64,000 nucleotides of DNA from Pseudomonadota bacterium (GTDB taxonomy: Bacteria; Pseudomonadota; Gammaproteobacteria; JBCCGL01): positions 61-64,060 of the forward strand of contig JBCCGL010000010.1 of assembly GCA_039029275.1 (NCBI GenBank), given 5' to 3'. The notes under the pieces are model-generated. The model saw nothing but the letters and a program-made list of their open reading frames with translations. It was not told where the DNA came from and ran no database searches. Numbering within the stretch: position 1 is the first letter of the stretch; each line of letters opens with the position of its first letter. The position numbers and the translations under genes were made by a program. Below are positions 1 through 64,000 of the stretch, in pieces.

Positions 1-465
1 GGCGAGCTCAGCTATCCGGATCAGGAACTCCGAGACGCCAGCACCGTGTCGCTCGGGGGCGGCCTGACGCAAAATGCAACCGGACGGTTCTCGGCTGTGT
101 ACTTCACCAGCGCGTTTATTGGTGCCGATGAAGCCGACGGCAGTTCAGTCGACGCCCGTCGCGCTGCAGAGCGCAACTTCGCCGGTTTGCAAGCGGGCGT
201 CCAGTTATCGATTACCTCTGGCATCCGCGTGGTAAATCGAATCTCGCTGGTAACCAGCCGTTACGACGAGGCGACCGCTTTAACCAGCGGCGACCGCAAG
301 CGCGACGACGATCTGGTTTTACTTAGCTCAAAGTTGGTGTGGTTGATCAACGAATCGTTTAGCGTGATTGGCACGCTTCGCTACAGCAACAATCAATCGA
401 ATATCGACGCGCTCGAATACGACGGTTTTTCCGGCGATGTGCGGGTACGATATGATCTCAACTAA
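1..465 (+). CDS. 3' portion of a gene continuing from upstream of the window; putative outer-membrane beta-barrel protein (C-terminal fragment)
   Basis: Frame 1 is open from nt 1 with no stop, so the CDS is 5'-partial. The sequence shows alternating hydrophobic/polar beta-strand pattern and ends '...DVRVRYDLN', which is OMP-like. Confidence 0.45.
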   Translation, partial: GELSYPDQELRDASTVSLGGGLTQNATGRFSAVYFTSAFIGADEADGSSVDARRAAERNFAGLQAGVQLSITSGIRVVNRISLVTSRYDEATALTSGDRKRDDDLVLLSSKLVWLINESFSVIGTLRYSNNQSNIDALEYDGFSGDVRVRYDLN

Positions 466-485
466 ATCAGGACTATGACTCCTGC

Positions 486-1862
486 ATGGGGGCTTTAATG
501 ATGCAACGGAAACGTATTAAGAGTCACATATTCGCAATCGGTGTCCTTATTGCCAGCCTTACGGGGTTTGCGGCGGTGGCTGACGAGAGGGTTGAAACCG
601 CTCGCAGCGACGGTGTCTGGCAAGTGCAGTCAGGCGACACACTTTATGGTATCGCGCGCAAACTGTACCCGAATGACGCCGGCACGCAGGCCAAGTTACG
701 ATCGGGCCTGTTGGTACTCAACCGTGAAGCTTTCGCGAATGGTGTGCCCGAAGGGCTCATTGTAGACAGCACGCTGAAGATGCCGGGGTTTGTAATTGAA
801 AAACTAGTTGACGCCAACCCCCTGCCTGAGCCCGCCGTTGAGGTCGCAATGGAGGAACCAGAGCCAGAACCGGTAGCGAACATTTCCGAGCCCGAACCAG
901 AAGCAGATTTTGTCGGCAAGGTGATTTTTGCGCGAGGGCAAATGACCGCGCAGCAAACCGACGGCAAGGTGCGTTCTCTGAGTCGTAACAGCGCGATTTA
1001 CGAAGGTGACAAGATCACCACGCCTGACCGAGGCTTTGGGCAATTACAGCTAACCGATGGAGCCTTGTTGGCGATCCGACCCGATAGCCAGTTGGAGATT
1101 GAGGAATTTACCTACAATGGCGCGCAGGATGGAACCGAAAGCAGTATTTTGCGCTTGATCAGAGGCGGGTTTCGCACAATCACCGGCGCCGTTGGTAAAA
1201 CCAACAAACGCAAATATCGTGTCACCACAACTGTCGCGACCCTCGGTATCCGCGGCACGCATTACGGTCTGCGACTATGCGATCCTCAATGTGAGTCACC
1301 CGACGGTGAGTCGCAAACCGGCTTGTTCGGAAGTGTCGTTGATGGTGCGATTTCGGTTACCAACGACAGCGGTGAATCGGTGTTCGAGAACGACGAGTAT
1401 TTTCGCGTGGTCAGCTTGCTGGATACGCCGGAGGGGCTGTTAGAACCACCTGGGGTTGTTTTTGACGGCGCGGAAACCGCCTCGAGCACACCCCTTAGTG
1501 ACGATCAAAAAGCCGCTTTGGAAAAGTCGAACAGCATTCTAACGATCAATCACGCTGAGTCATCGGACTTGACTGACTCCAGTGTAGACGCGGTCTACGC
1601 TGGGATACGCATCGAACAAAATCTACCGGGTGGTTCGATGGAAGACGAAATGGAGCCAACTCCAGACCCAATGGATCCTCCGACAGATCCGGTTGATCCG
1701 GTAGAAGAGCCGCCGGTTGATCCGGTGGATCCTCCTGAGGACATTCCCACTGACCCCGTTGATGACATACCCACAGATATAGACAACGATATACCGACCG
1801 ATATAGAAAATGACATTCCAACCGATATCGAAAACGATATACCGACCGACCCGCAGGAATGA
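486..1862 (+). CDS. secreted LysM + FecR-domain protein with acidic Pro/Asp-rich C-terminal repeats
   Basis: N-terminal signal peptide. LysM-like segment 'WQVQSGDTLYGIARKLYPNDAG'. FecR-like segment 'VIFARGQMTAQQTDGKVRSLSRNSAIYEGDKITTPDRGFGQLQLTDGALLAIRPDSQLEI'. C-terminus carries 'DIPTDIEN' x4 and 'PVDP' repeats. Confidence 0.7.
   Translation: MGALMMQRKRIKSHIFAIGVLIASLTGFAAVADERVETARSDGVWQVQSGDTLYGIARKLYPNDAGTQAKLRSGLLVLNREAFANGVPEGLIVDSTLKMPGFVIEKLVDANPLPEPAVEVAMEEPEPEPVANISEPEPEADFVGKVIFARGQMTAQQTDGKVRSLSRNSAIYEGDKITTPDRGFGQLQLTDGALLAIRPDSQLEIEEFTYNGAQDGTESSILRLIRGGFRTITGAVGKTNKRKYRVTTTVATLGIRGTHYGLRLCDPQCESPDGESQTGLFGSVVDGAISVTNDSGESVFENDEYFRVVSLLDTPEGLLEPPGVVFDGAETASSTPLSDDQKAALEKSNSILTINHAESSDLTDSSVDAVYAGIRIEQNLPGGSMEDEMEPTPDPMDPPTDPVDPVEEPPVDPVDPPEDIPTDPVDDIPTDIDNDIPTDIENDIPTDIENDIPTDPQE
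1767..1858 (+). repeat. 24-nt tandem coding repeat (~4 units) encoding DIPTDI(D/E)N
   Basis: Reiterated units of the form 'gat ata ccg acc gat ata gaa aac' with synonymous variation, inside the 3' end of the FecR/LysM gene. Confidence 0.6.
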
Positions 1863-1930
1863 TTAGTCTTACTCGGGGACGCGTATTGTAAGTACTCGCG
1901 TCGTGTGTGAATGATCGCTTCGTGAACCTG

Positions 1931-1948
1931 CGCGCCTGCAAGGGCGCG
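1931..1948. terminator. GC hairpin (cgcgcc-tgcaag-ggcgcg) between convergent genes; possible bidirectional terminator
   Basis: 6-bp perfect GC stem with 6-nt loop. Lies between the stop at 1862 (+) and the stop at 1977 (-). A weak T-tract follows. Confidence 0.3.
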
Positions 1949-1976
1949 TATGCGGTCTTGAATTATCTCGCAAGTA

Positions 1977-2444
1977 CTACGACGGTCGCATTGCTGCGAG
2001 AATCTTGTCTTCAAGCTCGCCGCGAATAGCCAGAACCTCGCCAACTCGCGACAAATCTCTCGCTAACTGGCTAAAGTCGTCGTCGTCCAGACTGTCGTAT
2101 TTATCGTTGAAATCAATCAAATGGTCGGTGGTCTCGGCGATCGCGGGATAGACTTCATCGGCAACGCGTTTGACCGCGACGCGGCGCTCCTTGCCTTCGA
2201 TTATGCGCTGATAAACCTCAAAGTGTCCCAGCGCCGTGTAATCGACAAGAATCTGGCAAAACGATTGCAACTCACCCGGTTTAACCTGATGCTCTTCTTC
2301 ACCACGCTGGTCAAAAGAACTCAGGCCTGCCAGTGAACAAAAGCTCACCAGTACTTCTTGACGCTCCTCCAGAAGTTCGTCGATGGTATGGTTGATTCGT
2401 TGACGTCGCTCGTTTTCCTGTGAAAATTCCAATATTTGTCCCAT
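1977..2444 (-). CDS. rsd: Rsd/AlgQ family anti-sigma-70 factor (regulator of sigma D)
   Basis: 155 aa, acidic, length and N-terminal pattern typical of Rsd/AlgQ. Confidence 0.7.
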   Translation of the reverse strand: MGQILEFSQENERRQRINHTIDELLEERQEVLVSFCSLAGLSSFDQRGEEEHQVKPGELQSFCQILVDYTALGHFEVYQRIIEGKERRVAVKRVADEVYPAIAETTDHLIDFNDKYDSLDDDDFSQLARDLSRVGEVLAIRGELEDKILAAMRPS

Positions 2445-2559
2445 ATTGCCCCCTGTTGATAGTTAAGCTCTTAACGGGTAGTAGGCGTTGTTTTTGCCGC
2501 CATGGTGTCACTTTATTGTACTTTAATCTATGTCGGGCAAGTTCTATGCCAATAGCGGT

Positions 2560-3018
2560 TTAGAATTCTGGATCAAACAGTTTAATGATCAGCTCGGGCA
2601 GTAAATCCGGATGTATGTGCTCCTCACTGATGCAACGACCGCGCATCGACACCCCCGCGCTATGGACGGAATTTTGATCACCTGAGATCAAGGGATGCCA
2701 GTCACCGAGTGGTTGCTCTGTGTTCAATCGGCGATATGCACAAGTATTTGGTAACCAGTCAAACTTCTTACCCATGTCGTGGGTGACGTGAATACAGTCA
2801 GGCACTTTCTTGTCGCGGTTATCGTAGTCGGTGCAACGGCAGGTTCGCGTGTCCAGAAGATGACACGCCGCGCGTGTGAAAAAAAGCTCACCGCTGTCCT
2901 CATCCACCAGTTTGACCATGCAACAGCGCGCGCAGCCATCGCACAATGACTCCCACTCGTCTGCGTCCATTTCGGCGAGATTTTTGCGCTTCCAAAACGG
3001 TATCTCATCTGTGCTCAT
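2560..3018 (-). CDS. YcgN/UPF0260 family Cys-rich protein
   Basis: 152 aa with 'CDGCARCCMVKL' and 'CRCTDYDNRDKKVPDCIHV' Cys clusters characteristic of UPF0260 YcgN. Confidence 0.7.
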   Translation of the reverse strand: MSTDEIPFWKRKNLAEMDADEWESLCDGCARCCMVKLVDEDSGELFFTRAACHLLDTRTCRCTDYDNRDKKVPDCIHVTHDMGKKFDWLPNTCAYRRLNTEQPLGDWHPLISGDQNSVHSAGVSMRGRCISEEHIHPDLLPELIIKLFDPEF

Positions 3019-3027
3019 GGCGCGCCT

Positions 3028-3198
3028 TCAGATTTCAATCATTTCGAAGTCGTCTTTACTGGCGGCGCAGTCCGGGCACACCCACGAATCGGGGACATTT
3101 TCCCACAAGGTTCCAGGCGGAAGGCCTTCGTCGGGTGCACCCGTCTCCTCATCGTAAATCCAGCCGCATACCACGCACATGTATTTTTTGTACCCCAT
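3028..3198 (-). CDS. rubredoxin (56 aa). Not in the ORF track because it is under 60 aa
   Basis: Reverse-strand translation gives MGYKKYMCVVCGWIYDEETGAPDEGLPPGTLWENVPDSWVCPDCAASKDDFEMIEI. It has both canonical CxxCG...CPxCG iron-binding knuckles. Confidence 0.85.
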   Translation of the reverse strand: MGYKKYMCVVCGWIYDEETGAPDEGLPPGTLWENVPDSWVCPDCAASKDDFEMIEI

Positions 3199-3341
3199 TA
3201 CCCCCGATCCGTCCTGCGCAAGAATACGACTAGTCTAACGTCGCTTATTACGTGTGTGCATGCGTTTCTTTGCACTAATAATGTTCCGAATCTCACAGTA
3301 ACGTTAAACTACACCGCATTAAAAATCTGGAGATAAACAAT

Positions 3342-4625
3342 ATGAGTCGCTCGAGTGACCTCTGGCAACACGCACAGCAACATATCCCCGGCGGTGTCAA
3401 TTCTCCGGTACGTGCATTTGGCAGTGTGGGCGGCAGTCCTGTGTTTATCGAGCGCGCCGAGGGCGCTTACCTGTATGACGTCGACGGCAGGCGTTACATC
3501 GACTACGTCGGCTCCTGGGGACCCATGGTGTTGGGGCACGCACACCCTGAAGTGATCGAAGCGGTGCAGAAAACCGCGGTCAAGGGACTGAGTTTTGGAG
3601 CACCGACCGAGTTGGAAAACGCGCTGGCTGATCGCGTATGCGATTTGATGCCATCAATCGAGCAGGTGCGTATGGTCAATTCGGGTACTGAGGCGACGAT
3701 GTCTGCGATTCGCCTGGCGCGCGGGTTCACCGGTCGCGACCGCATTGTCAAATTTGAGGGCTGTTACCACGGTCATTCCGATGCCTTGCTGGTCAAGGCG
3801 GGCTCCGGTGCGCTGACATTAGGGGTGCCGAGTTCCCCGGGCGTCCCGGCGGCACTTGCCGAGCAAACCGTGACACTTGATTTCAATAACGCCGAAAACG
3901 TTAAAGACTATTTCGCGAGCAACGGTGATCAAATCGCTTGCGTGATTGTCGAACCCATCGCCGGAAATATGAACTGCGTGCCCCCAGCCGCGGAGTTTTT
4001 AAAAACTCTGCGAGCCGTGTGTGACCAATCGGGCGCTGTGCTGATTTTTGACGAAGTGATGACCGGTTTTCGTGTAGCGCTCGGTGGTGCCCAGGCGCAC
4101 TTCGGTGTCACGCCCGATCTCACCACGCTCGGCAAGGTAATCGGGGGCGGTATGCCGGTCGGTGCGTTTGGCGGCAGGCGCGACATCATGCAAGAACTCG
4201 CACCTGCCGGGCCTGTGTATCAGGCGGGCACATTATCTGGAAACCCGATCGCGATGATCGCGGGTTTGACAACGCTGAATCTGATCGCCAAACCGGGATT
4301 TTTTGAATCGCTAACTGACAAAACTACCCGTTTGCTGGATGGTCTTAAACAAGCGGCAAGCAATCACTCAATCGGGCTCACAACCAACCATGTCGGCGGT
4401 ATGTTCGGCGTATTCTTTAACGAAAAACCGGTGGCAAGTTTTGCCGAAGTCATGGCGAGCAATCTCGATCACTTCGGCCACTATTTTCGTTCGATGCTGA
4501 ATTCGGGTGTGTATCTGGCACCCTCTGCGTTTGAAGCCGGGTTTGTGTCTGCTGCGCACAGTCAAGACGATATCGATCAAACAGTTGCCGCCGCCAGTGA
4601 TGCGTTTGCCGCACTCGCAAAGTGA
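3342..4625 (+). CDS. hemL: glutamate-1-semialdehyde 2,1-aminomutase
   Basis: 427 aa, '[10 protein letters not shown]', PLP class-III aminotransferase fold, typical HemL N-terminus and length. Confidence 0.95.
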
Positions 4626-4685
4626 TAGGTGTCTGGTCACCTGATCCGACAAGCGGGTTTGCGCCGAAGACGAGATTAAGTAATT

Positions 4686-5585
4686 ATGTTTGGCATGATC
4701 AAACACAGCACTATTTTATTCGCCGTATTTGTTTTACTGCACGCGAGCGCAGCCAGGGCAGAGTCAATCCCGATGTGTGAAAATGTCGAAGGCGTAAAAA
4801 CAAAGATTGCGCGCGCGATATTTACAACCAAAATCGAAAACCGTGAACCTGCGAATTCACTTGAGCAACTTCCCGATGGCGACGGACGGATTTATCTCTT
4901 CACCGAGGTTCGCAACGGGAAAGACACCCGCATTTCGCACGTGTGGTACCGCGGTGAAACCCGCATTGCGTTTGCTGATCTGAATATAGGATCGAGCCGC
5001 TGGCGAACCTGGTCGCGCGCAGCCGGATCGCTTACCGAAGGTGACACCATTCACGTTGATCTTGTCCACAACGAACAGTGTCTGCTCGCGCGCTACGTGT
5101 TGCCGGCAAGCGCAGAAGAAGCGGTCGAAAAAACTGAGCTTCAAGAGATCGATTCTCCGACCAGTGAAGCCACGGCAAGCACTGAAACAGTGAGCGAAGC
5201 TAATGAAACTGATTCACAACCCGAAGACGAAAAACCCAAAAAACTGAGCGCGCAAGACTATGCGGAGAGTGTGAGACGAGCCGCTTTATCTTATCGCAAC
5301 GCGCAGCATGCCAAGCTGGCGGGGGATTATGAGTTGGCAGAAGAACACCTCCAGGAAGCGCTTAACGCGATCCCGGAATCCAGCCCCTCGCGCGACGACA
5401 TTAGCGATGAATTGAACTTTCGCGTCCCGCTTCTTAGATTGGATTCGTACATTCTGGCACTGGATGCAAACGCCGCAAATAACGTTTATGAAAGCATTCT
5501 CAGCTATACCGAGCAACACAAGGACAAAACCAAACTGCAAGCACAGCTGCGCGAGTACAAGCTAAAAATGGATGCGATGGAATAG
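4686..5585 (+). CDS. secreted hypothetical protein (DUF2914-like N-domain, acidic linker, helical C-domain)
   Basis: Signal peptide 'ILFAVFVLLHASAARA'. Region 'RISHVWYRGETRIAFADLNIGSSRWRTWSR' resembles DUF2914. Acidic low-complexity middle. Confidence 0.45.
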   Translation: MFGMIKHSTILFAVFVLLHASAARAESIPMCENVEGVKTKIARAIFTTKIENREPANSLEQLPDGDGRIYLFTEVRNGKDTRISHVWYRGETRIAFADLNIGSSRWRTWSRAAGSLTEGDTIHVDLVHNEQCLLARYVLPASAEEAVEKTELQEIDSPTSEATASTETVSEANETDSQPEDEKPKKLSAQDYAESVRRAALSYRNAQHAKLAGDYELAEEHLQEALNAIPESSPSRDDISDELNFRVPLLRLDSYILALDANAANNVYESILSYTEQHKDKTKLQAQLREYKLKMDAME

Positions 5586-5609
5586 CGCCAAAGCGGCTTG
5601 AACTATTTG

Positions 5610-6341
5610 TTACTGTTGCGCGATTCGAATCGTTACACAAAGACCAACAGGTTTGGCCGCCGTCAGCGAAATCAATCCACCGTGGTTTTTAACAATCCGA
5701 CTCACTAGCCCCAACCCCGCACCGACCCCTGCTCGGTCTCGCTCGCCGTGTCGGAACATTTGCAACACATGGTCGTATTGAGTTGGGTCGATCCCGACTC
5801 CATTGTCGATAACCTGAAACACGGTCGAACCTTTATCTACTTCGGCCGCCAAAGTTATCTCCAACGGTCGATCATCTGATGCGAAACGAAGCGAATTCTC
5901 CACCAAATAAACGAGCATCTCGACCAGCTGATCTTTGTCCCCTGTTAACGTTGCTGATAACCGCGGTAATTCGAGTGTCACATCTGCCTCATCCAGAAGC
6001 GGCTTAACTTTGGAATAGAGATGGCTAAATATCTCGTCGCAACTCACATCTGGTCTCGTGCTAAACCCGTTGACCAGAACACCATAACGCGCAATTGCAT
6101 CGATTAAGCCGTCAATCCGCTTAAGAGATAAGTCAATGTAGTACTCCGACTCATCCTGTTGCTCGTTCCGTGCGTCGCCGAGAGACTCATACAAACGCTC
6201 CGAGAAATAGCGCAAGTGACGAACCGGTGCAGACAGATCGTGCGCCAGAATTTTAAGAAGCTGAGACAACTCCGGGTCAGATGCTGCTTGCGGATAGTCA
6301 GGTTTTGGTGGAGTGATGTTTTCCGGCTGCGCCATGGGCAT
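5610..6341 (-). CDS. soluble sensor histidine kinase (HisKA + HATPase_c), no adjacent response regulator
   Basis: H-box 'LAHDLSAPVRHL'. G-boxes 'DNGVGID' and 'GAGLGL'. No TM segments. Confidence 0.75.
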   Translation of the reverse strand: MPMAQPENITPPKPDYPQAASDPELSQLLKILAHDLSAPVRHLRYFSERLYESLGDARNEQQDESEYYIDLSLKRIDGLIDAIARYGVLVNGFSTRPDVSCDEIFSHLYSKVKPLLDEADVTLELPRLSATLTGDKDQLVEMLVYLVENSLRFASDDRPLEITLAAEVDKGSTVFQVIDNGVGIDPTQYDHVLQMFRHGERDRAGVGAGLGLVSRIVKNHGGLISLTAAKPVGLCVTIRIAQQ

Positions 6342-6491
6342 TGGTAGACACGAAAATCGTTAAAATGGGAGGCGATTGATCGCGCATTCGCCGTGACGAT
6401 CGTTATCTATATAGATTGGAAAACCGATATTTGCGACATGGAAAATGTCACTCGGTTGAAACAGTAAAACCTGTTTCTGAATTCCGCCTGC

Positions 6492-7502
6492 TCAGGCCGG
6501 GAAGAAATCGAGCGGAATGCGAACGGTTGTGTCGCGTACATCCTGAGCACCGAAGTCGATCAGCTTGATGCGCGCAACGAGTTTTCCCTCCAATGCGGGA
6601 TCTTCAAGATCAGACGCGACGACTTTTACTTCAACCACGGCACCGCTCTTGGCAATGGTGATGGCAAAAACGACCTTGCCTTCCAGTGCAGGGTTTTTAC
6701 GCAAAGCGCGATTATAGATGCGGTAAAACGCGCCCTTGTTACGCTCTATTGTGCGCTGGATTTCTTCTTCGTTGCGCAAGCCACCTGTGGTTTTTTTGGT
6801 CTGCTCTTTTTTGGCTGCTTGCTGTACGGCTTTGGTCGCGGTTTCGCTACTCACCTGGCTGGTTTCGCGCGCAGCAACCTGGACATCAGTTGTTTGCTTC
6901 TGAACGTTCTGCGTGCCAACGCCGCCGCTGCCGCTTGTGGTGGTCGATGTGACTGATCGCGTCGCGGTACCGCTTCCGGATTTTGCTGTGACAATGCTAG
7001 TCTGTCCACCGCTCGAAAGCGTATCCTGCTTCAAGGTCGTGAGGCTGCTGGTATCACGTAAATCACTGAGTGAATCGGATAACGCGAGCACGCCGATTTT
7101 CTTCACCTTTTCACGCGCGGCTTCTACCGCAGCCGTTTCAGTAACCGGCTCGGTTTCCGGTTGGGGTTCTACCGGCTCAGGTTCCTCTACTTTTTCTTCG
7201 ACCTTAGGCTCCTCCGGCTCCTCTTCCGGCACCGGCTCCTCTTCTACTTTTTCCTGCTCGACCGGCTCCGGCGGCGGTGGTGGTGGCGGTGCCTGTTTTT
7301 CTTCGATAATGCGTGCGAGACGCGGGGGCAATTCAACTACCTGTGTACGTTCGGGTTCCGGTAACTCGATAAACGGGATGATCAAACCGAACAACAAAAA
7401 TATGCCTAACAGAACAAGCAAAATACGCCAAAAGCGGCGCAGCTCCCCCAATAAGGGATCCCACGGTAACTGCGGTTGGTGAAAAGCGATGGTCGTCGCC
7501 AT
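6492..7502 (-). CDS. tonB: energy transducer TonB
   Basis: N-terminal TM anchor. Pro/Glu/Lys-rich spacer (PPPPPPPEPVEQEKVEEEPVPEE). C-terminal TonB domain '...ALEGKVVFAITIAKSGAVVEVKV'. Confidence 0.85.
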   Translation of the reverse strand: MATTIAFHQPQLPWDPLLGELRRFWRILLVLLGIFLLFGLIIPFIELPEPERTQVVELPPRLARIIEEKQAPPPPPPPEPVEQEKVEEEPVPEEEPEEPKVEEKVEEPEPVEPQPETEPVTETAAVEAAREKVKKIGVLALSDSLSDLRDTSSLTTLKQDTLSSGGQTSIVTAKSGSGTATRSVTSTTTSGSGGVGTQNVQKQTTDVQVAARETSQVSSETATKAVQQAAKKEQTKKTTGGLRNEEEIQRTIERNKGAFYRIYNRALRKNPALEGKVVFAITIAKSGAVVEVKVVASDLEDPALEGKLVARIKLIDFGAQDVRDTTVRIPLDFFPA

Positions 7503-8002
7503 TAAGACTCCACCGCCTTTTGCACGACGGATAGCGAAATCCGACTAAAGTCCGCCGCGGTACACGTGGTCATGATTTTTTTCAGCAGGCGAAATGGAAT
7601 TTCCTTATCGCCGGAAATGGTGATCTCGCGCCCGAGTTCCTCTTCGGCCGGGTTTCTGTATCGACGCAGCCCGGCAAGCACATCAAGCTCGGCCTTTAGT
7701 TCAGCCAGCACGCCGCCCTCAGTGGCCTGCGCCGTTTCGGTCGTCATCACTTTGCGATTTTGTACCAGAATTTCGTTCGCGGTTACCATGATCGTCACGG
7801 TTTCACGCGGTTTTTGCTGTGCAACGGACTCGGGCAGTTGAATCGCTTTGTTGTTTGAAACCTGCACCTCGGATGAATTCACCAAAAGAAAAAACACCAG
7901 AATGGTGAAGATGTCCATCAGCGATATCATGTTGAAACCGGGGTGCTTGCTGGCACGCTCATGGTTTCGTTGCATACGTTTTGTGCGACGCGTCTGTTTC
8001 AT
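7502..8002 (-). CDS. exbD: biopolymer transport protein ExbD/TolR (copy 2)
   Basis: 166 aa, single N-terminal TM 'ISLMDIFTILVFFLLV', ExbD periplasmic domain. Confidence 0.85.
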   Translation of the reverse strand: MKQTRRTKRMQRNHERASKHPGFNMISLMDIFTILVFFLLVNSSEVQVSNNKAIQLPESVAQQKPRETVTIMVTANEILVQNRKVMTTETAQATEGGVLAELKAELDVLAGLRRYRNPAEEELGREITISGDKEIPFRLLKKIMTTCTAADFSRISLSVVQKAVES

Positions 8003-8493
8003 TTTGCATCACCCGGCGGGGGCGCATCGCCGATCGAAATTGCTGGGAACAATTCACGAGAGACGCCATCACTGTGCGCAACGCGCATCGCGTCCATGAC
8101 GGTGACAAGAACGTCGTACTGGACGTCTTCCTCGAGCAAAACTCGCGCATCGAGCGTTTCGGGTGAGCGCGATTTAATTTTCACCAGTAACTCGTTTAGT
8201 GGTGCAACGGGATAAGTATCCCCCTCACGATCAAACGCCTTCACGAGCTTGTTCGCGGCAAACACCTGCAAACTCTGCTCACGCACGACGACCGCGAGGT
8301 CCAGTGATTGTTTGTCTTCTTCGACCTGCGCAGGCTCATCCCCGGAAGGCAAATTGAGTTCGAGAATTGTGATGCGCGAAAACACAGCCGTAATCAACAA
8401 AAACGGCACGAGCACCACCATCAAATTCATAAAGGCGGTGATATTGAGCTCGGCAGGCTCGCGACGGGATCGCAAGCGGCGGCGGATGCTCAT
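7999..8493 (-). CDS. exbD: biopolymer transport protein ExbD/TolR (copy 1)
   Basis: 164 aa, 'ITAFMNLMVVLVPFLLITAVF', 4-nt overlaps with flanking genes (operon). Confidence 0.85.
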   Translation of the reverse strand: MSIRRRLRSRREPAELNITAFMNLMVVLVPFLLITAVFSRITILELNLPSGDEPAQVEEDKQSLDLAVVVREQSLQVFAANKLVKAFDREGDTYPVAPLNELLVKIKSRSPETLDARVLLEEDVQYDVLVTVMDAMRVAHSDGVSRELFPAISIGDAPPPGDAK

Positions 8494-9167
8494 CTATTGG
8501 CGCCCTCGGTGGCGGCCTGCGAGGCGCTTTGGGCGCGCATACGACGGGTGACTGCATTCACGAATTTGACCGAAGCCATTTCCATGCTGTCAACGAGTTC
8601 CGTCGTCTTGGCCTGAATAACAGAGTGGATCAGCAGCAAGGGAATACCCACCATCAGTCCGAATGCGGTGGTGTTCATTGCAATTGAAATACTGGCCGAC
8701 AGCAAATTGGCTTTCTCTGACGGATCGGCTGCCGACACTGCGGTGAACGCCTCGATAAGACCCATAATCGTGCCGAGAAGGCCAAGCAGTGTGGCGATGT
8801 TTGCAAGCGTTGCGATGTAGTGCGTGCGCTTCTCGAGGCGAGGGATAATTTCCATAAGTCCTTCTTCCATCGCCATCTCGATATCACCAGCACGTCGCAA
8901 TGTGCGTGCGTTGTCGAGCCCGTAGCTGATCATTTTGGAAATCGCCGCTTTGGATTTACCGACAAAATTCGCAGCCTGCTGAAAACTTCCGTTCTCGAGC
9001 ATGGGGCCAACCTGTTTCCACGCACGGCTGTTACTCATCTTGGTGCCCGAGAGGTACAAATAGCGTTCAAGAGCAATGGCCAAACCAAATACCAGCACCA
9101 GTGCGATGAAGTACATAAACATTCCACCGGACTGGAAAAATCCGATAAATGACGTTAGAAAATCCAT
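8490..9167 (-). CDS. exbB: MotA/TolQ/ExbB proton-channel protein
   Basis: 225 aa, three TM segments, conserved C-terminal TolQ/ExbB core 'ISIAMNTTAFGLMVGIPLL'. Confidence 0.9.
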   Translation of the reverse strand: MDFLTSFIGFFQSGGMFMYFIALVLVFGLAIALERYLYLSGTKMSNSRAWKQVGPMLENGSFQQAANFVGKSKAAISKMISYGLDNARTLRRAGDIEMAMEEGLMEIIPRLEKRTHYIATLANIATLLGLLGTIMGLIEAFTAVSAADPSEKANLLSASISIAMNTTAFGLMVGIPLLLIHSVIQAKTTELVDSMEMASVKFVNAVTRRMRAQSASQAATEGANR

Positions 9168-9223
9168 GAATGGCTCCCGATTAATAATTCGGTAAACAAA
9201 TGATAGAAGATGACAACCCAGAC

Positions 9224-9502
9224 TTAGTTGCTATTCGCATCCGACAAAGGGTTCAGCTGACGATAGTAGCTCAACTCCCGACGAAACACATCGCGATCAA
9301 CCGGTGTTAGCGCATGCGACAAGACGCTGTCTTGAGGCCGACCGATCGACGAGCCCGGCAAGGCTTTCTTCCACGGCACGATGGTGATCGTTTTCGGTAG
9401 TTCGCGGTTGCCGATAATAGAGATACTGTCGAGCTCAAGCTCATCCTGTGCCGCGACCGAGGACGCCAGCAGCAGTCCCAGGGCAATTAGTCGATACTTC
9501 AT
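9224..9502 (-). CDS. small secreted hypothetical protein (92 aa) in TonB cluster
   Basis: Signal peptide 'LIALGLLLASSVAA'. 4-nt overlap with upstream TPR lipoprotein gene. Confidence 0.45.
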   Translation of the reverse strand: MKYRLIALGLLLASSVAAQDELELDSISIIGNRELPKTITIVPWKKALPGSSIGRPQDSVLSHALTPVDRDVFRRELSYYRQLNPLSDANSN

Positions 9503-10119
9503 GAATTGTTGCTCCGGTTTTTCATGCGTCGCTGCAAATCAATGATCCAGCCTTTAATTTCCTTACTGATTTCACCCTGCAATGCCTCGTAGGCATTGTA
9601 ATGCTTGAGCGCACAATCCAGATCCTGCAAATAAACGTCACATAGTATGCCAAGATTCAAGTGAGCGAGTGAATACGTTTCATCTCCTGAAATCGCACGT
9701 TGATACGATTCACGCGCCTCACCGAAGAAACCGCTACGTCGTTGAATTAGCCCAAGATAATTGTGCGCAACAGCGTTGCCCGGGTGATTTTGCAGCACGA
9801 CTTCGAATGCACCTTGAGCCTCTTCTTGTTGCTCGTTGCTAAAGTAGGCAATGCCAAGGTTCAAACCCAGAGCTGCATATTGTGGGTATTCGAGAACCGG
9901 CTCGCGCAATAGTTCGATCGCGGTCTGTGGTGCGGAATTTTGCAATGCAGATACAGCCGCACGATGCACCTCGATAACGTCATCTGGGATCTCTGACGCA
10001 ACAACTTCCGCCGAATCCAATTGATCAAGCCCTTCCTGTTTGGGCGTGCTACACGCGATCAACGCGGCAAGTAAAAGGATCGTGCTTGCGAGTCGGCAGG
10101 TATGCTTCATTGCTTTCAT
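9499..10119 (-). CDS. TPR-repeat lipoprotein
   Basis: Lipobox 'LLAALIACS'. Repeated TPR consensus (W-LG-Y...A...F..A). Confidence 0.7.
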   Translation of the reverse strand: MKAMKHTCRLASTILLLAALIACSTPKQEGLDQLDSAEVVASEIPDDVIEVHRAAVSALQNSAPQTAIELLREPVLEYPQYAALGLNLGIAYFSNEQQEEAQGAFEVVLQNHPGNAVAHNYLGLIQRRSGFFGEARESYQRAISGDETYSLAHLNLGILCDVYLQDLDCALKHYNAYEALQGEISKEIKGWIIDLQRRMKNRSNNS

Positions 10120-13010
10120 GGCGTCAACTCCGCCACATAGGGATCGGCGACTTCAGTTTTGTTGTAACGCGCGGGAAGAATCTTGGCCAGGGCCTGCAGG
10201 CTGCGCTTTACCCACTCATCGAACACACCTTGCGGCAAGCGCGCTATGTTTATCTCGAACACTTCGATGGCTTGTTCCTCAAATGGAAAGGCTTCGTCTT
10301 CGAGCAATATCTCGTATTGCTCGAGTTCAAGTTCCGACAAACCTGCCGGGCGCTCAGAGTCGAGCAAGGCCTCGCTCAGGCTGCGATAAATTTCACCCGT
10401 GTGGTAGGTCGCTGCGGTGCTGACTTCCTGCACACCGTAGGCTGCAGCGTCTGAATACATATCGAGAGCGGTAGTCATATGCACTTTTTTACGCGCCAGA
10501 CTTTCCTTTAAGGGGATGCTCAACGTTGCGTTTTGATACGCTGCCATTACGGGTTCAGCCAAAATCAGTACAGCGTTAGCGGCAAGGTACCGGGTGCGCG
10601 GCGTTCGCGCGTTGCCTCCACGCTCTTCGACCTGAACTAGCTGATTGAGCCACTCATTCGCGACCTTTTTGTCGCCCAACTCGTTAGACAGATCCGCCAT
10701 TTTTTGGCGCAGTTCGGTCGCTTCGTCGAGTGGATCCGGATACTGAGAAATGTAACGCGCGTATGCTTGTGCCGCTTGTGCAAGCGCACCAGATTCTTCG
10801 TAAAGTTCTGCTGCCTGCAATCCTGCCTCGCGACGAAACTGCGGATTGTCACTCTGGGTTCCAAGGCGGTTGAACTCTCCTGCGGCCGCGAGTTTCTGAT
10901 CACTATTTAAATACGCGACGGCAAGATTGCGCGTAACTTCAGGCTGCAGCTCGCTTTCTGGAAAACGCGTACGGAACTGTTTAAGGATTGCGATTGCTGG
11001 CACCCACTGTTCGGAATCGAGCAATACGGCAGCGGCGTCATATTCGGCGGTCGCTCGTATCGGAGAATCGGGAACAGCTTCACCTACGCGCATAAAGTGA
11101 CCAACCGCTGTGTCTGTTTGACCGATCGCTCTTGCCTCCTCGCCTTGTCGGTAAATCGAAACGGCCAACAGTTCGGTCACACCTGCGCGGCGTTCATCGT
11201 TGTCCGCGAGAAAACGAAGAACCTGCGAATAAGCGGATTCAGCTCGAGCAAAATTTGAAAGTTCGAACTCCGAGTGCGCGATCACTGACCAGGCGGAAAA
11301 ACGCAGCGTCGATTCCGCCGGCGGATTGAGTTCAACCACTTGCGTCGCCACTTCGATGGTTTGTTCGAGTTCGACCAGGGCATATAACTCGTTCGCCGCC
11401 CGCGTCATTACCGCTACCGCATTGGGATGATCGGGAAACTGATCAAAAAAGAACTGCGCACTTTGCACGCTGGCCAGCTTCCATCGTACTGACTCAGTTT
11501 GCAAATACCCCAACTCATTTTCTACCTTCGCCGCAACAATGGTCTTACGCTCAGGCAGCGGCGGCAGAAGCTCCTGATGCTTATCATAAGAGATCATCGC
11601 CGCGTAACCACTTTCGGCCGCTTTGTCATGCAGCTTATATTTGTACGCCGCCTGTTCGTATTCAATTGTAGCTTCGCGATAGCGTCTGCTTTCGAACAAC
11701 GCTTCAGCCATTAAAAAATGCATTCCGGGCGTCTGCTCATTTGCTGGAAAGTGCGTCAGGTAACGACCGTAGTAGCTCACCGCTTGTGCTAACAGTTCCT
11801 GCTGTTTTGCGGGATTTTTTTCTTCCTGCCCGAGTGCGTGTGAGTATTGCGCTAATTCGACGATGTAGTTTTCAAGGTGAGTGCGAACCTCACCAATCAG
11901 TTCAACGTCTTGAATATTCCACTGCGCGTTACGCTCTTCATACAACAAAATGTAATTGCGTTTTTCTTCGAGCACTTTTTCCGGGAAGTCGGCGCGCGCG
12001 TAGGCGTTGATCGCTCGATGCTGAAAAATCGGCGCCTGCCGACTCTGCGGGTGTTGGCGAACAAATTCCAACTCGGCTGTGGCTGAGTCCGCGTAGCGTT
12101 CTTTTTCCAAATAGTGCGCGGCGAGGCTGCCGTAGATCAAATCCTCGTAGAGGCGCGCGTTCCCGCCTTTGAAGTACTCGGGGATGCTGGATGGACCATC
12201 GAGGTACGACATACTCAAACTGACCGCGCGCAGGGCGTCGCCGAGTAATTCACGATCGGTGCGATTTTTTGCCTGCATCTCGAAATAGCCTTCGTCAAGG
12301 CCCGGCAACGTCAGATCGAACAGCGCAATAAATTCCTCGACACCTTCGTCGAAGCGGCTCTGTTTAAACAGCGTCCAACCGCGTTTATAGAGCGCGCGTT
12401 CGTAGTAGCTGGACGACTCACCAAAATCGATCACCTGTTGATAGGCAAGCGCAGCACCGGACAAATCCTCCGCACTGAACATGAGCTCGGCTCTGCGAAA
12501 ATGGACTTCATCGAGCCCTTCAAGATTGGGATAGTTTTCCGCCAGAGAATTCAAGGTTGCGAGTATGTCGTCGCTGCTGCCCTGCTGCTCATATGTTTTT
12601 GCAAGCTGGTAGTAAACGCCCGGTGCGGTGTCGCTCTCCGGATACTCGGCCAGAAGTCGCTCGTAAAAACCTGCCGCCTCGGAGTAGTGTTTGTCGACTG
12701 CTTGACGGTATTCGATCTTCGCGACCTCATTGGTTTCATCGGGCAGCGGAACCGACTCACCGAGTTCGAGCGTCAAGTCAGCGATACGGCGAATGATTTC
12801 AGGCCGCGCCGTGTCATTGGGTTCCAACTCCAACAACAGCTGGTAGTTTTTAAGTGCCTTGTTGCGCGCATCCGGAATTGGCTGGCTGTCGGGCACAACC
12901 GGTTCCACGGTCGGCACCGCAGATAAGGTTTCAGCCTGCATGACAACGGGTTCGGGCGTCGTGCATGCACTGGTCATTAAACCCAAAACCACGATCAGGC
13001 CGTACCTCAC
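10116..13010 (-). CDS. large tetratricopeptide-repeat protein (964 aa)
   Basis: Signal/lipoprotein-like N-terminus 'LIVVLGLMTSAC'. Many TPR-like helical repeats throughout. Confidence 0.7.
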   Translation of the reverse strand: MRYGLIVVLGLMTSACTTPEPVVMQAETLSAVPTVEPVVPDSQPIPDARNKALKNYQLLLELEPNDTARPEIIRRIADLTLELGESVPLPDETNEVAKIEYRQAVDKHYSEAAGFYERLLAEYPESDTAPGVYYQLAKTYEQQGSSDDILATLNSLAENYPNLEGLDEVHFRRAELMFSAEDLSGAALAYQQVIDFGESSSYYERALYKRGWTLFKQSRFDEGVEEFIALFDLTLPGLDEGYFEMQAKNRTDRELLGDALRAVSLSMSYLDGPSSIPEYFKGGNARLYEDLIYGSLAAHYLEKERYADSATAELEFVRQHPQSRQAPIFQHRAINAYARADFPEKVLEEKRNYILLYEERNAQWNIQDVELIGEVRTHLENYIVELAQYSHALGQEEKNPAKQQELLAQAVSYYGRYLTHFPANEQTPGMHFLMAEALFESRRYREATIEYEQAAYKYKLHDKAAESGYAAMISYDKHQELLPPLPERKTIVAAKVENELGYLQTESVRWKLASVQSAQFFFDQFPDHPNAVAVMTRAANELYALVELEQTIEVATQVVELNPPAESTLRFSAWSVIAHSEFELSNFARAESAYSQVLRFLADNDERRAGVTELLAVSIYRQGEEARAIGQTDTAVGHFMRVGEAVPDSPIRATAEYDAAAVLLDSEQWVPAIAILKQFRTRFPESELQPEVTRNLAVAYLNSDQKLAAAGEFNRLGTQSDNPQFRREAGLQAAELYEESGALAQAAQAYARYISQYPDPLDEATELRQKMADLSNELGDKKVANEWLNQLVQVEERGGNARTPRTRYLAANAVLILAEPVMAAYQNATLSIPLKESLARKKVHMTTALDMYSDAAAYGVQEVSTAATYHTGEIYRSLSEALLDSERPAGLSELELEQYEILLEDEAFPFEEQAIEVFEINIARLPQGVFDEWVKRSLQALAKILPARYNKTEVADPYVAELTP

Positions 13011-15094
13011 TGCAGCGGCACCTCGGTTTCATCTGGAAGATCATCTGCTGTCTCAGGAATCTCCACAGCCGCCCGATCGTAAACCTGTGCGAGCGAATAG
13101 CGCGCTTGAAGTTGATAGCTCGTTAGTCTCTCGCTTAAGTTATTCAGACGCTCGACCGCCAGAGATTCAAGTCGTCTCCTCAGTTGCGCTGCAACTCGCT
13201 CGACATCGACGAAAGCACTTTCAACGCGACTACGTCCATCACGAATTCGGACGTCGAGCACGTCGTAATTATCCGGCGCCGACTGTTGCGCCGATTTCAG
13301 CGATGCCAGACGGGTTGCCGCGATTCCAATCTGGATTTCGAGTTCGGCAAGCTGCTTTTCGATCTCACGTTTACGAGCGAAGTAATCGGCTTGAACCTCC
13401 CACAACAAAACACCGCGCAGCAAACGCGCTTTCTCCCACGCTGGCATAAGATCCTGCGCCTGCGGATTGCTGCTCAGTGCCGCGCGCTGAACCGATTGAG
13501 CAATACGTAACTCACGCGCGTGCGGCGACAGCTCACCGCCACTTTTGTAGCTCGCCGGTTCTCGAGGTTCGTCAAAAAACCTGTCGAACCCATACAGCGT
13601 TGCCAAAGGGCTAACGGTTGTGGAATTTGCGACCTCGCTGAGGTGTTTGCTGACACTTTCGATCGACGCCCATTGACGTTTGTGCGCAGGCCTGGCGAAG
13701 AAAATTAAATCACCCGCCTGCTCCGCTTGCCCGACCTGTGTCTGCCAGTTGTTGTATCGAGTGCGCGTTTGATCAAGATCGAGTTGCTCGACGTAATCTT
13801 GCGTTAGGGGTAGTTGGCGAGCATAGCGTTGCTCGCGCGTCGATAGCATGTCCTCAAATGCGTCAATTGATGTTTGCCAGTGTTGCAGGTTGCGTCGGAG
13901 CTGGTGAATTTCCCGCAAATTCTGAAACGTCTGCTGAAACGCGTTGCTCGCCATCAAATCGCGAAAATAGCGCAGTCCTGCGAGATCGGATTGTTTCAGA
14001 TCGGCCCCAACCCTGATTCGTACCGGAAGTGCAAGCAGGTTGTCGAGCAGTTCGCCGTCGCGCACGGAATCGATTGTTCCAGCAAGATTAACCTGTTCAC
14101 GCTCGTACGCGTCCAACGCAAACTGATATCCGTCGGCTGCCTGCGAATACGCGCCGAGTTCGCCGTAGGCATAGGGAATCGCCAGTAATGCCTCCTGCAC
14201 GGAGGGATCGCTACTGTCGCGCTGGGCCAGTGCTCTCCACGGCGCCAGCGCCTGCTGATAGCTCTCTGCTTCGCCGTCTGCCCAGCCGCTGCCAAGCAGT
14301 GCCTGATTCGAGTACGGCCCTTCCAGACGCACAAAACTTAAATACGCTTTGGCCGCGCTGAAATCTTGCTCGTCGAGCAATCGATACCCGATCGCGAGGT
14401 TGGCCTTGTCACGCAACGTGTAGACTTCATCATCGACCGGCGGCGCTTGCGCCACTTTTTCCAGCGTCAGCAATCCTTCCTGCAGATCGCCATTTTGCAT
14501 CTGCGCAATACCGTAGTTGTACTGCGCGTAGGCGCGCCACGCGCCCGGCATCTCTTGCCAGTCGGCCAAAGACTCGATTGCGTCCGCAGGGCGAAACTGA
14601 CGCAGGGCGATGGTTGCGCGAATCAGCGATTGTTCGGCATGGATTGGCGAGCCAACCTCTGCCATCACTTTTTGCATGGCTTGATCGGCGTCAGATAAAT
14701 ACCCGCGCTGGTACAAGAGCTTACCGAGAAAAAACCACGCGCGATCACGTACGCTGGCCGAGACCTCTTCAGTCAGCAACTGTCGGAAAATCTCTTCCGC
14801 CTCGATGTGTAAGCCGTACTCGAGCTTAAGCCCGCCCATTAACAGGCGCGCGTTTTCGACGTGATGTTCGATGCGGTCGCGCTCCTGCGAAACGAGCAGG
14901 TTGACCAGCGCGTTGAACGGTGCGCTCTGATAGTGGTAAAACAAGACTTCGCCATAATGGATATCGCGAATTGCCCCAATATCCTGCGCGCGCAAACTTG
15001 TTGGCGCTTCTTCAGCTGATGCGTTTACACACAGCGCCGCGAATGCAATCGCGCACAGCAGCGAGCGAAACAGGCCTGAACGGCGAACTACCAT
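13007..15094 (-). CDS. tetratricopeptide-repeat protein (695 aa), secreted
   Basis: Signal peptide 'LLCAIAFAALCVNASA'. TPR-like repeats (e.g. 'AWFFLGKLLYQRGYLSDA'). Overlaps downstream gene start by 4 nt. Confidence 0.7.
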   Translation of the reverse strand: MVVRRSGLFRSLLCAIAFAALCVNASAEEAPTSLRAQDIGAIRDIHYGEVLFYHYQSAPFNALVNLLVSQERDRIEHHVENARLLMGGLKLEYGLHIEAEEIFRQLLTEEVSASVRDRAWFFLGKLLYQRGYLSDADQAMQKVMAEVGSPIHAEQSLIRATIALRQFRPADAIESLADWQEMPGAWRAYAQYNYGIAQMQNGDLQEGLLTLEKVAQAPPVDDEVYTLRDKANLAIGYRLLDEQDFSAAKAYLSFVRLEGPYSNQALLGSGWADGEAESYQQALAPWRALAQRDSSDPSVQEALLAIPYAYGELGAYSQAADGYQFALDAYEREQVNLAGTIDSVRDGELLDNLLALPVRIRVGADLKQSDLAGLRYFRDLMASNAFQQTFQNLREIHQLRRNLQHWQTSIDAFEDMLSTREQRYARQLPLTQDYVEQLDLDQTRTRYNNWQTQVGQAEQAGDLIFFARPAHKRQWASIESVSKHLSEVANSTTVSPLATLYGFDRFFDEPREPASYKSGGELSPHARELRIAQSVQRAALSSNPQAQDLMPAWEKARLLRGVLLWEVQADYFARKREIEKQLAELEIQIGIAATRLASLKSAQQSAPDNYDVLDVRIRDGRSRVESAFVDVERVAAQLRRRLESLAVERLNNLSERLTSYQLQARYSLAQVYDRAAVEIPETADDLPDETEVPLQ

Positions 15095-15684
15095 TCTTTG
15101 ATAACGAATTCGGGCTGCTCTTTGCTCTGTCGATCTGAAATGATCAACTCGACGTATTTGGGCCCTAATTCTTTCTCGACAACCATGGTAGAACCACGAC
15201 GGTACTCACGGCCGTTGGGCCCAATGCCGGTGAATATAGCGATGAGTTCGTGCTCGCCGGTTGTGAGATTTCCAGTGAATAGCCGTTGCACACCGCCGCG
15301 CAGAAGCGCTTCGGTCTCACGCGGCGTGTAGAGGTAATTAGCGGTGTTTGTGCCGTCGATGGTCAGTTGCACCGAATCGAGGGCGAAGAACGTGCCCACG
15401 TCCATCGACACGAAAACCGAGATCTGTGTACTGGCCGGAAACAGCAAATCTTCTTCGAGAATGTAGAGGTCTCGATTGATATCAAGCAGTGTCTGTTTGA
15501 GCGTTTGGATCTCGGTGTCGAGGTCGCTGACGCTGTCCTCGTCATTGGCGCTGGCAACACCAATCACAAGTAGTAGTGTCAGCAGGAGGTTCGTAAATGA
15601 TTTCACTGTTTTTCCGATGTTGAGCCACGAGCAAGAAAGTGTATGCATACAGATTAACTTTACATCATGCTCGCATACTGGCAA
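15088..15684 (-). CDS. secreted hypothetical protein, first gene of the TonB/TPR cluster (possibly DUF3450-like); true start likely internal
   Basis: Internal signal peptide 'KSFTNLLLTLLLVIGVASA', then a coiled-coil segment. 7-nt overlap with the next gene. Confidence 0.4.
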   Translation of the reverse strand: MPVCEHDVKLICMHTLSCSWLNIGKTVKSFTNLLLTLLLVIGVASANDEDSVSDLDTEIQTLKQTLLDINRDLYILEEDLLFPASTQISVFVSMDVGTFFALDSVQLTIDGTNTANYLYTPRETEALLRGGVQRLFTGNLTTGEHELIAIFTGIGPNGREYRRGSTMVVEKELGPKYVELIISDRQSKEQPEFVIKEW

Positions 15685-15854
15685 CCGTGAGGCAGCAGTC
15701 GCTCGTTCAACGATAAATCATACCTGTAAGGGGTAAGTATTTGTTAGTTAAAGCGAACTCAGTATGTTCAAGGGGATGGATGGGGGTGGATTTCCGACCG
15801 TTGGTTTTTCGCTGCAACACAATTTAACGGAGGGTCAAATTCAGCCTGACCGCG

Positions 15855-16883
15855 TCATTTTGATTCACTAAATCCGCTGGAGTAATGTATTTCACCGTTG
15901 TTATCCACGATTACGGCTTCAAACCCTGCTGTGTTGTCGATCAGTTCGAGACCATCCGTAAGCCCTAACACGAAAACGCCTGTCGCCAGTCCGTCTGTGA
16001 GCGTTGCATCGGGCCCGATCACAGTTGCGCTGCGCATCCTGCGCGCCGAGTCACCAGTATTCGGATCCAGAATATGGTGGTAGCGAACGCCATCCTCGAC
16101 AAAAAAGCGCTGATAGTCACCCGAGGTTGAAACAGCCTCATTTGCTACTGGCAGAATCGCGGCTACAGCGTCATTCTGGCGCGGGTCCTGCACGCCAATG
16201 GTCCATGGGCGACCGTTGTGGTCACCAATAAAACGCGAATCCCCTCCAGCGCTGATTTGCGCAAACCGCACCCCGGCTGCACGCCAAAGCGCGGCGACAC
16301 GCTCCACCGCGAAACCCTTGCCAAGCCCGCCAAATCCGACGCGCACCCCGTCTGCACTGTATGCGACGGTCTTGTTTGCCGAATCCAGAACCACGCGGCG
16401 AAAGTCAATCAGGTCTCCCAATTCGACCAGCTCAACATTGTCAGGACGTTGCGATGCGCGAAAATCATATCGGTAGCCCGCACTCAGAAATGTGACATCG
16501 AATGCGCCCTGCGTCTGCTTGAACAACTGCGCGGCCTGTTCGAACAACAGGAACATTTCCTCGTCAACTTTTACGGGACCGCGCGCCGCGTTTTGATTGA
16601 CGTAGGCAAGCGGATTGTCCTCGCGATAGGCACTATAGGTCTTCTCGATTCGCTTGAACTCGCGCATCGCATCAGCGAATAATCGCGTTGAATCAAACTC
16701 AGGCTCATCCCACAGCTTGAGGACGATATCGGTGGTCATTGCCGTATCGCGATGTTCGCGCCAGTCGGCGGATGCTGTCTGGATGATCATGATAATCGCA
16801 AAAAAACACACACCGACAAGGTGAAGCACGCGCGGTGTCGCATTCCGTACGTCCAGCTGTGTTAATGGCGTGATCGGATTCAT
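15855..16883 (-). CDS. apbE: FAD:protein FMN transferase (ApbE family)
   Basis: 342 aa, N-terminal TM/signal, ApbE motifs 'GGIGKGFAVERV' and 'ATVIGPDATLTDGLATGVFVLG'. Confidence 0.85.
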   Translation of the reverse strand: MNPITPLTQLDVRNATPRVLHLVGVCFFAIIMIIQTASADWREHRDTAMTTDIVLKLWDEPEFDSTRLFADAMREFKRIEKTYSAYREDNPLAYVNQNAARGPVKVDEEMFLLFEQAAQLFKQTQGAFDVTFLSAGYRYDFRASQRPDNVELVELGDLIDFRRVVLDSANKTVAYSADGVRVGFGGLGKGFAVERVAALWRAAGVRFAQISAGGDSRFIGDHNGRPWTIGVQDPRQNDAVAAILPVANEAVSTSGDYQRFFVEDGVRYHHILDPNTGDSARRMRSATVIGPDATLTDGLATGVFVLGLTDGLELIDNTAGFEAVIVDNNGEIHYSSGFSESK

Positions 16884-16975
16884 TCTCCGCTCACCAAAGA
16901 TTTGTTCACTCAGTCACCGTCCGTTTTAGAACCAACTGCTATTCTCTAATGAATTTAAAGGCTTGAGTAGACGTA

Positions 16976-18007
16976 ATGCCCGGGAATTCAATTTTGGTGA
17001 CAGGCGGTGCCGGTTATATCGGTAGCCATACCTGTGTTGAACTATTGCAGTCTGGATTTGAACTGGTTGTATTCGATGACCTGAGCAACAGCAAAGTCGA
17101 GTCACTGCAACGCGTGCAACGCATCACCGGAAAAGCACCGGGATTTGTCGAAGGTGACGTGCGTGATCGCGCTGCGCTACGCGATGTTTTTGCCCGGTAC
17201 GATATCGGTGCAGTCATCCATTTTGCCGGCCTAAAAGCTGTCGGTGAGTCATCGCAAATACCGTTACGCTACTACGACGTCAACGTGGGCGGCAGCATTG
17301 CTCTCGCCGACGTCATGCAAGAATTCGGTTGCTTTCGATTCGTGTTCAGCTCATCGGCAACCGTTTACGGTGCCGATGCACCGATCCCGTATGTGGAGAC
17401 CTACCCGACCGGCGCGATAAACGTTTACGGTCGCACCAAGCTGATGGTCGAAGAGATCTTACGCGACGCCTGCAATCAGCCGGACAGCCAATGGAAGGTA
17501 ACGCTGCTCCGGTACTTTAATCCAATCGGCGCGCACAGCAGCGGCTTGATCGGTGAAGATCCACAGGGCATTCCTAATAACTTGCTGCCGTACGTTGCCC
17601 AGGTCGCAGTCGGCAAATTGCCTCAATTACAGGTGTACGGTGACGATTACCCCACCGTCGACGGCACCGGCGTGCGTGACTACATCCATGTCGTCGACCT
17701 GGCGCGCGGTCATGTGCGCGCCTTGCAAACGATGGATGACATCAGCACGGGCTGTCGCGTTTACAATCTGGGCGGCGGCAAAGGCTCAAGCGTGTTCGAA
17801 GTGATCAAGGCGTTCGAGAAAGCCAGCGGTAAAAACATTCCCTACAAGGTGGCGCCGCGCCGCGAGGGTGATCTGGCCGAATACTATGCAAATGCCGAGT
17901 TGGCTTTGAAAGAACTTAACTGGAAAACAGAGTACGACCTCGACACCATGGTTGCCGATACCTGGCGCTGGCAGTCAAACAATCCGGACGGATTTGACAG
18001 CAAGTAG
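16976..18007 (+). CDS. galE: UDP-glucose 4-epimerase
   Basis: 'ILVTGGAGYIGSHT' Rossmann fold, YxxxK, 343 aa, typical GalE throughout. Confidence 0.9.
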   Translation: MPGNSILVTGGAGYIGSHTCVELLQSGFELVVFDDLSNSKVESLQRVQRITGKAPGFVEGDVRDRAALRDVFARYDIGAVIHFAGLKAVGESSQIPLRYYDVNVGGSIALADVMQEFGCFRFVFSSSATVYGADAPIPYVETYPTGAINVYGRTKLMVEEILRDACNQPDSQWKVTLLRYFNPIGAHSSGLIGEDPQGIPNNLLPYVAQVAVGKLPQLQVYGDDYPTVDGTGVRDYIHVVDLARGHVRALQTMDDISTGCRVYNLGGGKGSSVFEVIKAFEKASGKNIPYKVAPRREGDLAEYYANAELALKELNWKTEYDLDTMVADTWRWQSNNPDGFDSK

Positions 18008-18026
18008 ATAGTGCGTCGGAGAAACT

Positions 18027-19349
18027 TTAATAGAGAACGTGATCGATGCGCGGGTGATTGGCCGTTGCCAACCGCGCAGCGAGAATCTTGGAAAACGTCT
18101 TGTAGTAGTAAAGCTGCGTGTTCGATGAAATCTTGTCGAAAAACTCGTGGCTGATACGGTACAGGCTGACTGGCGACACGGCCTCGATTGTCGCGATACT
18201 CTTCTCCTGATTGATAAATCCCATCTCGCCAAAGCAGTCTCCGCAGCCAATGACTTCCATCAATCGGCCGCTGCGGCGCGCAACCATCTCGCCCGAAGTA
18301 ACCAGATAAAGGTGGTCGTCGACTTCGCCTTCTTCGAGCACCACATCGCCAGGATTGTGTCGCACCAGAGTACTCGATTCGGCCAACTGGTCGATCTCAG
18401 CTTCGGTCATTTCCTTGAACACTGCGATATCCCGCAGTGCGGATCGTCGTTCGCTAAGACTCGTCGAGCGTGACACCGGTCGCATCCGATCGGCCATCCG
18501 TGAGATTTCGTCGGCGAATTCTCCGCCGGTCTGGTAGCGCTTGTCGGGGTCTTTCTGCAGTGCCTTGTCGAGAATATCGGACAAGTGCCCGGGAAGGTCG
18601 CTGCGGACATCGCTTAAGCGAGGCGCGGGTTGTCCAACCACACAGCGGAATAAATCACGCACCTTTTTTGCTTCGAACAGCTGCTTTCCGGTCAGCATTT
18701 CAAACATGACTGTGGCGAGCGAATACAAATCGCTTTGCGGCCCTAACGACACCCCGAGAATCTGCTCTGGCGACATGTAGTTCGGGGTGCCCAGCGACGG
18801 ACCACCTTTGCTGATCGCTTTTTGCGTTGTCGAGATTGCGATACCAAAATCGAGCAATTTTGATACGCCTTCGTCTGTCAGCATAATGTTAGAGGGCTTG
18901 ATATCGCGATGAATGATGCCCTGCTTATGCGAGTAGTCGAGCGCTTGCGCGCACTCAAAAATAATTTCCAATACCTTATGCGGCGGCAGTTGTTTCTGTC
19001 GTTTGCCGTACTTGCTCAGTGGCGTGCCGCGCGCGTATTCCATTATCAGGTAATTGAGATTTTCCTCGATGCCTGCGTCGTACAAGGCAACGATATGCGG
19101 GTGTTTGAGTTTGCCCGCAGCGGCGGCTTCGGTCAGAAACGCACGCTGCGCGGCGGGGAATTTTTTCGAATCGGTCTCACCACTGTCATTGAGCGATATC
19201 TTGATTGCGACCTCACGGTAAATCACCGGATCGTAGCCTTTGTAGACCACGCCGCACGTGCCGCTACCGAGACACTGCCCGACTTCGTACTTGCCGATTC
19301 GATCAGGTACGTTAATACCTAGTGACAATGCGTGGGTTGGTTTAGCCAT
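18027..19349 (-). CDS. Hanks-type Ser/Thr protein kinase fused to a C-terminal cyclic-nucleotide-binding (CAP-effector) domain
   Basis: Kinase subdomains 'LGSGTCGVVYKG', 'VAIK', 'HRDIKPSNIML', 'DFGIA', 'PNYMSPEQ'. C-terminal cNMP-binding domain 'GEVDDHLYLVTSGEM...FGEMGFINQEKSIATIEA'. Start set at the internal ATG (MAKPTHAL) to avoid overlap with mpl; the ORF could extend to 19436. Confidence 0.8.
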   Translation of the reverse strand: MAKPTHALSLGINVPDRIGKYEVGQCLGSGTCGVVYKGYDPVIYREVAIKISLNDSGETDSKKFPAAQRAFLTEAAAAGKLKHPHIVALYDAGIEENLNYLIMEYARGTPLSKYGKRQKQLPPHKVLEIIFECAQALDYSHKQGIIHRDIKPSNIMLTDEGVSKLLDFGIAISTTQKAISKGGPSLGTPNYMSPEQILGVSLGPQSDLYSLATVMFEMLTGKQLFEAKKVRDLFRCVVGQPAPRLSDVRSDLPGHLSDILDKALQKDPDKRYQTGGEFADEISRMADRMRPVSRSTSLSERRSALRDIAVFKEMTEAEIDQLAESSTLVRHNPGDVVLEEGEVDDHLYLVTSGEMVARRSGRLMEVIGCGDCFGEMGFINQEKSIATIEAVSPVSLYRISHEFFDKISSNTQLYYYKTFSKILAARLATANHPRIDHVLY

Positions 19350-19408
19350 TCGTATCTTGCGTTTTTCTACGTTGCCAATTCGTGGTTGTTCAATACAAGA
19401 TCGTTTCG

Positions 19409-20812
19409 CTAGCGCTTTGCGACTTCGATTGCACAACCCTGTTTATTTCTTTCGACCAGCGACTTTATTACTTTATCGTGTATGTTACCAAAACTGCCGT
19501 TTGACATGATCAATACATGATCGCCATTCTGCACGCTTGCCAGCACCGCTTTCGTGACAGAGTCGACGCTGGCCATCAAGCCTACGTGACCGTGTTGCAC
19601 ATGTCGTTCGATACCTTCCAGAGTTTCGGTGTCGGCGCAATGTACCAGAGTTTCGTCAGCCAAATCAAAGGTTTGCGAAAGTTCTCTGGAGTGAGTTCCC
19701 ATTCGCATTGTGTTTGATCGCACATCTACGACGGCGAGAATCCGCTCATTCACGCCAATCGTGCGACGCAATGCAACAATTGTGGCTTTAATTGCGGTGG
19801 GATGATGGGCGAAATCGTCGTAGATCGTGATGCCATCGATCTTCGCGCGCACTTCGAGCCGACGCTTAACACCGGCGAACGATGTCAGCGCTGCCGCAGC
19901 ATGCTCGGGTGTGACGCCGACGTGGCGGGCCGCTGCTATTGCAGCCAGCGCGTTCATGGCGTTGTGCGCGCCTACCATCGACCACAGCAGATCGACAGGC
20001 GCGTCGCTGTGCGGCGGGACTATCCTGGCGGATACGGGGTCAGACCTATCAAGCTGCCATGCGTTCGCCGCAGACCCTGCGTTTGAACCAAAACGTTCTA
20101 TGTCTGACCAGCAGCCCATTGCCAGAACCGACTCTAAATTCGCATCATCGCCATTGACAAGCAGACGGCCGCTGGCGGGTACCGTGCGAATCAGGTGATG
20201 AAACTGGCGTTTAATATCGCTGAGTGAGTCAAAAATATCGGCATGATCGAACTCGAGATTGTTCAGTATCAAGGTGCGCGGGTGGTAGTGGACAAACTTC
20301 GAGCGCTTGTCGAAAAACGCGGTGTCGTATTCATCTGCCTCAACAACGAAAAACGGCGCCTTTCCCAAGCGCGCCGAAATGCCAAAGTTATGCGCAATCC
20401 CGCCGATCAAGAACCCCGGTTGCAACCCGGCGTGTTCGAGGATCCACGCGAGGATACTACTGGTTGTCGTCTTCCCGTGCGTGCCAGCGACTGCAAGTAC
20501 CCAGCGATCCCGAAGAGCATTTTCCAGCAGCCACTGCGGTCCGGACGTGTAGGCGATTCCCATTTCCAGAATTGATTCGACTTCGACGTTACCGCGCGAC
20601 AGCGCATTGCCAATCACGACACAGTCGACATCCTCGGGAATGTTTTCTGCTCTGTACCCCTCGTTCAGTTCGATCCCCGCTTCCTGCAATTGGGTACTCA
20701 TGGGAGGGTAGATACCCGCGTCAGAGCCGCTCACATCGTGACCGAGTTCACGCGCAAGCAGCGCAATGCCACCCATAAACGTGCCGCAAATTCCAACGAT
20801 ATGCAGTTTCAC
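19409..20812 (-). CDS. mpl: UDP-N-acetylmuramate:L-alanyl-gamma-D-glutamyl-meso-DAP ligase (murein peptide ligase)
   Basis: 'MKLHIVGICGTFMGGIALLARELGHDVSGSD' Mur-ligase N-terminus, 467 aa. Confidence 0.9.
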   Translation of the reverse strand: MKLHIVGICGTFMGGIALLARELGHDVSGSDAGIYPPMSTQLQEAGIELNEGYRAENIPEDVDCVVIGNALSRGNVEVESILEMGIAYTSGPQWLLENALRDRWVLAVAGTHGKTTTSSILAWILEHAGLQPGFLIGGIAHNFGISARLGKAPFFVVEADEYDTAFFDKRSKFVHYHPRTLILNNLEFDHADIFDSLSDIKRQFHHLIRTVPASGRLLVNGDDANLESVLAMGCWSDIERFGSNAGSAANAWQLDRSDPVSARIVPPHSDAPVDLLWSMVGAHNAMNALAAIAAARHVGVTPEHAAAALTSFAGVKRRLEVRAKIDGITIYDDFAHHPTAIKATIVALRRTIGVNERILAVVDVRSNTMRMGTHSRELSQTFDLADETLVHCADTETLEGIERHVQHGHVGLMASVDSVTKAVLASVQNGDHVLIMSNGSFGNIHDKVIKSLVERNKQGCAIEVAKR

Positions 20813-21397
20813 TTACAGCGCATCCACTGGGCTGACTTGCGGGGCAGGGAAGATCATCGCAGCAATCGTGATGACACTGACCACGTAGACCATGGACATC
20901 ATTATTCCAACCGACAGGCGCGTATCAAAACCGTGGCGCAAGATATGGCCCATCACGATGATGCTCCATACGTGCAAGCTGAGCATCGCCACCTGACCCG
21001 ACACGCCAAGCTCGGCGATCGATTCCAGACTTTCAAGACCTTGATAGATGGGCCATGACACCAGAGAAATAACCAATCCGGCACCGCACAGTGCGGTGTA
21101 CAACTGCAGAAAGCGCTCGCGATGGCCGCTCATGGAAAGCCCAATCAACAATGCCAACGCGAGTATTACTTGTTCAAGAATGGATCGCTGCAGCGCCTCG
21201 ACAGCACCGAGTAAAGACGAGAATATCGAAACGTTGGCGACAATTACGGCGATCAGAGTCAGCACCGCGGTGACGGGCGTGCCGGTTACGTCTTGAGGCT
21301 TGGCCCGCAATAAAAACAACCGGAAAAAATAAGTGAGCAGAAAAAAACACAGGCGCATGGGGCATTCCGTCCACCGACAAAGCGGCATGGCTGGCAT
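20813..21397 (-). CDS. hypothetical polytopic inner-membrane protein (start probably at internal Met near 21358)
   Basis: About 5 predicted TM helices. Stop abuts mpl start by 1 nt. Confidence 0.5.
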   Translation of the reverse strand: MPAMPLCRWTECPMRLCFFLLTYFFRLFLLRAKPQDVTGTPVTAVLTLIAVIVANVSIFSSLLGAVEALQRSILEQVILALALLIGLSMSGHRERFLQLYTALCGAGLVISLVSWPIYQGLESLESIAELGVSGQVAMLSLHVWSIIVMGHILRHGFDTRLSVGIMMSMVYVVSVITIAAMIFPAPQVSPVDAL

Positions 21398-21472
21398 AAT
21401 ACTGGTTTTAGAGCGCGACGGTTAAATTGCAACTGTCGCTTTGTCGAAAAATTCGAACGATGTGACCGATTC

Positions 21473-22507
21473 ATGCAACTGACGATTACCCAACCTGACG
21501 ACTGGCATCTGCATTTGCGCGATGGCAGCGCACTCGCAACAACTGTGGCGCATAGCGCTGCGCAGTTCTCGCGCGTTCTGGTTATGCCGAATCTAAAGCC
21601 GCCGGTGACGACGGTTGCGATGGCAATGAACTATCGTCAGCGAATCATGGACGCATGCCCCGATGGTTACACGTTCGATCCCAAGATGACGCTGTATTTA
21701 ACCGAGCAAACAAGGCCCGACGAAGTTGCGCGGGCCGGCGCAAACGAACACATCGTCGCGTTCAAATACTACCCCGCGGGTGCAACCACAAACTCGGACG
21801 CCGGAGTTCGTGCACTCGAGAAGGTATATCCGCTGCTCGAAGCCATGCAAGAGCATGACGTGGTGCTGTGTCTTCACGGCGAGGTGGTCGATCCCGACGT
21901 TGATATCTTTGACCGCGAGAGAGTTTTTATCGAACGTTCCCTGGCATCGGTTGTTGAGGCGTTTCCAAATTTGAGGATCGTGCTCGAACACATCACCACA
22001 CGCGATGCCGCACAGTTTGTGGCCACAGCCCGCGATCGCGTTGCGGCGACCATCACGCCGCAACACCTGCTCTACAACCGCAACGCAATGTTGGTCGGAG
22101 GGATTCGACCACACTACTACTGCCTGCCAATCCTGAAAAGCGAGCAACATCGACAAGGTCTGATTGATGCGGCGCTGAGTGGATCACCGCGGTTTTTTCT
22201 CGGCACGGATAGCGCACCACATACTCAGGCGAACAAAGAAAATGCCTGCGGCTGCGCCGGAGTCTATTCAGCGCACGCAGCGATCGAGCTCTACGCCGAG
22301 TTTTTTGACCAACACAACGCGCTCGACAAACTCGACGCATTTTCAAGCGAATATGGCGCGGCGTTTTATGGGGTGTCGCGCAATACGCGCACGATCACAC
22401 TGAAAAAGGAGAGTTGGCGGGTTCCTGACGCCTATCCCTTCGGCGGTGAACCCCTGGTTCCGTTTCAGGCGGGTACCGATCTAAACTGGCGCATGGAAAA
22501 GCTGTGA
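21473..22507 (+). CDS. pyrC: dihydroorotase (homodimeric type)
   Basis: '[10 protein letters not shown]' metal-binding motif, 344 aa. Confidence 0.9.
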
Positions 22508-23133
22508 CGACGACCTACACACCCGGGAAACCGGGACCGATTGCGGCGCGTTTTCGTGGCTATCTGCCCGTCGTTGTTGATGTCGAAACCGGCGGTTTCA
22601 ACGCCACAACGGACGCGCTGCTGGAAATTGCCGCGATCATTATCGAAACCAATGAAACGGGTGAGTTGGTTCCCGGTGAACCGCGATCAACCCACGTTAT
22701 GCCGTTTGAAAATGCCAATCTCGATCCCAAGTCGCTCGAAGTTAATGGCATCGACCCGTATCACCCGCTGCGCGCCGCCCGCAATGAGAGCGACGCGCTG
22801 GGCTACATTTTCAAACCGATTCGCAAAGCGGTGCAGGATAACGACTGCACGCGCGCGATCCTGGTTGGGCACAACGCTTTTTTCGATCTGAGTTTTATCA
22901 ACGCAGCGGTAGAGCGCACCGGCATCAAGCGCAATCCGTTTCATCCCTTCAGCAACTTCGACACCGTTTCGCTGGCAGGACTGGCGTACGGTCAAACAGT
23001 GCTCGCGCGCGCCGCAACTGCGGCAGGGTTGGAATGGGAAAACGACGAAGCGCACTCGGCCGTTTACGATACTGTGCAAACAGCAAAGCTGTTTTGCACG
23101 ATTGTTAACCGATGGGAATCACTGCACACCTGA
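22504..23133 (+). CDS. rnt: ribonuclease T
   Basis: DEDDh exonuclease motifs '[10 protein letters not shown]' and 'HSAVYDT'. 209 aa. 4-nt overlap with pyrC. Confidence 0.9.
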
Positions 23134-23296
23134 CGTGGCTTTCAGCAATCAAATCCGGAACCGCGGGGAATTTCGCCGTAAAAATCAGGCGATATAATAG
23201 TGAAGGGCAACGTCCTTTATCGCCCAGTCAAAAAGCCAGTTTAAAAACGTTTGCGAGGCGGTGGATGCAACGCAGATAGTTTTTCCGCGGGCTGGG

Positions 23297-23620
23297 TTAA
23301 GCGGCTTTGTCTGCTGCGGCCTGCACCATCTCTTTGAGCTCGCCGGACTCAGCCAGTTCGAGCGTGATATCGCAACCACCGACTAATTCGCCCTCGATGT
23401 ACAACTGCGGAAAAGTCGGCCAGTCGGCGTAGCGTGGCAGGTTTTCGAAAATGTCTGGATCTGCGATGACATTGCAATACGCAAACTCGCGCTCGCAGGT
23501 TTTTAACGCCTCAGCGGTGCGGCTGCTGAAACCGCACATCGGCATCTGCGGCGTGCCCTTCATAAAAAGAACGACCGGGTTGGCCTCGACAAATTCTTTG
23601 ATACGCTCAAGCGAATCCAT
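23297..23620 (-). CDS. grxD: Grx4-family monothiol glutaredoxin
   Basis: 'CGFS' active site, 107 aa. Confidence 0.9.
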   Translation of the reverse strand: MDSLERIKEFVEANPVVLFMKGTPQMPMCGFSSRTAEALKTCEREFAYCNVIADPDIFENLPRYADWPTFPQLYIEGELVGGCDITLELAESGELKEMVQAAADKAA

Positions 23621-23813
23621 AATTTTTCTCTCTTCAAATACTGAAATTATACGCGAATGATAGCGGTTGGTTCATTATGGAAAACGTTAGCAAGGCAGCA
23701 AGTACCAGGCAAGAATTGACAAATAAAGAGGGGGTTCATAGTGAATAAATGACCGATTCTGAGCCAATTCTTAACGCAGTAATTGCAACGCAGCCAGTTT
23801 TCCCAAAACAACA

Positions 23814-25598
23814 CTACGGAGTGTCAATATGGGTTTGTAACCAAAGTTCAAGTAGTGCCGCATGCCACAGCTTGCTGCCTTCCAGCCGGGTTAAATGCGA
23901 CTCGGGGGCATCCAGCAAGCGGTCAATAAACGACTGCTGATACAGGCCGCGATTTCGTGATGCCGACGAATTGAGGATATCGCGCATAAAGCCGAGAAAT
24001 TCTCCGCGCACATATTTCAGTGCCGGAACCGGAAAGTAACCCTTTTTGCGATCAATGACTGCATCCGGCACGCGCCCGCGCGCAACGCGCTTGAGTGGAT
24101 ACTTGCCACCATCGCGCAGCTTCAGTTCCGGCGGTATTTGCGCGGCCAGTTCGACCAGTTCGTGGTCCAAAAACGGTACGCGTGCTTCCAAACCCCAGGC
24201 CATGGTCATGTTGTCCACACGTTTGACTGGATCGTCGACGATCAGTGTCGTCACATCGAGCGCCAGCACGCGGTCGAGGTATTCGTCGGCGTCAATCGAA
24301 TCAAGCATCGCGCTGATTTGCGTGCGGGTCTCATCGTTAGGTGTGTGATGTGCCGGGTCGATAAAGTCCAGCCACTCCGTATGCTCGCGGTCAAAATATC
24401 GATTGGCAAAACGTGAAACCCCGGATTCATCAGTTGCAGTGTGTATCTTTGGGTACCAGAAATATCCCGCGAATACTTCATCCGCGCCCTGACCACTCTG
24501 TACGACCTTTACTTTTTTCGAGACTTGCTCGGCGAGCAAATAAAACGCGACCGCATCTTGCCCGAACATTGGCTCGGCCATCGCAGCAACCGCCTCGGGC
24601 ACACGTGGGATCAGGTCGGCGTTGGGCACAAAAAATTTGTGGTGATCGGTGCCGTATTTGTCCACCACGGGATCGGAGTATTCGAACTCGCTGCCCTTTT
24701 CCTCGGGTTGATCGTCGAAGCCAACGGTAAACGTTTTCAGGTTGGTGGCGCCGGCCTCGCTCAGTAGCGCGACCAGTAGACTTGAATCGAGACCACCTGA
24801 TAGCAGAACGCCAACCGGTACATCCGCAATCTCAAGCCGACGCTTGACCGCTGTTCGCAGGGCATCGTGAACGCGTTCTATCCATTCCTCATCGTCGCGA
24901 TGCTCGCTCGGGCGGGTCGCGCGCAAAGTCCAGTAGCGGCGCTCATCCCACTTGCCTTTGCGGTCGATTAGCGCGTGGTGCGCTGGTCGCATTTTGCGCA
25001 CGCTTTTCAGTAACGTGCGCGGCGCCGGGACCACCGCGTGCAACATAAACTGGTTGTGCAGCGCGACGGGATCGATATCGGTATCCACGCCACCGCCCGC
25101 CGTTAACGCCTGCGGGGTCGAGGCGAAGCGCACGCGTTTCGCATCCTGCGTGAAATACAGGGGTTTGATGCCCATTCGGTCGCGCGCGAGAAAAATGCTT
25201 TGTGCGCGCGCGTCCCAGATCGCAAACGCAAACATGCCGCTGAGGCGCGCCACGCAATCAGTACCCCACTCGGCGAATGCCTTGAGAATAACTTCGGTAT
25301 CACCGCTGGACTTAAAAGAATGCCCGCGCGCAATGAGTTCCTCGCGCAGCGCGGGATAGTTGTAGATGCTGCCGTTAAAGACGATGGCGAGACGATTGTC
25401 GTCATCAATCATCGGCTGATGCGCTCGACTGGACAGGTCGATGATCGACAGTCGCCGGTGTCCAAATCCAACCGGACCGTCGATGTGTTGGCCGCTGTCA
25501 TCAGGACCGCGCCGCTCAAGCGCTGCCGTCATGCGTGCAAGCGCGTCAGCATCGGGCGCCGCCCCGTCGAATCGAAACTCGCCGCAGATACCACACAT
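23814..25598 (-). CDS. asnB: asparagine synthase (glutamine-hydrolysing)
   Basis: N-terminal 'MCGICGEF' Ntn nucleophile. 'SGGLDSS' PP-loop. About 594 aa from MCGI. The ORF-track N-terminal extension to 25712 was rejected. Confidence 0.85.
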   Translation of the reverse strand: MCGICGEFRFDGAAPDADALARMTAALERRGPDDSGQHIDGPVGFGHRRLSIIDLSSRAHQPMIDDDNRLAIVFNGSIYNYPALREELIARGHSFKSSGDTEVILKAFAEWGTDCVARLSGMFAFAIWDARAQSIFLARDRMGIKPLYFTQDAKRVRFASTPQALTAGGGVDTDIDPVALHNQFMLHAVVPAPRTLLKSVRKMRPAHHALIDRKGKWDERRYWTLRATRPSEHRDDEEWIERVHDALRTAVKRRLEIADVPVGVLLSGGLDSSLLVALLSEAGATNLKTFTVGFDDQPEEKGSEFEYSDPVVDKYGTDHHKFFVPNADLIPRVPEAVAAMAEPMFGQDAVAFYLLAEQVSKKVKVVQSGQGADEVFAGYFWYPKIHTATDESGVSRFANRYFDREHTEWLDFIDPAHHTPNDETRTQISAMLDSIDADEYLDRVLALDVTTLIVDDPVKRVDNMTMAWGLEARVPFLDHELVELAAQIPPELKLRDGGKYPLKRVARGRVPDAVIDRKKGYFPVPALKYVRGEFLGFMRDILNSSASRNRGLYQQSFIDRLLDAPESHLTRLEGSKLWHAALLELWLQTHIDTP

Positions 25599-25624
25599 TA
25601 GTTTGTCATCCTGTTCATACGCGG

Positions 25625-26434
25625 CTAGTCGAGATAAAGAGGCGTAAACGCACGCTCGCCGTTGATGCGGTATCGATCGATAAGCGATTGCGCGGGCTCG
25701 GATTTGAGCCAATCGACCAGCGCACCGGCTGCGGCAGTATTCACATGCGGGTGCCGCGTTGGACTGACGGCGATTACCGAATACGGGTTATACAGAGGCG
25801 GACTCGAAGAATACAGCGGTGCCAGCCCGCTGCCCTCGCGCAGCTTGAGCCAGGTCCCGCGATCGGTCACCGTGTAAGCCCGCAATTCGCCGGCAATCTG
25901 TAACACCTTGCCCATGCCCTGCCCCGCTTCGCGGTACCAGACACCCTGCGGTGAAAGATCGGCTTCGCGCCAGATCGACAACTCACGCATATGCGTGCCG
26001 GAGTCATCGCCGCGCGAAATAAACAGGCTTTGCGCGCTGTGCAGTCGACGAAACGCATCAACTGCGGACGCCGCACCGTCAAGCTTCGCCGGATCATGCT
26101 CGGGCCCGACGATTAAAAAGTAGTTGAACATAAACGGTTCGCGCGACACGCCAAAGCCCGAATCGACAAATGCTTCCTCGGCGGTTTTGGCGTGCACCAT
26201 CACAACATCAACGTCGCCGTTTTCACCCAGCCTGAGCGCCTTGCCAGTGCCGACAGAAATAATTTGCACATCGACATCGTGCGCAGCCTCAAATTCCGGA
26301 AGGATCGCACCCAGCAAGCCGGAATTCTCTGTGCTGGTGGTTGTAGCGAGCCGCAGCACCGATTGCGCAGAGGTGCTTAAGGGAGATGCGAGCAAAAACA
26401 GCGAGGATATCGTGGCGGCGATTAACTTCAGCAT
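25625..26434 (-). CDS. periplasmic tungstate/oxyanion-binding protein (TupA/WtpA-like PBP), orphan
   Basis: Signal peptide. 'LRLATTTSTENSGLLGAILPEFE...VQIISVGTGKALRLGENGDVDVVMVHAKTAEEAFVDSGFG' closely follows the TupA family pattern. No permease or ATPase adjacent. Confidence 0.65.
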   Translation of the reverse strand: MLKLIAATISSLFLLASPLSTSAQSVLRLATTTSTENSGLLGAILPEFEAAHDVDVQIISVGTGKALRLGENGDVDVVMVHAKTAEEAFVDSGFGVSREPFMFNYFLIVGPEHDPAKLDGAASAVDAFRRLHSAQSLFISRGDDSGTHMRELSIWREADLSPQGVWYREAGQGMGKVLQIAGELRAYTVTDRGTWLKLREGSGLAPLYSSSPPLYNPYSVIAVSPTRHPHVNTAAAGALVDWLKSEPAQSLIDRYRINGERAFTPLYLD

Positions 26435-26645
26435 GCAGCGTACTAACAGGTTTTCGGTGCAGATCGAACGAAGGGGCGCATTATTACAGCACTGAAGCGA
26501 CAGCGCAGCAGAAATTTAAGAACGCACACCGAACAAAGTGCGTCGTTCGCGCGTCAATCCGAATCTCGCATTTTCTGCCCGGATGATTATAATCAAGGTC
26601 TTAGCGGCGGCCTTTGGCTGCCGCTTTTGATTTTGGAGATCGAGA

Positions 26646-27818
26646 ATGTCGGCATTGATCAACGCGTACAACCGCCTCGCAATCACGCTTGAGCGCGGTG
26701 AAGGTGCGCGCGTCTGGGATACCGACGGCACTGAATACCTCGATGCGCTTGGCGGTATCGCGGTCACAGCACTGGGTCATTCGCACCCGGCTGTCACCGC
26801 CGCGATAACCGAACAGGCCGCAAAACTGATCCACACGTCGAACGTTTATCAGGTCAAAGCACAAGCCGATCTCGGCGAAAAGCTCTGCAGTGTCGCTGGC
26901 ATGGATAAAGTCTTCTTCAGCAATTCAGGCGCCGAGGCGAACGAAGCGATGATCAAGATCGCGCGCCTGCACGCGCGCAAACGCGAGATCGATTCACCTG
27001 CCATCGTAGTGATGGAAGGCAGCTTTCACGGTCGTACTATGGCCACGCTGTCAGCGACTGGCAGCCGCAAGGTCCAGGCCGGATTCGAACCCCTTGTGCA
27101 AGGCTTCGTGCGCGTGCCGTTCAACGATGTCGATTCACTTAAAGCCGTGGCGGAAAACAACCCGCATGTGGTCGCGGTGATGTTCGAACCCATTCAAGGC
27201 GAAGGCGGTATCGTGCTGCCTGACGACGACTACATCGACGCGGTTCGCGCTGTTTGCGATGAACACAACTGGTTGATGATGCTCGATGAAATCCAATCAG
27301 GAATGGGGCGCACCGGTAAATGGTTCGCCTACCAGCACAGCGCAAGCACGCCCGACGTGATGAGCGTCGCCAAGGCTCTGGGCAATGGCGTACCCATCGG
27401 TGCGTGCCTGGCGAGTGGCGACGCCGCTGAGTTAATCCAGCCGGGGAATCACGGTTCTACGTTTGGCGGCAACCCACTGTCGTGCCGTGTCGGAGGGGCT
27501 GTTATCGACGCGATTGAAAACGATAAGCTGCTGGCCAGAGCCCAGACATTAGGCGCGCGTTTGCTAGACGGATTCAAAGCCGAACTGGCTGATGTATCCG
27601 CAGTGACCGACATTCGCGGCAGGGGAATGATGCTCGGCATACAGTTTGACCGTGACTGTCCCGAATTGGTCGGTAAAGCGATGCAAGCCGGTATTTTGAT
27701 CAACGTCACGCGTGGCGACACGATTCGACTGTTGCCGCCGTACGTGATGAGCGACGCACAAGCTGACACACTTGTAGGACAACTCAGTGCCGTCGTCAAA
27801 GACGCGCTAGCAACCTAG
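26646..27818 (+). CDS. argD: acetylornithine/succinylornithine aminotransferase
   Basis: Class-III PLP aminotransferase, 390 aa, 'LDEIQSGMGRTGK' with PLP-binding Lys motif. Adjacent to argF. Confidence 0.85.
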   Translation: MSALINAYNRLAITLERGEGARVWDTDGTEYLDALGGIAVTALGHSHPAVTAAITEQAAKLIHTSNVYQVKAQADLGEKLCSVAGMDKVFFSNSGAEANEAMIKIARLHARKREIDSPAIVVMEGSFHGRTMATLSATGSRKVQAGFEPLVQGFVRVPFNDVDSLKAVAENNPHVVAVMFEPIQGEGGIVLPDDDYIDAVRAVCDEHNWLMMLDEIQSGMGRTGKWFAYQHSASTPDVMSVAKALGNGVPIGACLASGDAAELIQPGNHGSTFGGNPLSCRVGGAVIDAIENDKLLARAQTLGARLLDGFKAELADVSAVTDIRGRGMMLGIQFDRDCPELVGKAMQAGILINVTRGDTIRLLPPYVMSDAQADTLVGQLSAVVKDALAT

Positions 27819-27830
27819 TCTGCGTAAACG

Positions 27831-28730
27831 ATGGTTCGTCATTACCTCAGCGAGTTCGATCTGAGCGCCACTGAATTCCGTGGAATTCTGTCACGCGCTA
27901 GCGAACTTAAAGTGCTGCAGAAATCCGGGACCCTGCACGAGTCGCTACCGAACAAAGTGCTTGGGATGATTTTTCAAAAATCGTCTACACGCACCCGCGT
28001 CTCATTCGAAACCGGTATGGTGCAACTCGGCGGCCACGCATTATTTCTGTCGCCCAGCGACACACAACTCGGGCGCGGTGAGCCGATCGGTGACACAGCC
28101 AAAGTGTTATCGCAGATGGTCGACGCGGTGATGATTCGCACCGCCGGCCACGACATCGTCGAGGAATTCGCACAGTCCGCATCCGTACCCGTGATCAATG
28201 GATTGTCCGACTTGCTTCACCCCTGCCAGTTATTGGCCGATATGCAAACCTGCGTTGAGCTGCGTGGTGATATTGCTGGCAAAACAGTCGCCTGGGTGGG
28301 GGATGGCCACAATATGTGCAACTCCTATATTCAGACCGCGAAGTTGCTCGGGTTCAATCTGCGAATCGCCTGCCCTTCGGGTTTTGAGCCGGATGCGGCG
28401 ATTCTGCAAAACTGCAGCGAAAACGCCACATTGATCCGCGACCCTCGAGAGGCATGCGAGGCGGCAGATGTTGTCGTCACCGACGCATGGGTGAGCATGG
28501 GCCAGGAAGAGGAATCACAAAAGCGATGTGAGGCATTTGCACCTTTCAGGGTAGACAGCGAACTGATGGCGCTGGCGAGTAATGATGCGCTGTTTTTACA
28601 TTGTCTACCCGCGTATCGCGGCAAAGAAGTCACCGATGAGGTGATCGACGGCGAACAGAGCGCAGTGTGGGAAGAAGCGGGCAACCGGCTGCACGCACAA
28701 AAAGCGCTGATGGAATTTTTGTTGTTGTAG
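27831..28730 (+). CDS. argF: ornithine carbamoyltransferase
   Basis: 'STRTRVSFE' carbamoyl-phosphate motif. 'HCLPA'. 299 aa. Confidence 0.9.
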
Positions 28731-28831
28731 CGCGTATCTACAGTGTGGCCACTCACGATGTGCTCTATTGTTTGATTTTTCACGCTTACGCACTACCATT
28801 TTGAACAAAATCGCACGCTAATCATCGACTT

Positions 28832-29599
28832 ATGACCATCAGTAAAACCAAGGCGTTTACGGCTCATCTCGCTATAAGCGTGTTGATTTTTGCTGTACTC
28901 AGCTGGTTTTTGCTGTTTCGCTGGTTCCCGGGTGAGTTGTTTTTTATCGACGGTGGCTGGCAAGGCATGCGCATTATCGCCGCCGTTGACCTGGTCCTTG
29001 GCCCGATGCTGACGCTTATTTTCTATAAGCCGGGTAAACCCAAAGTTGTTTTCGATCTCGCCATCATTGCCGTGGTGCAAACCTGCGCCCTGACCTATGG
29101 AGTGTGGTCGGCGCATCAGCAAAGCACCGTTGCACTCGCGTTTGTCGAAGGCCGCTTTGTTACCGTGGCGCATTCAGCGCTCGTGGCCGGTGATACCGAG
29201 ATGCGTGCAGACGGCAAACCAACACAATCGCTCGACGCATTCGACCAGCACCGTCCGGTTCAGGTGTTCGTCGAACCGCCGCCCCCAGATGAATACGGTC
29301 AATATCTTGCTGACGTGCTCAACGGCAAGTCCGAACTGCATGAGCGCAGCCATCGCTTTCGCGCACTCGGTGAACATTTGGGCGACATAAACGCGTACAA
29401 GCAGACCCTGCCATTGCTCGAACAACAAAACCCGGTGCTGCACGATGTGTTCGTTGAGCACCTTTGGGAATCTGGATTCAACGCAGACGAGATCGACATT
29501 TACAAACTTAAAGCGCGCTATGGCGTCGGGCTGGTCATCGTGCCTCACGCAAGTCAGTCGATTGAGGACATTTTCGTGATTGAGGAGTCCGTGCAATAA
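28832..29599 (+). CDS. hypothetical membrane protein
   Basis: Three N-terminal TM helices, then a soluble domain. No family recognised. Confidence 0.45.
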   Translation: MTISKTKAFTAHLAISVLIFAVLSWFLLFRWFPGELFFIDGGWQGMRIIAAVDLVLGPMLTLIFYKPGKPKVVFDLAIIAVVQTCALTYGVWSAHQQSTVALAFVEGRFVTVAHSALVAGDTEMRADGKPTQSLDAFDQHRPVQVFVEPPPPDEYGQYLADVLNGKSELHERSHRFRALGEHLGDINAYKQTLPLLEQQNPVLHDVFVEHLWESGFNADEIDIYKLKARYGVGLVIVPHASQSIEDIFVIEESVQ

Positions 29600-29608
29600 T
29601 CGCGAATA

Positions 29609-30319
29609 ATGGAATACACCGTATTCGTCGTTATCGCTTTCTTCAGCTCGTTAGTATCTGCAATTTTCGGCATTGGCACTGCCTTACTGCTTCTGGGCGT
29701 TGGCGCATTTGTATTGCCGGTTAAAGAAACGATTGCGCTTTCGACTGTGCTTTTCCTCGCAGCCGGACTGACCAAAACCTCACTTTTTCGCACCTCGATA
29801 GACTGGAAGCTGGCTGCTGTAGTCACGCTGGCAAGTCTGCCGACCGCCTACATCGGTGCTGCGATGGTGGACACCATGCCGGTCGATTGGCTTAGGCGGT
29901 TGCTGGGATTAAGCATCGTCGCGTACCTGCTGATTACCACTGTTTTCAGCCATGTAACAATCAAGTTGAATCAGTTCGGGTTGATTGCGGGTTCCGGCGT
30001 TTACGGTTTTGTCTCTGGCTTGCTTGGCAGCGGCAACGTGATCAAAGCGCTTTTGTTTCGGGAACTCGCAATGGGAAAGGAATCCTTTGTCGGGATTATG
30101 GCCGCCACATCGATTCTGACAAACGTTGCTAAACTCAACGCATATGCGAACGATGGACTGTTACATGAGCGCCATCTTGTCGTTGGCGGCGCGCTGGTTG
30201 CGTGCGCGGTAGTGAGCGCCTATATAGGTCGCAATATTATGCAAAAGATACCGCTCAACCGTTTTCGACACGGCGTTTCGCTAGTGCTTTTTTGCGCAGC
30301 ACTCAACCTGCTGTGGTGA
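29609..30319 (+). CDS. TauE/SafE family sulfite/anion exporter-like membrane protein
   Basis: 236 aa, duplicated 4-TM repeat with Gly-rich motifs 'GIGTALLLLGVGAF'. Confidence 0.75.
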   Translation: MEYTVFVVIAFFSSLVSAIFGIGTALLLLGVGAFVLPVKETIALSTVLFLAAGLTKTSLFRTSIDWKLAAVVTLASLPTAYIGAAMVDTMPVDWLRRLLGLSIVAYLLITTVFSHVTIKLNQFGLIAGSGVYGFVSGLLGSGNVIKALLFRELAMGKESFVGIMAATSILTNVAKLNAYANDGLLHERHLVVGGALVACAVVSAYIGRNIMQKIPLNRFRHGVSLVLFCAALNLLW

Positions 30320-30508
30320 GATTGCAGACGTTCCCGAGATAAGTTGGTTTCAGACATTTGTGAATTCCACGGAACTAATTTGCGAGCATCGAATCATAAA
30401 GCGCAAATCCTTAGGCATTGCAACGCAAAGCAGGGTTTGTAAAACTCGGTTATCCGCCGCCGAATTAAACGGCGGAAAAACATTAAACCTCATTGGGAGT
30501 CCTTAGAT

Positions 30509-30766
30509 ATGAGCAAACGTAACACCGCCGCAGCCGCGGCACTTGCAAGTCTGGTTGCTGTTGGCATGAGCACTGTCGCGACCAACGCAGCAGCAGCCGA
30601 GATGGAAAAATGCTACGGCGTTGTTAAAGCAGGCAATAATGACTGCCAGACTGCAACAAGCGCATGCGCAGGCACCTCAACCGCCGACGGCCAGAAAGAC
30701 GCGTGGTTGCTGGTACCCAAAGGGATGTGTGCACGCCTGGTTGGCGGTAACACCGAAGCAGGTTAA
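30509..30766 (+). CDS. bufA: DUF2282 bufferin-type RiPP precursor peptide (Sec signal + 4-Cys core)
   Basis: 85 aa, signal peptide, core 'EKCYGVVKAGNNDCQTATSACAG...KGMCARLVGG' with 4 Cys. Stop overlaps bufB start (TAATGATG). Confidence 0.8.
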   Translation: MSKRNTAAAAALASLVAVGMSTVATNAAAAEMEKCYGVVKAGNNDCQTATSACAGTSTADGQKDAWLLVPKGMCARLVGGNTEAG

Positions 30767-31641
30767 TGATGCAAAGCGGCTCATCAGCCACGTTTGTTTC
30801 GACGCCAATCCCGGCTGTTGCCGGGATTGGACTTCGCGGGCCGCACTATCAAGCGATTGTCGATCAAAAACCAGACGTAGGGTGGCTCGAGGCGCACACG
30901 GAAAATTACTTTGGTGACGGCGGCGCACCTTTGTTTTATCTCGAAAAATGTCGAGAGAATTATCCCTTGAGCTTTCACGGCGTCGGCCTGTCTCTGGGAA
31001 GCGTTGACCCGATAAATCTCGACCATCTAGCTAAGACCAAATCGTTGATCCAGCGTTTCCAACCCGGCTTGATTTCGGAGCACCTGAGCTGGGGCTCGAT
31101 TGATGGCGAGCATTTCAACGACCTTTTACCCATGCCTTACACTGAGGAGGCACTCGCACATTTTTGCGAGCGCGTCGATCAAACGCAGGAATTTTTGGGT
31201 TGCCAAATGCTGGTCGAAAACCCATCCAGCTATCTCAGCTTTTCGCACTCGACGATCCCGGAATGGGAATTTTTCGTTGAGATAGCCAAGCGTACCGGAT
31301 GCAGACTGGTAGTTGACGTAAACAATATTTTCGTCAGCGCGCAAAACCATAACTTTGATGCGGATGCCTACATCGATTTCATACCGCCGGATTTGGTCGG
31401 CGAAATCCATCTCGCTGGGCACGCCATCAACACCCACGACACAGTTAAGATTTTAATCGACGACCATGGCTCGGTCGTAAGCGATTCAGTCTGGACACTA
31501 TTTGTACGCGCAATTGGTCGCTTCGGTGCGAAACCGTCGCTGGTCGAGTGGGACAGCAATATACCGCCACTTGAAGAATTACTCGCAGAAGCACAAACCG
31601 CGCAAGGGATTCTGGATGAGTGTCGTGCCCTCGTTGCCTGA
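30766..31641 (+). CDS. bufB: DUF692/MNIO (multinuclear non-haem iron oxidase) peptide-modifying enzyme
   Basis: 291 aa. 'AVAGIGLRGPHY...WLEAHTENYF...SFHGVGLSLGS' matches the UPF0276/DUF692 TIM-barrel family. Confidence 0.85.
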   Translation: MMQSGSSATFVSTPIPAVAGIGLRGPHYQAIVDQKPDVGWLEAHTENYFGDGGAPLFYLEKCRENYPLSFHGVGLSLGSVDPINLDHLAKTKSLIQRFQPGLISEHLSWGSIDGEHFNDLLPMPYTEEALAHFCERVDQTQEFLGCQMLVENPSSYLSFSHSTIPEWEFFVEIAKRTGCRLVVDVNNIFVSAQNHNFDADAYIDFIPPDLVGEIHLAGHAINTHDTVKILIDDHGSVVSDSVWTLFVRAIGRFGAKPSLVEWDSNIPPLEELLAEAQTAQGILDECRALVA

Positions 31642-32407
31642 ACTGCAGCGTGCATTCTCTAATGACTTGCATGGTGAATCGGCATCGCAAACGGAACGGA
31701 TGATCAAGCCGGGAAAGTTTTCCTCCGAGCGACTCATTCAGGTTTACCGCAATAACTTTCAAATCAGTTTGACGACAGCGCTGCGTGATATTTACCCGAC
31801 CATTGACACGCTGGTTGGTGAAGGTTTTTTTAATTATTTGGCCAACGCGTATATTTCTGCACACCCCTCAAGGCACGGAAACCTGCATGAATTCGGGTCA
31901 TCACTGACCGAATTTTTGGGTCGTTTCGAGGCGGCTTCCAGCCTCCCCTACTTATCCGACGTCGCATCTGTCGACTGGGCAAGTCACCGCGCTTTCCATG
32001 CCGCGGACACGCAAGCAGTGTCACAGAAAAAGCTAGCCCAGATAGCGCCAACAGATTATCCCGCACTTAAATTCAAGTTAAGCGAATCCACGACCCTGAT
32101 TTCATCCGAATTCCCCACATTTTCAATCTGGCAGTTTGCGCAACGCGATAATCCAAATACCGAACCACCCGCAGTAGATGGCGGCGGGGAGTGCGTGCTT
32201 GTGCATCGTCCGCGTCTTGAATCCGAGGTCTTTCAAATCACGGGTACTGAATACCGCCTACTATTTGAATTGAAAAATGAACAAACGCTCGGTGCCGCAG
32301 TCGAACGGGCGGTCACCGAAGAAAGCAATAACATGGCTTTTGATTTGAACAACTCTCTGCAACGTTTTTTCGCGGCAGGCGTTGTTTCAGATGTCTGGCT
32401 AGATTGA
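31616..32407 (+). CDS. bufC: DUF2063 family MNIO partner protein
   Basis: Begins 'MSVVPSLPELQRAFSNDL...'. N-terminal DUF2063-like region. Overlaps the bufB 3' end by 26 nt. Start chosen at the internal ATG. Confidence 0.7.
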   Translation: MSVVPSLPELQRAFSNDLHGESASQTERMIKPGKFSSERLIQVYRNNFQISLTTALRDIYPTIDTLVGEGFFNYLANAYISAHPSRHGNLHEFGSSLTEFLGRFEAASSLPYLSDVASVDWASHRAFHAADTQAVSQKKLAQIAPTDYPALKFKLSESTTLISSEFPTFSIWQFAQRDNPNTEPPAVDGGGECVLVHRPRLESEVFQITGTEYRLLFELKNEQTLGAAVERAVTEESNNMAFDLNNSLQRFFAAGVVSDVWLD

Positions 32408-32495
32408 TTCGGGACCTGGCCAGGGAACGCGAGAAATAATCTGGCAACGTATCACTCCAACACCAAATGAAGACAACGAGAATGAGGAAAAAACA

Positions 32496-32948
32496 ATGGC
32501 GATAGTCACGCTCCTGAGAAATGTACTGAAGCCTTCCATCGGATGGTTGGCGCTGGCAACTCCGCTGATCGATCTGGTTCTGCGTCTGTATGTAGCGAAC
32601 ATATTCTGGAAATCGGGACAAACCAAAATTGCGAATATGGATCAGACAGTACAACTGTTTGAATACGTATATCAGGTACCGGTTTTGCCACCTGCGTTTG
32701 CGGCTTATCTTGCGACGTACGCGGAATTGATTTTCCCTATACTGCTGGTTTTAGGCCTCGCTACACGTTTCGCTGCGCTGTCGCTGACAATCCTGAATAT
32801 CGTTGCGGTTATTTCATTTCCAGACTTGAACGATGCCGGACTGCAACAACACATCGTCTGGGGAATCATGCTGCTTGTCACCTTGTTGCACGGTCCAGGC
32901 AAGCTCGCAGTGGACCACTGGATTCACAAGAAATACTGGGACGAGTAG
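32496..32948 (+). CDS. DoxX family membrane protein
   Basis: 150 aa, 4 TM helices, 'LRLYVANIFWKSG' DoxX signature. Confidence 0.8.
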   Translation: MAIVTLLRNVLKPSIGWLALATPLIDLVLRLYVANIFWKSGQTKIANMDQTVQLFEYVYQVPVLPPAFAAYLATYAELIFPILLVLGLATRFAALSLTILNIVAVISFPDLNDAGLQQHIVWGIMLLVTLLHGPGKLAVDHWIHKKYWDE

Positions 32949-32961
32949 ATTATTGGTTGAG

Positions 32962-32986
32962 CGGCGGGGGCGATTTGCGCCCGCCG
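32962..32986. terminator. imperfect GC hairpin between convergent DoxX and GDPD genes
   Basis: 'gcggcgggggcg-attt-gcgcccgccg' (about 9-bp stem with one bulge), followed by 'ttgttcaaa'. Confidence 0.35.
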
Positions 32987-32990
32987 TTGT

Positions 32991-33743
32991 TCAAACACCC
33001 TGAAGGCGTTCAGGAAAATCGCTAATCACGCATGCGACGCCCCACTCGAGCAATTCCTCAGCGCGATCTCGTTTATTCACCGTATACACCAGGACTGGAT
33101 AACCTTGCGCGTGTATTGCATCGACCTGGTGCTTTTGTAGCGGTTCGTCTTCAGCGTGAAGTGATACGGCACCAAATTCCTGCAATTTTCGTTGCCAGTT
33201 GTCAGGAACGTCTTCTACTAACCAGCCGCGCGAAAACTCGCCTGCCACTTCAGCGATTCTCTGCATTACTGATTCGTTAAAGCTCGACAACAACAGCGGC
33301 ATATTTCGCGGCCAGTGTTTTCGCAAAATATCAATGGTGTGGTCGACCGTTTCTTTTTCATTTCCGGTCTGCGATTTAATTTCCACGTTCACTCCCATGC
33401 CAAACTCGTCAAGCAGAGGAATAAGCTCACGAAACAAGGGAATTTTTTCTCCCAGGAACTGACCGGAAAAATGTGAGCCGGCGTCGAGCGTTTCAAGCAC
33501 CGAATAGTGGGTTGTTCGCAGCGCACCGCTCCCATTGGTGCACCGATCAAGCGTGTAGTCATGAAACACCACAATCTCGCCACTGCCGGCCAGGTTCACA
33601 TCAAGTTCGACAAATCTGACACCTAATTCCGCCGCACGCATGAATGACGCGATGGTATTTTCCGGTGCGGTACCTTTCGCACCGCGATGACCAGCCACAC
33701 GCGGCAGAGCCGAAAAATCAAAAGCCGGGAATTCGTTTAGCAA
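32991..33743 (-). CDS. glycerophosphodiester phosphodiesterase family protein
   Basis: 'HRGAKGTAPENT...VELDVNL...VVFHD' GDPD catalytic motifs. 250 aa. Confidence 0.85.
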   Translation of the reverse strand: MLNEFPAFDFSALPRVAGHRGAKGTAPENTIASFMRAAELGVRFVELDVNLAGSGEIVVFHDYTLDRCTNGSGALRTTHYSVLETLDAGSHFSGQFLGEKIPLFRELIPLLDEFGMGVNVEIKSQTGNEKETVDHTIDILRKHWPRNMPLLLSSFNESVMQRIAEVAGEFSRGWLVEDVPDNWQRKLQEFGAVSLHAEDEPLQKHQVDAIHAQGYPVLVYTVNKRDRAEELLEWGVACVISDFPERLQGV

Positions 33744-33758
33744 AACAGGAGATAAAAA

Positions 33759-34988
33759 CTAATACCAGAACGATATGAACGCGCGTAATACAGTGGCGTT
33801 GAAATCGTAAAGTGGTTCGCTGCCGGTTTCCGCCGGGCTGCTCGCATTCGTTGTTCCACGAATGTCTCGAAAATCGTCATACTGAAAATCAATAAAGTCG
33901 ATGTGCACGTCGACAGCACCGCGGTCGGCAAACCCCCAGCCGCTCTCGAGCAGGTCATAACTAAATCCGAATCCAATTGTATTTGAACTAAATGTGCTCA
34001 ACTCCTTGTCTCGCGCGAGAAAATTTTGCGCGTCCTGAAAAGGGAACAAATCGCTGTAGAAATCTGCTTTGGTTTGCTGATAGTGACGAAAACGAAAGTC
34101 CAAAACCCAGCCGCCATCCAATGGCACGAGGTAGCCAACGTCCACAGACTGTCCGGTTATATCCCAATCATCGTTAAAAAATCGATAGCCCAATTTTATC
34201 GATGCCCGGTGTTCCAGATAATAGAGTGATTGAACTCCCAACGCGTTACTGGTTCGCGTGTTTGGATAAGCTTCTTCCTGAAAGCTGTAACCGCGGGGAA
34301 CACTTGGATCGACAAACCGTACCTGTCGATAGGGATTATTCAAAAAGCCTTCGTCGGTTATAGATTCCAAATTGGCGTTAACGATCCAGTTCTTGGTCAA
34401 AATTTGCGAAAATCCTAAGCGAAAATTCTGCCGCTCAACTTCGCCAACCTTGGTGTCCAGTCTCGACACCTCATCATCGCCCTGCGCGTACCCAAGCGTG
34501 AGCGTGCTGAGTGCACCAAAAAACTCCTGCGTTATGCTGAAGTGTAAAGTGTTGGCGCTGAAGTCACTTTCTTCGCTATTGGTAAAACCACCACTTAACG
34601 TTGTGCGGTCATCGAGATAGTCAAATGAAACTGATTGCTCGGTGCGTTCTTCAGTATATGAACTCGCGGTTGTCACAACGTCTATCGACGCGCTGGTCAC
34701 CGAGTCAACGTAGTAATTGCCGCTGACTGAAACGTTGGATCCGAGTTGTTTACGCACCAGCACCGACGGGCCAGCGATAGTGACGCCGCCGCCATCATAG
34801 CTGTGATAGAGAACGTCGGCACGATCTTCGGGCAGAATCGCTGCAAATGCAGCAGATGTGGTCAGCGCAAACGCAAAGATCACGCTGAGTTGAATCACGC
34901 GTCTGAGAAAAGCGGCCACGCTCCGTAAAACCGGTTGCGCGCCCACACGTGCAAGGCGGTCATCAGCAAAGCGAGAGAGGTTACGCAA
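33759..34988 (-). CDS. DUF3570-like outer-membrane beta-barrel protein
   Basis: Signal peptide, 409 aa, amphipathic beta-strands, C-terminal 'RAFISFWY' aromatic terminus. Immediately downstream of a DUF4266 gene. Confidence 0.6.
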   Translation of the reverse strand: MRNLSRFADDRLARVGAQPVLRSVAAFLRRVIQLSVIFAFALTTSAAFAAILPEDRADVLYHSYDGGGVTIAGPSVLVRKQLGSNVSVSGNYYVDSVTSASIDVVTTASSYTEERTEQSVSFDYLDDRTTLSGGFTNSEESDFSANTLHFSITQEFFGALSTLTLGYAQGDDEVSRLDTKVGEVERQNFRLGFSQILTKNWIVNANLESITDEGFLNNPYRQVRFVDPSVPRGYSFQEEAYPNTRTSNALGVQSLYYLEHRASIKLGYRFFNDDWDITGQSVDVGYLVPLDGGWVLDFRFRHYQQTKADFYSDLFPFQDAQNFLARDKELSTFSSNTIGFGFSYDLLESGWGFADRGAVDVHIDFIDFQYDDFRDIRGTTNASSPAETGSEPLYDFNATVLRAFISFWY

Positions 34989-35048
34989 GATAGATGACCG
35001 TGATTAGTCGATTTTTAACACTGCAATAGCGCGTGAGCAAGTTTGTCG

Positions 35049-35267
35049 CTAATTGCACCCGCACCCACCGCCGGTTCCACCCTCAGCGCCACGTGCACCT
35101 TCGCGCGATTGATAAACGTGGTGCATATAGGAATCAGAAGCCGCAGCCCGAGAAAACTGCATGATCGGGTCAGAGAGGTTTGCGCGCTCATAAGGCGCAA
35201 CCCACGGCTCGAGCGAGCTGCACGCTCCGAGCGACAAAAACGATATTGCAAAAAGTAAGCGATGCAT
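35049..35267 (-). CDS. DUF4266 family small lipoprotein
   Basis: 72 aa, lipobox 'LSLGACSS', C-terminal 'GGTGGGCGCN' hallmark of DUF4266. Confidence 0.7.
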   Translation of the reverse strand: MHRLLFAISFLSLGACSSLEPWVAPYERANLSDPIMQFSRAAASDSYMHHVYQSREGARGAEGGTGGGCGCN

Positions 35268-35269
35268 AA

Positions 35270-35782
35270 CTATTCGCGCAGAAGTTTGCGCACTTGTTCC
35301 TCATATTTCACTTCGTAGCCTGGTTTGTATCCTTTATGCAGGTAACGCATATTGCCGTCACGATCGACCAGAATTGTCGTCGGCATTGCCTGTACCTGGT
35401 ACAGCTGACTCACCAGGTTTTGATCGTCGAATAAGATTGGAAACGTCACCGGTGTCGATTTCAGCATATTTTTCGCAGGCTTTGTATCCTGTTCAACGTT
35501 TACACCAAGAACCGTAAACCCCAGCGGTTTAAACTGTTGATACATTGCGTCCAATAGCGGCATTTCCTGTCGGCATGGACCGCACCACGATGCCCAGAAA
35601 TTGATCATGACAACCTGTCCACGCTGCTCCCCCAGGCGCAGGTTGATACCGTCATTACTCCGCAAACTAAAATCGGGAGACGGGCTATTCAGCTCAATAG
35701 CGTAAGCCGTTGACGTTAAACAAAGCACCAAAGCAATCAGGCCAAGGCACTTGCGGAAGTAATATGTGTAAACTTTGTGCAT
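35270..35782 (-). CDS. TlpA-like periplasmic thiol:disulfide oxidoreductase
   Basis: 'FWASWCGPCRQEMP' thioredoxin CxxC. Signal peptide from the internal Met (MHKVYTYYFRKCLGLIALVL). Start trimmed from 35878. Confidence 0.8.
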   Translation of the reverse strand: MHKVYTYYFRKCLGLIALVLCLTSTAYAIELNSPSPDFSLRSNDGINLRLGEQRGQVVMINFWASWCGPCRQEMPLLDAMYQQFKPLGFTVLGVNVEQDTKPAKNMLKSTPVTFPILFDDQNLVSQLYQVQAMPTTILVDRDGNMRYLHKGYKPGYEVKYEEQVRKLLRE

Positions 35783-35795
35783 GGTGTCTTCTCTT

Positions 35796-36449
35796 TTAAA
35801 AAAACAGCGACGCGCCGATCGAAAGTTCCAAATTGTGGGCCGTTTTACTCTCGCCCAGTAAATCGAGGTCAAATACATGATCTCGAAAATCGATGTGGAA
35901 GGCGAAAGAATCGTTAATCAAAAACCGATATCCGCTGCCGAAATTAAATGTAAACAGACTGTCACCGGCAAACTCGGTGCTTCCCGCCCCAGCGATTACG
36001 TAGACTGCTGTATTGAACGCATAGTCATCACCGATAAACGTTTCACCCAACAGGTTGTAACCGACAGAAATATTATAGAACGTGTAATCGCGTTGATCAT
36101 CGGTGAGGAGTTGAATGTCCCCGTTTAACCGCTCAAAGGTTGTTTCGTTCGCCGTGGACGTGCCGACCGTGCCTTCGACAAACAGATTTTCGGATAAATG
36201 ATATGCAATCTTTCCACCTGCTACGCTGCTAACGCCGAAATCTTCGATACTGATGAAGCCAGCGAATGCAGTCACCTCAAGATTTTCTGTATCGATTGCC
36301 GCCTCGTCGATTGTGCGTCTTTCAACACTCTGCTCGACCACCTGCCCGAGACTGTCCTCAGTATCAACTGAGCCATCGAGATCATGGTTATCAGCAAGCG
36401 CCGGGGCGGATAAGCCAAATACCAGAATGAACGCCAAATAAATACGCAT
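35796..36449 (-). CDS. small outer-membrane beta-barrel protein
   Basis: Signal peptide 'MRIYLAFILVFGLSAPALA', OmpA-like beta-barrel pattern, C-terminal 'IGASLFF'. Start overlaps the upstream stop (ATGA). Confidence 0.6.
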   Translation of the reverse strand: MRIYLAFILVFGLSAPALADNHDLDGSVDTEDSLGQVVEQSVERRTIDEAAIDTENLEVTAFAGFISIEDFGVSSVAGGKIAYHLSENLFVEGTVGTSTANETTFERLNGDIQLLTDDQRDYTFYNISVGYNLLGETFIGDDYAFNTAVYVIAGAGSTEFAGDSLFTFNFGSGYRFLINDSFAFHIDFRDHVFDLDLLGESKTAHNLELSIGASLFF

Positions 36450-37201
36450 TAGAAAAATACCGACACGCCGAGTTTCCACTGTTTAACCTTGTCGTTGTCG
36501 TCTCGACTCGTGATGATCGTCATTTGATCGTACTCAAAGCGCAACACAAATCGTTTACCAAGAAATCGTCTAACCCCGATACCCGCGCGCAAAAACTGGT
36601 CACTGCGATCTTCCGATGCGACGAGTGTTGCATCGGGCTCGGTTTGAATCACACCAGAACCCAGCGAGAAGAAAGGCGAGTAAGTCCATTCGGGAAACGG
36701 TTGATTGACGCCGTTAAAACTAAAAAAAATGCTGTTTGAAACGTCACCTAAAGCATGCGAAAGCGAAGCTTCCGCTGAGAGATTGGGGGTAAAGTGATAC
36801 GCGGCGTAGGTGGAGATTACAGCCGCACCGCCAAAATCGCCTCCCATCACACCGCCTTCCCAACGACGCTGATTGAAATCATCCTGTGTGAGTTCTGCTA
36901 GCTGCACGTCGCTGCCGTCGAGGTTGAGCGTGCGTGCAATTTGCTCCCTGGATACCCACCCTTCAACACCTCGCGCGGTTCGAATTTTGAACCAGTCATG
37001 TCGTCGCAAAAGAAGTTCGATCTCTTCACCTCGATCAACCACATGGAAAATCGGGAATGCACTGCCCGCACCGGTGTGCATCTCGACGAACGGATCGGCG
37101 ACCTGCACGCGCTGAAAGGATTCTTCTTCGGCGCCCACTGCTTGCGACAAAACCAGTAGCGCGCACAGCATGCCGCGCTGCAAACAACGCCAGATTCTCA
37201 C
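36449..37201 (-). CDS. SH3b-domain + beta-barrel envelope protein
   Basis: Signal peptide. SH3-like 'VEGWVSREQIARTL'. C-terminal barrel ending 'WKLGVSVFF'. Confidence 0.55.
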   Translation of the reverse strand: MRIWRCLQRGMLCALLVLSQAVGAEEESFQRVQVADPFVEMHTGAGSAFPIFHVVDRGEEIELLLRRHDWFKIRTARGVEGWVSREQIARTLNLDGSDVQLAELTQDDFNQRRWEGGVMGGDFGGAAVISTYAAYHFTPNLSAEASLSHALGDVSNSIFFSFNGVNQPFPEWTYSPFFSLGSGVIQTEPDATLVASEDRSDQFLRAGIGVRRFLGKRFVLRFEYDQMTIITSRDDNDKVKQWKLGVSVFF

Positions 37202-37385
37202 TGCTGTTGAGCCTGTTCATGGTTCATGGCTTATGAATAATGGCGACAGACAATTTCACTCTCTCGGGCCAGACAAATTTGAGCGCACTCAATACCTTAC
37301 ATTCTAGCGTGGTTTTGAGAAATCATTACCACTCATCACGTCGCTTCGTCTGCTGAATTGCGCGTTCTTCCGCTTTTACGCTCGA

Positions 37386-40007
37386 TTAATTGGTCGGCGC
37401 ATCAAACGGATTGTTGTAGTACTGCGCCCCTATATCGAGCCACTCGGCGATCAGGCGCAGTTCTTCTGGGTCCAATCGGCCGTCGTGCGTACCGCCGGGA
37501 TCGAACACAGAAAAGAAGTTACTTTGCGCGGCACCGGCCCCGGACATGGAAGGTCCAGGGGTCGCCGTCACGGGCTGAAGGATTGGGTTGCCGTCATCGT
37601 CCAAACCAACTTCGATAATCAAATCGATGAGTTCGGTGGTGTCGCCGTCACCATCGCTGTCGTCGACATCGATCACCTGCTGGATATCGGCAAAAAACAG
37701 TTCGCGGTACGCTTTAAAACGATCTTCGTTGTCGTTCGGGCCATCATCGGTCAGATCTAACTGCGCGTCCGGCACGCGAGGGGCGTTCGCGTTGGCGACA
37801 TCGACAATCGTGTGGCATGCGGTGCAGGTGTCGTCCGGATCCGGGCGAGTCAAATCCCACATCGGGTGAATATGCGTTTCGTAATGAATCACGACGCGAC
37901 AACGGTTGCTCCACTCGGGCTCGCAGTTAAGCGCAGGCGACGGTGTGGTTAATCCGGCGTAGCGTAAAAAGAGATCGGCATCTGGCGTGCGCACGAGAGG
38001 ATCGGTCCAAACGTCTGTGTATTCGATGTCTGCGGATGGCGTTGTCGCTGCGCAATCGACAGTGCAATCTGCGAACCCACTGTGACGCGCGCGGGTTTGC
38101 GCCATCGTTTCGCCTGCATCGGTCCACAGGCGTGCGACGGTGTTCGGAAACGGCTGACCGGTCAGCTGCGATCCCTGATTGATCGATACAAACTCGGCAC
38201 CCATTCGACCATGGCTTGCTTCGCTATCCGCAGTATGGCAACCATTGCAGGTGCGTGTTTCACCCGGTCGAAGTTGAATCCAATTCTGGTGTCGACCACC
38301 AATTCTTCTTCCGTTGGCATCCAGAACGCTCACCGTAAAAGAGACGTCTGCTGGCACTTTTACGCGAACAGATCCATCCGGCTCGATCGGCGCGTAGCCG
38401 ACTATCTCTCGCATAAGCTGATTAATCTGCGGGCCGAATGCACTGTTGTTGAAATCCTGCACGTCGTCATCCGGAATTGACACCGCTTTGGTTAAGCGTA
38501 AAAACCGCGCGGGACGCTCGGCTGCCAGCGTCTGCGCGGGGTCGGCTAAAACACCGATTCCGTTTGTAGATGTATCGACACCGTCAAAATCGTAGACACT
38601 GCGGATATCCAGAATCGCGACCCCTTCATCGGCTAGTGTGGCATCAAGATCAATACCGGGCAGTTTGTCAATTAAAGCCGTGGGCCGCGTGCGTGGGTGC
38701 GCGGCTACCACGTCGGTGTAAACAATGTTTTCCTCGGGCAACACAACCGGCAACTGCGTGTCCGATCCCACATCGCGAATCCAAACGCCATACAACGGAT
38801 TGGCTTCGACTACATCCTCGATTGCAAGATTGTCAGTTGTGCAAGCGACAATGACTTCGTCAACCAGCAAGCGGCACGGCGACCAACTCGTCATCATTCG
38901 GTCAGTGCCATCCCACAGCGGGTAAACACTGCTGAAGCGACCACCAGTGGACGGCTCATCATCAGTGCGCACGTTAACGCCCGCCGCATTTGTGTGAGCG
39001 CTTTGCACAACAGTGCCGATTCCTATTTGCTCAAATTCGTCAGTGTAGATTGCAGCGTCGATCAAGATTGGCGAGGCATCGTAACGATCATTCGTGAACG
39101 GTCGAATCAAACTTAAAACCTGCCCGCTCGGCGCTTCGCGCGCATCGGTAAATTGAACAGTCTCACCGTCGGTGCCGATCTCGTGGCTGTGGCGCCCATA
39201 AAACAGGGACAACTCGGTGCCATCCGGGCGAATTGTATAAAGGTGCATTGCGTTACGGGCACCCGCGGCGTCCCAACGCGTAAACAAAATGTACCCGGAA
39301 GATAAAACGGAGGGATCCAAGTCGTGACTTTGATTAAATGTGATTTGCCGAATTTCGGAACCGTCTTCGTTCATCACGTGCAAGGCGAAGGCCTCTTCAC
39401 GACGCTCTTCGTCCAGCGTTGTGAACTGGGGTTTGTTTTCATCCAGCAAAATTGCTCGGGCACGCTCCTGCCGCGTTGACGCAAAAACTATTCGACCATC
39501 AGGCAAATAATGAGGCGCGACATCCTGCCCTTCTTCCGCCACGATGTCGCTGGTAATTATCCTGCGCAGCGTTGCGCTGGAAATTTCGTATTCCCAAATA
39601 TTCCAAGTGGGTTGTTCATCTTCGTCGGCATTTTCAATTTCCGGCGCGCGCATTGCGAAAACAATTTTTTCGCCATCGTACGAAGCTTCAATGTCCTTTA
39701 CATCGTAAAGTTCGCCCGCTTCAAATACGCCAATGGTAATTGCACGCTCGTCTGCACTCGGTGATGCACGATCCCGAACGTACAATACGGCGCCGGGAAA
39801 AAAGTCGGCTGGGCTTCGGATGTCAGACGTTTCGCGTTCACCGTCGTCATCAAGCGGCAACGGACGTTTAACGTAAGCGAGTGGAAAATCCTGCAAGACC
39901 GGGTCGGGTTCCTGGCCACTACCGCCAATACTGCCACCACCGCACGCTTGTAAAAACATGACGGCAACAAGTGACAAAATTGTTATAAAACGCCGCAAAA
40001 AAATCAT
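37386..40007 (-). CDS. lipoprotein with TolB-like beta-propeller and C-terminal di-haem (2x CxxCH) domain
   Basis: Lipobox 'FLQACGGGS'. PD40-like propeller repeats (YLPDGRIVFAS, LYTIRPDGTE). Haem motifs 'TCNGCHT' and 'TCTACHT' near the C-terminus. 873 aa. Confidence 0.7.
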   Translation of the reverse strand: MIFLRRFITILSLVAVMFLQACGGGSIGGSGQEPDPVLQDFPLAYVKRPLPLDDDGERETSDIRSPADFFPGAVLYVRDRASPSADERAITIGVFEAGELYDVKDIEASYDGEKIVFAMRAPEIENADEDEQPTWNIWEYEISSATLRRIITSDIVAEEGQDVAPHYLPDGRIVFASTRQERARAILLDENKPQFTTLDEERREEAFALHVMNEDGSEIRQITFNQSHDLDPSVLSSGYILFTRWDAAGARNAMHLYTIRPDGTELSLFYGRHSHEIGTDGETVQFTDAREAPSGQVLSLIRPFTNDRYDASPILIDAAIYTDEFEQIGIGTVVQSAHTNAAGVNVRTDDEPSTGGRFSSVYPLWDGTDRMMTSWSPCRLLVDEVIVACTTDNLAIEDVVEANPLYGVWIRDVGSDTQLPVVLPEENIVYTDVVAAHPRTRPTALIDKLPGIDLDATLADEGVAILDIRSVYDFDGVDTSTNGIGVLADPAQTLAAERPARFLRLTKAVSIPDDDVQDFNNSAFGPQINQLMREIVGYAPIEPDGSVRVKVPADVSFTVSVLDANGRRIGGRHQNWIQLRPGETRTCNGCHTADSEASHGRMGAEFVSINQGSQLTGQPFPNTVARLWTDAGETMAQTRARHSGFADCTVDCAATTPSADIEYTDVWTDPLVRTPDADLFLRYAGLTTPSPALNCEPEWSNRCRVVIHYETHIHPMWDLTRPDPDDTCTACHTIVDVANANAPRVPDAQLDLTDDGPNDNEDRFKAYRELFFADIQQVIDVDDSDGDGDTTELIDLIIEVGLDDDGNPILQPVTATPGPSMSGAGAAQSNFFSVFDPGGTHDGRLDPEELRLIAEWLDIGAQYYNNPFDAPTN

Positions 40008-40458
40008 TTCCAGAAACAGTTAACGTATAACTAAAACGCTAGTGAGTTCTCACAGCAATTGAAAACGCATAACGACGGACGGCCAATATCATCATGATGG
40101 GCGGAAACGCTGTTGAAACAATACAATAGCGTGAATAAATTTTAAAAATTTAGACACCTCTTTATGAGAAATCAGAAAATCTTATCGACGAAAAACCGCT
40201 CAACTTTCAAAAACTAAAAATCAAAAGTCGTTCAAATTTAGTGCCAGTAAAAGTGCTCAACCACTAGTCGAGTTGTTACACCCTCTCATCCTGCAAACCA
40301 CTGCATCAGAAGCAGAATTTAACGATGCTAATTCAAAGACGCGACGAGTCGCTAACACGTTAGGCTTTTGAACAGTTGATTCGCGCGAACTTGCCTAGGC
40401 ACGTAATTCGCTACACTAACACCATAGAGTCACCCATGGCACACGAGATCACTCAAAA

Positions 40459-41712
40459 ATGTTGTTGAGAACTGAACTGAGTAAGTTCGCGATAGTGATC
40501 GCAACAGCATTCACTCTTATCATTACAAGCGTCACCGCTTCCGCCGGCTCGCGCGAAAAGGCTAAGCGCATTCATGATCGCCTGGCTGGCGTTCCTGCCA
40601 GTCAAGCAGTCCTTGATGACATGGTTAGCGACATCGACGGCATTGGCGATGGCAGCGGGACATTTGACGGAACACCCGCTGGAGCAGCCTACACGGCGAT
40701 GCAAAACAGCGCTTTTTACAACGTCACGCTGAAAAATTTTGCGATGCCCTGGACCAACCGTGAGTTCACAGTATTCGCCCCACTCAACGATTACGTCGCG
40801 ACCTTCATAGGCATGGTGCGCGATGACGTACCGATGAACCAGGCGCTCTCGGCGGACATTCTTTACATCGGCAGTGGCGGAAGTATCCCGGCCTATTCCA
40901 ACAGCGACAACGCGCATTACGAGGCGTTGGACGATCAAGGCGTTAACCTGCGTGACAACCTTATCCAGACAACGCAGTCTGCCGTTACCGGATTAGATTC
41001 ATCTGCCACCGCGGGTTTGATGACCACGCGCGCGGCGGCTAAATCGTTTTTTATCGCGGGTACAAACCGCGCGATGTTCCGCTTTACGATGCTTAATCAT
41101 CTGTGTCACGACATGGAACAGGTTGCCGACATTACCCGAGCGCCGGATCGCATCCGTCAGGATGTTTCGCGCAGTCCCGGGGGTGACAGCCGTATATTCC
41201 TGAACAACTGTATCGGTTGCCACAGCGGCATGGACGCGATGGCTCAGGCTTTTGCTTACTATGATTTCGCCTTCGACGCGGACAACGACCCAGAGGCCGA
41301 AAATGGCATCATGACCTACAACGGACCGGGCGTCGTTGACGAGGTTACCGGCACCCGCGTGCACTCCAAGTACTTTAACAATAACAGCAACTTTGACCCC
41401 GGCTTTGTCACACTTGACGATCGCTGGAGCAACTACTGGCGTGCGGGCCAGAACAAATTGCTCGGGTGGAGCGATCCATCTGAGGCAATGCGCCACGGCA
41501 ACGGCGCCAAATCGCTGGGTGAAGAACTCGCCAACAGCGAGGCATACGCGCGCTGTCAGGTTGAAAAAGTGTTTAGAGCGGTGTGTCTGCGTGATCCTGT
41601 TGACGCCGGCGACCGAGGTCAGATCGATACCATGATCGGTGACTTCATCACCAGCAATTACAACCTCAAGCAGCCGTTTGCCCAAAGTGCGCTGTTTTGC
41701 AGCGGGTCGTGA
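40459..41712 (+). CDS. secreted mono-haem (CxxCH) protein, 417 aa
   Basis: Signal peptide 'IATAFTLIITSVTASA'. Single 'NNCIGCHSGMD' haem-binding motif. No recognised enzymatic family. Confidence 0.65.
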   Translation: MLLRTELSKFAIVIATAFTLIITSVTASAGSREKAKRIHDRLAGVPASQAVLDDMVSDIDGIGDGSGTFDGTPAGAAYTAMQNSAFYNVTLKNFAMPWTNREFTVFAPLNDYVATFIGMVRDDVPMNQALSADILYIGSGGSIPAYSNSDNAHYEALDDQGVNLRDNLIQTTQSAVTGLDSSATAGLMTTRAAAKSFFIAGTNRAMFRFTMLNHLCHDMEQVADITRAPDRIRQDVSRSPGGDSRIFLNNCIGCHSGMDAMAQAFAYYDFAFDADNDPEAENGIMTYNGPGVVDEVTGTRVHSKYFNNNSNFDPGFVTLDDRWSNYWRAGQNKLLGWSDPSEAMRHGNGAKSLGEELANSEAYARCQVEKVFRAVCLRDPVDAGDRGQIDTMIGDFITSNYNLKQPFAQSALFCSGS

Positions 41713-41807
41713 TCATGCGTAGCCGGTCAAGCCAAACTATGAATGCACCCGCACCTGCGCTGCGTCAGTTGCACCGTCTCGAGCGCAACGATGCATTGCG
41801 GTCACGA

Positions 41808-44267
41808 ATGTCGTCTTTCCTTCTTTGGGCGATGATGATCGGCTTACTGCTGCTCAGTGGGTGTGGCGGTGGTGGCGGTGCTGATACCACATCCAATCCG
41901 CCTGGCGGCGGCGAGGGTGGTGGCGACTACAATGGACCCGCGCCACAAACAGCAGACGTTCAAGCCTTTCGCCTTGCACTGTGGGAAAACGTGCGAGACG
42001 AGAACCGTTGCGGTGCCTGCCACAGTGCGGTTGGCGGGCAAGACCCCATGTTTGCGCGCAGCGATGACGTCAACCTCGCTTACGCCGCTGCGATTATGCC
42101 GGTTGTTAATCGAGGTGATCCGGATGAGTCCTTGCTGGTAACCCAGGTCGCAGACGGCCACTTCTGCTGGTTGACGAGCAACGAGGCCTGCGCCGACACG
42201 ATGGAAAACTACATCGAAAACTGGATTGGTGGCAGCGGCGGTGCAGTAAATGAAATTGAATTATCAATACCCATACAAAAAGACGTTGGCGAGAGCAAAA
42301 ACTTTCCTGACGACTCGAGCGGTTTCAGCCCGATCCACACTTTGCTGACGACCTACTGCGCAGACTGCCATGTCGACAGCGTGGATCTCCCGCAACAGCC
42401 GTACTTTGCGGTAAGCGATATCGATGCGGCCTACGACGTGGTCAAAAGCAAGATCAACCTCGACACACCCGAAGATTCGCGTCTGGTCGTTCGCCTAGGA
42501 AGCGAATTCCACAACTGCTGGGATGATTGCACGGCAAACGCCGATGAAATGGAAACGGCGATTCAAACCTTTTCCGACAGTATTGTCCCGACTGAAGTTG
42601 ATCCGGATCTCGTGATAAGTAAAGCGCTGTTGTTGGGCGATGGAATCGTCGCCAGCAGCGGCGGACGCTTCGAAACCAACGTGATCGCGCTGTACGAGTT
42701 TAAAACCGGAACCGGATCCACGGCCTTCGACACCAGCGGCGTTGAGCCCGCAATTAATATGACGTTCAGTGGCGACGTCGAGTGGGTCGGCGGTTATGGT
42801 ATCCGCGTGACCGAAGGCGGCAAGGCACAAGGTTTGACCGACACCAGCCAGAAACTGCGCGATCGAATCACCCTCACTGGTGAATACAGTATTGAGGCAT
42901 GGGTCGTGCCCGGTAACGTGGTGCAGGAAGATGCCAACATCATCAGCTATTCCGGCTCCGATACCAGTCGTAACTTTACGCTGGGTCAAACGATGTACAA
43001 CTACGACTTCTTCCATCGCAGTAGCACCACGGGTGCCAACGGCGACCCCGCACACTCCACTAACGATGACGACGAGGACTTACAGGCAACCCTGCAACAC
43101 GTGGTTGTCACGTACGATCCGGCTAACGGCCGCAGGATTTACGTCAACGGCGTGTTCACAGATGACATCGACGAAACCGAGGGCGGTAATCTGTCCGACT
43201 GGGCCAGTAACTTTGCACTGGTTTTCGGGAACGAAACATCGGGCAATCGCGAGTGGGAAGGCACCTTGCGTTTGGTCGCGATTCACGAGCGCGCCCTGAC
43301 TGAAGAGCAGATTCTCACCAACTTCGAAGTCGGCGTCGGTCAGAAGTTTTACCTGCTGTTCAACGTCAGCGATCACGTCGGTCTGCCCGATGCCTATGTG
43401 GTGTTTGCGGTCAGTCAGTTCGATTCCTACAGCTACCTGTTTGAGGAGCCGTTCTTTATCAGTCTCGACGAAACGGCGGTGCCTAACAGTGTTCCGATGA
43501 TGGGTATGCGCATCGGCATCAACGGGCGCGAGGCCACGATCGGTCAGGCCTATCGAACGCTCGACACAACGCTGGAAGCCGCCGACTACTCAGCCGCAAG
43601 TGGATTAAGTCTGTCGCCGACGGGAACGATCATCGGCCTGGAAAAAGGCCCAGAAAGTGACGAATTCTTCCTCACTTTTGAACTGCTCGGCAGCAGCTCT
43701 AATGTCGTGGTAGAAGCAGATCCGATTGCACCACCCACTCCACCGGACGGTGCGCCTGTCTCTGACATTGGCGTGCGCACTTTCGACGAAATCAACTACT
43801 CGATGGCCGAACTGACCGGCGTCAGCATCACCAATTCCAACGTGTTAGAGACCTATGAAACTGTTAAGCAGCAGCTGCCAACGACGGAAAACGCACAAAC
43901 ATTTTTATCATCGCATCAGGTGGCAATTTCGCAGCTGGCGATCGAGTACTGCAGCGAGTTAGTGGACAACACGACCTTGCGCGACGGCTTTTTTAACGAC
44001 GGCACCGCATTTAACTTCGCCGCGCCTCCCGGCACCGCGGCTCCGCTGGGGACCAATTGGGAATTTCAAGTTGTGCTTCCGCTGGTCGATGCAGTAACGC
44101 AATCCACCGATTTACAGCCAATGGCTGTTGGTCCGACTCGAACCGACATGCGCGATGAACTTCTCGCCCTGATTACGCGTCTTGGCGGTAGCGGAACCGC
44201 GACCAATAGTATCGCTAAAGGCACCTGTGCCGCGGCTCTGGGCAGTGCCGCCCTGTTAGTCCAATAA
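41808..44267 (+). CDS. lipoprotein with two CxxCH haem motifs and a LamG (concanavalin-A-like) domain
   Basis: Lipobox 'LLLSGCGGGG'. 'RCGACHS' and 'YCADCHV'. LamG-like core 'YSIEAWVVP...HVVVTYDPANGRRIYVNGV...LVFGNE'. Start placed at the Met preceding the lipobox; the ORF could start at 41697. Confidence 0.65.
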   Translation: MSSFLLWAMMIGLLLLSGCGGGGGADTTSNPPGGGEGGGDYNGPAPQTADVQAFRLALWENVRDENRCGACHSAVGGQDPMFARSDDVNLAYAAAIMPVVNRGDPDESLLVTQVADGHFCWLTSNEACADTMENYIENWIGGSGGAVNEIELSIPIQKDVGESKNFPDDSSGFSPIHTLLTTYCADCHVDSVDLPQQPYFAVSDIDAAYDVVKSKINLDTPEDSRLVVRLGSEFHNCWDDCTANADEMETAIQTFSDSIVPTEVDPDLVISKALLLGDGIVASSGGRFETNVIALYEFKTGTGSTAFDTSGVEPAINMTFSGDVEWVGGYGIRVTEGGKAQGLTDTSQKLRDRITLTGEYSIEAWVVPGNVVQEDANIISYSGSDTSRNFTLGQTMYNYDFFHRSSTTGANGDPAHSTNDDDEDLQATLQHVVVTYDPANGRRIYVNGVFTDDIDETEGGNLSDWASNFALVFGNETSGNREWEGTLRLVAIHERALTEEQILTNFEVGVGQKFYLLFNVSDHVGLPDAYVVFAVSQFDSYSYLFEEPFFISLDETAVPNSVPMMGMRIGINGREATIGQAYRTLDTTLEAADYSAASGLSLSPTGTIIGLEKGPESDEFFLTFELLGSSSNVVVEADPIAPPTPPDGAPVSDIGVRTFDEINYSMAELTGVSITNSNVLETYETVKQQLPTTENAQTFLSSHQVAISQLAIEYCSELVDNTTLRDGFFNDGTAFNFAAPPGTAAPLGTNWEFQVVLPLVDAVTQSTDLQPMAVGPTRTDMRDELLALITRLGGSGTATNSIAKGTCAAALGSAALLVQ

Positions 44268-44315
44268 GCTTATGTTTTTACTGAAAATGGTTATTAGCTC
44301 TGTGGGATTTATCCG

Positions 44316-45959
44316 ATGAAGTACAAATCCAAAAAACCCGATTACTCCGATCCTGACGAACCGTTGCCACAACCGGATCACGAACGCCCGGTCACGCGAC
44401 GCGACTTTCTTGCTCAAGGTTTCATTGGCGGTGTCGGGACGGTGCTCGGCACCACTGCGCTCAGCATGTTTGCGAACCCTCGGGCGGCCTACTCGGCGCT
44501 ATCGCCTGATCTGGAATTGTTAAAAACAAGCTGCGGCATCGCGACCCAGGGGGCGGGTAAAATACCGTTTATCTGCATTGACCTTGCTGGCGGCGCAAGC
44601 ATGGGCGGTTCGAACGTACTCGTCGGCAGACAGGGAGGACAGATGGATTTCCTCACTACCGCCGGGTACAGCCGACTCGGGCTTCCGGGCGATATGATCC
44701 CCGGCGTTGCGGAGCCCGGTGGGGCAGGCAGCAGCGCCACTGGCACCAGCAATGGCGATCACACCGACACAACTCTGGGGCTTGGCTTTCACGCAGACAG
44801 CGCGTTTTTACGCGGTATGCTCGAGAAGATATCGATCTCACATCGGGCGTTAATTAATGGTGCAGTTATTCCTGCACGTTCGGAGAACGACACTGGCAAC
44901 AACCCACACAATCCGATGTATGGCATCAATAAATTGGGAGCCGACGGCTCGTTGCTGACATTAATTGGGTCAGAGAATTCTGTTTCTGGTGGAAATTCGA
45001 TGGCTCCGGACGCGCTGATTGATCCATCCGCGCAACCCACCAAGGTTGACCAGCCGAGCGACGTTACTGGTCTTGTCGATACCGGCAAACTGATTGGCGT
45101 GCTCGACCAATCGGACGCAGTTTCCGTGCTCGAATCGATTCAACGTGTCAGCTCGATGAAGCTTGACGCGGTTGCCGCAGAGTTCAGCGATACTGACATT
45201 CAGGATCAGATGAACTGCGGATACGTCAAAAGCGCTGACTTGGCCGATCGGTTTGGTGATCCATCCACGCTTAATCCAGAGGGTGATCCTCTGATAAACG
45301 GTACAGACGCGGTGTTTAATACGCCGATCTTTACCGCCGACGATTTCAATGACCGCGAGTTTCGCAAAACCGCATCGGTGATGAAGTTGGTGATCAACGG
45401 ATTTGCAGGCGCCGGCACGATTTCGATGGGAGGTTACGATTATCACGGGGGTGCCAGAGCACGCGGCGAGGTGCGCGATTTACGCGCCGGTCGCTGCATG
45501 GGCGCCTGTCTCGAATACGCCGCGCGTGTTAATGTGCCGTTGATGCTGTATGTCTCCAGCGACGGCTCACTTTCAAGTGACGGTACGATTGATAATACTG
45601 AAGACGGTCGCGGAAAGGGTGAATGGGTCAGCGACAATTCATCCACTGCAGCATCGTTCTTTCTGGTCTATAACCCCGCCGGGCGGCCCACATTGTTAGG
45701 CGGGACGCTTGACCAACAGGCGATGCATCAGCAGCTAGGGTATTTCAGGCCGGACGGATCGGTGGAAACGACATCGAGCCCGGCAGCAAATAACGTTAAT
45801 CTTCTGGTTAATACAGTTTTGCTCAACTACGCCGCACTGCACGGTGATCAAGCGGCGTTCACCAGTTTGTTTCCGGGCAACAGTCACGGGCTCGGCAGCA
45901 CAGCCGCCGCGCTCGATTCGATGACGGCCTTCAATCCGATAGTTACCGGAACAATTTAG
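44316..45959 (+). CDS. Tat-exported protein (DUF1501/DUF1552-like?), 547 aa
   Basis: Twin-arginine signal 'TRRDFLAQGFIGGVGTVLG'. 'KIPFICIDLAGGASMGG' resembles the metal-site region of alkaline-phosphatase-fold DUF1501 proteins. Confidence 0.6.
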   Translation: MKYKSKKPDYSDPDEPLPQPDHERPVTRRDFLAQGFIGGVGTVLGTTALSMFANPRAAYSALSPDLELLKTSCGIATQGAGKIPFICIDLAGGASMGGSNVLVGRQGGQMDFLTTAGYSRLGLPGDMIPGVAEPGGAGSSATGTSNGDHTDTTLGLGFHADSAFLRGMLEKISISHRALINGAVIPARSENDTGNNPHNPMYGINKLGADGSLLTLIGSENSVSGGNSMAPDALIDPSAQPTKVDQPSDVTGLVDTGKLIGVLDQSDAVSVLESIQRVSSMKLDAVAAEFSDTDIQDQMNCGYVKSADLADRFGDPSTLNPEGDPLINGTDAVFNTPIFTADDFNDREFRKTASVMKLVINGFAGAGTISMGGYDYHGGARARGEVRDLRAGRCMGACLEYAARVNVPLMLYVSSDGSLSSDGTIDNTEDGRGKGEWVSDNSSTAASFFLVYNPAGRPTLLGGTLDQQAMHQQLGYFRPDGSVETTSSPAANNVNLLVNTVLLNYAALHGDQAAFTSLFPGNSHGLGSTAAALDSMTAFNPIVTGTI

Positions 45960-46108
45960 TCCTCTGTTTCCTACGGGTGCATTGGGGAGCGAATTCGCTC
46001 CCTTTTTCTTTTGCACCCGGTGAATCTTTCGAATTGAAAGAAAACCATTGCTGTTCGTGCTAGTCTCGCGGCAACTTTTTTCTACGCCCCGTTCAATCTG
46101 CCATCACC

Positions 46109-46885
46109 ATGTGCCGCCACGCCGCTTACATCGGCCCTGCGATCTCGCTCGCGCAATGCTTTCTCGAACCCGAGCACGGACTTCTGCAACAGGCGGAACA
46201 TCCGCGTGAAATGCGCGTCGGGCGCGTTAACGCAGACGGCTTCGGTATTGGCTGGTTTATCGACAGAGACAAACCAGCAGCGTACAAAAATATTCAACCC
46301 ATTTGGTCAGACACTAATCTAAGCGCACTAGGGGTTTCCTTATTCAGCACACAGTGGATCGGGCTCGTGCGCGGCGCATCACCAGGACTGGGCGTGAGCA
46401 TCGACAACACTCATCCGTTTTATGACAATAGATGGCATTTCACGCTGAATGGGATTATTACTGATTTCGCAAACACGCTGCGTCCCGCGATCAACAATCG
46501 ATTGAGCGATGACATTTCAGCGACCATTATGGGGCACACAGATGCCGAGTTTATTTTTGCCTTGATGCGTCAGTTCTCTCTCGAAGAGCCTGATTCATCA
46601 ACCACACAACTCTTGCAAAAAGTTGTGGATTTTCTGGAGGAGGTTGCAGGCGATATCGAAATCGCGCTTAGTGTTTTGGTTTGCGAGAAAGATTCAATGT
46701 ATGCGATCCGCCACTCGGTTAACTTGCCTTTTCCAACGCTTTACTACAGCGAAGAGTATGTTGGCGGTGTTGCCGTGGCATCCGAACCCATGACTGATCG
46801 CCGGTACTGGAAGCTGATGCCAGAGCAAAGTCTATTAATTGCCGAGGCAAATAAACGTGTCAGGTTTGAGCGTGTCGGCAAATAG
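46109..46885 (+). CDS. class-II (Ntn) glutamine amidotransferase, EgtC-like
   Basis: 'MCRHAAYIG' N-terminal Cys nucleophile. 258 aa. GATase_4/6 family features 'RVNADGFGIGWF'. Confidence 0.75.
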   Translation: MCRHAAYIGPAISLAQCFLEPEHGLLQQAEHPREMRVGRVNADGFGIGWFIDRDKPAAYKNIQPIWSDTNLSALGVSLFSTQWIGLVRGASPGLGVSIDNTHPFYDNRWHFTLNGIITDFANTLRPAINNRLSDDISATIMGHTDAEFIFALMRQFSLEEPDSSTTQLLQKVVDFLEEVAGDIEIALSVLVCEKDSMYAIRHSVNLPFPTLYYSEEYVGGVAVASEPMTDRRYWKLMPEQSLLIAEANKRVRFERVGK

Positions 46886-46895
46886 CACATTCGAC

Positions 46896-47735
46896 ATGTT
46901 TGACAACCAGGACTTCGTCGCCGCGATACGCGCCCAGGTGGCGGCCGCTCTACATGAAGATATGGGCAGCGGAGATATCACCGCGGCTCTGTTAAACAAT
47001 CATGACGTGAACGCGCGAGTTGTTTGTCGCGATCGCGCGGTTGTATGCGGAACGGCCTGGTTTGATGAAGTGTTCAGGCAAATAGACGACACGATTGCCG
47101 TCTCATGGAAAAAGTCCGACGGCGACGAAGTCGACGCCGGAACAACTCTGTGTAGCTTAAGCGGTCCGGGGCCCGCAATATTAAGCGGTGAACGCACCGC
47201 GTTGAATTTTCTTCAAACACTGTCCGGAACGGCAAGCACGACGCGACTTTTTGCAGACGCACTCAAAGGCTCAAGCACACAATTACTCGATACGCGAAAA
47301 ACCATACCCGGCTTAAGGCTGGCGCAAAAATATGCAGTCAAGTGCGGTGGCGGAACGAATCACCGTGTTGGTCTGTTCGATGCATTTTTAATCAAAGAAA
47401 ATCACATTGCTGCAGCGGGCGGAATAGCAGAGGCATGCGCGCGCGCACGTAAAATGTATCAGGAAAAATTACTGGAGGTCGAAGTTGAAACCTTTGACGA
47501 ATTGCAGCAGGCGATTGACGCAAATGTCGACCGGATTATGTTGGATAATTTTTCATTGGAAGAAACCACACAAGCTGTTCGTATAGCAAACGGGCGGATA
47601 CCGCTGGAATCGTCCGGCGATATAAACATCAACTCGATTGCCAGGATCGCCGCAACGGGCGTTGACTATATCTCCATAGGCGCAATCACCAAACACGTCC
47701 AGGCGATTAATCTGTCGTTGCAGGTGCTCGACTAA
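46896..47735 (+). CDS. nadC: nicotinate-nucleotide pyrophosphorylase (carboxylating)
   Basis: QPRTase fold. About 280 aa from 'MFDNQDF'. C-terminal TIM-barrel motifs 'LDNF...GVDYISIGAIT'. Confidence 0.85.
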   Translation: MFDNQDFVAAIRAQVAAALHEDMGSGDITAALLNNHDVNARVVCRDRAVVCGTAWFDEVFRQIDDTIAVSWKKSDGDEVDAGTTLCSLSGPGPAILSGERTALNFLQTLSGTASTTRLFADALKGSSTQLLDTRKTIPGLRLAQKYAVKCGGGTNHRVGLFDAFLIKENHIAAAGGIAEACARARKMYQEKLLEVEVETFDELQQAIDANVDRIMLDNFSLEETTQAVRIANGRIPLESSGDININSIARIAATGVDYISIGAITKHVQAINLSLQVLD

Positions 47736-49051
47736 GCGGTGTAAATATCCAATTCGAGTCGCTTGATAAACAGCTCGACGTAGCGCTCAGACTCTGCTGG
47801 ATCAAATCCAAACTCCCGCTCAAGCACATCGGCCAGTTCACGATAAGTCATGTCCTGATTGACATGTGACAGGATATGAAAAAACGTCGCGTTTTCAATT
47901 TTGTAGCGTTCAAATTCTGGCGTGTAGCGTATTTTCTGCGGCGATGACGAGCGCGGAAATGCTTTCTCAGTCAACGCCGACGCAATCTGATTTGGTTGTT
48001 TTGCATCAATAAACAAAACGCTTTCCATCCGTTGTTGCGAATCCAGTGGACTCTGCAAATAGGGAATACTGGTTTGCTGCAAACTACAATCTGAAAATCG
48101 CAGCGTAAACTCCGCCTCGACCTCCTCACGGCACAGCTGGTGATGCTCTAGTGATTTGTGCACGTTTGCCGGTCCGAAGAACAACAATTTTCCCTCATCG
48201 CCGATCATTCGGCTTGCGCAATCCAGTGCGTCGCCAAAGGGAAAATCGACAACGTCCAGAAACCAGGGTGCAATCACAACGTCGAATGCCTTTTCTCGAA
48301 AAGGCATATTCGGAAACTCACACAGTATTTGTGCGTGGTTACAACTCGACAATTTTTCCGCTTTTATCTCCCAGGTTTGCGATGCGTGGTTCAAGTCGCG
48401 GGGGTATACGCTGTAATCAGTGAGCTTGAACGACTTACCTCTAAATATTTTATCTGCGCCTAGTGCGAGCAGCGGGTTGTGCTCTGCGGATATTACGCTC
48501 GTCGATGTAAAGTGATTGGCGAGGTGGTAACTCAGACCTCCCGCCCCCGATCCAAGTATCAAAATAGATTCAGTTTTTGCGTCAATATGTTCAACGCAAT
48601 ATTCAACGTAACGTGTGAGCTCCTCGTGTCCCCAACACCAATCGCGAAAGAACAATTGAAAGTAGCTGTAAATCTGCTGAGTTGAAGGCAAAGCAAGTGC
48701 GTCCTGGGGTTTCTTAAACTCGTTTAAAGTCGATTTCATCCAGGTCAAATTCTTACTGCGCGCTTGATGCTGCTGGCTCAGGCGTTTATTGGCGAGCGAA
48801 CCGCCCGAGTCATTCATTCGGATTTGTAAGTGCTTGAGGTAAAGCGCCTCGCGCTCAAAATAGCTGTGAACCTTTCGAGCCCACTCCAAGCGTGCATTTT
48901 CAGGATCGGCGAACAGCCATGGGATCCCATCGAGCATTGGATAACTGACGCTGCCTGCCGCGAACCCGTCTCCGCTCTTGCGAAGCAGATCGCCGGAGCC
49001 GGGGCATACGAGATTGGCAGCTAGAAAATCATCGATCGTCATACAATTCAA
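47732..49051 (-). CDS. SAM-dependent methyltransferase with N-terminal Trm112-like zinc-ribbon domain
   Basis: 'LVCPGSGDLL' Trm112p-like. Class-I MTase Gly-rich motif 'ILILGSGAGG'. 439 aa. Confidence 0.65.
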   Translation of the reverse strand: MNCMTIDDFLAANLVCPGSGDLLRKSGDGFAAGSVSYPMLDGIPWLFADPENARLEWARKVHSYFEREALYLKHLQIRMNDSGGSLANKRLSQQHQARSKNLTWMKSTLNEFKKPQDALALPSTQQIYSYFQLFFRDWCWGHEELTRYVEYCVEHIDAKTESILILGSGAGGLSYHLANHFTSTSVISAEHNPLLALGADKIFRGKSFKLTDYSVYPRDLNHASQTWEIKAEKLSSCNHAQILCEFPNMPFREKAFDVVIAPWFLDVVDFPFGDALDCASRMIGDEGKLLFFGPANVHKSLEHHQLCREEVEAEFTLRFSDCSLQQTSIPYLQSPLDSQQRMESVLFIDAKQPNQIASALTEKAFPRSSSPQKIRYTPEFERYKIENATFFHILSHVNQDMTYRELADVLEREFGFDPAESERYVELFIKRLELDIYTA

Positions 49052-49201
49052 AATTAGTCGATTACGCGCTCTATTCTAGCGGTTAATAACTACATCGCGT
49101 GGATTACTGATCGTTCGTGTACAACCGCACAGCGGTTGTATCGTTAAGGCAGGTTTAATTTTTGTATGGCGAAACACACAGCAGTAGTGAATAAATGCCC
49201 T

Positions 49202-50551
49202 TTACAAATACCAATCAAGTTCTTGCGCACTCATCGCACTCATAAACTCATCAAATTCACCCTGCTTGACCCGCGTGTAGGCATCGATGTAATCGTCGGA
49301 TAAATATTGAGGGAGAACCTGCGCCGATCGCATGATTTCAATTGCTTGCCATATTATCAGTGGTAGCGATTCATCTACCTCTGCGCCCGCGTTGCCACTG
49401 GCCATGTCAGTCGGCTCAAGTCGATTGGATATCCCGTGGTGAATGCCCGCCAGTACCGCAGCGACTACAAGATATGGGTTTGCCTCTGCACCGGCAACGC
49501 GGTGTTCGATGCGTCGATTCTTGTTGTCGTAGTCAACAACCCGAAACGCCATCGAGCGATTGTCGATACCCCAATCCCGCGTAACCGGTACGAATTGATC
49601 CGGCTCAAAACGCCGAAAGGCATTCAGGTTTGGCGCAAAAACCAGCATGGCTTCGTGCAGCGTTTGCTGCATGCCGGCGACTGCGTAGCGAATCATGTCA
49701 TCCGACGTCGGGTTGGCGGGATCAAATACAGGCCTGCCCTGGTCATCCCGCAAGCTCACGTGAATGTGCTGCCCACTGCCGGATTCACCTGCAAACGGTT
49801 TGGATAGAAAGGTTGCATCAAAACCCGCCGCGCGGCATGCGCCTTTAATCGCGCGCCGTTGCATCGCCGCCCAGTCGCAGGCACGCAATATGTCATTGGT
49901 GTGCTTCAGGTTCAGCTCAAACTGACCAACACCGTATTCACTTGAAGCAACCGTTGCTGGAATATTTTGCGCATCGCAGGCCGCGTGAATGCGCGCAAAG
50001 ACGTCACTGAATTCTTCCAGTACATCGAACCCGTACACCTGCCCTGCACTACTGCGGCGCCCGCTAAATGGCGACACTGGGAGTTGCGGCAATCCGCTGT
50101 CATCGCGCTCGCGATCAAGCAGATAGAATTCCAATTCGATCGCGACGACGGGTGTCAGTTCAAGCGCCGTGAACTTATCTAATACCGTTTGCAAAATTAC
50201 ACGCGGCTCAAACCAAACGGGATCGCCGGTTTCAGGACGCTGCAGCTGCATTAAACACTGCGCTCGCGGTTCGTCAATCCAGGGTACCGGAACCAGCGTG
50301 CCTGGTACCGGCTTCATGATCGCGTCTGGATCACCGTCGGAAAAACCAAGACCAAGAGGATCGCTGGAATTTCCGCGTGCGTCGAGTAAATAGGCTGATG
50401 CACAAATCCGTGAGCCGTCTTCGTATAGTTTGGGCAAATCAGTCACAGGAAAACGCTTGCCCATTGCGTTGCCGCACAAATCAATAATGAACGTATCGAC
50501 TTGTTTGGTATCAGGAAAGCGTTTGAGAAATTCAGTTACTTCGTCGCGCAT
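49202..50551 (-). CDS. glutamine-synthetase-family gamma-glutamyl-amine ligase (PuuA/GmaS-like)
   Basis: N-terminus 'LKRFPDTKQVDTFIIDLCGNAMGKRFPV' parallels PuuA 'LERYPNTQYVDVLLTDLNGCFRGKRIPV'. GS catalytic domain. 449 aa. Confidence 0.8.
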   Translation of the reverse strand: MRDEVTEFLKRFPDTKQVDTFIIDLCGNAMGKRFPVTDLPKLYEDGSRICASAYLLDARGNSSDPLGLGFSDGDPDAIMKPVPGTLVPVPWIDEPRAQCLMQLQRPETGDPVWFEPRVILQTVLDKFTALELTPVVAIELEFYLLDRERDDSGLPQLPVSPFSGRRSSAGQVYGFDVLEEFSDVFARIHAACDAQNIPATVASSEYGVGQFELNLKHTNDILRACDWAAMQRRAIKGACRAAGFDATFLSKPFAGESGSGQHIHVSLRDDQGRPVFDPANPTSDDMIRYAVAGMQQTLHEAMLVFAPNLNAFRRFEPDQFVPVTRDWGIDNRSMAFRVVDYDNKNRRIEHRVAGAEANPYLVVAAVLAGIHHGISNRLEPTDMASGNAGAEVDESLPLIIWQAIEIMRSAQVLPQYLSDDYIDAYTRVKQGEFDEFMSAMSAQELDWYL

Positions 50552-50658
50552 ACAAAACTCACCTTGCCTATCGACGTGCTGACACTTTGAAAGTGTTTTA
50601 CCATCACGCTATTGTTGGGTCTTTTGAATTTTTCCGGTCGAATTTATCGCAGCAGGCT

Positions 50659-51750
50659 ATGAAAGTACACAAACAACCTATGCGTACCATTTGGCTGGAT
50701 GAAACTGGATGGCAGATCAATATCGTTGATCAAACGCGCCTTCCGCACGAATACTACGTTACGGCTCTCAGCACAGTTGATGACGCTGCAGCTGCCATCG
50801 AAACGATGCAGGTACGCGGTGCTCCGCTTATCGGCGCCACCGCCGCATACGGTATGGCGCTGGCGATGCGCGAAGATACCAGCGATGAAGCCCTGAATAA
50901 TTCAATAGAACTATTGAGCGCGACTCGCCCGACGGCAGTCAATCTGCGATGGGCGCTCGATCAAATGCACGATGAGTTGCAATGTGTGGCACAAGAAAAA
51001 CGCGCTTCGCGTGCGTACGAAAAAGCTGCTCAACTCTGCGCGCGCGACATTGAATGCAACCACTCGATCGCACAGCACGGCCTGCAGTTAATTCGCGCAA
51101 TTGCAGAATCAAAAAGCACCGATGACCCGGTCAATATCCTCACACATTGCAATGCGGGTTGGTTGGCAACCGTGGGTTGGGGAACAGCATTGGCACCAAT
51201 CTATGCAGCGCGTGAAGACGGAATCGATTGTCACGTCTGGGTAGATGAAACGCGCCCGCGCAATCAGGGTGCGCAACTCACGACCTGGGAACTTGCCAAC
51301 GCCGATGTACCCCACACGGTCATTGCTGATAACGCAGGTGGCCATTTGATGCAAACTGGTCAGGTCGATTGCTGCATAGTTGGCACCGACAGAACCGCTG
51401 CCAATGGCGATGTATGCAACAAGATTGGAACATACCTGAAAGCACTGGCTGCGCACGCTAATGACATACCGTTTTATGTTGCATTGCCCGGCAGTACGAT
51501 TGACTGGCAGGCGCGCGATGCGACCGATATCCCCATTGAGCATCGCAGTGAGACCGAAGTCACGCATTTGTGGGGCAAGGACAACCGCGACCGCTTGATC
51601 AACATACAATTAACACCGGACAATACACGCGCATGCAATCCTGCATTTGATGTGACACCTGCGACAATGGTTACGGCTTTAATCACCGAACGCGGTGTTT
51701 GTAATGCCTCTGCAGACGGATTGCGATCACTCTTTTCGGAGACACAATGA
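50659..51750 (+). CDS. mtnA: S-methyl-5-thioribose-1-phosphate isomerase
   Basis: eIF-2B/MtnA family 'RGAPLIGATAAYG', 'GTDRTAANGD'. Start at internal ATG (MKVHKQ). Confidence 0.85.
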   Translation: MKVHKQPMRTIWLDETGWQINIVDQTRLPHEYYVTALSTVDDAAAAIETMQVRGAPLIGATAAYGMALAMREDTSDEALNNSIELLSATRPTAVNLRWALDQMHDELQCVAQEKRASRAYEKAAQLCARDIECNHSIAQHGLQLIRAIAESKSTDDPVNILTHCNAGWLATVGWGTALAPIYAAREDGIDCHVWVDETRPRNQGAQLTTWELANADVPHTVIADNAGGHLMQTGQVDCCIVGTDRTAANGDVCNKIGTYLKALAAHANDIPFYVALPGSTIDWQARDATDIPIEHRSETEVTHLWGKDNRDRLINIQLTPDNTRACNPAFDVTPATMVTALITERGVCNASADGLRSLFSETQ

Positions 51751-52391
51751 ACAACAAAACCGACAAGCGCACCCTGCTGATAAAAAAAGCGCAGTCGATG
51801 AACGGCGCGGGATTGGGGCAAGGCTCGGCGGGCAATCTCAGCGTTCGCGATGGCGACGGCTTTCTGGTCACTCCGGCAGCGATACCATATGACCAATACC
51901 AGATCGACGATATTGTGTATATGACTATGGACGGTGAGTACTCGAGTGATCGCCCACCGTCAAGTGAATGGCGCTTTCATCGAGATATTTATCGAGAGCG
52001 CGAAGACATCAACGCCGTCGTGCACGCGCACTCGCCTGCATGCACCGCGCTTGCCTGCCTGGACCGATCTATTCCTGCGTTCCACTACATGGTGGCTGTC
52101 GCAGGTGGCGACAACATTCGATGCGCACCATACGCGACATTCGGCACGCAGGAGTTGTCAGACCATGTGATCCACGCGCTGCAAGACCGCTACGCTTGCC
52201 TGCTATCCAACCACGGTATGGTGTGCGTTGCGGAAAACCTCACCCGCGCGTTTAGCCTCGCGGTTGAAGTAGAGGAATTGGCCGAGATTTATTGCCAGAC
52301 CCTGCAAGTCGGTCAACCAAAAATTTTGTCACGCGCGCAAATTGCCGAAGTACTGGAGAAATTCGTGGTGCACAAAAAGCTTCGCGATTGA
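51747..52391 (+). CDS. mtnB: methylthioribulose-1-phosphate dehydratase / class-II aldolase-adducin family
   Basis: 214 aa, 'NAVVHAHSP' class-II aldolase His motif. 4-nt overlap with mtnA. Confidence 0.75.
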   Translation: MNNKTDKRTLLIKKAQSMNGAGLGQGSAGNLSVRDGDGFLVTPAAIPYDQYQIDDIVYMTMDGEYSSDRPPSSEWRFHRDIYREREDINAVVHAHSPACTALACLDRSIPAFHYMVAVAGGDNIRCAPYATFGTQELSDHVIHALQDRYACLLSNHGMVCVAENLTRAFSLAVEVEELAEIYCQTLQVGQPKILSRAQIAEVLEKFVVHKKLRD

Positions 52392-52439
52392 TTAACCCAC
52401 GCGATTGCGCTGTAGATCAGCCAATCTCTGAGATAAAAA

Positions 52440-53192
52440 CTACAAAATCTGACTCAGAAATTCCTGCGTTCGCGGATCTTTGGCTTCGGTGAAAAATGTA
52501 TCGGGGTGGCCGTGCTCCACAATCACACCGCGATCGGTAAAGTAAATATGATCCGCAACCTCACGGGCGAAGCCCATCTCGTGGGTCACTAGAATACAGG
52601 TCATACCGGACTGGGCGAGGTCTTTAATCGCGACCAGAACCTCCTTTACCGTTTCGGGATCGAGCGCTGCAGTCACTTCATCGAAAAGCATCACATCAGG
52701 ATTCATCGCCAGCGATCTTGCGATTGCAACGCGTTGCTGTTGCCCACCCGAAAGCTCGCCGGGGTAATTGTTTTCCTTGCCCTCGAGGTTTACACGTTTT
52801 ATCAGTGCACGTGCGCGGTCTTCGACATCAGACGGAGTTTGCTTGAGCACTTTGATCGGCGCCATCATGACATTTTGCAATGCCGTTTTGTGCGGAAATA
52901 AATTGTATTGCTGAAACACCATTCCGACTTTCTTACGCAGTTCAAGCTTATTGAGCTTAGGATCGTGAACTTCCTGACCCTGAACCTTTATCGATCCGGA
53001 ATTGATGTCGTTAAGCGCGTTAACGCATCGAATTAGCGTGGACTTGCCTGACCCGGACGGGCCTATGATGCAAATCACTTCGCCCTTCATCACATCCAGC
53101 GAGATGCCTTTGAGAACTTCCAGTGATCCGAATGATTTGTGGACGTCTTGTATCGAGACGATCGGCTGGTCTTCTGTCCAACTCATGGCCAT
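52440..53192 (-). CDS. polar amino acid ABC transporter ATP-binding protein
   Basis: Walker A 'GPSGSGKST', signature 'LSGGQQQRVAIAR', Walker B 'MLFDEVTAALD'. Confidence 0.9.
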   Translation of the reverse strand: MAMSWTEDQPIVSIQDVHKSFGSLEVLKGISLDVMKGEVICIIGPSGSGKSTLIRCVNALNDINSGSIKVQGQEVHDPKLNKLELRKKVGMVFQQYNLFPHKTALQNVMMAPIKVLKQTPSDVEDRARALIKRVNLEGKENNYPGELSGGQQQRVAIARSLAMNPDVMLFDEVTAALDPETVKEVLVAIKDLAQSGMTCILVTHEMGFAREVADHIYFTDRGVIVEHGHPDTFFTEAKDPRTQEFLSQIL

Positions 53193-53199
53193 ATCCTGT

Positions 53200-54096
53200 T
53201 TACAGTTTTACCGCGTAACGGCGCTCGAGAGCGATGGTTATGCGTGCGATGGGGTAGCAGTATGCGAAAAATACGAGCAGCGCGAACGAGTAAAACGGGA
53301 CAAGCAGCTCGGGCTTGTTGTTTTCGGCTTCAATCGCCTGACGACTGAGCGTAATCATTTCTTCGACACCGAGCAGCGTACACATCGGTGTCGCCATCGT
53401 CAGAATCGCGTACCAGTTCATCCACGGCGGAATCATGCGCTTAAAACACTGCGGAAGAATCACTTGCCACAGCGTTTGTCGACGAGTGTATGCAAGTGAC
53501 TCGGCCGCCTCCCACTGACCCGAAGCCACCGACTGCACGCCGCCACGCACAACTTCTGAGACATTCGCCATGATCGGCAGTGACAGGCCAAATACTGCTT
53601 TCATCCAATCCGGGATCGAAATGATATAGCCACCGATGACGATTTCGAACGGAAACGCCAACAGTACGATAAACAATACAACCAACCACGGCGAGTTGCG
53701 AAAAAGCTGCGTCATAATCTTCGCCGGTGTGCGAACGATTGCGAGGGGTGAAATCTGCGCCAGCCCGAGCATCACACCCGCGACCGTGCCGATCAACATT
53801 GTCAGCACCGAGATAATCACGTTAAACAAAAAGCCGCTGGTCAATAAAAAGGGCATCCATTTAAATAATGCCTGTACCGCCTGACCGTAGGTGTAACCTG
53901 TCGATGCCAACGCCGACATCGGCCACAGAAAAATAATCGCAAGTAACAGCAAAATCGCACCGGGGTGGATTGATGCAATCCAGCGCGCGAAGCCAACCGG
54001 ATCACTTCCGATAAAACCTCGACTGAAGTACGGTTTTAAAACCGGCAAATCGGTTTTTTGGACTGTATTGATACCGGGGATGTTTGACTTTGCCAC
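53200..54096 (-). CDS. amino acid ABC transporter permease
   Basis: Polytopic. EAA-like loop. HisM/HisQ-type permease. Confidence 0.85.
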   Translation of the reverse strand: MAKSNIPGINTVQKTDLPVLKPYFSRGFIGSDPVGFARWIASIHPGAILLLLAIIFLWPMSALASTGYTYGQAVQALFKWMPFLLTSGFLFNVIISVLTMLIGTVAGVMLGLAQISPLAIVRTPAKIMTQLFRNSPWLVVLFIVLLAFPFEIVIGGYIISIPDWMKAVFGLSLPIMANVSEVVRGGVQSVASGQWEAAESLAYTRRQTLWQVILPQCFKRMIPPWMNWYAILTMATPMCTLLGVEEMITLSRQAIEAENNKPELLVPFYSFALLVFFAYCYPIARITIALERRYAVKL

Positions 54097-54099
54097 GCC

Positions 54100-54858
54100 T
54101 TACTCCCCGTACCCGGGAATGCGCATCGCGCGTTCCCACTTGTGCATTCCAAAAACCAGCGTGCACACCAAAACCAGAAACAGCACAAACAGCAATAGCA
54201 TCGTTGGGTACTGTGCGCTTGGGTAATCGTTCCAGATTCCCACGCATTGATAGAGCAGCTCGGGCACAGCAATCGCAATCGCCTGCGTTGTTGTTTTAAC
54301 CAAATTGACCAGATTGCTATTCAGCGCAGGCAAAGACACGCGAAACGCCAGCGGTAACACCACCTCAACATAGGTTTGAAAACGCGAAAAACCGAGTGCG
54401 CTTGCCGCTTCCTGTGTCGACTCAGGCACCGCTTCGATACCTGCGCGAAATATCTCAACGTTAAATGCGCCTGCAAAAAACGATAGCGAAATAATGGCCC
54501 AACCGACATTTGAAATAATCGGTGTCTCGGTCCAGCCGTCTGGTCCGACAATAGTGGGCGTGAATTGACCAAGTGCAAAGTAGAAAAACAAAAGCTGCAC
54601 AAACGGTGGGGTGTTTCGAAAAAACTGGATGTAGCCCTGCACAATCATGCGCAGCCACTTGATTGGAGACGCTTGCAACCAGGCTCCAACGACCCCAACA
54701 ATCACCGACAACATGACACAGGCAATCGACAGAACGATGGTGGTCTGCAAACCGTCCACAACCCGGTTCCACTGAAACTCATCGTAAAAAAATATAAAGT
54801 TCCAACGTGGATATTCCTCCGCCATCTGACGAAAGAATTCTGTAAACGCTTCTAACAC
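54100..54858 (-). CDS. amino acid ABC transporter permease
   Basis: Polytopic HisQ/HisM-type permease. Tightly linked to neighbours. Confidence 0.85.
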   Translation of the reverse strand: MLEAFTEFFRQMAEEYPRWNFIFFYDEFQWNRVVDGLQTTIVLSIACVMLSVIVGVVGAWLQASPIKWLRMIVQGYIQFFRNTPPFVQLLFFYFALGQFTPTIVGPDGWTETPIISNVGWAIISLSFFAGAFNVEIFRAGIEAVPESTQEAASALGFSRFQTYVEVVLPLAFRVSLPALNSNLVNLVKTTTQAIAIAVPELLYQCVGIWNDYPSAQYPTMLLLFVLFLVLVCTLVFGMHKWERAMRIPGYGE

Positions 54859-54945
54859 AACGAGATAATTCGATTGTTGATTTAATTAACCGCAGCGCCG
54901 GAGAGTGGGAGATTCTCCCCGACGCCGCGGTTAACGGAGGAACGC

Positions 54946-55779
54946 TTACTCAGCCAACCAGTCAGCGTAGCGTTTATTCAAGTCGGAGAGATAGGCGGTT
55001 GGTTTGATACCCCACTTCTTCTCCCACTCAATCAGCTGACCGGACTCATGCCAGTTGTAGGTCATGCCCGACATAAACTGTCCGAAGATGCAGTCTTTTT
55101 CCGCAACCGGAACCGCGAGTCCCCAGGGGTTGTCGTCTTCAGAGTTGAGCGGCATTTCGAAGTCATTGTAATCGCCCGATGACAGGTCCGAGCCGATAGA
55201 AGAATCATCGTAAACCCAAGCAACGCATTTTTTATCGCGCAGTGCTTGCTTGGCTTCAGCGTTACCCGTGAAAGCGACGATCTCAACACCATAGCGCTCG
55301 GTCACGATTTTGTTGTAAAACGCGCCCTGCTTTCCGCAAACCGGTTTACCGCGAAGGTCTTCCCAGTTTGTGAAGCCAAGTGCTTTGGGTGCCATGATGT
55401 TGGTGCCCGAAGTGTAATACGGTGGTTTGGGAATCCCGACAATTTTGCGACGGTCGGCACGATCCGACATCGTCGCAATAAACATATCGGTCTTGCCCTG
55501 CTCAAGAAACTGCATGCGGTTCGACGATTGCACCGCGACCAGTTCGAGCTCTACTCCCATCGTATCGGCGACCGCTTTCGCCATGTCGATTTCCATGCCA
55601 ACGATACTGCCGTCGCTGTCGCGAAAACCCCATGGTTTGTAGTCAGCTTTCACGCCAACCACGATCTTGCCGCGGGACATAACTTTGTTCCACACATCAT
55701 TGGTGCATTGAGCGGCGAAACTGGTGCTCGTCGCCAGCATCGCTGCCGATGCAACTGCTGCTGTCAGAAATGTTTTCAC
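54946..55779 (-). CDS. periplasmic amino-acid-binding protein (PBP3 family)
   Basis: Signal peptide. SBP_bac_3 pattern 'GKIVVGVKADYKPWGF...GMEIDMAKAVA'. Confidence 0.85.
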   Translation of the reverse strand: MKTFLTAAVASAAMLATSTSFAAQCTNDVWNKVMSRGKIVVGVKADYKPWGFRDSDGSIVGMEIDMAKAVADTMGVELELVAVQSSNRMQFLEQGKTDMFIATMSDRADRRKIVGIPKPPYYTSGTNIMAPKALGFTNWEDLRGKPVCGKQGAFYNKIVTERYGVEIVAFTGNAEAKQALRDKKCVAWVYDDSSIGSDLSSGDYNDFEMPLNSEDDNPWGLAVPVAEKDCIFGQFMSGMTYNWHESGQLIEWEKKWGIKPTAYLSDLNKRYADWLAE

Positions 55780-55891
55780 TGTTTTACTCCTCCAAATTAA
55801 AGAAACCGCGAACGAATAAATGTCCGGATAGCTTGAGAACCCTATGCAGTGCCACCGCAGTTTGTATCAGGTGTAAGGCTGCATCTGAAAT

Positions 55892-55933
55892 ATAACATTT
55901 GTTATTTTTTGAATAAAATGTAACATACGTTAT
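55892..55933. promoter_or_regulatory. two related 14-bp palindromes (ATAACAttTGTTAT and GTAACAtaCGTTAT) in the divergent ABC/rpiR promoter region; candidate RpiR operator
   Basis: Perfect 6-bp inverted repeat at 55892-55905. A related imperfect copy at 55920-55933. AT-rich divergent intergenic region. Confidence 0.3.
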
Positions 55934-55967
55934 CTTTCAAAGCTAATCTAACGCTAGTCACGACCGA

Positions 55968-56819
55968 ATGCAACACGTTATCGATCAACTACTTGAAGCG
56001 TTGCCGAATCTGACGCCAAAGCTTAAGCAGGCCGCAAAGGTCATACTGGATCGACCCAACGCAGTCGCGACTACGTCAATGCGGGAGTTGGCCAGACAGG
56101 CAGGCGTGACCGCGCCAACCATGATTCGTCTTGCTAACCATCTAGGTTTTGATGATTACCGCCAGCTCAAAGAAGTGTTTCTGCAGGCTGTGACTAACTA
56201 CAACTTTGAGCAACGCGCGAATCAACTGCAACGCGCCTCAAAGACAGCCGGTGAGGCCGCTATTATTCAAGAGCTGGCTGACGCTGGTCATCGAAACATC
56301 AATCATTTTTATCAAAACCTCGATTTGGAGGCGATCTGTCGCGCCGCTGATCTCATCGTTAACGCCGAGACCGTCTACGTTGTTGCCGCCAGCGCGCCGC
56401 ACTGGATGGGTGCCTACATGCAGTATGTGGGGAAAATGGCAATTCCCTATCTGCGCGTTCCACGCACCAGCGGCGATAGCCTTATTGAGGGGCTTATACC
56501 GATCAGCAGTAATGATGTTGTGCTGGCAATGACATACAACCCCTACGCTACCCAAACCATGGAAGCGGTCGAATTCGCACTTGAACGCGGAGCGTCTTTT
56601 ATTTATTTGACTGACAGCATCGCGGCTCCGCTCGCCGACAAGGCGACCGTATTGATCCAGCAGTCAACCGATAGCCCGCAGTTTTTCCCATCGATGGTGC
56701 CCGTGGTCGCGGCGATTGAAACCCTGCTCGCCGTTGTTGTGGCGCGCAGCGGACCCCAGGCAATTAGCGCAATTGCCGAGTACGCAGAAATTCGCAAACA
56801 ACGCTATTTTTCGCTATGA
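55968..56819 (+). CDS. MurR/RpiR family transcriptional regulator (HTH_6 + SIS)
   Basis: N-terminal HTH 'TSMRELARQAGVTAPTMIRLANHLGF'. C-terminal SIS domain. Confidence 0.85.
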   Translation: MQHVIDQLLEALPNLTPKLKQAAKVILDRPNAVATTSMRELARQAGVTAPTMIRLANHLGFDDYRQLKEVFLQAVTNYNFEQRANQLQRASKTAGEAAIIQELADAGHRNINHFYQNLDLEAICRAADLIVNAETVYVVAASAPHWMGAYMQYVGKMAIPYLRVPRTSGDSLIEGLIPISSNDVVLAMTYNPYATQTMEAVEFALERGASFIYLTDSIAAPLADKATVLIQQSTDSPQFFPSMVPVVAAIETLLAVVVARSGPQAISAIAEYAEIRKQRYFSL

Positions 56820-58204
56820 CTGAACGTACAGAAATCGATAGCCTCGGCGCTGTCGGTGTACCCGCCAACGCGCTATACGGAAGCAACACCGTACGCGCCC
56901 TTGAAAACTTCCCGATCACCGATCGTACGCTCGGAAACGAGACCGCACTGGTGACGTCAATCGCGCAGATAAAAAAGGCGTGCGCGATGACAAACGCGGA
57001 CCTTGGTGCCGTCAACCAAGCTGCGGCCCAGGCGATTGCTCACGCCTGCGATGAGATGATTGAGGGCGCATTGAACGACAGTCTGATCGTGCCGGTGCTG
57101 GAAGGTTCGGGTGGTACCTCGACCAATATGAATGTGAATGAAGTACTCGCCAATCGAGCCTTGCAGATCCTGGGCGAACCACTGGGCAACTACAGCGAAG
57201 TGCACCCCAACGATCACGTCAACTGCGGGCAATCGACCAATGATGTAGTGCCAAGTGCAATCAAGCTGGCGTGCCATGCGCTGACACAAAGCGCCGTGGC
57301 AAGCGCCCGAAAACTCGCCAAAGCCCTTGAAAAAAAATCTGCTGAATTTGCAGCGGTGTATCGGCTGGGCAGAACCTGTTTGCAGGACGCGCAACCGATG
57401 ACACTGGGCCAGGCGTTTGAGGGCTACGCGGCTGTTGTCGCCCGTGCGGCAGATCGAATCGAAGCACAGGGCCAGCATTTGTTAACGCTGCCACTGGGCG
57501 GTACCGCAGTTGGAACCGGGCTCGGCTCGGTTGATGGATTCCGCGACGCGGCAATCACCCGGCTAAGCGCCATAACCGATCTCACAATCACGCCTTGCGC
57601 CAGTCGCTTTGACGGAATGCAAAACCTCGACGAGTTGCAGCGCTTGTCTGCAGAGCTGGAAACCGCGACAGGAGCCGTCGCAAAAATAGCCAAAGATTTG
57701 ATATTGCTGTCATCCGGACCCAACGGAGGATTGGGTGAAATCACCCTGCCGTCGGTGCAAGCCGGATCATCGATCATGCCGGGTAAAGTCAACCCGGTGC
57801 TGCCTATGTCGGCGGTGCAACTCGCACAAATCGTTCATGGCAATCACGCCTGCATCGTGATGGCGTGTCAGGACGGTATGTTGGAAATCAATCACTACGA
57901 GAGTGCAATCGCATCGCGCCTGTTCGATTCATTGCAGCGAACAGCGGAGATTGTTGACGTTTTTTCCACACGTTGCGTTGAAGGCATTGAAGCGAACACT
58001 GAGCGATCACTGAACCACTTGCTGGACTCGTTCGCACTGGCCACCACTCTGGTGCCCAGGTTAGGTTACAGCGCGGTCAGTCAGTTGGTGAAAGACAGTG
58101 TCAAAGCCAAGCGCCCATTTCTCGAGCTGGCCGAAGCACAAAACCTGATTGCGCGGGACGAGATCATGGCGATCATCAAATCCAGCGTTGAGCCGGACGA
58201 CTGA
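56816..58204 (+). CDS. fumarase/aspartase-family C-N or C-O lyase (aspartate ammonia-lyase-like)
   Basis: Signature 'GSSIMPGKVNPV'. 462 aa. Class-II fumarase/aspartase fold. Confidence 0.8.
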   Translation: MTERTEIDSLGAVGVPANALYGSNTVRALENFPITDRTLGNETALVTSIAQIKKACAMTNADLGAVNQAAAQAIAHACDEMIEGALNDSLIVPVLEGSGGTSTNMNVNEVLANRALQILGEPLGNYSEVHPNDHVNCGQSTNDVVPSAIKLACHALTQSAVASARKLAKALEKKSAEFAAVYRLGRTCLQDAQPMTLGQAFEGYAAVVARAADRIEAQGQHLLTLPLGGTAVGTGLGSVDGFRDAAITRLSAITDLTITPCASRFDGMQNLDELQRLSAELETATGAVAKIAKDLILLSSGPNGGLGEITLPSVQAGSSIMPGKVNPVLPMSAVQLAQIVHGNHACIVMACQDGMLEINHYESAIASRLFDSLQRTAEIVDVFSTRCVEGIEANTERSLNHLLDSFALATTLVPRLGYSAVSQLVKDSVKAKRPFLELAEAQNLIARDEIMAIIKSSVEPDD

Positions 58205-58211
58205 GCACGGC

Positions 58212-59594
58212 ATGGCAAGCGAGCAATGCGTCGTCGAACGACTCGCCGAATTTGTCCAATCGCACAACAGTAGAAAAACTCCTGACCCAGTCATCGCCGA
58301 GGCAAAGCGCTGCATACTCGATACCGCGGGCGTCACTGTTGCCGGGCAGATGAGCGATGTGGCCAGTGCGACGCATGATTACGCGATTGCACATCACGGT
58401 AGCGGAAAGTCGCGCGTTATTGGCAAGCGAACCACATGCAGCCCAGTCGCCGCGGCTCTGGTCAATGGGACGGCGGCGCATGCGTACGATTTCGACGACA
58501 CCAGCTACACCGGCATCATGCACGGGTCCGCGGTGGTACTGCCTGCGGCCCTGGCGCTGGCCGAACATCACGGCGTGCGTGGCGAAGTGCTCCTGGACGC
58601 TTTCATCGCGGGTGTTGAGATTGAATACGCGCTGGCCGAATTGTTTACCCATCACGTCTACTTCAAAGGTTGGTGGACGACCGGCGTATACGGCACGATT
58701 GGCGCCGCAGCGGCGTGTGCGAAAGTATGTGACCTCAATACGGAACAAACGGAGAACGCTGTCGCGATGGCGTCGGTCATGACGACCGGAATGAAGGCGT
58801 CATTCGGTACAGACAGCAAACCGCTGGGCGTCGGCATGGCTGCCAGCCGCGGGATCGAGTGTGCGCTACTCGCAGCTCGCGGATTGACCGGCCCCAATCG
58901 AGCGATGGAGGACGATCGCGGATTGTTCAAATTGCTAAACGATGATCAACAACATACTGATTGCAAGCTCCATCTCGGGGAACGCTGGCGATTGATTGAT
59001 CCCGGCATCTTATTCAAGGCATATCCGGTTTGCTCAGCCGCACAAGCAGGAGCAGAGCTCACAGCGACGTTAATACGACGACACAACATCAACGCGGAGA
59101 CGATCGCGCAAGTAATTTGCGATGTGCCAAAACTCGTCGCGATCAGTCTTGTTTACGAGCACCCGGCAAGCGTGCGCGAAGCCCAATTTTCGATGCAGTT
59201 TGCCGTGGCCTGCGCTGCAATCCACGGCACGATTGGTCTACCCCACCTCCAGCAATCGACGCTCGATGACCCGCATGTGCGGCAACTGATGCAGCGCATA
59301 CAGATGCAGGTGCCGGATTCGTTGCTGAACGATCCAACCGTGCCATCGCGATGCCCCGAAGGCGCCGGAGTCACAATTAAAACTACGGATGGGAATCAGT
59401 ACAGTGATTTTCTCGAACGCCCAACCGGTATGCCGGGAAACCCGGTATCGACGGAGGCACTTACCGACAAATTTGCCAATTGTCTCGCACACGCTGGCGT
59501 CGAAAACCACGCGGCGTCGGAATTGAGTGAACGCTTACTCGGCTTGGATACGCAGCCAAACTGCGCGGACCTGTTTGACCTTTTGAAATCATGA
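58212..59594 (+). CDS. MmgE/PrpD family protein (2-methylcitrate dehydratase / epimerase family)
   Basis: About 460 aa from 'MASEQCVVERL'. MmgE/PrpD N- and C-domain pattern. Confidence 0.8.
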   Translation: MASEQCVVERLAEFVQSHNSRKTPDPVIAEAKRCILDTAGVTVAGQMSDVASATHDYAIAHHGSGKSRVIGKRTTCSPVAAALVNGTAAHAYDFDDTSYTGIMHGSAVVLPAALALAEHHGVRGEVLLDAFIAGVEIEYALAELFTHHVYFKGWWTTGVYGTIGAAAACAKVCDLNTEQTENAVAMASVMTTGMKASFGTDSKPLGVGMAASRGIECALLAARGLTGPNRAMEDDRGLFKLLNDDQQHTDCKLHLGERWRLIDPGILFKAYPVCSAAQAGAELTATLIRRHNINAETIAQVICDVPKLVAISLVYEHPASVREAQFSMQFAVACAAIHGTIGLPHLQQSTLDDPHVRQLMQRIQMQVPDSLLNDPTVPSRCPEGAGVTIKTTDGNQYSDFLERPTGMPGNPVSTEALTDKFANCLAHAGVENHAASELSERLLGLDTQPNCADLFDLLKS

Positions 59595-61981
59595 ACAAAT
59601 TGACAACAAACTCGCTTCCAATCCATGCATCCGTCGTCGTGATTGGCGGCGGTGTTATGGGCTGTTCAACGCTCTACCATTTGGCGAAAGCCGGCGTGCG
59701 CGACGCAATCTTGATCGAACGAAACAAGCTTACGTCCGGGACGACGTGGCATTCCGCCGCCCAGGTTCGCGCGCTGCGATCGACGCGCAACCTGACCGAT
59801 CTGATCCGCTACTCCGTATCGCTCTACAGTTCGCTGGAAGAGGAAACCGGTCAGTCCACCGGCTGGATCAACAAAGGCTCGCTGTCGATAGCCACCAACC
59901 AGGCGCGACTCACGCACATCCGCAGACAGGAATCCCTCGCGCATTTGTTTGGCGTCGATGCAAATTCCATTTCGGTCGAGGAAGCAAAAGAACGTTGGCC
60001 ATTGATGAATGCTGAAGACGTTATCGGCGCCGTATGGTCACCCGATGACGGACGTGTGAGTCCATCGGATTTGTGCGCGGCATTGGTCAAGGGTGCACGC
60101 TCGCGCGGTGCGAAGATTTTTGAAGACACGGGCGTGATTGGCATTCGCACGCAAGGCGGAAAAGTCTGCGGTCTGGAAACCACGGCGGGAGAAATTCAAT
60201 GCGACGCAATCGCGCTGTGCACCGGGTTGTGGAGCCGGGAGAATGCGGCGATGGCCGGCGCCGATGTGCCGCTTTACCCGTGTGAGCATTTCTACCTGCT
60301 AACCAAAGCAGTGCCGGGCGCCGAGGGAAATTTGCCTACCTTATCCGACCACGACAGTCATCTATACATTCGCGATGACTCCGGCGGCTTGCTGGTCGGC
60401 TGCTTCGAACCAATTGGCAAAGCGATATCGCCGCAAGCGATCGGAACCGATTCCGCGTTCACCTTACTGCCTGAAGATTGGGAACACTTCGAGCCTATGA
60501 TGGAAAACGCATTGCATCGGCTTCCTGCGCTTGCCAATGCAGAAGTTCGCATGCTCTTGAACGGCCCGGAGTGCTTTACCCCGGACAGTTCGTTTTTACT
60601 CGGTGAAACCGCAGAAACGCGCGGACTGTTTCTCGGCTGCGGCATGAACTCGGTCGGCGTCGCCACCGGCGGCGGTGCCGGAATGGCGCTCGCGCACTGC
60701 ATCGTTCACGGGCACACGCCAAGCGACTTGAGCGAAGCAGATCCAAAGCGATTTCCGAACTGTTGGAACTCCGCAAAGGCGCTTACCGAACGTGCGCCAC
60801 AAGTGTTGGGTGAACACTACGCCATTCACTTTCCCGGTTATCAATGGTCGACCGTGCGCAATCTTCGTCACACACCTTTGCACAATAAATGGATACAACA
60901 CCGCGCTCACTTCGGACAGTTCTTCGGCTGGGAAAGACCGCTGTTTTTTAACAAACAAGCGGAGCCTAAACTGACGTTTAACCAGCCGGATTGGTTTGAT
61001 CAGGTTGGTGCAGAAGTTACGTGCGCGCATGAGTCCGCCGCTGTTTTTGATCTTTCGACGTTCGGCAAAATTCGTGTAACAGGAAAAGACGCGGAAACAT
61101 TTTTAAATCGCGTTTGCGCGAACGACATGACGCGAACACCGGGAAGAGCGATCTACACCGGCATGCTCAACGCGCGTGGGGGCTTTGAAAGCGATCTCAC
61201 CGCTCTTCGGCTTGCAGATGATGATTACCGGCTTTACGTCGGCACCGGTGCAATCAAACGCGACATGGCATGGCTCAAACGAAATTTACAGCCTGACGAA
61301 AGTGTCGCCCTCATTGATGAAACAGAGGACTATGCAGTCCTTGGATTGATGGGTCCCGACTCACCAGATTTAGTCGAAAAATTGGACGCCGGGGAATTAT
61401 TGAATATCGGTTTTTTTCAACACGCTGAGGTGGACATAGCGGGCATCGCGGTTCGCGCGGCGCGTCTTTCGTATGTTGGCGAAGAAGGCTGGGAGTTAAC
61501 CTGCAAATCAAATGAGGCAGAGTCTCTGTTTGACCATCTTTTGCAATTCGGTGCGCAACCAGCGGGCATCTTTGCACAGACATCCATGCGTATTGAAAAA
61601 CGATTTCTGGCTTACGGTCACGATCTCGATACCGATATCAATCCAATTCAGGCGGGATTGGATTTTGCCGTCGATTGGAACTCTGACTTTATCGGACGTG
61701 ACGCTCTTGAGCGTGCACGCCAAAATGGCGCAACGAATGAAGTATTCAATATTATTCTCGACGACGCTGACACCAACCCTCTCGGCAATGAGCCTGTTTA
61801 CCTGACGGATCGAATCATTGGTAAAACCAGCGCTGCGGCTTACGGGTATCGCATTCAACAACCTGTCGCAATCGCTCAGATCAAGCCTGAGTTTGTTTGT
61901 GACGCACTAAAAAGCGATGCAGTCGAGATCGACATTGCGGGCGAGCGCTTTCACGGTAAGATAGTGAAAAAAGCCTTTTGA
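59591..61981 (+). CDS. dimethylglycine/sarcosine dehydrogenase-like flavoprotein (FAD DAO domain + GcvT aminomethyltransferase domain)
   Basis: 'VVVIGGGVMGCSTLYHLA' FAD fold. C-terminal GcvT-like folate-binding domain. 796 aa. Confidence 0.85.
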   Translation: MNKLTTNSLPIHASVVVIGGGVMGCSTLYHLAKAGVRDAILIERNKLTSGTTWHSAAQVRALRSTRNLTDLIRYSVSLYSSLEEETGQSTGWINKGSLSIATNQARLTHIRRQESLAHLFGVDANSISVEEAKERWPLMNAEDVIGAVWSPDDGRVSPSDLCAALVKGARSRGAKIFEDTGVIGIRTQGGKVCGLETTAGEIQCDAIALCTGLWSRENAAMAGADVPLYPCEHFYLLTKAVPGAEGNLPTLSDHDSHLYIRDDSGGLLVGCFEPIGKAISPQAIGTDSAFTLLPEDWEHFEPMMENALHRLPALANAEVRMLLNGPECFTPDSSFLLGETAETRGLFLGCGMNSVGVATGGGAGMALAHCIVHGHTPSDLSEADPKRFPNCWNSAKALTERAPQVLGEHYAIHFPGYQWSTVRNLRHTPLHNKWIQHRAHFGQFFGWERPLFFNKQAEPKLTFNQPDWFDQVGAEVTCAHESAAVFDLSTFGKIRVTGKDAETFLNRVCANDMTRTPGRAIYTGMLNARGGFESDLTALRLADDDYRLYVGTGAIKRDMAWLKRNLQPDESVALIDETEDYAVLGLMGPDSPDLVEKLDAGELLNIGFFQHAEVDIAGIAVRAARLSYVGEEGWELTCKSNEAESLFDHLLQFGAQPAGIFAQTSMRIEKRFLAYGHDLDTDINPIQAGLDFAVDWNSDFIGRDALERARQNGATNEVFNIILDDADTNPLGNEPVYLTDRIIGKTSAAAYGYRIQQPVAIAQIKPEFVCDALKSDAVEIDIAGERFHGKIVKKAF

Positions 61982-62009
61982 TCTGCACCGTTTAGGATTT
62001 TGTTTTTGA

Positions 62010-62786
62010 ATGAACGTCACTATTTGCCAAATTGATCCTCGCGAAGGTTTTTTAGAACCCTGCATTGAAAAACTCACTGATCACGTTCATCACGAAAAAA
62101 CTGATTTTCTATTACTGCCTGAGATGTGCTTTTCGGGTTGGCTTGCAGCCGATCAAAATCCAGACCCAACTCGTTGGTTGCAGGCAGTGGACGATCATGC
62201 GCGCCACATCGCAAACCTTAATGATTTGGCGGCGGAGGCAGTTATCGGTACGCGCCCAATTGTGAATGACTCCGGGAGCAGGCGAAACCAGGCCTATGTC
62301 TGGTCCAAAGAATCTGGAAAAGCGCGTGGTTTTCACGAGAAGTATTATCTCCCCGACGAAGAGGGGTACTGGGAACACACCTGGTATGAACGCGGCTTGA
62401 AAGAGTTCGACACAACGTTGATCAACGATGTGCGTGTCGGTGTTCAAATCTGCACCGAAATGTGGTTTTTTGAATGGGCGCGACACTACGCTAAAGCGAG
62501 GATCGATTTACTCTGTGTACCACGCGCAACACCCCACGGCTCTACAGAAAAGTGGCTTGCAGGCGGACAAGCAGCGGCTGTGTGCGCAGGCGCCTATTGT
62601 CTCTCGTCAAATTTGTGGTGCCCATCAGGAGATAAAGCAAACTGCGGGGGACTTTCGTGGGTGATTGATCCTGAGGGAAATGTATTGGCAACAACAGATA
62701 CGGATAATCCATTCAGGACTGTAGAAATCGATTTGGAATTTGCGCGATTGAGTAAATCAACCTACCCCCGTTATGTACCGGAGTAA
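62010..62786 (+). CDS. carbon-nitrogen hydrolase (nitrilase superfamily)
   Basis: Glu-Lys-Cys triad context 'LLLPEM', 'CTEMWF'. 258 aa. Confidence 0.8.
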   Translation: MNVTICQIDPREGFLEPCIEKLTDHVHHEKTDFLLLPEMCFSGWLAADQNPDPTRWLQAVDDHARHIANLNDLAAEAVIGTRPIVNDSGSRRNQAYVWSKESGKARGFHEKYYLPDEEGYWEHTWYERGLKEFDTTLINDVRVGVQICTEMWFFEWARHYAKARIDLLCVPRATPHGSTEKWLAGGQAAAVCAGAYCLSSNLWCPSGDKANCGGLSWVIDPEGNVLATTDTDNPFRTVEIDLEFARLSKSTYPRYVPE

Positions 62787-62833
62787 ATGGGATTAGCGCA
62801 TCCGTTGCAGACACACAACGTATCCATGCTTGA

Positions 62834-63283
62834 TTAGTTGTTTTGTTGCAAAAGTATTTGATAGACGCTGTCTGAAATTTCGAACGACACCGGTCGCGTT
62901 TTCATATCACGCGAGTTCATTATTTCCAGCGTTCGGTCATTCTTGAATTGCAGGATCATTTTTAAACGCCCGCTTTCCAGACCATGCTTATAAATAACAA
63001 TATCAAGTTGAGCGGGGTTTTGTGTGGCGTCCAAAATCCACAGAACGCGGCCACCAACCAAATTGCTCGCGCTTAAGCGCGGCAAACCTTCAAACAGCAC
63101 CTCTGCCGATTCATCTTCGTTGAAGATCATGGTGACGGCATCACCATCGGAATCTTGGCCTCCCCATTTACCAACAATGTTTAATATTGCTGTACTTGAT
63201 TGGGCATTCCCCGGCGCGACAGTCGCTGGACAAACGCACATTGCTATTAGGGCTGTTAAAATGTAGCGTCTTAACATTTTCAT
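62834..63283 (-). CDS. hypothetical secreted/lipoprotein
   Basis: Signal peptide 'LTALIAMCVCPATVA'. No recognised domain. Confidence 0.4.
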   Translation of the reverse strand: MKMLRRYILTALIAMCVCPATVAPGNAQSSTAILNIVGKWGGQDSDGDAVTMIFNEDESAEVLFEGLPRLSASNLVGGRVLWILDATQNPAQLDIVIYKHGLESGRLKMILQFKNDRTLEIMNSRDMKTRPVSFEISDSVYQILLQQNN

Positions 63284-63379
63284 CCGAATCCGGATTCGTG
63301 AAACCTCATAGATGACCCGAACATAGAGTTTAAGTTGAAAAGATGCAAATCCGGATGGATGGTTGAATTTTAGGAAACC

Positions 63380-64000
63380 TCAGGATTCTCTGTGCATCGG
63401 CTCCGTCATCCATCTTACAACATCGTCTGTATTTAGTATGGGATTGCTTATTAAGTACCCCTGAATCTCGTCACACGACCATTGAGATAAAATGTCGTAC
63501 TGTAATCGATCCTCGACACCCTCAGCAGTCACTTTCATATCCAGTTCTCTGGCAAGTTTCACAATGGAGTGTGCGATTTCGTGAGCGCGATCATCGTGAG
63601 AAAGGCTTTGCACAAACGACTTATCAATTTTCAATTTGTTGACAGGCAAACGGTAGAGATACTGGAGTGAAGTACTGCCACAACCAAAGTCATCAATCGC
63701 GATCGAGACACCAAGGGATTGCAGATCTTTAAGAATTAGTTTGGTCTCTTCAAATCCGGTGAGCAAGGACTCTTCAACTAACTCCAATTCAAGACGGTTA
63801 GACGCCAAACCAGTCTCACTCAGGATAGTACCAACCGAATCAACAAAATTAGCATCCGCAAGTTGCGATGGCGAAATATTAACGGCTACGTGTGCACTAC
63901 TGTCGGGCCAAGAAACGGCTGTTTGGCAGGCACTTTTCAAGGCCCATTTTCCAAACTCGATCATTCGACCATTCTTCTCAATTCCAAATAAGAACCTATC
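63380..64000 (-). CDS. EAL-domain protein (c-di-GMP phosphodiesterase-like), 5'-partial at window edge
   Basis: 'LKIDKSFVQSL', 'EGVE', 'QGYL' EAL motifs. The reading frame stays open past 64000. Confidence 0.7.
   Translation of the reverse strand, partial: DRFLFGIEKNGRMIEFGKWALKSACQTAVSWPDSSAHVAVNISPSQLADANFVDSVGTILSETGLASNRLELELVEESLLTGFEETKLILKDLQSLGVSIAIDDFGCGSTSLQYLYRLPVNKLKIDKSFVQSLSHDDRAHEIAHSIVKLARELDMKVTAEGVEDRLQYDILSQWSCDEIQGYLISNPILNTDDVVRWMTEPMHRES

What the first reader, a model, noticed from the sequence alone, without database searches (positions are those of the whole stretch)
5610..15684. Atypical TonB energiser locus: secreted protein - 3 TPR proteins - small secreted - ExbB - ExbD - ExbD - TonB - orphan histidine kinase
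An operon-like string with 4-nt overlaps couples an ExbB-ExbD-ExbD-TonB energiser to two giant TPR proteins (964 and 695 aa) and a TPR lipoprotein. No TonB-dependent receptor or TtpC-type large MotA protein is present. The duplicated ExbD and the TPR partners differ from canonical iron-uptake TonB systems, which suggests a dedicated energised process such as OM-associated polymer uptake or envelope function. A soluble orphan histidine kinase lies immediately downstream.
Basis: partly seen in the sequence, partly recalled or inferred. Interest (0 to 1): 0.55.

Follow-up and report, generated by a model that had tools for sequence, protein, structure and literature searches.

The report
Agl-Glt-type envelope motor core cluster
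This locus is not an odd iron-uptake TonB system but a copy of the known "core complex", the widespread ancestor of the Myxococcus gliding and spore-coat machine, whose job outside myxobacteria is still unknown.

Summary
The ten ORFs are real and lie at the stated coordinates. Nine of them (window 6492-15606, minus strand) form one conserved unit. The same nine genes, in the same order and on one strand, appear in essentially every one of 80 related loci whose contig reaches far enough. The histidine kinase appears in none.

Gene order and sizes match the gammaproteobacterial "core complex" of Luciano et al. 2011 (gltC-gltD-gltE-small gene-aglR-aglQ-aglS-gltG). The "TonB" is a GltG-type protein. 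It passes the NCBIfam AgmX/PglI C-terminal domain cut-off, has a TonB-CTD fold, and falls below the TonB sequence cut-offs. ExbB and ExbD are far below the TonB and Tol equivalog cut-offs.

So this is a new member of a known kind. Its function is unknown in the literature; published proposals are a basal envelope transport or secretion machine.

- The 92-aa protein is probably a divergent GltF/CglF.
- The 172-198-aa first gene is a conserved subunit that the papers I read do not mention.
- The first TolR-like paralogue carries Asn in place of the proton-binding Asp. Related loci often keep Asp in only one of the two paralogues.

Interest is moderate.

The parts
15088..15606 (-). p198/p172, the first gene of the unit. 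It is a secreted protein with a signal peptide, one long helix and an eight-strand beta-sandwich. It has no Pfam or NCBIfam family. The longest ORF runs to 15684.
   Evidence: A gene call of 172 aa on an identical contig. Present in 70 of 80 related loci at 39-67% identity. 5511 clusters in the protein database, none with a Pfam domain, some named 'AraC family transcriptional regulator' by NCBI. AF2 model pLDDT 83. Foldseek gives only weak, generic beta-sandwich hits. A cleaned HMM also hits the ORF directly upstream of GltC in about 35 delta-type loci, E 4e-8 to 1e-3.
13007..15094 (-). GltC-like periplasmic protein, 695 aa, with a signal peptide and a weak TPR signal.
   Evidence: Sub-threshold TPR_19 and YbgF hits. 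Present in 74 of 80 loci in the same position. The family HMM hits the gene upstream of GltD in delta-type loci, with E down to 2e-18. It also hits the 654-aa protein of the Myxococcales MAG locus L083, which itself hits NCBIfam GltC at 2.3e-30. Size and position match CJA_3319, Sfri_1230 and others, which Luciano et al. assigned to MXAN_2541.
10116..13010 (-). GltD-like TPR lipoprotein, 964 aa (lipobox LMTSAC).
   Evidence: Several TPR families above cut-off, and three YbgF/CpoB-like stretches. The HMM hits L083 GltD at 1e-85. The length is the same as CJA_3318 and TERTU_3746, which were assigned to MXAN_4870.
9499..10119 (-). GltE-like TPR lipoprotein, 206 aa (lipobox LIAC).
   Evidence: TPR_16, TPR_2 and other TPR families above cut-off, and a weak NCBIfam GltE hit at 1.8e-5. 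Present in 76 of 80 loci. The HMM hits the L083 GltE-like protein at 2e-31, which hits NCBIfam GltE at 1e-23.
9224..9502 (-). p92, a small secreted protein with the motif GNxELPKVLYIVPWK plus a C-terminal PxDRDVFxR element. It is probably a divergent GltF/CglF. It corresponds to the 'additional gene' of the published core complex.
   Evidence: Present in 73 of 80 loci. Motif conservation shown. Delta-type loci carry a small secreted protein in the same slot, and 16 of 23 of these hit NCBIfam NF033764 CglF (= GltF), best E 1.6e-5. hhalign of the two families gives P = 5.4e-5 over 55 colinear columns, against P of 0.085 or worse for one reversed and 20 column-shuffled controls. Reciprocal hmmsearch gives E down to 1.6e-5.
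8490..9167 (-). AglR-like MotA/TolQ/ExbB-family channel subunit, 225 aa.
   Evidence: MotA_ExbB at 89.8 bits. TolQ 54 bits and ExbB 39 bits are far below the equivalog cut-offs of 221 and 206. The best solved relatives are TolQ (35 bits), then ExbB (30), then MotA (21). Present in 68 of 80 loci.
7999..8493 (-). First ExbD/TolR-like paralogue (AglQ position), 164 aa. It has Asn where ExbD and TolR have the transmembrane Asp.
   Evidence: ExbD at 55 bits. The column is N in 40 and D in 25 of 65 gamma-type orthologues. In delta-type loci it is N in 16, D in 7, other or gap in 4.
7502..8002 (-). Second ExbD/TolR-like paralogue (AglS position), 166 aa, with the transmembrane Asp kept.
   Evidence: ExbD at 64 bits. 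Asp in all 62 aligned gamma-type sequences. In delta-type loci D in 20 and A in 6; all six A cases have D in the first paralogue.
6492..7502 (-). GltG-like transducer, 336 aa. It has a short N-terminus, one transmembrane helix, a Pro/Glu-rich and Ser/Thr-rich linker, and a TonB-CTD-fold C-terminal domain.
   Evidence: NF033768 AgmX/PglI C-terminal domain at 68.5 bits, cut-off 40. NCBI names the identical MAG protein the same way. In the AF2 model the CTD (about residues 245-333) has pLDDT above 90. The top 18 Foldseek PDB hits are TonB, FusB, HasB or TolA C-terminal domains, with target-normalised TM-score 0.37-0.65.
15855..16883 (-). ApbE-family gene directly upstream on the same strand. It is a possible accessory gene, not shown to be part of the unit.
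   Evidence: PF02424 hit. Adjacent on the same strand in 28 of 80 loci: 20 upstream of p198 and 8 just downstream of GltG. Also adjacent in Simiduia and in close relatives. None of the nine families contains the D..[ST]GA[ST] flavinylation motif.

Best explanation
The locus is a stand-alone Agl-Glt-type 'core complex'. This is the conserved gene set from which the Myxococcus gliding (Agl-Glt) and spore-coat (Agl-Nfs) machines were built.

Proposed mechanism, inferred by homology:
- Five copies of the AglR-like channel protein surround a heterodimer of the two TolR-like proteins in the inner membrane.
- Only the second TolR-like protein (166 aa) has the proton-binding Asp.
- Proton flow moves the single-pass GltG-like protein. 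Its long linker and TonB-fold C-terminal domain reach a periplasmic scaffold.
- The scaffold consists of two outer-membrane lipoproteins (GltD-like and GltE-like), soluble GltC-like, the small GltF-like p92 and p198.
- p92 probably offers a beta-strand to the GltG C-terminal domain, as a TonB box does, and a C-terminal helix to GltC.

The machine therefore delivers force to the inner face of the outer membrane, not to a receptor plug. The cargo is unknown. Published proposals are a basal envelope transport or secretion function.

Shown here: gene content, order, conservation, family and fold assignments. Inferred: stoichiometry, contacts and function.
For: - Architecture and sizes match the published gammaproteobacterial clusters (for example CJA_3312-3319: 323, 173, 181, 231, one skipped locus tag, 244, 964, 660 aa), which Luciano et al. 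assigned to MXAN_4867, 6860, 6861, 6862, 4869, 4870 and 2541.
- The nine-gene colinear order holds in 80 loci from different species.
- The GltG-type C-terminal domain is above its NCBIfam cut-off and has the TonB-CTD fold.
- Family HMMs from the window and its relatives hit GltC, GltD, GltE and GltG in the right order in a Myxococcales MAG cluster. That cluster's proteins hit the NCBIfam GltC, GltE, GltG and CglE models.
- The same HMMs find about 80 delta-type loci with either the core or the motor-less Glt/Nfs layout.
- p92 links to GltF.
- The AglR5QS-GltG model, the GltG CTD-GltD contact and the GltF bridging contacts come from PMC11761067. The AglR-GltG two-hybrid interaction comes from PMC3169522.
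- AglQ D28N abolishes proton conductance, motility and sporulation in M. xanthus (PMC3858216).
Against: - I made no direct comparison with M. xanthus DK1622 sequences and built no tree. The link runs through NCBIfam models, a Myxococcales MAG and the paper's tables.
- NCBIfam GltE, GltG and GltJ hits to the window proteins are far below the equivalog cut-offs, and GltC gives no hit at E 0.01 or better.
- GltG here lacks the cytoplasmic FHA domain of M. xanthus GltG.
- No outer-membrane barrel or surface component is encoded in the unit, so how force would reach a cargo is open.
- The first paralogue's Asn equals the change that inactivates M. xanthus AglQ. Either the orthology labels are swapped or the motor works differently.
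- No experiment on any gammaproteobacterial core complex was found.
Confidence: 0.85

Rival explanations
1. A dedicated TonB-ExbB-ExbD energiser that powers uptake through one or more TonB-dependent receptors encoded elsewhere, with the TPR proteins as accessory factors.
For: The family-level hits are MotA_ExbB and ExbD. The C-terminal domain has the TonB-CTD fold. Some databases name homologues 'TonB family protein'.
Against: ExbB, ExbD and TonB scores are all below the curated cut-offs, while the AgmX/PglI domain is above its cut-off. There is no receptor in the 64-kb window among ORFs of 600 aa or more, and none among the recurrent neighbour families I inspected by sequence in 80 loci. The motor is always fused into one unit with GltC, GltD, GltE and the two small proteins. 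Motor-less relatives keep GltG with the TPR proteins.
Confidence: 0.05
2. A Tol-Pal-like paralogue. The TolQ/TolR/TolA-like motor acts on CpoB/YbgF-like TPR lipoproteins to coordinate the outer membrane with peptidoglycan (envelope integrity or division) rather than to transport a cargo. This is a rival about function and is compatible with the core-complex identity.
For: The channel protein scores better with TolQ than with ExbB. GltD has three YbgF/CpoB-like stretches, TIGR02795 at 90.6 bits against a cut-off of 90.1. Some sources name homologues 'TolA-binding protein' or 'BamD'. In Simiduia an L,D-transpeptidase and an M15 peptidase follow the cluster.
Against: No TolB or Pal is in the unit. 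The TolQ, TolR and TolA equivalog scores are far below cut-off. The peptidoglycan-enzyme neighbours are seen only in the one Simiduia locus and were not among the recurrent downstream neighbour families.
Confidence: 0.15
3. A working gliding-motility machine like Myxococcus Agl-Glt.
For: Homology to AglRQS and to GltC, D, E, F and G.
Against: GltA, GltB, GltH, GltK, GltI, GltJ and CglB are absent from the unit. The unit encodes no outer-membrane barrel or adhesin. Luciano et al. state that the core genes are not sufficient for motility and that most carriers are not known gliders.
Confidence: 0.03

Closest known systems
Gammaproteobacterial Agl-Glt 'core complex' (Luciano et al. 2011, PMC3169522; Wartel et al. 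2013, PMC3858216), for example Cellvibrio japonicus CJA_3312-3319 and Marinobacter Maqu_1595-1602
   Same: Same genes, same order and near-identical sizes, including the small unnamed gene between gltE and aglR. All genes lie on one strand with overlapping stops and starts. The function is unknown.
   Different: The sequences are only 35-43% identical (GltD) to species-representative genomes. The literature counts seven genes plus one 'additional gene'. Here nine are conserved: the first gene (p198) is not mentioned in the papers I read, and the 'additional gene' appears to be a GltF homologue.
Myxococcus xanthus Agl-Glt gliding machine and Agl-Nfs spore-coat machine
   Same: An AglR/AglQ/AglS-type motor, a GltG-type transducer with the AgmX/PglI C-terminal domain, GltC/D/E-type TPR proteins and a GltF-like small protein.
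   Different: No GltA, B, H or K outer-membrane proteins, no GltI or GltJ, no CglB, and no FHA domain on GltG. The motor genes are in the same operon rather than a separate cluster. The AglQ-position protein has Asn at the Asp that is essential in M. xanthus.
TonB-ExbB-ExbD systems, including Xanthomonas-type exbD1/exbD2 and Vibrio TonB2/TtpC
   Same: The same protein superfamilies, a single-pass transducer with a Pro-rich linker and a TonB-CTD fold, and in some cases two ExbD genes.
   Different: All sequence scores are below the equivalog cut-offs. There is no linked receptor and no TtpC. The obligate partners are TPR lipoproteins.
Tol-Pal with CpoB (YbgF)
   Same: A TolQ-like channel, TolR-like plug proteins, a TolA-like transducer and CpoB-like TPR modules that face the outer membrane.
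   Different: No TolB or Pal. There are two different TolR-like genes, giant TPR lipoproteins in place of a small CpoB, and the extra p198 and p92.

Membership tests
Agl-Glt 'core complex' (Luciano 2011) | gltC, gltD, gltE, gltG, aglR, aglQ and aglS homologues clustered in one same-strand unit | tested here: met
   Searches give the window genes. Searches show the same order in 80 loci.
Agl-Glt 'core complex' (Luciano 2011) | Gene order and sizes as in the published gammaproteobacterial clusters, with one extra small gene between gltE and aglR | tested here: met
   Table S3 lists, for CJA_3312-3319, 323/173/181/231/[skipped locus tag]/244/964/660 aa. The window has 336/166/164/225/92/206/964/695 aa.
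Agl-Glt 'core complex' (Luciano 2011) | Transducer carries the GltG/GltJ-type (AgmX/PglI) C-terminal domain | tested here: met
   NF033768 at 68.5 bits, cut-off 40.
Agl-Glt 'core complex' (Luciano 2011) | TPR proteins homologous to myxobacterial GltC, GltD and GltE | tested here: met
   The test is indirect. Family HMMs hit L083 proteins at 2.6e-5 (GltC), 1e-85 (GltD) and 2e-31 (GltE). The L083 GltC-like and GltE-like proteins hit NCBIfam GltC (2.3e-30) and GltE (1e-23), and its 516-aa transducer hits GltG (7.5e-33). The GltC HMM reaches 2e-18 in delta-type loci. M. xanthus sequences themselves were not available.
Agl-Glt 'core complex' (Luciano 2011) | Motor proteins group with AglR, AglQ and AglS rather than with TolQR or ExbBD in a phylogeny | not tested
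   No reference AglRQS sequences could be fetched. The only evidence is that the scores lie below the TolQ and ExbB equivalog cut-offs.
Canonical TonB-ExbB-ExbD system | ExbB and ExbD reach the equivalog scores | tested here: not met
   TIGR02797 39 bits against 206; TIGR02805 38 against 135; ExbD models 17-24 bits against 123-216.
Canonical TonB-ExbB-ExbD system | TonB C-terminal domain by sequence | tested here: not met
   Pfam TonB_C 19.5 bits against 24.6. TIGR01352 25.8 against 27.1. The fold is nevertheless that of the TonB CTD.
Canonical TonB-ExbB-ExbD system | Functional link to TonB-dependent receptors | tested here: not met
   No receptor among ORFs of 600 aa or more in the window, and none among the recurrent neighbour families I inspected by sequence. 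The rest of the genome cannot be searched with these tools.
Vibrio TonB2/TtpC system | Large TtpC MotA-like protein and TtpB in the cluster | tested here: not met
   The only MotA-family protein is 225 aa.
Tol-Pal system | TolQ, TolR and TolA equivalogs with adjacent tolB and pal | tested here: not met
   TolQ 54 bits against 221, and TolR 30 against 127. No TolB or Pal family was hit in the unit.
Complete Myxococcus Agl-Glt or Nfs machine | Group A genes (GltA, B, H, K outer-membrane proteins, GltI, GltJ) present | tested here: not met
   None in the unit or its flanks. Only a GltF-like small protein is present.

The most novel reading that the evidence does not exclude
The gammaproteobacterial core complex may be a nine-gene machine rather than seven. 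On this reading:
- Its 'additional' 92-aa gene is the ancestral GltF. It acts as a soluble adaptor with a TonB-box-like strand between the GltG C-terminal domain and GltC.
- The first gene (p198: coiled coil plus beta-sandwich) is an unrecognised subunit shared with delta-type and motor-less clusters.
- The stator is an asymmetric AglR5:TolR-like heterodimer that needs only one proton-binding Asp. The Asp is kept in one or the other paralogue in different lineages.
Probability: 0.5. Interest if true: 0.55.

Novelty: new member of a known kind. Interest (0 to 1): 0.4.

Why it matters
The core complex is one of the most widespread envelope-spanning, proton-driven machines with no known function.

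Recognising this locus as a member prevents its mis-annotation as a TonB uptake system. It also flags the first gene's current mis-naming as an AraC regulator.

Three side results give concrete handles for working out what the ancestral machine does and how a TolQR-like motor was turned into a motility and spore-coat device. They are a probable GltF homologue in the core, a further conserved subunit, and a stator that often keeps only one proton-binding Asp.

Tried and rejected
- The first 15-sequence GltD alignment was too divergent to seed the genome scan. I repeated the scan with 8 sequences.
- My first p198 HMM was contaminated by one 721-aa ORF spanning both p198-like and GltC-like sequence (L079). 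It produced false p198 hits inside GltC ORFs. I rebuilt the HMM without that sequence, and the 'p198-GltC fusion' idea was dropped.
- I looked for an ApbE target. None of the nine families has a D..[ST]GA[ST] flavinylation motif.
- Foldseek of p198 against the PDB gave only weak, generic beta-sandwich matches, with best E 2.5e-3 and query-normalised TM-score at or below 0.40. No function can be read from the fold.
- NCBIfam gave nothing relevant for p198, for p198-like delta proteins, or for p92 directly.
- A PDB sequence search with the GltG-like protein found nothing relevant.
- A literature search for the locus tags of published gammaproteobacterial clusters found no paper. I found no functional study of the core complex outside myxobacteria.
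- The promoter and terminator scans were no better than shuffled sequence, so they say nothing about co-transcription of the kinase.
- The histidine kinase as a partner was rejected on conservation.


Full report
**Observation**

The region holds ten minus-strand ORFs at the coordinates given. From upstream to downstream they are:

| Coordinates | Length | Note |
|---|---|---|
| 15684/15606-15088 | 198 aa, or 172 aa by gene call | first gene |
| 15094-13007 | 695 aa | |
| 13010-10116 | 964 aa | |
| 10119-9499 | 206 aa | |
| 9502-9224 | 92 aa | |
| 9167-8490 | 225 aa | |
| 8493-7999 | 164 aa | |
| 8002-7502 | 166 aa | |
| 7502-6492 | 336 aa | |
| 6341-5610 | 243 aa | follows a 150-nt gap |

Most junctions overlap by 4 nt. 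G+C content is even across the region.

Pfam and NCBIfam confirm MotA_ExbB (225 aa), ExbD (164 and 166 aa), many TPR families (964 and 206 aa) and a HisKA/HATPase_c kinase (243 aa). Three labels need correcting:
- The 695-aa protein has only a sub-threshold TPR hit.
- The 964-aa protein is also a lipoprotein (lipobox LMTSAC; Cys16 invariant).
- The 336-aa 'TonB' is below both TonB cut-offs but passes NF033768, the AgmX/PglI C-terminal domain (68.5 bits against 40).

All proteins tested are 100% identical to proteins of an NCBI MAG labelled 'Pseudomonadota bacterium'.

**What it is**

AgmX and PglI are the old names of GltJ and GltG, parts of the Myxococcus xanthus gliding machine. Luciano et al. 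2011 (PMC3169522) showed that gltC, gltD, gltE, gltG, aglR, aglQ and aglS, plus 'an additional gene', form one putative operon. They called it the 'core complex' and found it in several Gammaproteobacteria, one Betaproteobacterium, Geobacter and Fibrobacter. Its function was unknown.

Their Table S3 lists, for Cellvibrio japonicus, CJA_3312 (323 aa, GltG), 3313 (173, AglS), 3314 (181, AglQ), 3315 (231, AglR), a skipped locus tag, 3317 (244, GltE), 3318 (964, GltD) and 3319 (660, GltC). The window has 336, 166, 164, 225, 92, 206, 964 and 695 aa in the same order.

Later papers still describe a seven-gene core of unknown function. [quoted passage not shown]

**Conservation**

The best 80 are 35-43% identical. 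They come from Woeseiaceae, Steroidobacteraceae, Thiodiazotropha, Chromatiales and other lineages.

BLASTP of the ten window proteins against all ORFs of these loci shows the same nine genes, in the same order, on one strand. This holds wherever the contig reaches far enough. Counts out of 80 are:

| Gene | Loci with a hit |
|---|---|
| p198 | 70 |
| GltC | 74 |
| GltD | 80 |
| GltE | 76 |
| p92 | 73 |
| AglR | 68 |
| first ExbD | 66 |
| second ExbD | 65 |
| GltG | 59 |
| kinase | 0 |

In the closest relative with downstream sequence (60% GltD identity), two oxidoreductase genes lie between gltG and the same DUF2914 gene. The kinase is therefore a lineage-specific neighbour. Simiduia (Cellvibrionaceae) has the same nine genes.

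**Link to myxobacterial Glt proteins**

M. xanthus sequences could not be fetched, so the link is indirect, but it holds at each step.
- Distant GltD hits lead to locus L083, from a Myxococcales/Kofleriaceae MAG. L083 encodes a 654-aa protein, GltD, a 380-aa TPR protein, a 124-aa protein, a 516-aa protein and a small beta-barrel protein.
- Those proteins hit NCBIfam GltC (2.3e-30), GltE (1e-23), GltG (7.5e-33) and CglE (5e-14).
- HMMs built from the window proteins and their orthologues hit L083 GltC (2.6e-5), GltD (1e-85), GltE (2e-31) and GltG (3e-12), each in the matching position.
- A metagenome scan with delta-type GltD gave 80 more loci. They fall into two layouts: GltC-GltD-GltE-small-AglR-ExbD-ExbD-GltG, and the motor-less GltC-GltD-GltE-small-GltG.

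**The transducer and the motor**

The AF2 model of the 336-aa protein has a transmembrane helix (residues 18-44), a low-confidence linker that is largely without regular structure, and a confident C-terminal domain. By sequence the linker is Pro/Glu-rich and Ser/Thr-rich.

The 18 best PDB matches are all TonB, FusB, HasB or TolA C-terminal domains, with target-normalised TM-score 0.37-0.65. The fold is TonB-like, but the sequence family is GltG-type. The cytoplasmic FHA domain of M. xanthus GltG is absent.

The channel protein is nearer to TolQ than to ExbB, and far below both equivalog cut-offs.

In the published AlphaFold model (PMC11761067):
- AglR5-AglQ-AglS-GltG resembles TolQ5R2-TolA.
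- The GltG linker lies in a GltD crevice.
- GltC connects to the outer-membrane barrels.
- GltF bridges the GltG C-terminal domain (by a beta-strand) and GltC (by a C-terminal helix).

1. *p92 is probably GltF.* Delta-type loci have, in the same slot, a small secreted protein with the motif IEGxIQKPxAFYILQR...SFVPKIxxSVEKxPF.
   - 16 of 23 of these hit NCBIfam CglF, best E 1.6e-5. CglF is GltF (PMC4488436).
   - The p92 family (motif GNxELPKVLYIVPWK...PxDRDVF) aligns to this family over 55 colinear columns, with hhalign P = 5.4e-5.
   - One reversed and 20 column-shuffled controls give P of 0.085 or worse.
   - Reciprocal hmmsearch reaches E 1.6e-5.
   - One locus (L160) has an intermediate motif.
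   - This conflicts with the 2011 assignment of gltF to the Myxococcales/Bdellovibrionales-only group.
2. *p198 is a further conserved subunit.* It is the best-conserved small subunit (39-67% identity) and has 5511 database clusters and no Pfam family. A cleaned HMM finds a homologue directly upstream of GltC in about 35 delta-type loci, including motor-less ones. Its model is a signal peptide, one long helix and a beta-sandwich. Foldseek gives no informative match. The papers I read do not mention it.
3. *The stator often keeps only one proton-binding Asp.* The first TolR-like paralogue has Asn where ExbD and TolR have the transmembrane Asp.
   - Across gamma-type loci the first paralogue has N in 40 and D in 25. 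The second has D in all 62 aligned sequences.
   - In delta-type loci most have N in the first and D in the second. One group has D in the first and A in the second.
   - Many lineages therefore keep exactly one Asp, in either paralogue.
   - In M. xanthus the AglQ D28N change kills the motor.

**Rivals**

- *A TonB uptake system* is disfavoured. The sub-threshold scores, the lack of any linked receptor and the obligate TPR partners all count against it.
- *A Tol-Pal-like envelope role* remains possible as a function. GltD has YbgF/CpoB-like modules. TolB and Pal are absent, however.
- *Gliding* is unlikely, because the outer-membrane and cytoplasmic Glt parts are missing.

**Verdict**

It is wrong on the kinase, unsupported on uptake, and missed the published family.

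The locus is a new member of a known kind whose function is still an open question. Interest is moderate. The value lies in correct naming and in the three side observations, each of which needs the tests listed under next steps.

Noticed in passing
window 15855-16883 (-); L001-L080, L084, L165, L166: An ApbE-family gene (FAD:protein FMN transferase) sits next to the cluster on the same strand in 28 of 80 related loci. In 20 it is upstream of the first gene and in 8 just downstream of gltG. It is also adjacent in the window, in Simiduia and in close relatives. The position changes but the adjacency is kept. None of the nine families has a canonical flavinylation motif.
   Followed up: partly
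for example L050:5956-6450, L035:5914-6429, L015:5841-6473: A TlpA/ResA-like periplasmic thioredoxin (WCGPC) lies within 4 kb upstream of the first gene in 32 related loci, in several between ApbE and that gene. There is no such gene in the 171-nt gap between ApbE and p198 in the window.
   Followed up: no
window 5610-6341 (-): The 243-aa histidine kinase has no hydrophobic segment that I could see in its sequence. It is absent from all 80 related loci and from the closest relative's equivalent position, so it is a lineage-specific neighbour. No response regulator turned up among the neighbouring genes that have Pfam assignments.
   Followed up: yes
window 7999-8493 and 7502-8002 (-); L082-L163: The transmembrane Asp shows a reciprocal pattern in the two TolR-like paralogues. 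Pairs are N/D in the window and most loci, D/D in Steroidobacteraceae-type loci, and D/A in one delta-type group. Many lineages keep only one Asp.
   Followed up: partly
window 15088-15606 (-): NCBI names the identical MAG protein, and at least one homologue, 'AraC family transcriptional regulator'. The protein has a signal peptide, a long helix and a beta-sandwich, with no DNA-binding domain. This looks like an annotation error.
   Followed up: partly
L106:1971-3169: In one delta-type core locus, ORFs that look by eye like MglB (roadblock type) and MglA (Ras-like GTPase) lie directly upstream of the p198-like first gene. I did not check this with a family search.
   Followed up: no
L079:6710-8872: One 721-aa stop-to-stop ORF matches both p198 and GltC. 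It could be a real fusion, a frameshift, or two genes in one frame. It contaminated my first p198 HMM.
   Followed up: no
window 41697-45959 (+); upstream flanks of 21-22 Steroidobacteraceae-type loci: A gene pair of about 859 aa (with at least one CxxCH haem-binding motif) and about 547 aa (twin-arginine-like N-terminus) lies within 4 kb upstream of the cluster in 21-22 related loci. The window has a pair of similar sizes (856 aa with Laminin_G_3, and 547 aa) about 26 kb away. I did not test whether the two pairs are homologous.
   Followed up: no
window 30766-32407 (+): An MbnB/TglH/ChrH-family RiPP-modification enzyme gene is followed by a DUF2063 gene. This pairing is typical of a small peptide-modification locus.
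   Followed up: no
window 18027-19436 (-) and 37386-40007 (-): A Ser/Thr protein kinase fused to a cyclic-nucleotide-binding domain keeps its position near the cluster in two close relatives. Separately, an 873-aa protein carries a hydrazine-synthase alpha middle domain.
   Followed up: no
window about 1-1862 (+): Gene calls on the identical contig show a Slam-like protein (TPR_19 + SlipAM) and a FecR-family protein at the start of the window. They are not conserved neighbours of the cluster.
   Followed up: no

What the first reader, a model, noticed from the sequence alone, without database searches (positions are those of the whole stretch)
18027..19349. Bacterial Hanks kinase with C-terminal cyclic-nucleotide-binding domain (PKA/PKG-like fusion in reverse order)
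A complete eukaryotic-like Ser/Thr kinase catalytic core is followed by a CAP-family cNMP-binding domain carrying the 'FGEMG...A' phosphate-binding cassette pattern. Such direct kinase-cNMP fusions are uncommon in proteobacteria. They imply cAMP/cGMP-gated phosphosignalling. The gene is wedged between galE and mpl, both cell-envelope genes.
Basis: seen in the sequence. Interest (0 to 1): 0.6.

Follow-up and report, generated by a model that had tools for sequence, protein, structure and literature searches.

The report
PknB-type kinase with degenerate cNMP-binding domain
This gene does encode a bacterial Ser/Thr kinase fused to a cyclic-nucleotide-binding fold, but the fold has lost the arginine that clamps cAMP/cGMP, and the fusion belongs to a large, unstudied gammaproteobacterial family rather than being a rarity.

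Summary
ORF 18027-19349 (minus strand, 440 aa) has a complete Hanks kinase core (Pfam Pkinase, E 1.5e-50) and one C-terminal cNMP_binding domain (E 1.5e-16), between galE and mpl.

- **Not PKA/PKG-like by descent.** The kinase domain is PknB-type (Foldseek TM 0.93 to M. tuberculosis PknB), so this is an independent fusion.
- **Not rare.** At least 490 species-level genomes encode a relative, and all 120 listed protein-search hits show the kinase.
- **The phosphate clamp is missing.** The cassette FGEMGFINQEKSIATIEA keeps Gly-Glu, but Ser384 replaces the phosphate-clamping Arg.

In a 204-sequence family alignment the kinase catalytic residues are invariant. Arg is the inferred ancestral state (87 sequences, K-R-T-A-T). 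The window protein sits in one monophyletic Arg-less clade. That clade has a fast-evolving CNB domain and a new conserved C-terminal tail (hydrophobic-D-x-x-hydrophobic).

Gating by cAMP/cGMP is plausible for distant orthologues but doubtful here. The gene lies directly downstream of mpl in nine related loci.

No characterised member turned up in nine literature searches. I rate it a new variant of a known kind, of moderate interest.

The parts
18027..19349 (-). Complete CDS of the kinase-CNB protein (440 aa plus stop)
   Evidence: The N-terminus MAKPTHAL aligns with Met1 of the close homologues. The mechanical TTG ORF start at 19436 overlaps the end of mpl and has no homologue support.
18531..19289 (-). 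Hanks (PknB-type) Ser/Thr kinase catalytic domain, residues 21-273
   Evidence: Pfam Pkinase E 1.5e-50. Catalytic residues are 100% conserved in 204 relatives. The AF2 model matches PknB structures at TM 0.93 and 34% identity.
18423..18530 (-). Linker, residues 274-309: two helices joined by a low-confidence loop around residues 290-297
   Evidence: AF2 secondary structure gives H275-289 and H298-306, with a pLDDT dip at 293-295. An 'RRSA' string here is not conserved in homologues.
18060..18422 (-). Cyclic-nucleotide-binding-fold domain, residues 310-430 (beta-barrel plus C-helix)
   Evidence: Pfam cNMP_binding at 60.5 bits. PDB sequence hits to PKG and PKA-R CNB domains. The CNB-only AF2 model (pLDDT 86.5) matches PKA-R, PKG and HCN CNB structures at TM 0.7-0.8.
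18180..18233 (-). Phosphate-binding-cassette equivalent, FGEMGFINQEKSIATIEA (residues 373-390)
   Evidence: G374 is invariant and E375 is present in 203 of 204 family sequences. The C-terminal half varies within the window's clade.
18198..18200 (-). Ser384 codon, at the position of the phosphate-clamping Arg (PKA RI-alpha R209)
   Evidence: HMMER alignment to Plasmodium PKG CNB domains places Ser384 opposite the Arg of P-R-T-A-S. Family counts at this position are R 87, E 72, S 25, other 20.
18030..18059 (-). C-terminal tail NHPRIDHVLY, carrying the clade-specific motif hydrophobic-D436-x-x-hydrophobic
   Evidence: The motif is in 111 of 117 Arg-less sequences and 0 of 87 Arg-type sequences. 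D436 is invariant in A4. AF2 models the tail as coil at pLDDT 63-75.
19350..19408 (-). 59-nt mpl-kinase spacer with no promoter- or terminator-like site
   Evidence: The spacing is short or overlapping in relatives, including a 4-bp overlap in L005.
19409..20812 (-). mpl (UDP-MurNAc:tripeptide ligase), directly upstream on the same strand
   Evidence: TIGR01081 at 625.7 bits, cut-off 388.7. The mpl-kinase adjacency is conserved in 9 related loci.
20813..21397 (-). 194-aa predicted membrane protein with no family match; it abuts mpl and is probably the first gene of the unit
   Evidence: No Pfam, NCBIfam or PADLOC hit. It is conserved upstream in relatives, including Granulosicoccaceae loci that lack mpl at this site.
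16976..18007 (+). galE, convergent; its stop codon is 19 nt from the kinase stop codon
   Evidence: TIGR01179 at 448 bits. Sequence. A convergent galE-like gene also follows the kinase in L012, L016 and L018.

Best explanation
The gene encodes a soluble cytoplasmic, catalytically competent PknB-type Hanks Ser/Thr kinase. It is fused by a roughly 35-residue, mostly helical linker to a single C-terminal CNB-fold domain that acts as its cis-regulatory module. It is most likely transcribed as the last gene of a membrane-protein-mpl-kinase unit.

The protein belongs to a large, apparently vertically inherited gammaproteobacterial family. The ancestral CNB domain of that family has a canonical phosphate-binding cassette (FGE...[K/R]-R-T-A-[T/S]) and is plausibly cAMP/cGMP-responsive. 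This protein lies in a derived monophyletic subclade with three changes:
1. The phosphate-clamping Arg is lost (Ser384 here).
2. The C-terminal half of the cassette and the beta2-beta3 loop have lost their conservation.
3. A new, conserved extreme C-terminal motif has appeared (here I-D436-H-V-L-Y).

I therefore infer that this CNB-homology domain no longer responds to cAMP or cGMP in the canonical way. It would regulate the kinase by intramolecular contacts or dimerisation, possibly involving its own tail. The output would be activation-loop autophosphorylation (an RD kinase with Ser/Thr at 173-175) and phosphorylation of cytoplasmic substrates. Mpl and peptidoglycan recycling are the leading candidate targets.

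**Shown:** domains, motifs, Arg loss, clade structure, synteny.
**Inferred:** loss of cNMP response, regulatory role of the tail, co-transcription, substrates.
For: **Domains and fold.**. No transmembrane segment: the maximum 19-residue hydropathy is 0.95.

**Kinase.** Catalytic residues are invariant in 204 relatives.

**Arg loss.** Ser384 aligns to the cassette Arg of PKG and PKA-R. All nine other sequences at least 54% identical to the window protein also lack Arg.

**Clade structure.** On a neighbour-joining tree built from the kinase domain only, 115 Arg-less sequences form one clade nested among Arg-bearing lineages. The Fitch root state is Arg.

**Relaxed constraint.** The Arg and Ser groups have equal kinase divergence (64% pairwise identity). 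CNB identity is 60% in the Arg group and 39% in the Ser group. For the C-terminal half of the cassette it is 65% against 33%. The beta2-beta3 loop motif E-G-E-x-D is near-invariant only in the Arg group.

**Charge swap.** Position 384 covaries with loop position 345. Arg pairs with Asp or Asn in 82 of 87 sequences, Glu pairs with Arg in 72 of 72, and Asp pairs with Arg in 5 of 5. This fits the known contact between the cassette Arg and the beta2-beta3 loop (PMC2246266). It shows the site was remodelled, not misaligned.

**Tail.** The motif is present in 111 of 117 Arg-less sequences and 0 of 87 Arg-type sequences. D436 is invariant.

**Operon.** The spacer is 59 nt with no terminator-like site. 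mpl is directly upstream in 9 related loci at 39-57% identity, covering both Arg-type and Arg-less members.

**Precedents.** Arg-less CNB domains that do not bind cNMP include the kinetoplastid PKA-R (PMC10959531) and the KCNH CNB-homology domain (PMC5299623). Mur ligases interact with PknA/PknB, and in-vitro work on corynebacterial MurC and mycobacterial MurD is cited there (PMC3605390).
Against: - No binding or activity data exist. Loss of one Arg lowers cNMP affinity but does not always abolish it: R209K in PKA gives roughly a ten-fold loss (PMC2246266).
- Gly374-Glu375 and the N-terminal half of the cassette are even better conserved in the Arg-less clade (84-92%). A ribose-type contact could therefore persist.
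- Lys383 sits next to Ser384.
- Arg loss and tail gain map to one branch. Their association is a single evolutionary event, not statistics.
- AF2 does not place the tail with confidence (coil, pLDDT 63-75). I could not inspect coordinates or PAE.
- The mpl linkage is absent in 58 Steroidobacteraceae/Nevskiales-type loci, where the upstream genes are nusB-thiL. It may reflect conserved core-genome order rather than function.
- The sequence sample is biased towards the best search hits.
Confidence: 0.5

Rival explanations
1. One reading: a cAMP- or cGMP-gated Ser/Thr kinase. Cyclic nucleotide binds the C-terminal CNB domain and releases or activates the kinase, as a bacterial single-chain analogue of PKA/PKG.
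For: The cNMP_binding match is well above threshold. The closest solved relatives of the domain are the cNMP-binding CNB domains of PKG and PKA-R. Gly374 is invariant and Glu375 is present in 203 of 204 family sequences. Lys383 is adjacent to the missing Arg. Arg-type orthologues have a textbook K-R-T-A-T cassette, so the family as a whole probably began as cNMP-regulated.
Against: - Ser384 replaces the phosphate-clamping Arg.
- Lys383 is not conserved among close relatives, which read LSVAT, NTHYG and GSLSS.
- The phosphate-binding half of the cassette evolves about twice as fast as in Arg-type orthologues at equal kinase divergence.
- The sister subclade puts Glu or Asp at this position, with a compensating Arg in the beta2-beta3 loop.
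- No cyclase, phosphodiesterase, PP2C or FHA gene was found among the window ORFs that I scanned. This is weak evidence, because the window is only 64 kb and several ORFs were not scanned.
Confidence: 0.25
2. The CNB domain has been re-tuned to a different, uncharged or differently charged small ligand, such as a nucleoside or a cell-wall or nucleotide-sugar metabolite. This would parallel the kinetoplastid PKA regulatory subunit, which binds purine nucleosides instead of cAMP.
For: In Trypanosoma PKA-R the cassette Arg is replaced by polar residues and the following Ala by Val, and the ligand becomes inosine or guanosine (PMC10959531). The window protein has Ser-Ile at the same two positions. 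The ribose-contacting FGE half of the cassette is strongly conserved. The fold is intact.
Against: The kinetoplastid hallmark, Glu at cassette position 5, is absent: that position is Gly377 here. The remodelled half of the pocket is not conserved within the clade at 33-43% identity, which argues against a shared new specific ligand.
Confidence: 0.15
3. A stand-alone anti-phage defence kinase of the PD-T4-6 or Stk2 type that happens to carry a CNB domain.
For: The kinase domain scores 274 bits against PADLOC PD-T4-6 models and also hits mad6.
Against: The matches cover only the generic kinase core (residues 18-293) and fall below NCBIfam cut-offs. The gene sits in conserved housekeeping synteny across hundreds of species: pyrC/rnt, mpl, galE, or rib-nusB-thiL. 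GC content matches the flanks. I saw no defence-system or mobile-element genes nearby. No plasmid record carries the full architecture.
Confidence: 0.03

Closest known systems
PknB / PknA / Stk1-type bacterial Hanks kinases (M. tuberculosis PknB catalytic domain, e.g. PDB 1O6Y, 5U94)
   Same: The catalytic domain fold and sequence match: TM 0.93, 33-35% identity, an RD kinase with a Ser/Thr-containing activation loop. The best NCBIfam model is PknB_PASTA_kin. A link to peptidoglycan genes is plausible, because Mur ligases interact with PknA/PknB (PMC3605390).
   Different: There is no transmembrane helix and no extracellular PASTA sensor; the score of 262.7 is below the 450 cut-off. The sensor here is a cytoplasmic C-terminal CNB-fold domain. 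The host is gammaproteobacterial, not Gram-positive.
Eukaryotic PKG, and PKA regulatory plus catalytic subunits
   Same: A CNB fold is coupled to a Ser/Thr kinase. The CNB domain's nearest solved relatives by sequence and fold are the CNB domains of Plasmodium PKG and PKA-R.
   Different: The kinase is not AGC-type. The domain order is reversed. There is one CNB domain, not two to four. No conserved pseudosubstrate is present. The cassette Arg is missing in this protein. It is an independent fusion, not a permuted PKG.
KCNH (EAG/ERG/ELK) cyclic-nucleotide-binding homology domain with an intrinsic ligand
   Same: A CNB fold that lacks the phosphate-clamping Arg. A short conserved segment lies just after the C-helix (PMC5299623). 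The mouse EAG1 CNB-homology domain is among the Foldseek hits (4F8A, TM 0.67).
   Different: Occupation of the pocket by the tail is not shown here; AF2 models the tail as coil. The tail motif centres on an invariant Asp rather than Tyr-x-Leu. The output domain is a kinase, not a channel.
Kinetoplastid PKA regulatory subunit (nucleoside-binding 'ribose-binding cassette')
   Same: The cassette Arg is replaced by a small polar residue followed by a branched hydrophobic residue: Thr/Asn-Val there, Ser-Ile here (PMC10959531).
   Different: It lacks the Glu at cassette position 5 that contacts the ribose hydroxyls in kinetoplastids. The remodelled residues are not conserved within the clade.
'Other_bacterial' CNB class of Kannan et al. 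2007 (bacterial CNB domains fused to CheY, rhodanese, kinases and DNA-binding domains)
   Same: Bacterial CNB-kinase fusions were already catalogued at the domain level (PMC2246266).
   Different: That class has a canonical cassette consensus (GEMALLDGEPRSATVVA). No experimental study of a Hanks-kinase member turned up in my nine literature searches.

Membership tests
Hanks-type Ser/Thr protein kinase (Pfam PF00069) | Profile match above the curated threshold | tested here: met
   172.5 bits against a 31.7 cut-off, residues 21-273.
Hanks-type Ser/Thr protein kinase (Pfam PF00069) | Catalytic motifs: GxGxxG, VAIK Lys, alpha-C Glu, HRDxKxxN, DFG, (A/S)PE | tested here: met
   G28/G30/G33, K50, E74, H147-R148-D149-K151-N154, D167-F-G and E195 are present, and invariant in 204 relatives.
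Hanks-type Ser/Thr protein kinase (Pfam PF00069) | Bilobal kinase fold | tested here: met
   AF2 pLDDT is mostly above 90 in the domain. TM is 0.93 to PknB.
Hanks-type Ser/Thr protein kinase (Pfam PF00069) | Phosphotransfer activity | not testable with these tools
   Needs an in vitro autophosphorylation assay.
PASTA kinase (PknB/StkP/PrkC, NF033483) | Transmembrane helix plus extracellular PASTA repeats; score above the equivalog cut-off | tested here: not met
   262.7 bits against a 450 cut-off, and only the kinase part aligns. No hydrophobic segment: maximum hydropathy 0.95.
Cyclic-nucleotide-binding domain (Pfam PF00027 / CNB fold) | Profile match above threshold, and the eight-stranded beta-barrel with cassette helix and C-helix | tested here: met
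   60.5 bits against a 27.5 cut-off. The CNB-only AF2 model has TM 0.7-0.8 to PKA-R, PKG and HCN CNB domains.
Functional cAMP/cGMP-binding CNB domain | Cassette Gly-Glu (ribose 2'-OH contact) | tested here: met
   G374-E375 are present; G374 is invariant and E375 occurs in 203 of 204 family sequences.
Functional cAMP/cGMP-binding CNB domain | Cassette Arg that clamps the cyclic phosphate (PKA RI-alpha R209) | tested here: not met
   Ser384 is at this position. Arg is present in 87 of 204 relatives, but in none at least 54% identical to the window protein.
Functional cAMP/cGMP-binding CNB domain | Conserved beta2-beta3 loop coupled to the cassette Arg (Gly169/Asp170 region) | tested here: inconclusive
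   The loop motif E-G-E-x-D-D is near-invariant in Arg-type relatives and relaxed in the Arg-less clade. The window protein keeps EGEVDD. By my alignment the family has Asp, not Gly, at the Gly169 position.
Functional cAMP/cGMP-binding CNB domain | Measured cNMP binding | not testable with these tools
   Needs ITC, DSF or a fluorescent cNMP analogue.
PKA/PKG (AGC kinase regulated by CNB domains) | AGC-type catalytic domain with a C-terminal tail and hydrophobic motif | tested here: not met
   The top 26 Foldseek hits are bacterial PknB, PknA and Stk1. No PKA or PKG appears in the top 50.
PKA/PKG (AGC kinase regulated by CNB domains) | Tandem CNB domains N-terminal to the kinase (or on a separate R subunit), with a pseudosubstrate or inhibitor site | tested here: not met
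   A single CNB domain lies C-terminal to the kinase. The 'RRSA' in the linker is not conserved.
Self-liganded CNB-homology domain (KCNH type) | CNB fold without the phosphate-binding Arg | tested here: met
Self-liganded CNB-homology domain (KCNH type) | Conserved segment after the C-helix that occupies the ligand pocket | tested here: inconclusive
   A conserved tail exists: 111 of 117 sequences carry the motif and D436 is invariant. AF2 gives coil at pLDDT 63-75, and I had no coordinates to check docking.
PD-T4-6 / defence kinases (PADLOC) | Profile match together with a defence-island or variable genomic context | tested here: not met
   The 274-bit hit covers the kinase core only. The context is conserved housekeeping synteny.

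The most novel reading that the evidence does not exclude
One orthologous bacterial kinase family may record the transition from a cNMP-gated CNB domain to a self-liganded CNB-homology domain. After the cassette Arg was lost, a newly evolved C-terminal tail (hydrophobic-Asp436-x-x-hydrophobic) would occupy or gate the former nucleotide pocket and set kinase activity. In the sister subclade, an Arg-Asp contact between the cassette and the beta2-beta3 loop was inverted to Glu-Arg. If so, this would be the first prokaryotic, and the first kinase-linked, counterpart of the KCNH 'intrinsic ligand'. It could couple to peptidoglycan recycling through phosphorylation of the co-transcribed Mur ligase Mpl.
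Probability: 0.12. Interest if true: 0.7.

Novelty: new variant of a known kind. Interest (0 to 1): 0.45.

Why it matters
No Hanks kinase with a cytoplasmic CNB sensor turned up as experimentally characterised in my searches, yet this family is present in hundreds of gammaproteobacterial species. It includes cultured ones such as Solimonas flava DSM 18980 and Fontimonas sp..

The family offers a natural comparison set. Arg-type members have a textbook cassette, and two kinds of Arg-less members exist: Ser or variable residues, and a charge-swapped Glu/Arg pair. Binding assays and Arg-restoring mutants could test directly how CNB domains lose or change ligand specificity, and how such a domain controls a PknB-type kinase.

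For annotation, the practical lesson is that a cNMP_binding Pfam hit does not justify a 'cAMP/cGMP-regulated' label when the cassette Arg is absent.

The recurrent position directly after mpl suggests a possible cytoplasmic, Gram-negative counterpart to the PASTA-kinase control of cell-wall metabolism. That link rests on inference only.

Tried and rejected
- **Exhaustive representative search with the CNB region (residues 268-440).** It returned 15,840 hits at E<=1e-3 and 1,690 at E<=1e-10. The top of the list was swamped by multi-CNB repeat proteins, so it gave no usable family size. I used the genome scan instead.
- **Foldseek against afdb50.** The library was not installed.
- **Pseudosubstrate idea.** The linker string 'SERRSAL' resembles a PKA R-subunit inhibitor site, but the Ser and the Arg-Arg are not conserved even among close homologues. 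Rejected.
- **Tail docking.** Neither the full-length nor the CNB-only AF2 model gives the tail regular structure or high confidence. No coordinates or PAE were available, so this stays unresolved.
- **Fisher test of tail motif against Arg (p about 5e-51).** Rejected as evidence, because the kinase-domain tree shows a single origin.
- **Upstream-gene classifier.** My script had an indexing error for thiL, so those loci show '?'. The thiL count (58 loci) comes, and its identity from my reading of the sequences printed.
- **Partner genes.** I looked for a cyclase, phosphodiesterase, PP2C phosphatase or FHA partner among most large ORFs of the window and found none. A few ORFs were not scanned.
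- **Defence-system reading.** PADLOC hits are generic kinase similarity.
- **Plasmid search.** No record carries the full architecture.
- **Literature.** Nine searches found no experimental work on a bacterial Hanks kinase-CNB fusion. There is only a domain-level mention (PMC2246266).
Full report

Yes. The only long ORF at the site runs on the minus strand from 19349 (ATG) to the stop at 18027-18029 and encodes 440 aa. A mechanically longer TTG start at 19436 overlaps the end of mpl. It has no support from homologues, whose N-termini align with Met1.

Pfam gives Pkinase at residues 21-273 (E 1.5e-50, 172.5 bits) and cNMP_binding at residues 330-407 (E 1.5e-16, 60.5 bits against a 27.5 cut-off). 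The quoted motif is residues 373-390, FGEMGFINQEKSIATIEA.

The flanking genes are as stated:
- galE (16976-18007, +) matches TIGR01179 at 448 bits.
- mpl (19409-20812, -) matches TIGR01081 at 626 bits.

GC content is level across the region. An identical protein is in NCBI as a MAG 'serine/threonine-protein kinase'.

**2. The kinase half**

All catalytic motifs are present: GSGTCG, VAIK (K50), E74, HRDIKPSN (D149, N154), DFG (D167) and SPE (E195). Each is invariant in a 204-sequence family alignment.

The AF2 model has mean pLDDT 85.6 and pTM 0.66. It superposes on M. tuberculosis PknB catalytic domains at TM 0.93 and 33-35% identity. S. aureus Stk1/PknB and M. tuberculosis PknA follow, and no PKA or PKG appears in the top 50. 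The best NCBIfam model is PknB_PASTA_kin, matched over the kinase part only and below its cut-off.

There is no hydrophobic segment; the maximum 19-residue hydropathy is 0.95. The protein is therefore a soluble PknB-type RD kinase. It is not an AGC kinase, and 'PKA/PKG in reverse order' describes an analogy, not descent.

**3. The CNB half**

The fold is genuine. Sequence search of the PDB finds Plasmodium PKG CNB domains and PKA regulatory subunits, at about 1e-10 per domain. A CNB-only AF2 model (pLDDT 86.5, pTM 0.78) matches PKA-R, PKG, HCN and EAG1 CNB domains at TM 0.67-0.81.

The cassette Gly-Glu (G374, E375) is present. The residue aligned with the phosphate-clamping Arg (PKA RI-alpha R209; P-R-T-A-S in PKG) is Ser384, followed by Ile385.

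**4. The family**

- All 120 listed hits of the protein search show the kinase; all but three also have a precomputed cNMP_binding hit.
They come from Chromatiales, Granulosicoccaceae, Nevskiales (Solimonas, Fontimonas, Nevskia, Sinimarinibacterium), Steroidobacteraceae, Woeseiaceae and Thioalkalivibrio.
- Bacterial CNB-kinase fusions were already listed at the domain level in 2007 (PMC2246266).
- Nine literature searches found no experimental study of one.

**5. Evolution of the ligand site**

In 204 aligned members, the residue at position 384 is Arg in 87, Glu in 72, Ser in 25 and something else in 20. Arg-type members carry a textbook cassette, FGE-x-S/G-Y/F-...-A-K-R-T-A-T-I-x-A.

I built a neighbour-joining tree from the kinase domain alone, so it is independent of the CNB domain. 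On it, 115 Arg-less sequences form one clade nested among Arg-bearing lineages. Parsimony infers Arg at the root, one major loss and two singleton losses. The window protein lies in that Arg-less clade. All nine other sequences at least 54% identical to it lack Arg; two of these, P0001 and L002, duplicate the window and P0007 proteins.

The Arg and Ser groups have equal kinase-domain divergence (64% pairwise identity) but differ in the CNB domain:

| Region | Arg group | Ser group |
|---|---|---|
| Whole CNB domain | 60% | 39% |
| C-terminal (phosphate-binding) half of the cassette | 65% | 33% |
| N-terminal half of the cassette (FGE-x-G-F) | 69% | 84% |

The beta2-beta3 loop motif E-G-E-x-D is near-invariant only in the Arg group.

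Position 384 covaries with loop position 345:
- Arg384 pairs with Asp or Asn345 in 82 of 87 sequences.
- Glu384 pairs with Arg345 in 72 of 72.
- Asp384 pairs with Arg345 in 5 of 5.

In PKA the cassette Arg packs against this loop (PMC2246266). The covariation therefore supports the alignment. It also shows that, in the Granulosicoccus-type subclade, a carboxylate now sits where the phosphate clamp was. The window protein has Ser384 and Asp345, which gives neither a clamp nor a bridge.

**6. A clade-specific tail**

The Arg-less clade ends in a conserved motif, [LIVMPA]-D-x-x-[LIVFYM], within the last ten residues. Here it reads R-I-D436-H-V-L-Y.

- It occurs in 111 of 117 Arg-less sequences and in none of 87 Arg-type sequences.
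- In an alignment of 26 Arg-less CNB domains, D436 is invariant alongside G353, G370, G374, E375, F378 and Y416.

Loss of Arg and gain of the tail map to one branch. This is a single historical coincidence, not a statistical association.

The tail recalls the KCNH CNB-homology domain, where residues just after the C-helix fill the pocket as an 'intrinsic ligand' (PMC5299623). AF2 leaves the tail as coil at pLDDT 63-75 in both models, and I had no coordinates to inspect. The idea remains a hypothesis. Docking of the tail on the kinase N-lobe, or a role as a C-terminal degradation signal, are untested alternatives.

**7. Genomic context**

The kinase start lies 59 nt after the mpl stop, with no promoter- or terminator-like site in the gap. 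The mpl start abuts a 194-aa membrane-protein gene that has no family match.

- The order membrane protein-mpl-kinase, divergent from pyrC-rnt, recurs in relatives at 39-57% identity. These are L002, L003, L005 (4-bp overlap), L006, L007, L008, L014, L017 and L039. They include both Arg-type and Arg-less members, so the linkage predates the Arg loss.
- Granulosicoccaceae keep membrane protein-kinase without mpl, and a convergent galE-like gene follows in three loci.
- In 58 loci, mostly labelled Steroidobacteraceae or unclassified Gammaproteobacteria/Proteobacteria, the kinase instead follows ribD-ribE-ribBA-ribH-nusB-thiL. I assigned those identities by reading the cluster representatives, not by a profile search.

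The gene is thus always the tail of a housekeeping operon, with mpl the recurrent but not universal partner. Mur ligases interact with PknA/PknB in actinobacteria, and earlier in-vitro work on corynebacterial MurC and mycobacterial MurD is cited there (PMC3605390). That makes Mpl a reasonable candidate substrate, by inference only.

No cyclase, phosphodiesterase, PP2C or FHA gene was found among the window ORFs that I scanned.

**8. Mechanism and alternatives**

| Reading | Confidence |
|---|---|
| Active PknB-type kinase whose CNB-homology domain regulates it in cis but no longer responds to cAMP/cGMP canonically | about 0.5 |
| Still cNMP-gated (FGE retained, Lys383 adjacent; but Lys383 not conserved and the site is relaxed) | about 0.25 |
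| Re-tuned to another ligand, as in kinetoplastid PKA-R (PMC10959531); the hallmark Glu at cassette position 5 is absent and the new residues are not conserved | about 0.15 |
| Defence kinase (PADLOC PD-T4-6 hits are generic; the context is core genome) | about 0.03 |

**9. Verdict**

This is a member of a widespread but unstudied family and represents a derived, probably cNMP-insensitive, variant. I rate it a new variant of a known kind, with interest about 0.45.

The most novel reading still open is a self-liganded prokaryotic CNB-homology domain controlling a kinase. I give it about 0.12 probability.

Noticed in passing
window 20813-21397 (-): A 194-aa predicted multi-pass membrane protein with no Pfam, NCBIfam or PADLOC match. 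It abuts the mpl start. It is conserved (26-37% identity) upstream of the kinase locus in relatives, including Granulosicoccaceae loci where mpl is missing. It may be the more constant partner of the kinase.
   Followed up: partly
Family alignment; e.g. L009 5236-6708, L011 5032-6708, P0019, P0028: A charge swap between the cassette Arg position and beta2-beta3 loop position 345. Arg pairs with Asp or Asn in 82 of 87 sequences, Glu with Arg in 72 of 72, and Asp with Arg in 5 of 5. It looks like a structural contact kept with inverted polarity after the phosphate clamp was lost.
   Followed up: partly
L020, L052 and 56 other loci (mostly labelled Steroidobacteraceae or unclassified Gammaproteobacteria): In these relatives the kinase-CNB gene sits at the end of a ribD-ribE-ribBA-ribH-nusB-thiL string, where E. 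coli has pgpA (the E. coli comparison is from memory). FolE2-like and dxs-like genes lie downstream. Gene identities come from my reading of the sequences.
   Followed up: partly
window 6492-15684 (-): A long same-strand cluster. It holds a 198-aa protein, 695-aa and 964-aa TPR proteins, a 206-aa TPR protein, MotA/ExbB, two ExbD genes and a 336-aa protein with no family match. It resembles a Ton/Tol-like energising system with very large TPR partners.
   Followed up: no
window 37386-40007 (-): An 873-aa protein whose only Pfam hit is the hydrazine synthase alpha-subunit middle domain (HZS_alpha, 60 bits). Nearby are a DUF3570 protein (33759-34988) and an SH3/OMP beta-barrel protein (36449-37201).
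   Followed up: no
window 5610-6341 (-): A 243-aa ORF with only an HATPase_c domain at E<=1e-4. No HisKA or sensor domain was detected.
   Followed up: no
P0020, P0021, P0025, P0027 (Arg-type subclade): Some Arg-type family members carry long C-terminal extensions after the CNB domain, up to about 190 residues and rich in Pro, Gln, Ala and Glu. The Arg-less clade instead ends within about 12 residues of the C-helix.
   Followed up: no
window 18027-19349, kinase domain: PADLOC PD-T4-6 and mad6 models score up to 274 bits on this housekeeping-context kinase. These defence models appear to pick up ordinary Hanks kinases, so they could mislead automated defence-system annotation.
   Followed up: partly

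Follow-up and report, generated by a model that had tools for sequence, protein, structure and literature searches.

The window analysed here, a 64-kb stretch of DNA from an uncultured Pseudomonadota MAG, carries at positions 30509–32948 four co-directional genes in the order A-B-C-D, as a check of the open reading frames confirmed (Table 1). The stop codon of bufA and the start codon of bufB overlap by 1 nt (TAATG, at the junction GGTTAATGATG), bearing out the translational coupling of precursor and MNIO that had been proposed in a preliminary description of this DNA; bufB shares its last 26 nt with bufC, and 88 nt separate bufC from doxX. Shine-Dalgarno-like sequences precede bufA (GGGAG, 30495–30499), bufC (AAGGGA) and doxX (GAGGAA). 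For bufC we used the ATG at 31616, the mechanical list of open reading frames having a TTG at 31502. Gene callers take the second ATG of bufB; an exact look-up of the longer form gave no match, and a look-up via BufA gave one. The deposited MAG annotation reads 'membrane protein / DUF692 / DNA-binding protein / DoxX'. Horizontal acquisition was considered and set aside, the operon being close in GC content (51.1%) to the 64-kb window (53.0%).

Table 1. Genes, parts of genes and predicted signals at the locus (positions in the window).
Feature	Position	Strand	Remarks
Putative ECF (sigma-E/AlgU-type) promoter	30371-30398	+	GGAACTA-N16-TCATA; predicted TSS near 30404-30406, ~105 nt 5' of bufA
GC-rich hairpin, predicted 5' UTR	30453-30476	+	UCCGCCG...CGGCGGA; predicted fold
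bufA	30509-30766	+	85 aa; Cys at residues 35, 46, 53, 74
bufA, predicted signal-peptide part	30509-30598	+	residues 1-30: MSKRN, hydrophobic Ala/Leu/Val stretch, AAA; Sec-type
bufA, core peptide and stop	30599-30766	+	residues 31-85
bufA, Cys codons	CysI 30611-30613, CysII 30644-30646, CysIII 30665-30667, CysIV 30728-30730	+	
bufB	30766-31641	+	291 aa, or 290 aa from second ATG at 30769; MNIO (DUF692) maturase
bufC	31616-32407	+	263 aa from ATG; DUF2063 partner
bufD (doxX)	32496-32948	+	150 aa; DoxX-family membrane protein
Stable GC-rich hairpin	32958-32993	.	between convergent doxX and GDPD genes; -27.5 kcal/mol

The precursor, its maturation pair and the proposed product

Comparison of the core peptide with family models, suggested in the preliminary description, places it in DUF2282 (PF10048; E=3.4e-23, 81.8 bits over residues 32–81, Pfam cut-off 22.4), and on the NCBIfam model of the Buf2 precursor, Cu_RiPP_BufA2 (NF050166), it falls short (31.3 bits, cut-off 60). 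All 394 database homologues of BufA are DUF2282 proteins. The N-terminus consists of a basic n-region (K3, R4), hydrophobic residues 6–25 (Kyte-Doolittle about 1.9 over residues 6–21) and AAA, an Ala-X-Ala sequence, before Glu31, a layout common to all BufA homologues aligned; residues 6–25 form a helix in the AF2 model. From these features, signal-peptide cleavage is predicted near Ala30/Glu31, with 28/29 or 29/30 as alternatives. The four cysteines, spaced 11/7/21, and the motif EKC.G..KAG.NDC.T....CAGT...D.Q.D....P.G.C are invariant across the 27 homologues in the alignment. Having 'only 4 Cys' was earlier presented as a peculiarity of this copy; four conserved cysteines are what defines the DUF2282/Buf1 family (PMC11626156, PMC12452194), six or twelve marking the separate Buf2 family, and the core of BufA is ordinary in this respect. 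A search of the PDB by sequence found no relative of BufA, and its AF2 model is of low confidence (pLDDT 60, and below 50 in the segment with CysII and CysIII), too poor for a check of Cys-Cys geometry, which was dropped.

BufB matches the MNIO family (PF05114; E=4.7e-103, 344.5 bits) and exceeds the cut-off of the NCBIfam equivalog MNIO_BufB (376.8 bits, cut-off 310), and it fails the HvfB model (231.4 bits, cut-off 360) and the MbnB model TIGR04159 (60.6 bits, cut-off 325). The iron ligands of MbnB are H54, H90, E133, D163, N166, H192, D208, H210 and E239 (PMC9060507), and all nine positions are occupied in the protein encoded at 30766–31641, so the loss of DUF692 ligands that would have told against the earlier reading is not seen. 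Seven of them, H106, E151, D184, N187, H215, D232 and H234, map directly to MbnB H90 through H210 in the alignment with 7tcr_A; the other two assignments are indirect, H71 to H54 via 7dz9 and E261 to E239 via 3bww.

BufC matches DUF2063/HvfC_N (PF09836; E=1.1e-19, 70.9 bits over residues 9–101) and fails HvfC, the sole NCBIfam partner model (33.5 bits, cut-off 142). Searches of the PDB with its single sequence or a 30-sequence profile returned nothing meaningful. Its AF2 model (pLDDT 90.7) combines a helical N-domain with an alpha/beta C-domain, and in Foldseek this model comes closest, among PDB entries, to TglI of the TglHI holoenzyme (8hci_A, E=2.5e-6) and to the DUF2063 protein NGO1945 (3dee, E=6.9e-4), a link that thus comes from comparison of folds only. 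On the model, the C-terminal alpha/beta domain appears RRE-like, the match to RRE proteins such as TbiB1 being weak (E=1.6). BufD matches DoxX (PF07681; E=7.1e-22, 78.3 bits), barely passes the NCBIfam HvfX cut-off (80.9 bits, cut-off 80), has several hydrophobic stretches and is 82% identical to its orthologue in L002, one of the closest relatives.

The four family matches, all far beyond chance, together with the fold of BufC, uphold the four family assignments and the bufferin-type reading of the preliminary description. They differ from older labels, under which DUF2282 would be an integral membrane protein and DUF2063 a DNA-binding regulator, with no RiPP pathway at all. In our copy of Pfam the description of PF10048 is still 'predicted integral membrane protein' and that of PF09836 'putative DNA-binding domain', this BufC appears at NCBI as 'DNA-binding domain-containing protein', and the depositors of 3dee called it a putative regulatory protein. 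However, the sole hydrophobic stretch of BufA is N-terminal and followed by AXA, like a cleavable signal peptide, the BufC model best matches the holoenzyme partner of the MNIO TglH, and in a homologous system BufA is a processed periplasmic peptide whose modification needs BufC (PMC11626156). The older labels are already contradicted by that work, and we regard them as vanishingly improbable for this locus.

Given the content, order and coupling of the genes, their families, the iron-ligand residues, the four cysteines and the fold of the partner, with the synteny and purifying selection described below, we consider it very probable that the region carries an intact RiPP operon for a Buf1-type bufferin (captophorin class), bufA-bufB-bufC-bufD, working by the following mechanism, in which the chemistry, export route, disulfide, copper binding and physiological role are modelled on Buf1 of Caulobacter. 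BufA would be made as an 85-aa precursor and recognised by BufC, and BufB and BufC together would carry out four-electron oxidations in the cytoplasm from which Cys46 and Cys53, the central pair of cysteines, would emerge as 5-thiooxazole heterocycles. Once modified, the precursor would be exported via Sec, losing its signal peptide near Ala30/Glu31, and the outer cysteines, Cys35 and Cys74, would form a disulfide. The folded product of about 55 residues would bind periplasmic Cu(I)/Cu(II) through the thiooxazoles and so buffer excess metal, a link to copper that for this operon would follow from homology alone. DoxX would be an accessory membrane protein, probably unneeded for modification.

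In the Caulobacter experiments, Buf1 acquired two thiooxazoles and one disulfide (−10 Da) and bound copper, BufB and BufC were necessary and sufficient, and DoxX was dispensable (PMC11626156). The shift of −4 Da per Cys that had been anticipated for the peptide here needs correction accordingly: conversion in the characterised Buf1 is limited to CysII and CysIII, at −4 Da each, and CysI and CysIV form the disulfide. For residues 31–85 of BufA we computed a monoisotopic mass of 5576.56 Da unmodified and 5566.48 Da (−10.08 Da) if modified. Such a mass could not by itself separate 5-thiooxazoles from the isobaric oxazolone-thioamide pairs of methanobactin, which MbnB-type MNIO enzymes produce (PMC9060507) and which were the first structure assigned to the product of the related HvfB (PMC11252979). 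We nonetheless think oxazolone-thioamides very improbable here, as NMR of Caulobacter Buf1 backs the 5-thiooxazole (PMC11626156), the structure of oxazolin was later revised to 5-thiooxazole with support extending across this MNIO clade (PMC13097082), and BufB reaches 376.8 bits with the BufB model and 60.6 with that of MbnB, far from its cut-off of 325.

The upstream region and the ends of the transcript

Transcription of the operon probably starts at a sigma-E-like promoter upstream of bufA (Table 1), the motif resembling the E. coli sigma-E consensus GGAACTT-N16-TCAAA (PMC1312014, PMC1540707). The pattern GGAACTW-N16-TCNYA, which was set post hoc, has this single match on both strands of the 64-kb window, where 0.04 would be expected. 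Both blocks are kept upstream of bufA in the relatives L002, L044 and L045, making four members of the lineage with the window, while the 16-nt spacer has diverged. The motif was sought and not found in 43 more distant metagenomic loci, three of which have sigma-F-like sites instead, and it is therefore a feature of this lineage and not of the family. It is one small new point of the locus, confined to a narrow lineage, and it suggests that control of bufferin operons is not uniformly based on SigF/NrsF.

Caulobacter, in contrast, uses the sigma-F site GTAACC-N16-CGAA, and the window has no sigF-nrsF pair adjacent to the operon or elsewhere: in the 64 kb, no open reading frame of 140 aa or more matched Sigma70_r2/r4 or NrsF/DUF1109. 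Only some Buf1 clusters have an adjacent ECF sigma factor with an NrsF anti-sigma factor, which is not among their defining features. With up to two mismatches, the sigma-F motif has 56 matches in the window against 55.4 expected, and one of them, at 30439–30464, was treated as chance, its −35 part varying in relatives. Upstream of bufA, scanning for the sigma-70 consensus revealed no promoter. The surroundings of the operon in relatives include phoBR-pst, PHO4/PhoU_div and GDPD genes, and Pho regulation was considered; it was rejected for the window, which has no Pho box near the operon and only two weak matches away from it, against 4.3 expected. By eye, the Pho-box-like repeats of L002, L042 and L043 adjoin the divergent phoB.

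The same cluster and enzymology could serve another role than copper buffering, directed at another metal or at envelope, oxidative or chlorine stress under a general envelope-stress sigma factor. No copper-homeostasis gene or copper regulator was found in the 64-kb window, and the upstream motif resembles the sigma-E/AlgU consensus (PMC1312014) and not the Caulobacter sigma-F site (PMC3511200). Chromium and cadmium also induce the homologous Caulobacter operon (PMC3511200), SigF/NrsF systems of other bacteria answer hypochlorite (PMC4436054), and the authors of a survey of the family propose other metals and stresses (PMC12452194). Against this, the sole direct functional data on Buf1-type peptides are of copper binding and protection (PMC11626156), the metal-binding residues and their motif are fully kept here, and the promoter assignment is itself a prediction. 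A role other than copper buffering seems unlikely to us, and we retain copper buffering as the working assignment.

A GC-rich hairpin predicted in the 5' UTR is also found in L002 and L044, with compensatory changes in L044 (CCGCC/GGCGG to CCACC/GGTGG); folding of the region is not significant (z-score −0.2) and it has no Rfam match. Downstream, where the doxX and GDPD genes converge, a second hairpin is more stable than expected on both strands (z=−3.2 on the + strand, z=−2.6 on the − strand) and has a weak U-tract, and it is a probable transcript-end structure. A terminator scan found no canonical intrinsic terminator downstream of doxX; three 'terminators' within coding sequence are at chance level. 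Rfam gave no match in 29500–33800 at E<=1 and none window-wide at gathering thresholds.

Conservation and erosion among relatives

The order A-B-C-D recurs in 30 of 37 loci from GTDB genomes of Alpha-, Beta- and Gammaproteobacteria, three of the seven exceptions being cut by contig ends, and it is also present in the closest relatives, L002 and L045. Comparison with the orthologous operon of L002 gave pN and pS values of 0.119 and 0.548 for bufA, 0.211 and 0.802 for bufB, 0.310 and 0.813 for bufC, and 0.107 and 0.869 for bufD. As pN is far below pS in every case, all four genes are under purifying selection. The conservation of the 85-aa frame, on which the preliminary description had made its reading depend, is accordingly well documented, with its 394 homologues, four invariant cysteines and purifying selection.

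Among the nearest syntenic relatives the cluster is less complete. L043 lacks doxX; L042 has lost doxX and has bufB and bufC broken across several reading frames, which may be assembly errors; and L044 retains bufA with bufB only as a 5' remnant (residues 6–79). The erosion of the cluster in some of the closest relatives indicates that it is dispensable in this lineage. It could also mean that the copy in the window is itself a decaying, non-functional remnant, either silent or leaving its peptide unmodified. Here, though, the four reading frames are intact and have ribosome-binding sites, every ligand position and cysteine is present, pN/pS against L002 is low throughout, and the frameshifts of L042 are perhaps artefactual. 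We judge a non-functional remnant to be highly improbable, and keep to the reading of an intact operon.

A broader evolutionary suggestion can be made only tentatively, and we think it unlikely: this narrow, gammaproteobacterial-like lineage may be shedding the cluster stepwise, first doxX and then bufB and bufC, and its operon may have been rewired from SigF/NrsF control, as in Caulobacter, to an envelope-stress promoter of the sigma-E/AlgU type. At least one relative (L044) is left with an intact, conserved orphan bufA, which on this view would imply modification in trans or a role for the unmodified four-Cys peptide. The graded decay across syntenic sister genomes forms a natural series on whether orphan DUF2282 genes stay functional.

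Relation to known bufferins and other MNIO systems

The correct label for the locus is bufA1-bufB-bufC-doxX, a Buf1-type bufferin/captophorin cluster, which is of little importance beyond annotation. The class, which the preliminary description called only recently recognised, is by now well covered: PF10048 carries the name 'BufA1' in current Pfam, BufB has its own equivalog model in NCBIfam, and the catalogue of precursors for the wider class exceeds 21,000 entries (PMC13097082). With this locus, a family already numbering thousands of catalogued clusters gains a further, ordinary representative from an uncultured Pseudomonadota bacterium.

Several related systems share parts of this arrangement. 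Buf2 clusters (BUF_6/12Cys) encode a Cys peptide that is exported via Sec, as is predicted for BufA, matured by an MNIO and DUF2063 pair and likewise proposed to buffer copper, but their precursors have 6 or 12 conserved cysteines and the clusters usually lack DoxX, whereas BufA here has four cysteines, the cluster includes DoxX and, as noted above, the peptide scores below the Buf2 cut-off. The oxazolin/Hvf system of Haemophilus influenzae and fontiphorin/gonophorin likewise combine an MNIO, a DUF2063-type partner and a DoxX-type HvfX; their precursors have a signal peptide, as BufA is predicted to have, and yield 5-thiooxazole peptides that bind Cu (PMC11252979, PMC13097082). The EGKCG repeats of oxazolin/Hvf-type captophorin precursors are absent from BufA, and with the HvfB and HvfC models also failed, the locus falls outside that group. 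MbnABC and TglHI (pearlin) share the MNIO fold, the iron-ligand set and the dependence on a partner, and the BufC model superposes on TglI; their precursors, however, have no Sec signal peptide, their chemistry is oxazolone-thioamide formation or excision of the Cys beta-carbon, and their export and ecological roles are different. The failed MbnB model and a DUF2282 precursor with a signal-peptide-like N-terminus place the locus outside the methanobactins.

The closest counterparts are bufA1B1C1D1 of Caulobacter vibrioides (CCNA_03363-03366 = CC3254-CC3257) and the 'gig' operons of Cupriavidus metallidurans and Legionella pneumophila, which share these four families and their order; a DoxX gene is frequent in Buf1 clusters and not obligatory. 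The proteins of the window are of 85/291/263/150 aa, compared with 93/280/254/150 aa for CC3254-CC3257 (PMC3511200), and the core peptide has about 55 residues as against 68 in Caulobacter. The cysteines are spaced 11/7/21 here and 11/8/21 in Caulobacter BufA1 (PMC11626156), and CysII is followed by Gln where the Caulobacter type has Lys. Around the two cysteines that are modified in Caulobacter, this peptide and the Caulobacter Buf1 type share the NDC and S/A-C-A contexts.

Gene layout and protein families

The four open reading frames of the Buf1-type bufferin cluster lie exactly where the preliminary description had placed them, all on the forward strand (Table). The junction of bufA and bufB reads GGT TAA TGATG, one base being common to the bufA stop and the bufB start; bufC starts 26 nt ahead of the bufB stop, and 88 nt separate bufC from doxX. 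Shine-Dalgarno-like sequences (GGGAG at 30495-30499, AAGGGA and GAGGAA) stand at suitable spacing before the bufA, bufC and doxX starts.

Table. Positions of the bufferin cluster, its regulatory candidates and surrounding features, with matching features in comparison loci from relatives
Feature	Sequence	Positions	Strand	Details
bufA	window	30509-30766	+	85 aa
bufB	window	30766-31641	+	291 aa; 290 aa from the second of two adjacent ATGs, the gene callers' choice
bufC	window	31616-32407	+	263 aa from ATG; mechanical ORF list extends to TTG at 31502
doxX (bufD)	window	32496-32948	+	150 aa
Sigma-E/AlgU-like motif, upstream of bufA	window	30371-30398	+	GGAACTA-N16-TCATA
Same, upstream of bufA	L044	4858-4885		GGAACTA-N16-TCATA
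Same, upstream of bufA	L002	7818-7845		GGAACTA-N16-TCTTA
Same, upstream of bufA	L045	4874-4901		GGAACTT-N16-TCACA
GC hairpin, predicted 5' UTR	window	30453-30476	+	CCGCCG/CGGCGG; ~35-55 nt upstream of bufA start
GC hairpin after doxX	window	32958-32993
buf region	L042	5001-6900
buf region	L043	5001-6900
buf region	L044	5001-5510
Phosphate-regulon neighbours	L002	5536-7541
Phosphate-regulon neighbours	L042	2792-4791
Phosphate-regulon neighbours	L043	2700-4734
Phosphate-regulon neighbours	L044	1924-3863
Phosphate-regulon neighbours	L045	529-4654
PstS-like PBP_like_2 gene	window	25625-26434		sole phosphate-regulon-like gene of the window
Block syntenic in L001, L042, L043, L044	window	32991-40007	-	GDPD phosphodiesterase; DUF3570, 409 aa; DUF4266, 72 aa (lipoprotein-like LGAC motif, C-terminal GGGCGCN); then TlpA/redoxin-like thioredoxin; two OMP beta-barrel-like (one with SH3_3); 873 aa with HZS_alpha middle domain
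ExbB-ExbD-ExbD module, then TPR-rich proteins (206 aa, 964 aa)	window	6492-15684	-	possible Agg/Bat- or Tol-like envelope cluster; three proteins (695, 198, 336 aa) without Pfam match at E<=1e-5
FecR-domain protein	window	486-1862
Rsd/AlgQ anti-sigma-70 homologue	window	1977-2444
ApbE flavin transferase	window	15855-16883
Ser/Thr protein kinase domain, C-terminal cyclic-nucleotide-binding domain	window	18027-19436	-	469 aa
ORF	window	20813-21397	-	194 aa; no Pfam family at 1e-3
ORF	window	40459-41712	+	417 aa; no Pfam family at 1e-3; followed by an 856-aa Laminin_G_3 protein
ORF	window	44316-45959	+	547 aa; no Pfam family at 1e-5
ORF	window	47732-49051	-	439 aa; no Pfam family at 1e-5

Pfam and NCBIfam matches bear out the earlier reading of these genes as a bufferin operon of DUF2282 precursor, multinuclear non-haem iron oxidase (MNIO), DUF2063 partner and DoxX. 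In Pfam, BufA matches DUF2282 (81.8 bits, E=3.4e-23), BufB matches MbnB_TglH_ChrH/MNIO (344.5 bits, E=4.7e-103), BufC matches DUF2063 (70.9 bits) and BufD matches DoxX (78.3 bits); a newer Pfam release already names PF10048 'BufA1' and PF09836 'HvfC_N'. Among the NCBIfam models, BufB scores 376.8 bits against the 'MNIO family bufferin maturase' equivalog, above its curated cut-off of 310, and stays under the cut-offs of HvfB, ApyH, MbnB and ChrH, while the DoxX protein barely passes HvfX (80.9 vs 80) and BufA fails the BufA2 (6/12-Cys) model (31.3 vs 60).

A BufB without the iron ligands of DUF692 proteins would, according to the preliminary description, have refuted the bufferin reading. In MbnB these are His54, His90, Glu133, Asp163, Asn166, His192, Asp208, His210 and Glu239 (PMC9060507). 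HMMER alignment places BufB H106, E151, D184, N187, H215, D232 and H234 at positions 90, 133, 163, 166, 192, 208 and 210 of MbnB (7tcr_A); H71 stands opposite the first-site histidine in alignments with 7dz9 and 3bww, and E261 (SLVEWD) opposite a glutamate of 3bww (TLLERD). From these alignments, the expected residues occupy all nine ligand positions.

Sequence searches of the PDB, including one with a 30-sequence profile, found no relative of BufC. A confident AlphaFold2 model built with 17 homologues (pLDDT 90.7, pTM 0.84) has an N-terminal helical and a C-terminal alpha/beta domain, and its top Foldseek match in the PDB is TglI, the partner of the MNIO TglH, as chain A of the TglHI holoenzyme (8hci/8hi7, E=2.5e-6), followed by the DUF2063 structure NGO1945 (3dee, E=6.9e-4); classical RRE proteins match weakly. 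The predicted fold fits the published account of BufC as a DUF2063 protein whose C-terminal domain is RRE-related (PMC11626156). The legacy annotation, which makes BufA a membrane protein and BufC a DNA-binding regulator, is contradicted by the match of the modelled fold to TglI and by published biochemistry.

Conservation and erosion among relatives

The 85-aa precursor frame, whose lack of conservation would likewise have counted against that reading, has 394 homologues in the protein database, all carrying PF10048; one of them, identical to BufA, comes from a 256-kb contig of an NCBI MAG with the label 'Pseudomonadota bacterium'. In a 27-sequence alignment the four cysteines are invariant, together with the pattern EKC-G--KAG-NDC-T----CAGT---D-Q-D----P-G-C. 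Compared with the orthologous operon in L002, a locus from a 4.29-Mb genome, pN/pS is low for all four genes (bufA 0.119/0.548, bufB 0.211/0.802, bufC 0.310/0.813, doxX 0.107/0.869), with synonymous sites near saturation and the proteins conserved. Neither of the two outcomes that the preliminary description named as refuting it was obtained.

The order DUF2282-MNIO-DUF2063-DoxX is kept in 30 of 37 GTDB species-representative genomes of Alpha-, Beta- and Gammaproteobacteria with BufB relatives of 42-62% identity; among the seven exceptions, contig ends cut three, and in two the precursor and doxX lie a few kb off. The closest relatives, found via the precursor, are more varied. Four loci (L002, L003, L004 and L045) hold the full operon, and L043 has bufA, bufB and bufC without doxX. 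In L042, which also lacks doxX, bufB and bufC are scattered across several frames. L044 retains an intact bufA, and all that stands between it and the convergent GDPD gene is a bufB remnant (residues 6-79). The broken frames of L042 could be real decay or long-read assembly error. The closest syntenic relatives show a stepwise erosion of the cluster, and this varied content marks the buf cluster as a mobile-in-evolution, dispensable module, of which the window copy is intact. Such erosion might be taken to mean that the window cluster too is decaying and silent, but this is contradicted by its intact reading frames and ligand positions and by purifying selection.

In relatives the operon adjoins phosphate-regulon genes (phoB-phoR-pstS-pstC and PhoU_div-PHO4), with GDPD on the opposite side, and Pho-box-like direct repeats, judged by eye, adjoin the divergent phoB. 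No Pho box was found near the operon in the window.

A candidate promoter and the proposed link to copper

A consensus scan upstream of bufA found no sigma-70 promoter. An alignment of the sequences that precede bufA in close relatives, combined with a pattern scan, revealed a sigma-E/AlgU-like motif located 127-183 nt before bufA in the window, L002, L044 and L045, with a different spacer sequence each time. The pattern GGAACTW-N16-TCNYA has a single match on both strands of the 64-kb window (0.04 expected) and, among 45 loci, occurs only at these sites. The window motif resembles the Escherichia coli sigma-E consensus, GGAACTT-N16-TCAAA (PMC1312014, PMC1540707), and bears no resemblance to the Caulobacter sigma-F site, GTAACC-N16-CGAA (PMC3511200), a type that precedes bufA in some metagenomic and alphaproteobacterial loci. 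We consider the motif a plausible candidate for a lineage-specific ECF-type promoter, and rate it no higher because the pattern was derived from the same sequences and is missing in L042 and L043 as well as in 43 more distant loci, a few of which have the sigma-F-type site in its place. It is the sole slightly new point on the locus, and it concerns regulation.

Between this motif and bufA lies a short GC hairpin that L002 and L044 also have, with a conserved CGAAT within or beside the loop and one compensatory change (CCACC/GGTGG) in L044; its folding z-score is not significant and it has no Rfam match. A strong GC hairpin (z=-3.2) separates doxX from the convergent GDPD gene. Searched at gathering score, the whole 64 kb contains no Rfam family (no tRNA, rRNA or riboswitch).

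The operon's neighbours are mostly housekeeping or unrelated: upstream an argD-like aminotransferase, ornithine carbamoyltransferase, a TfpZ-like protein and a TauE permease, and downstream the convergent GDPD phosphodiesterase. A Pfam search of practically every ORF of 140 aa or more in the window found no CopA/CueO/Cus-type gene, ECF sigma factor or NrsF. The copper-stress role proposed earlier as probable is carried over from homologues (PMC11626156) and lacks local support. A role with other metals or in envelope stress fits the sigma-E-like motif and the absence of copper genes from the window, although it runs contrary to the sole functional data for the family.

The precursor peptide and known bufferins

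Published work has established the four-gene 'gig' operons of Cupriavidus, Legionella and Caulobacter as RiPP clusters; DUF2282 proteins have 80-120 residues, with four conserved cysteines and a Sec signal peptide (PMC11626156). In the Buf1 peptide of Caulobacter, CysII and CysIII are turned into 5-thiooxazoles at a loss of 4 Da each, and a disulfide links CysI to CysIV, for a total of -10 Da; BufB and BufC are both required for the modification and together suffice for it, DoxX is dispensable, and the product gives protection against copper, which it binds as Cu(I) and as Cu(II) (PMC11626156). A later survey confirmed four cysteines as the hallmark of Buf1 and precursor-MNIO-DUF2063-DoxX as the core of the cluster (PMC12452194). 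The 5-thiooxazole chemistry has since been generalised to the whole MNIO clade, the class being renamed captophorins, with 21,424 precursors counted and DUF2282 forming one of its three large groups (PMC13097082). The alternative that the modified cysteines are oxazolone-thioamides, isobaric with 5-thiooxazoles, is now disfavoured in the MNIO clade of BufB.

We infer the chemistry and physiology of the window cluster wholly from these homologues. The BufA signal peptide would span about residues 1-30 (basic MSKRN, a hydrophobic stretch, then AAA followed by E) and the core about residues 31-85, giving a mature peptide of predicted monoisotopic mass 5566.48 Da. Unmodified, this core would weigh 5576.56 Da, 10.08 Da more; cleavage after residue 29 or 28 would instead give modified peptides of 5637.52 or 5708.55 Da. 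Cys46 (NDC-Q) and Cys53 (SAC-A) would become thiooxazoles, and Cys35 and Cys74 would form the disulfide. The AF2 model of BufA is poor (pLDDT 60), with an N-terminal helix and short strands at 32-36 and 66-70 that loosely match the published two-stranded sheet; the central segment with both target cysteines is modelled without confidence. The loss of 4 Da per cysteine foreseen in the preliminary description would hold for two cysteines, but not for the disulfide pair (-2 Da), and the "only" four cysteines that it singled out as a peculiarity are the family norm.

The cysteine spacing of the window BufA is 11/7/21, compared with 11/8/21 in Caulobacter. The window cluster is intact and an ordinary representative of a large, by now well-catalogued family, with a four-gene architecture exactly as published for the 'gig'/Buf1 clusters.
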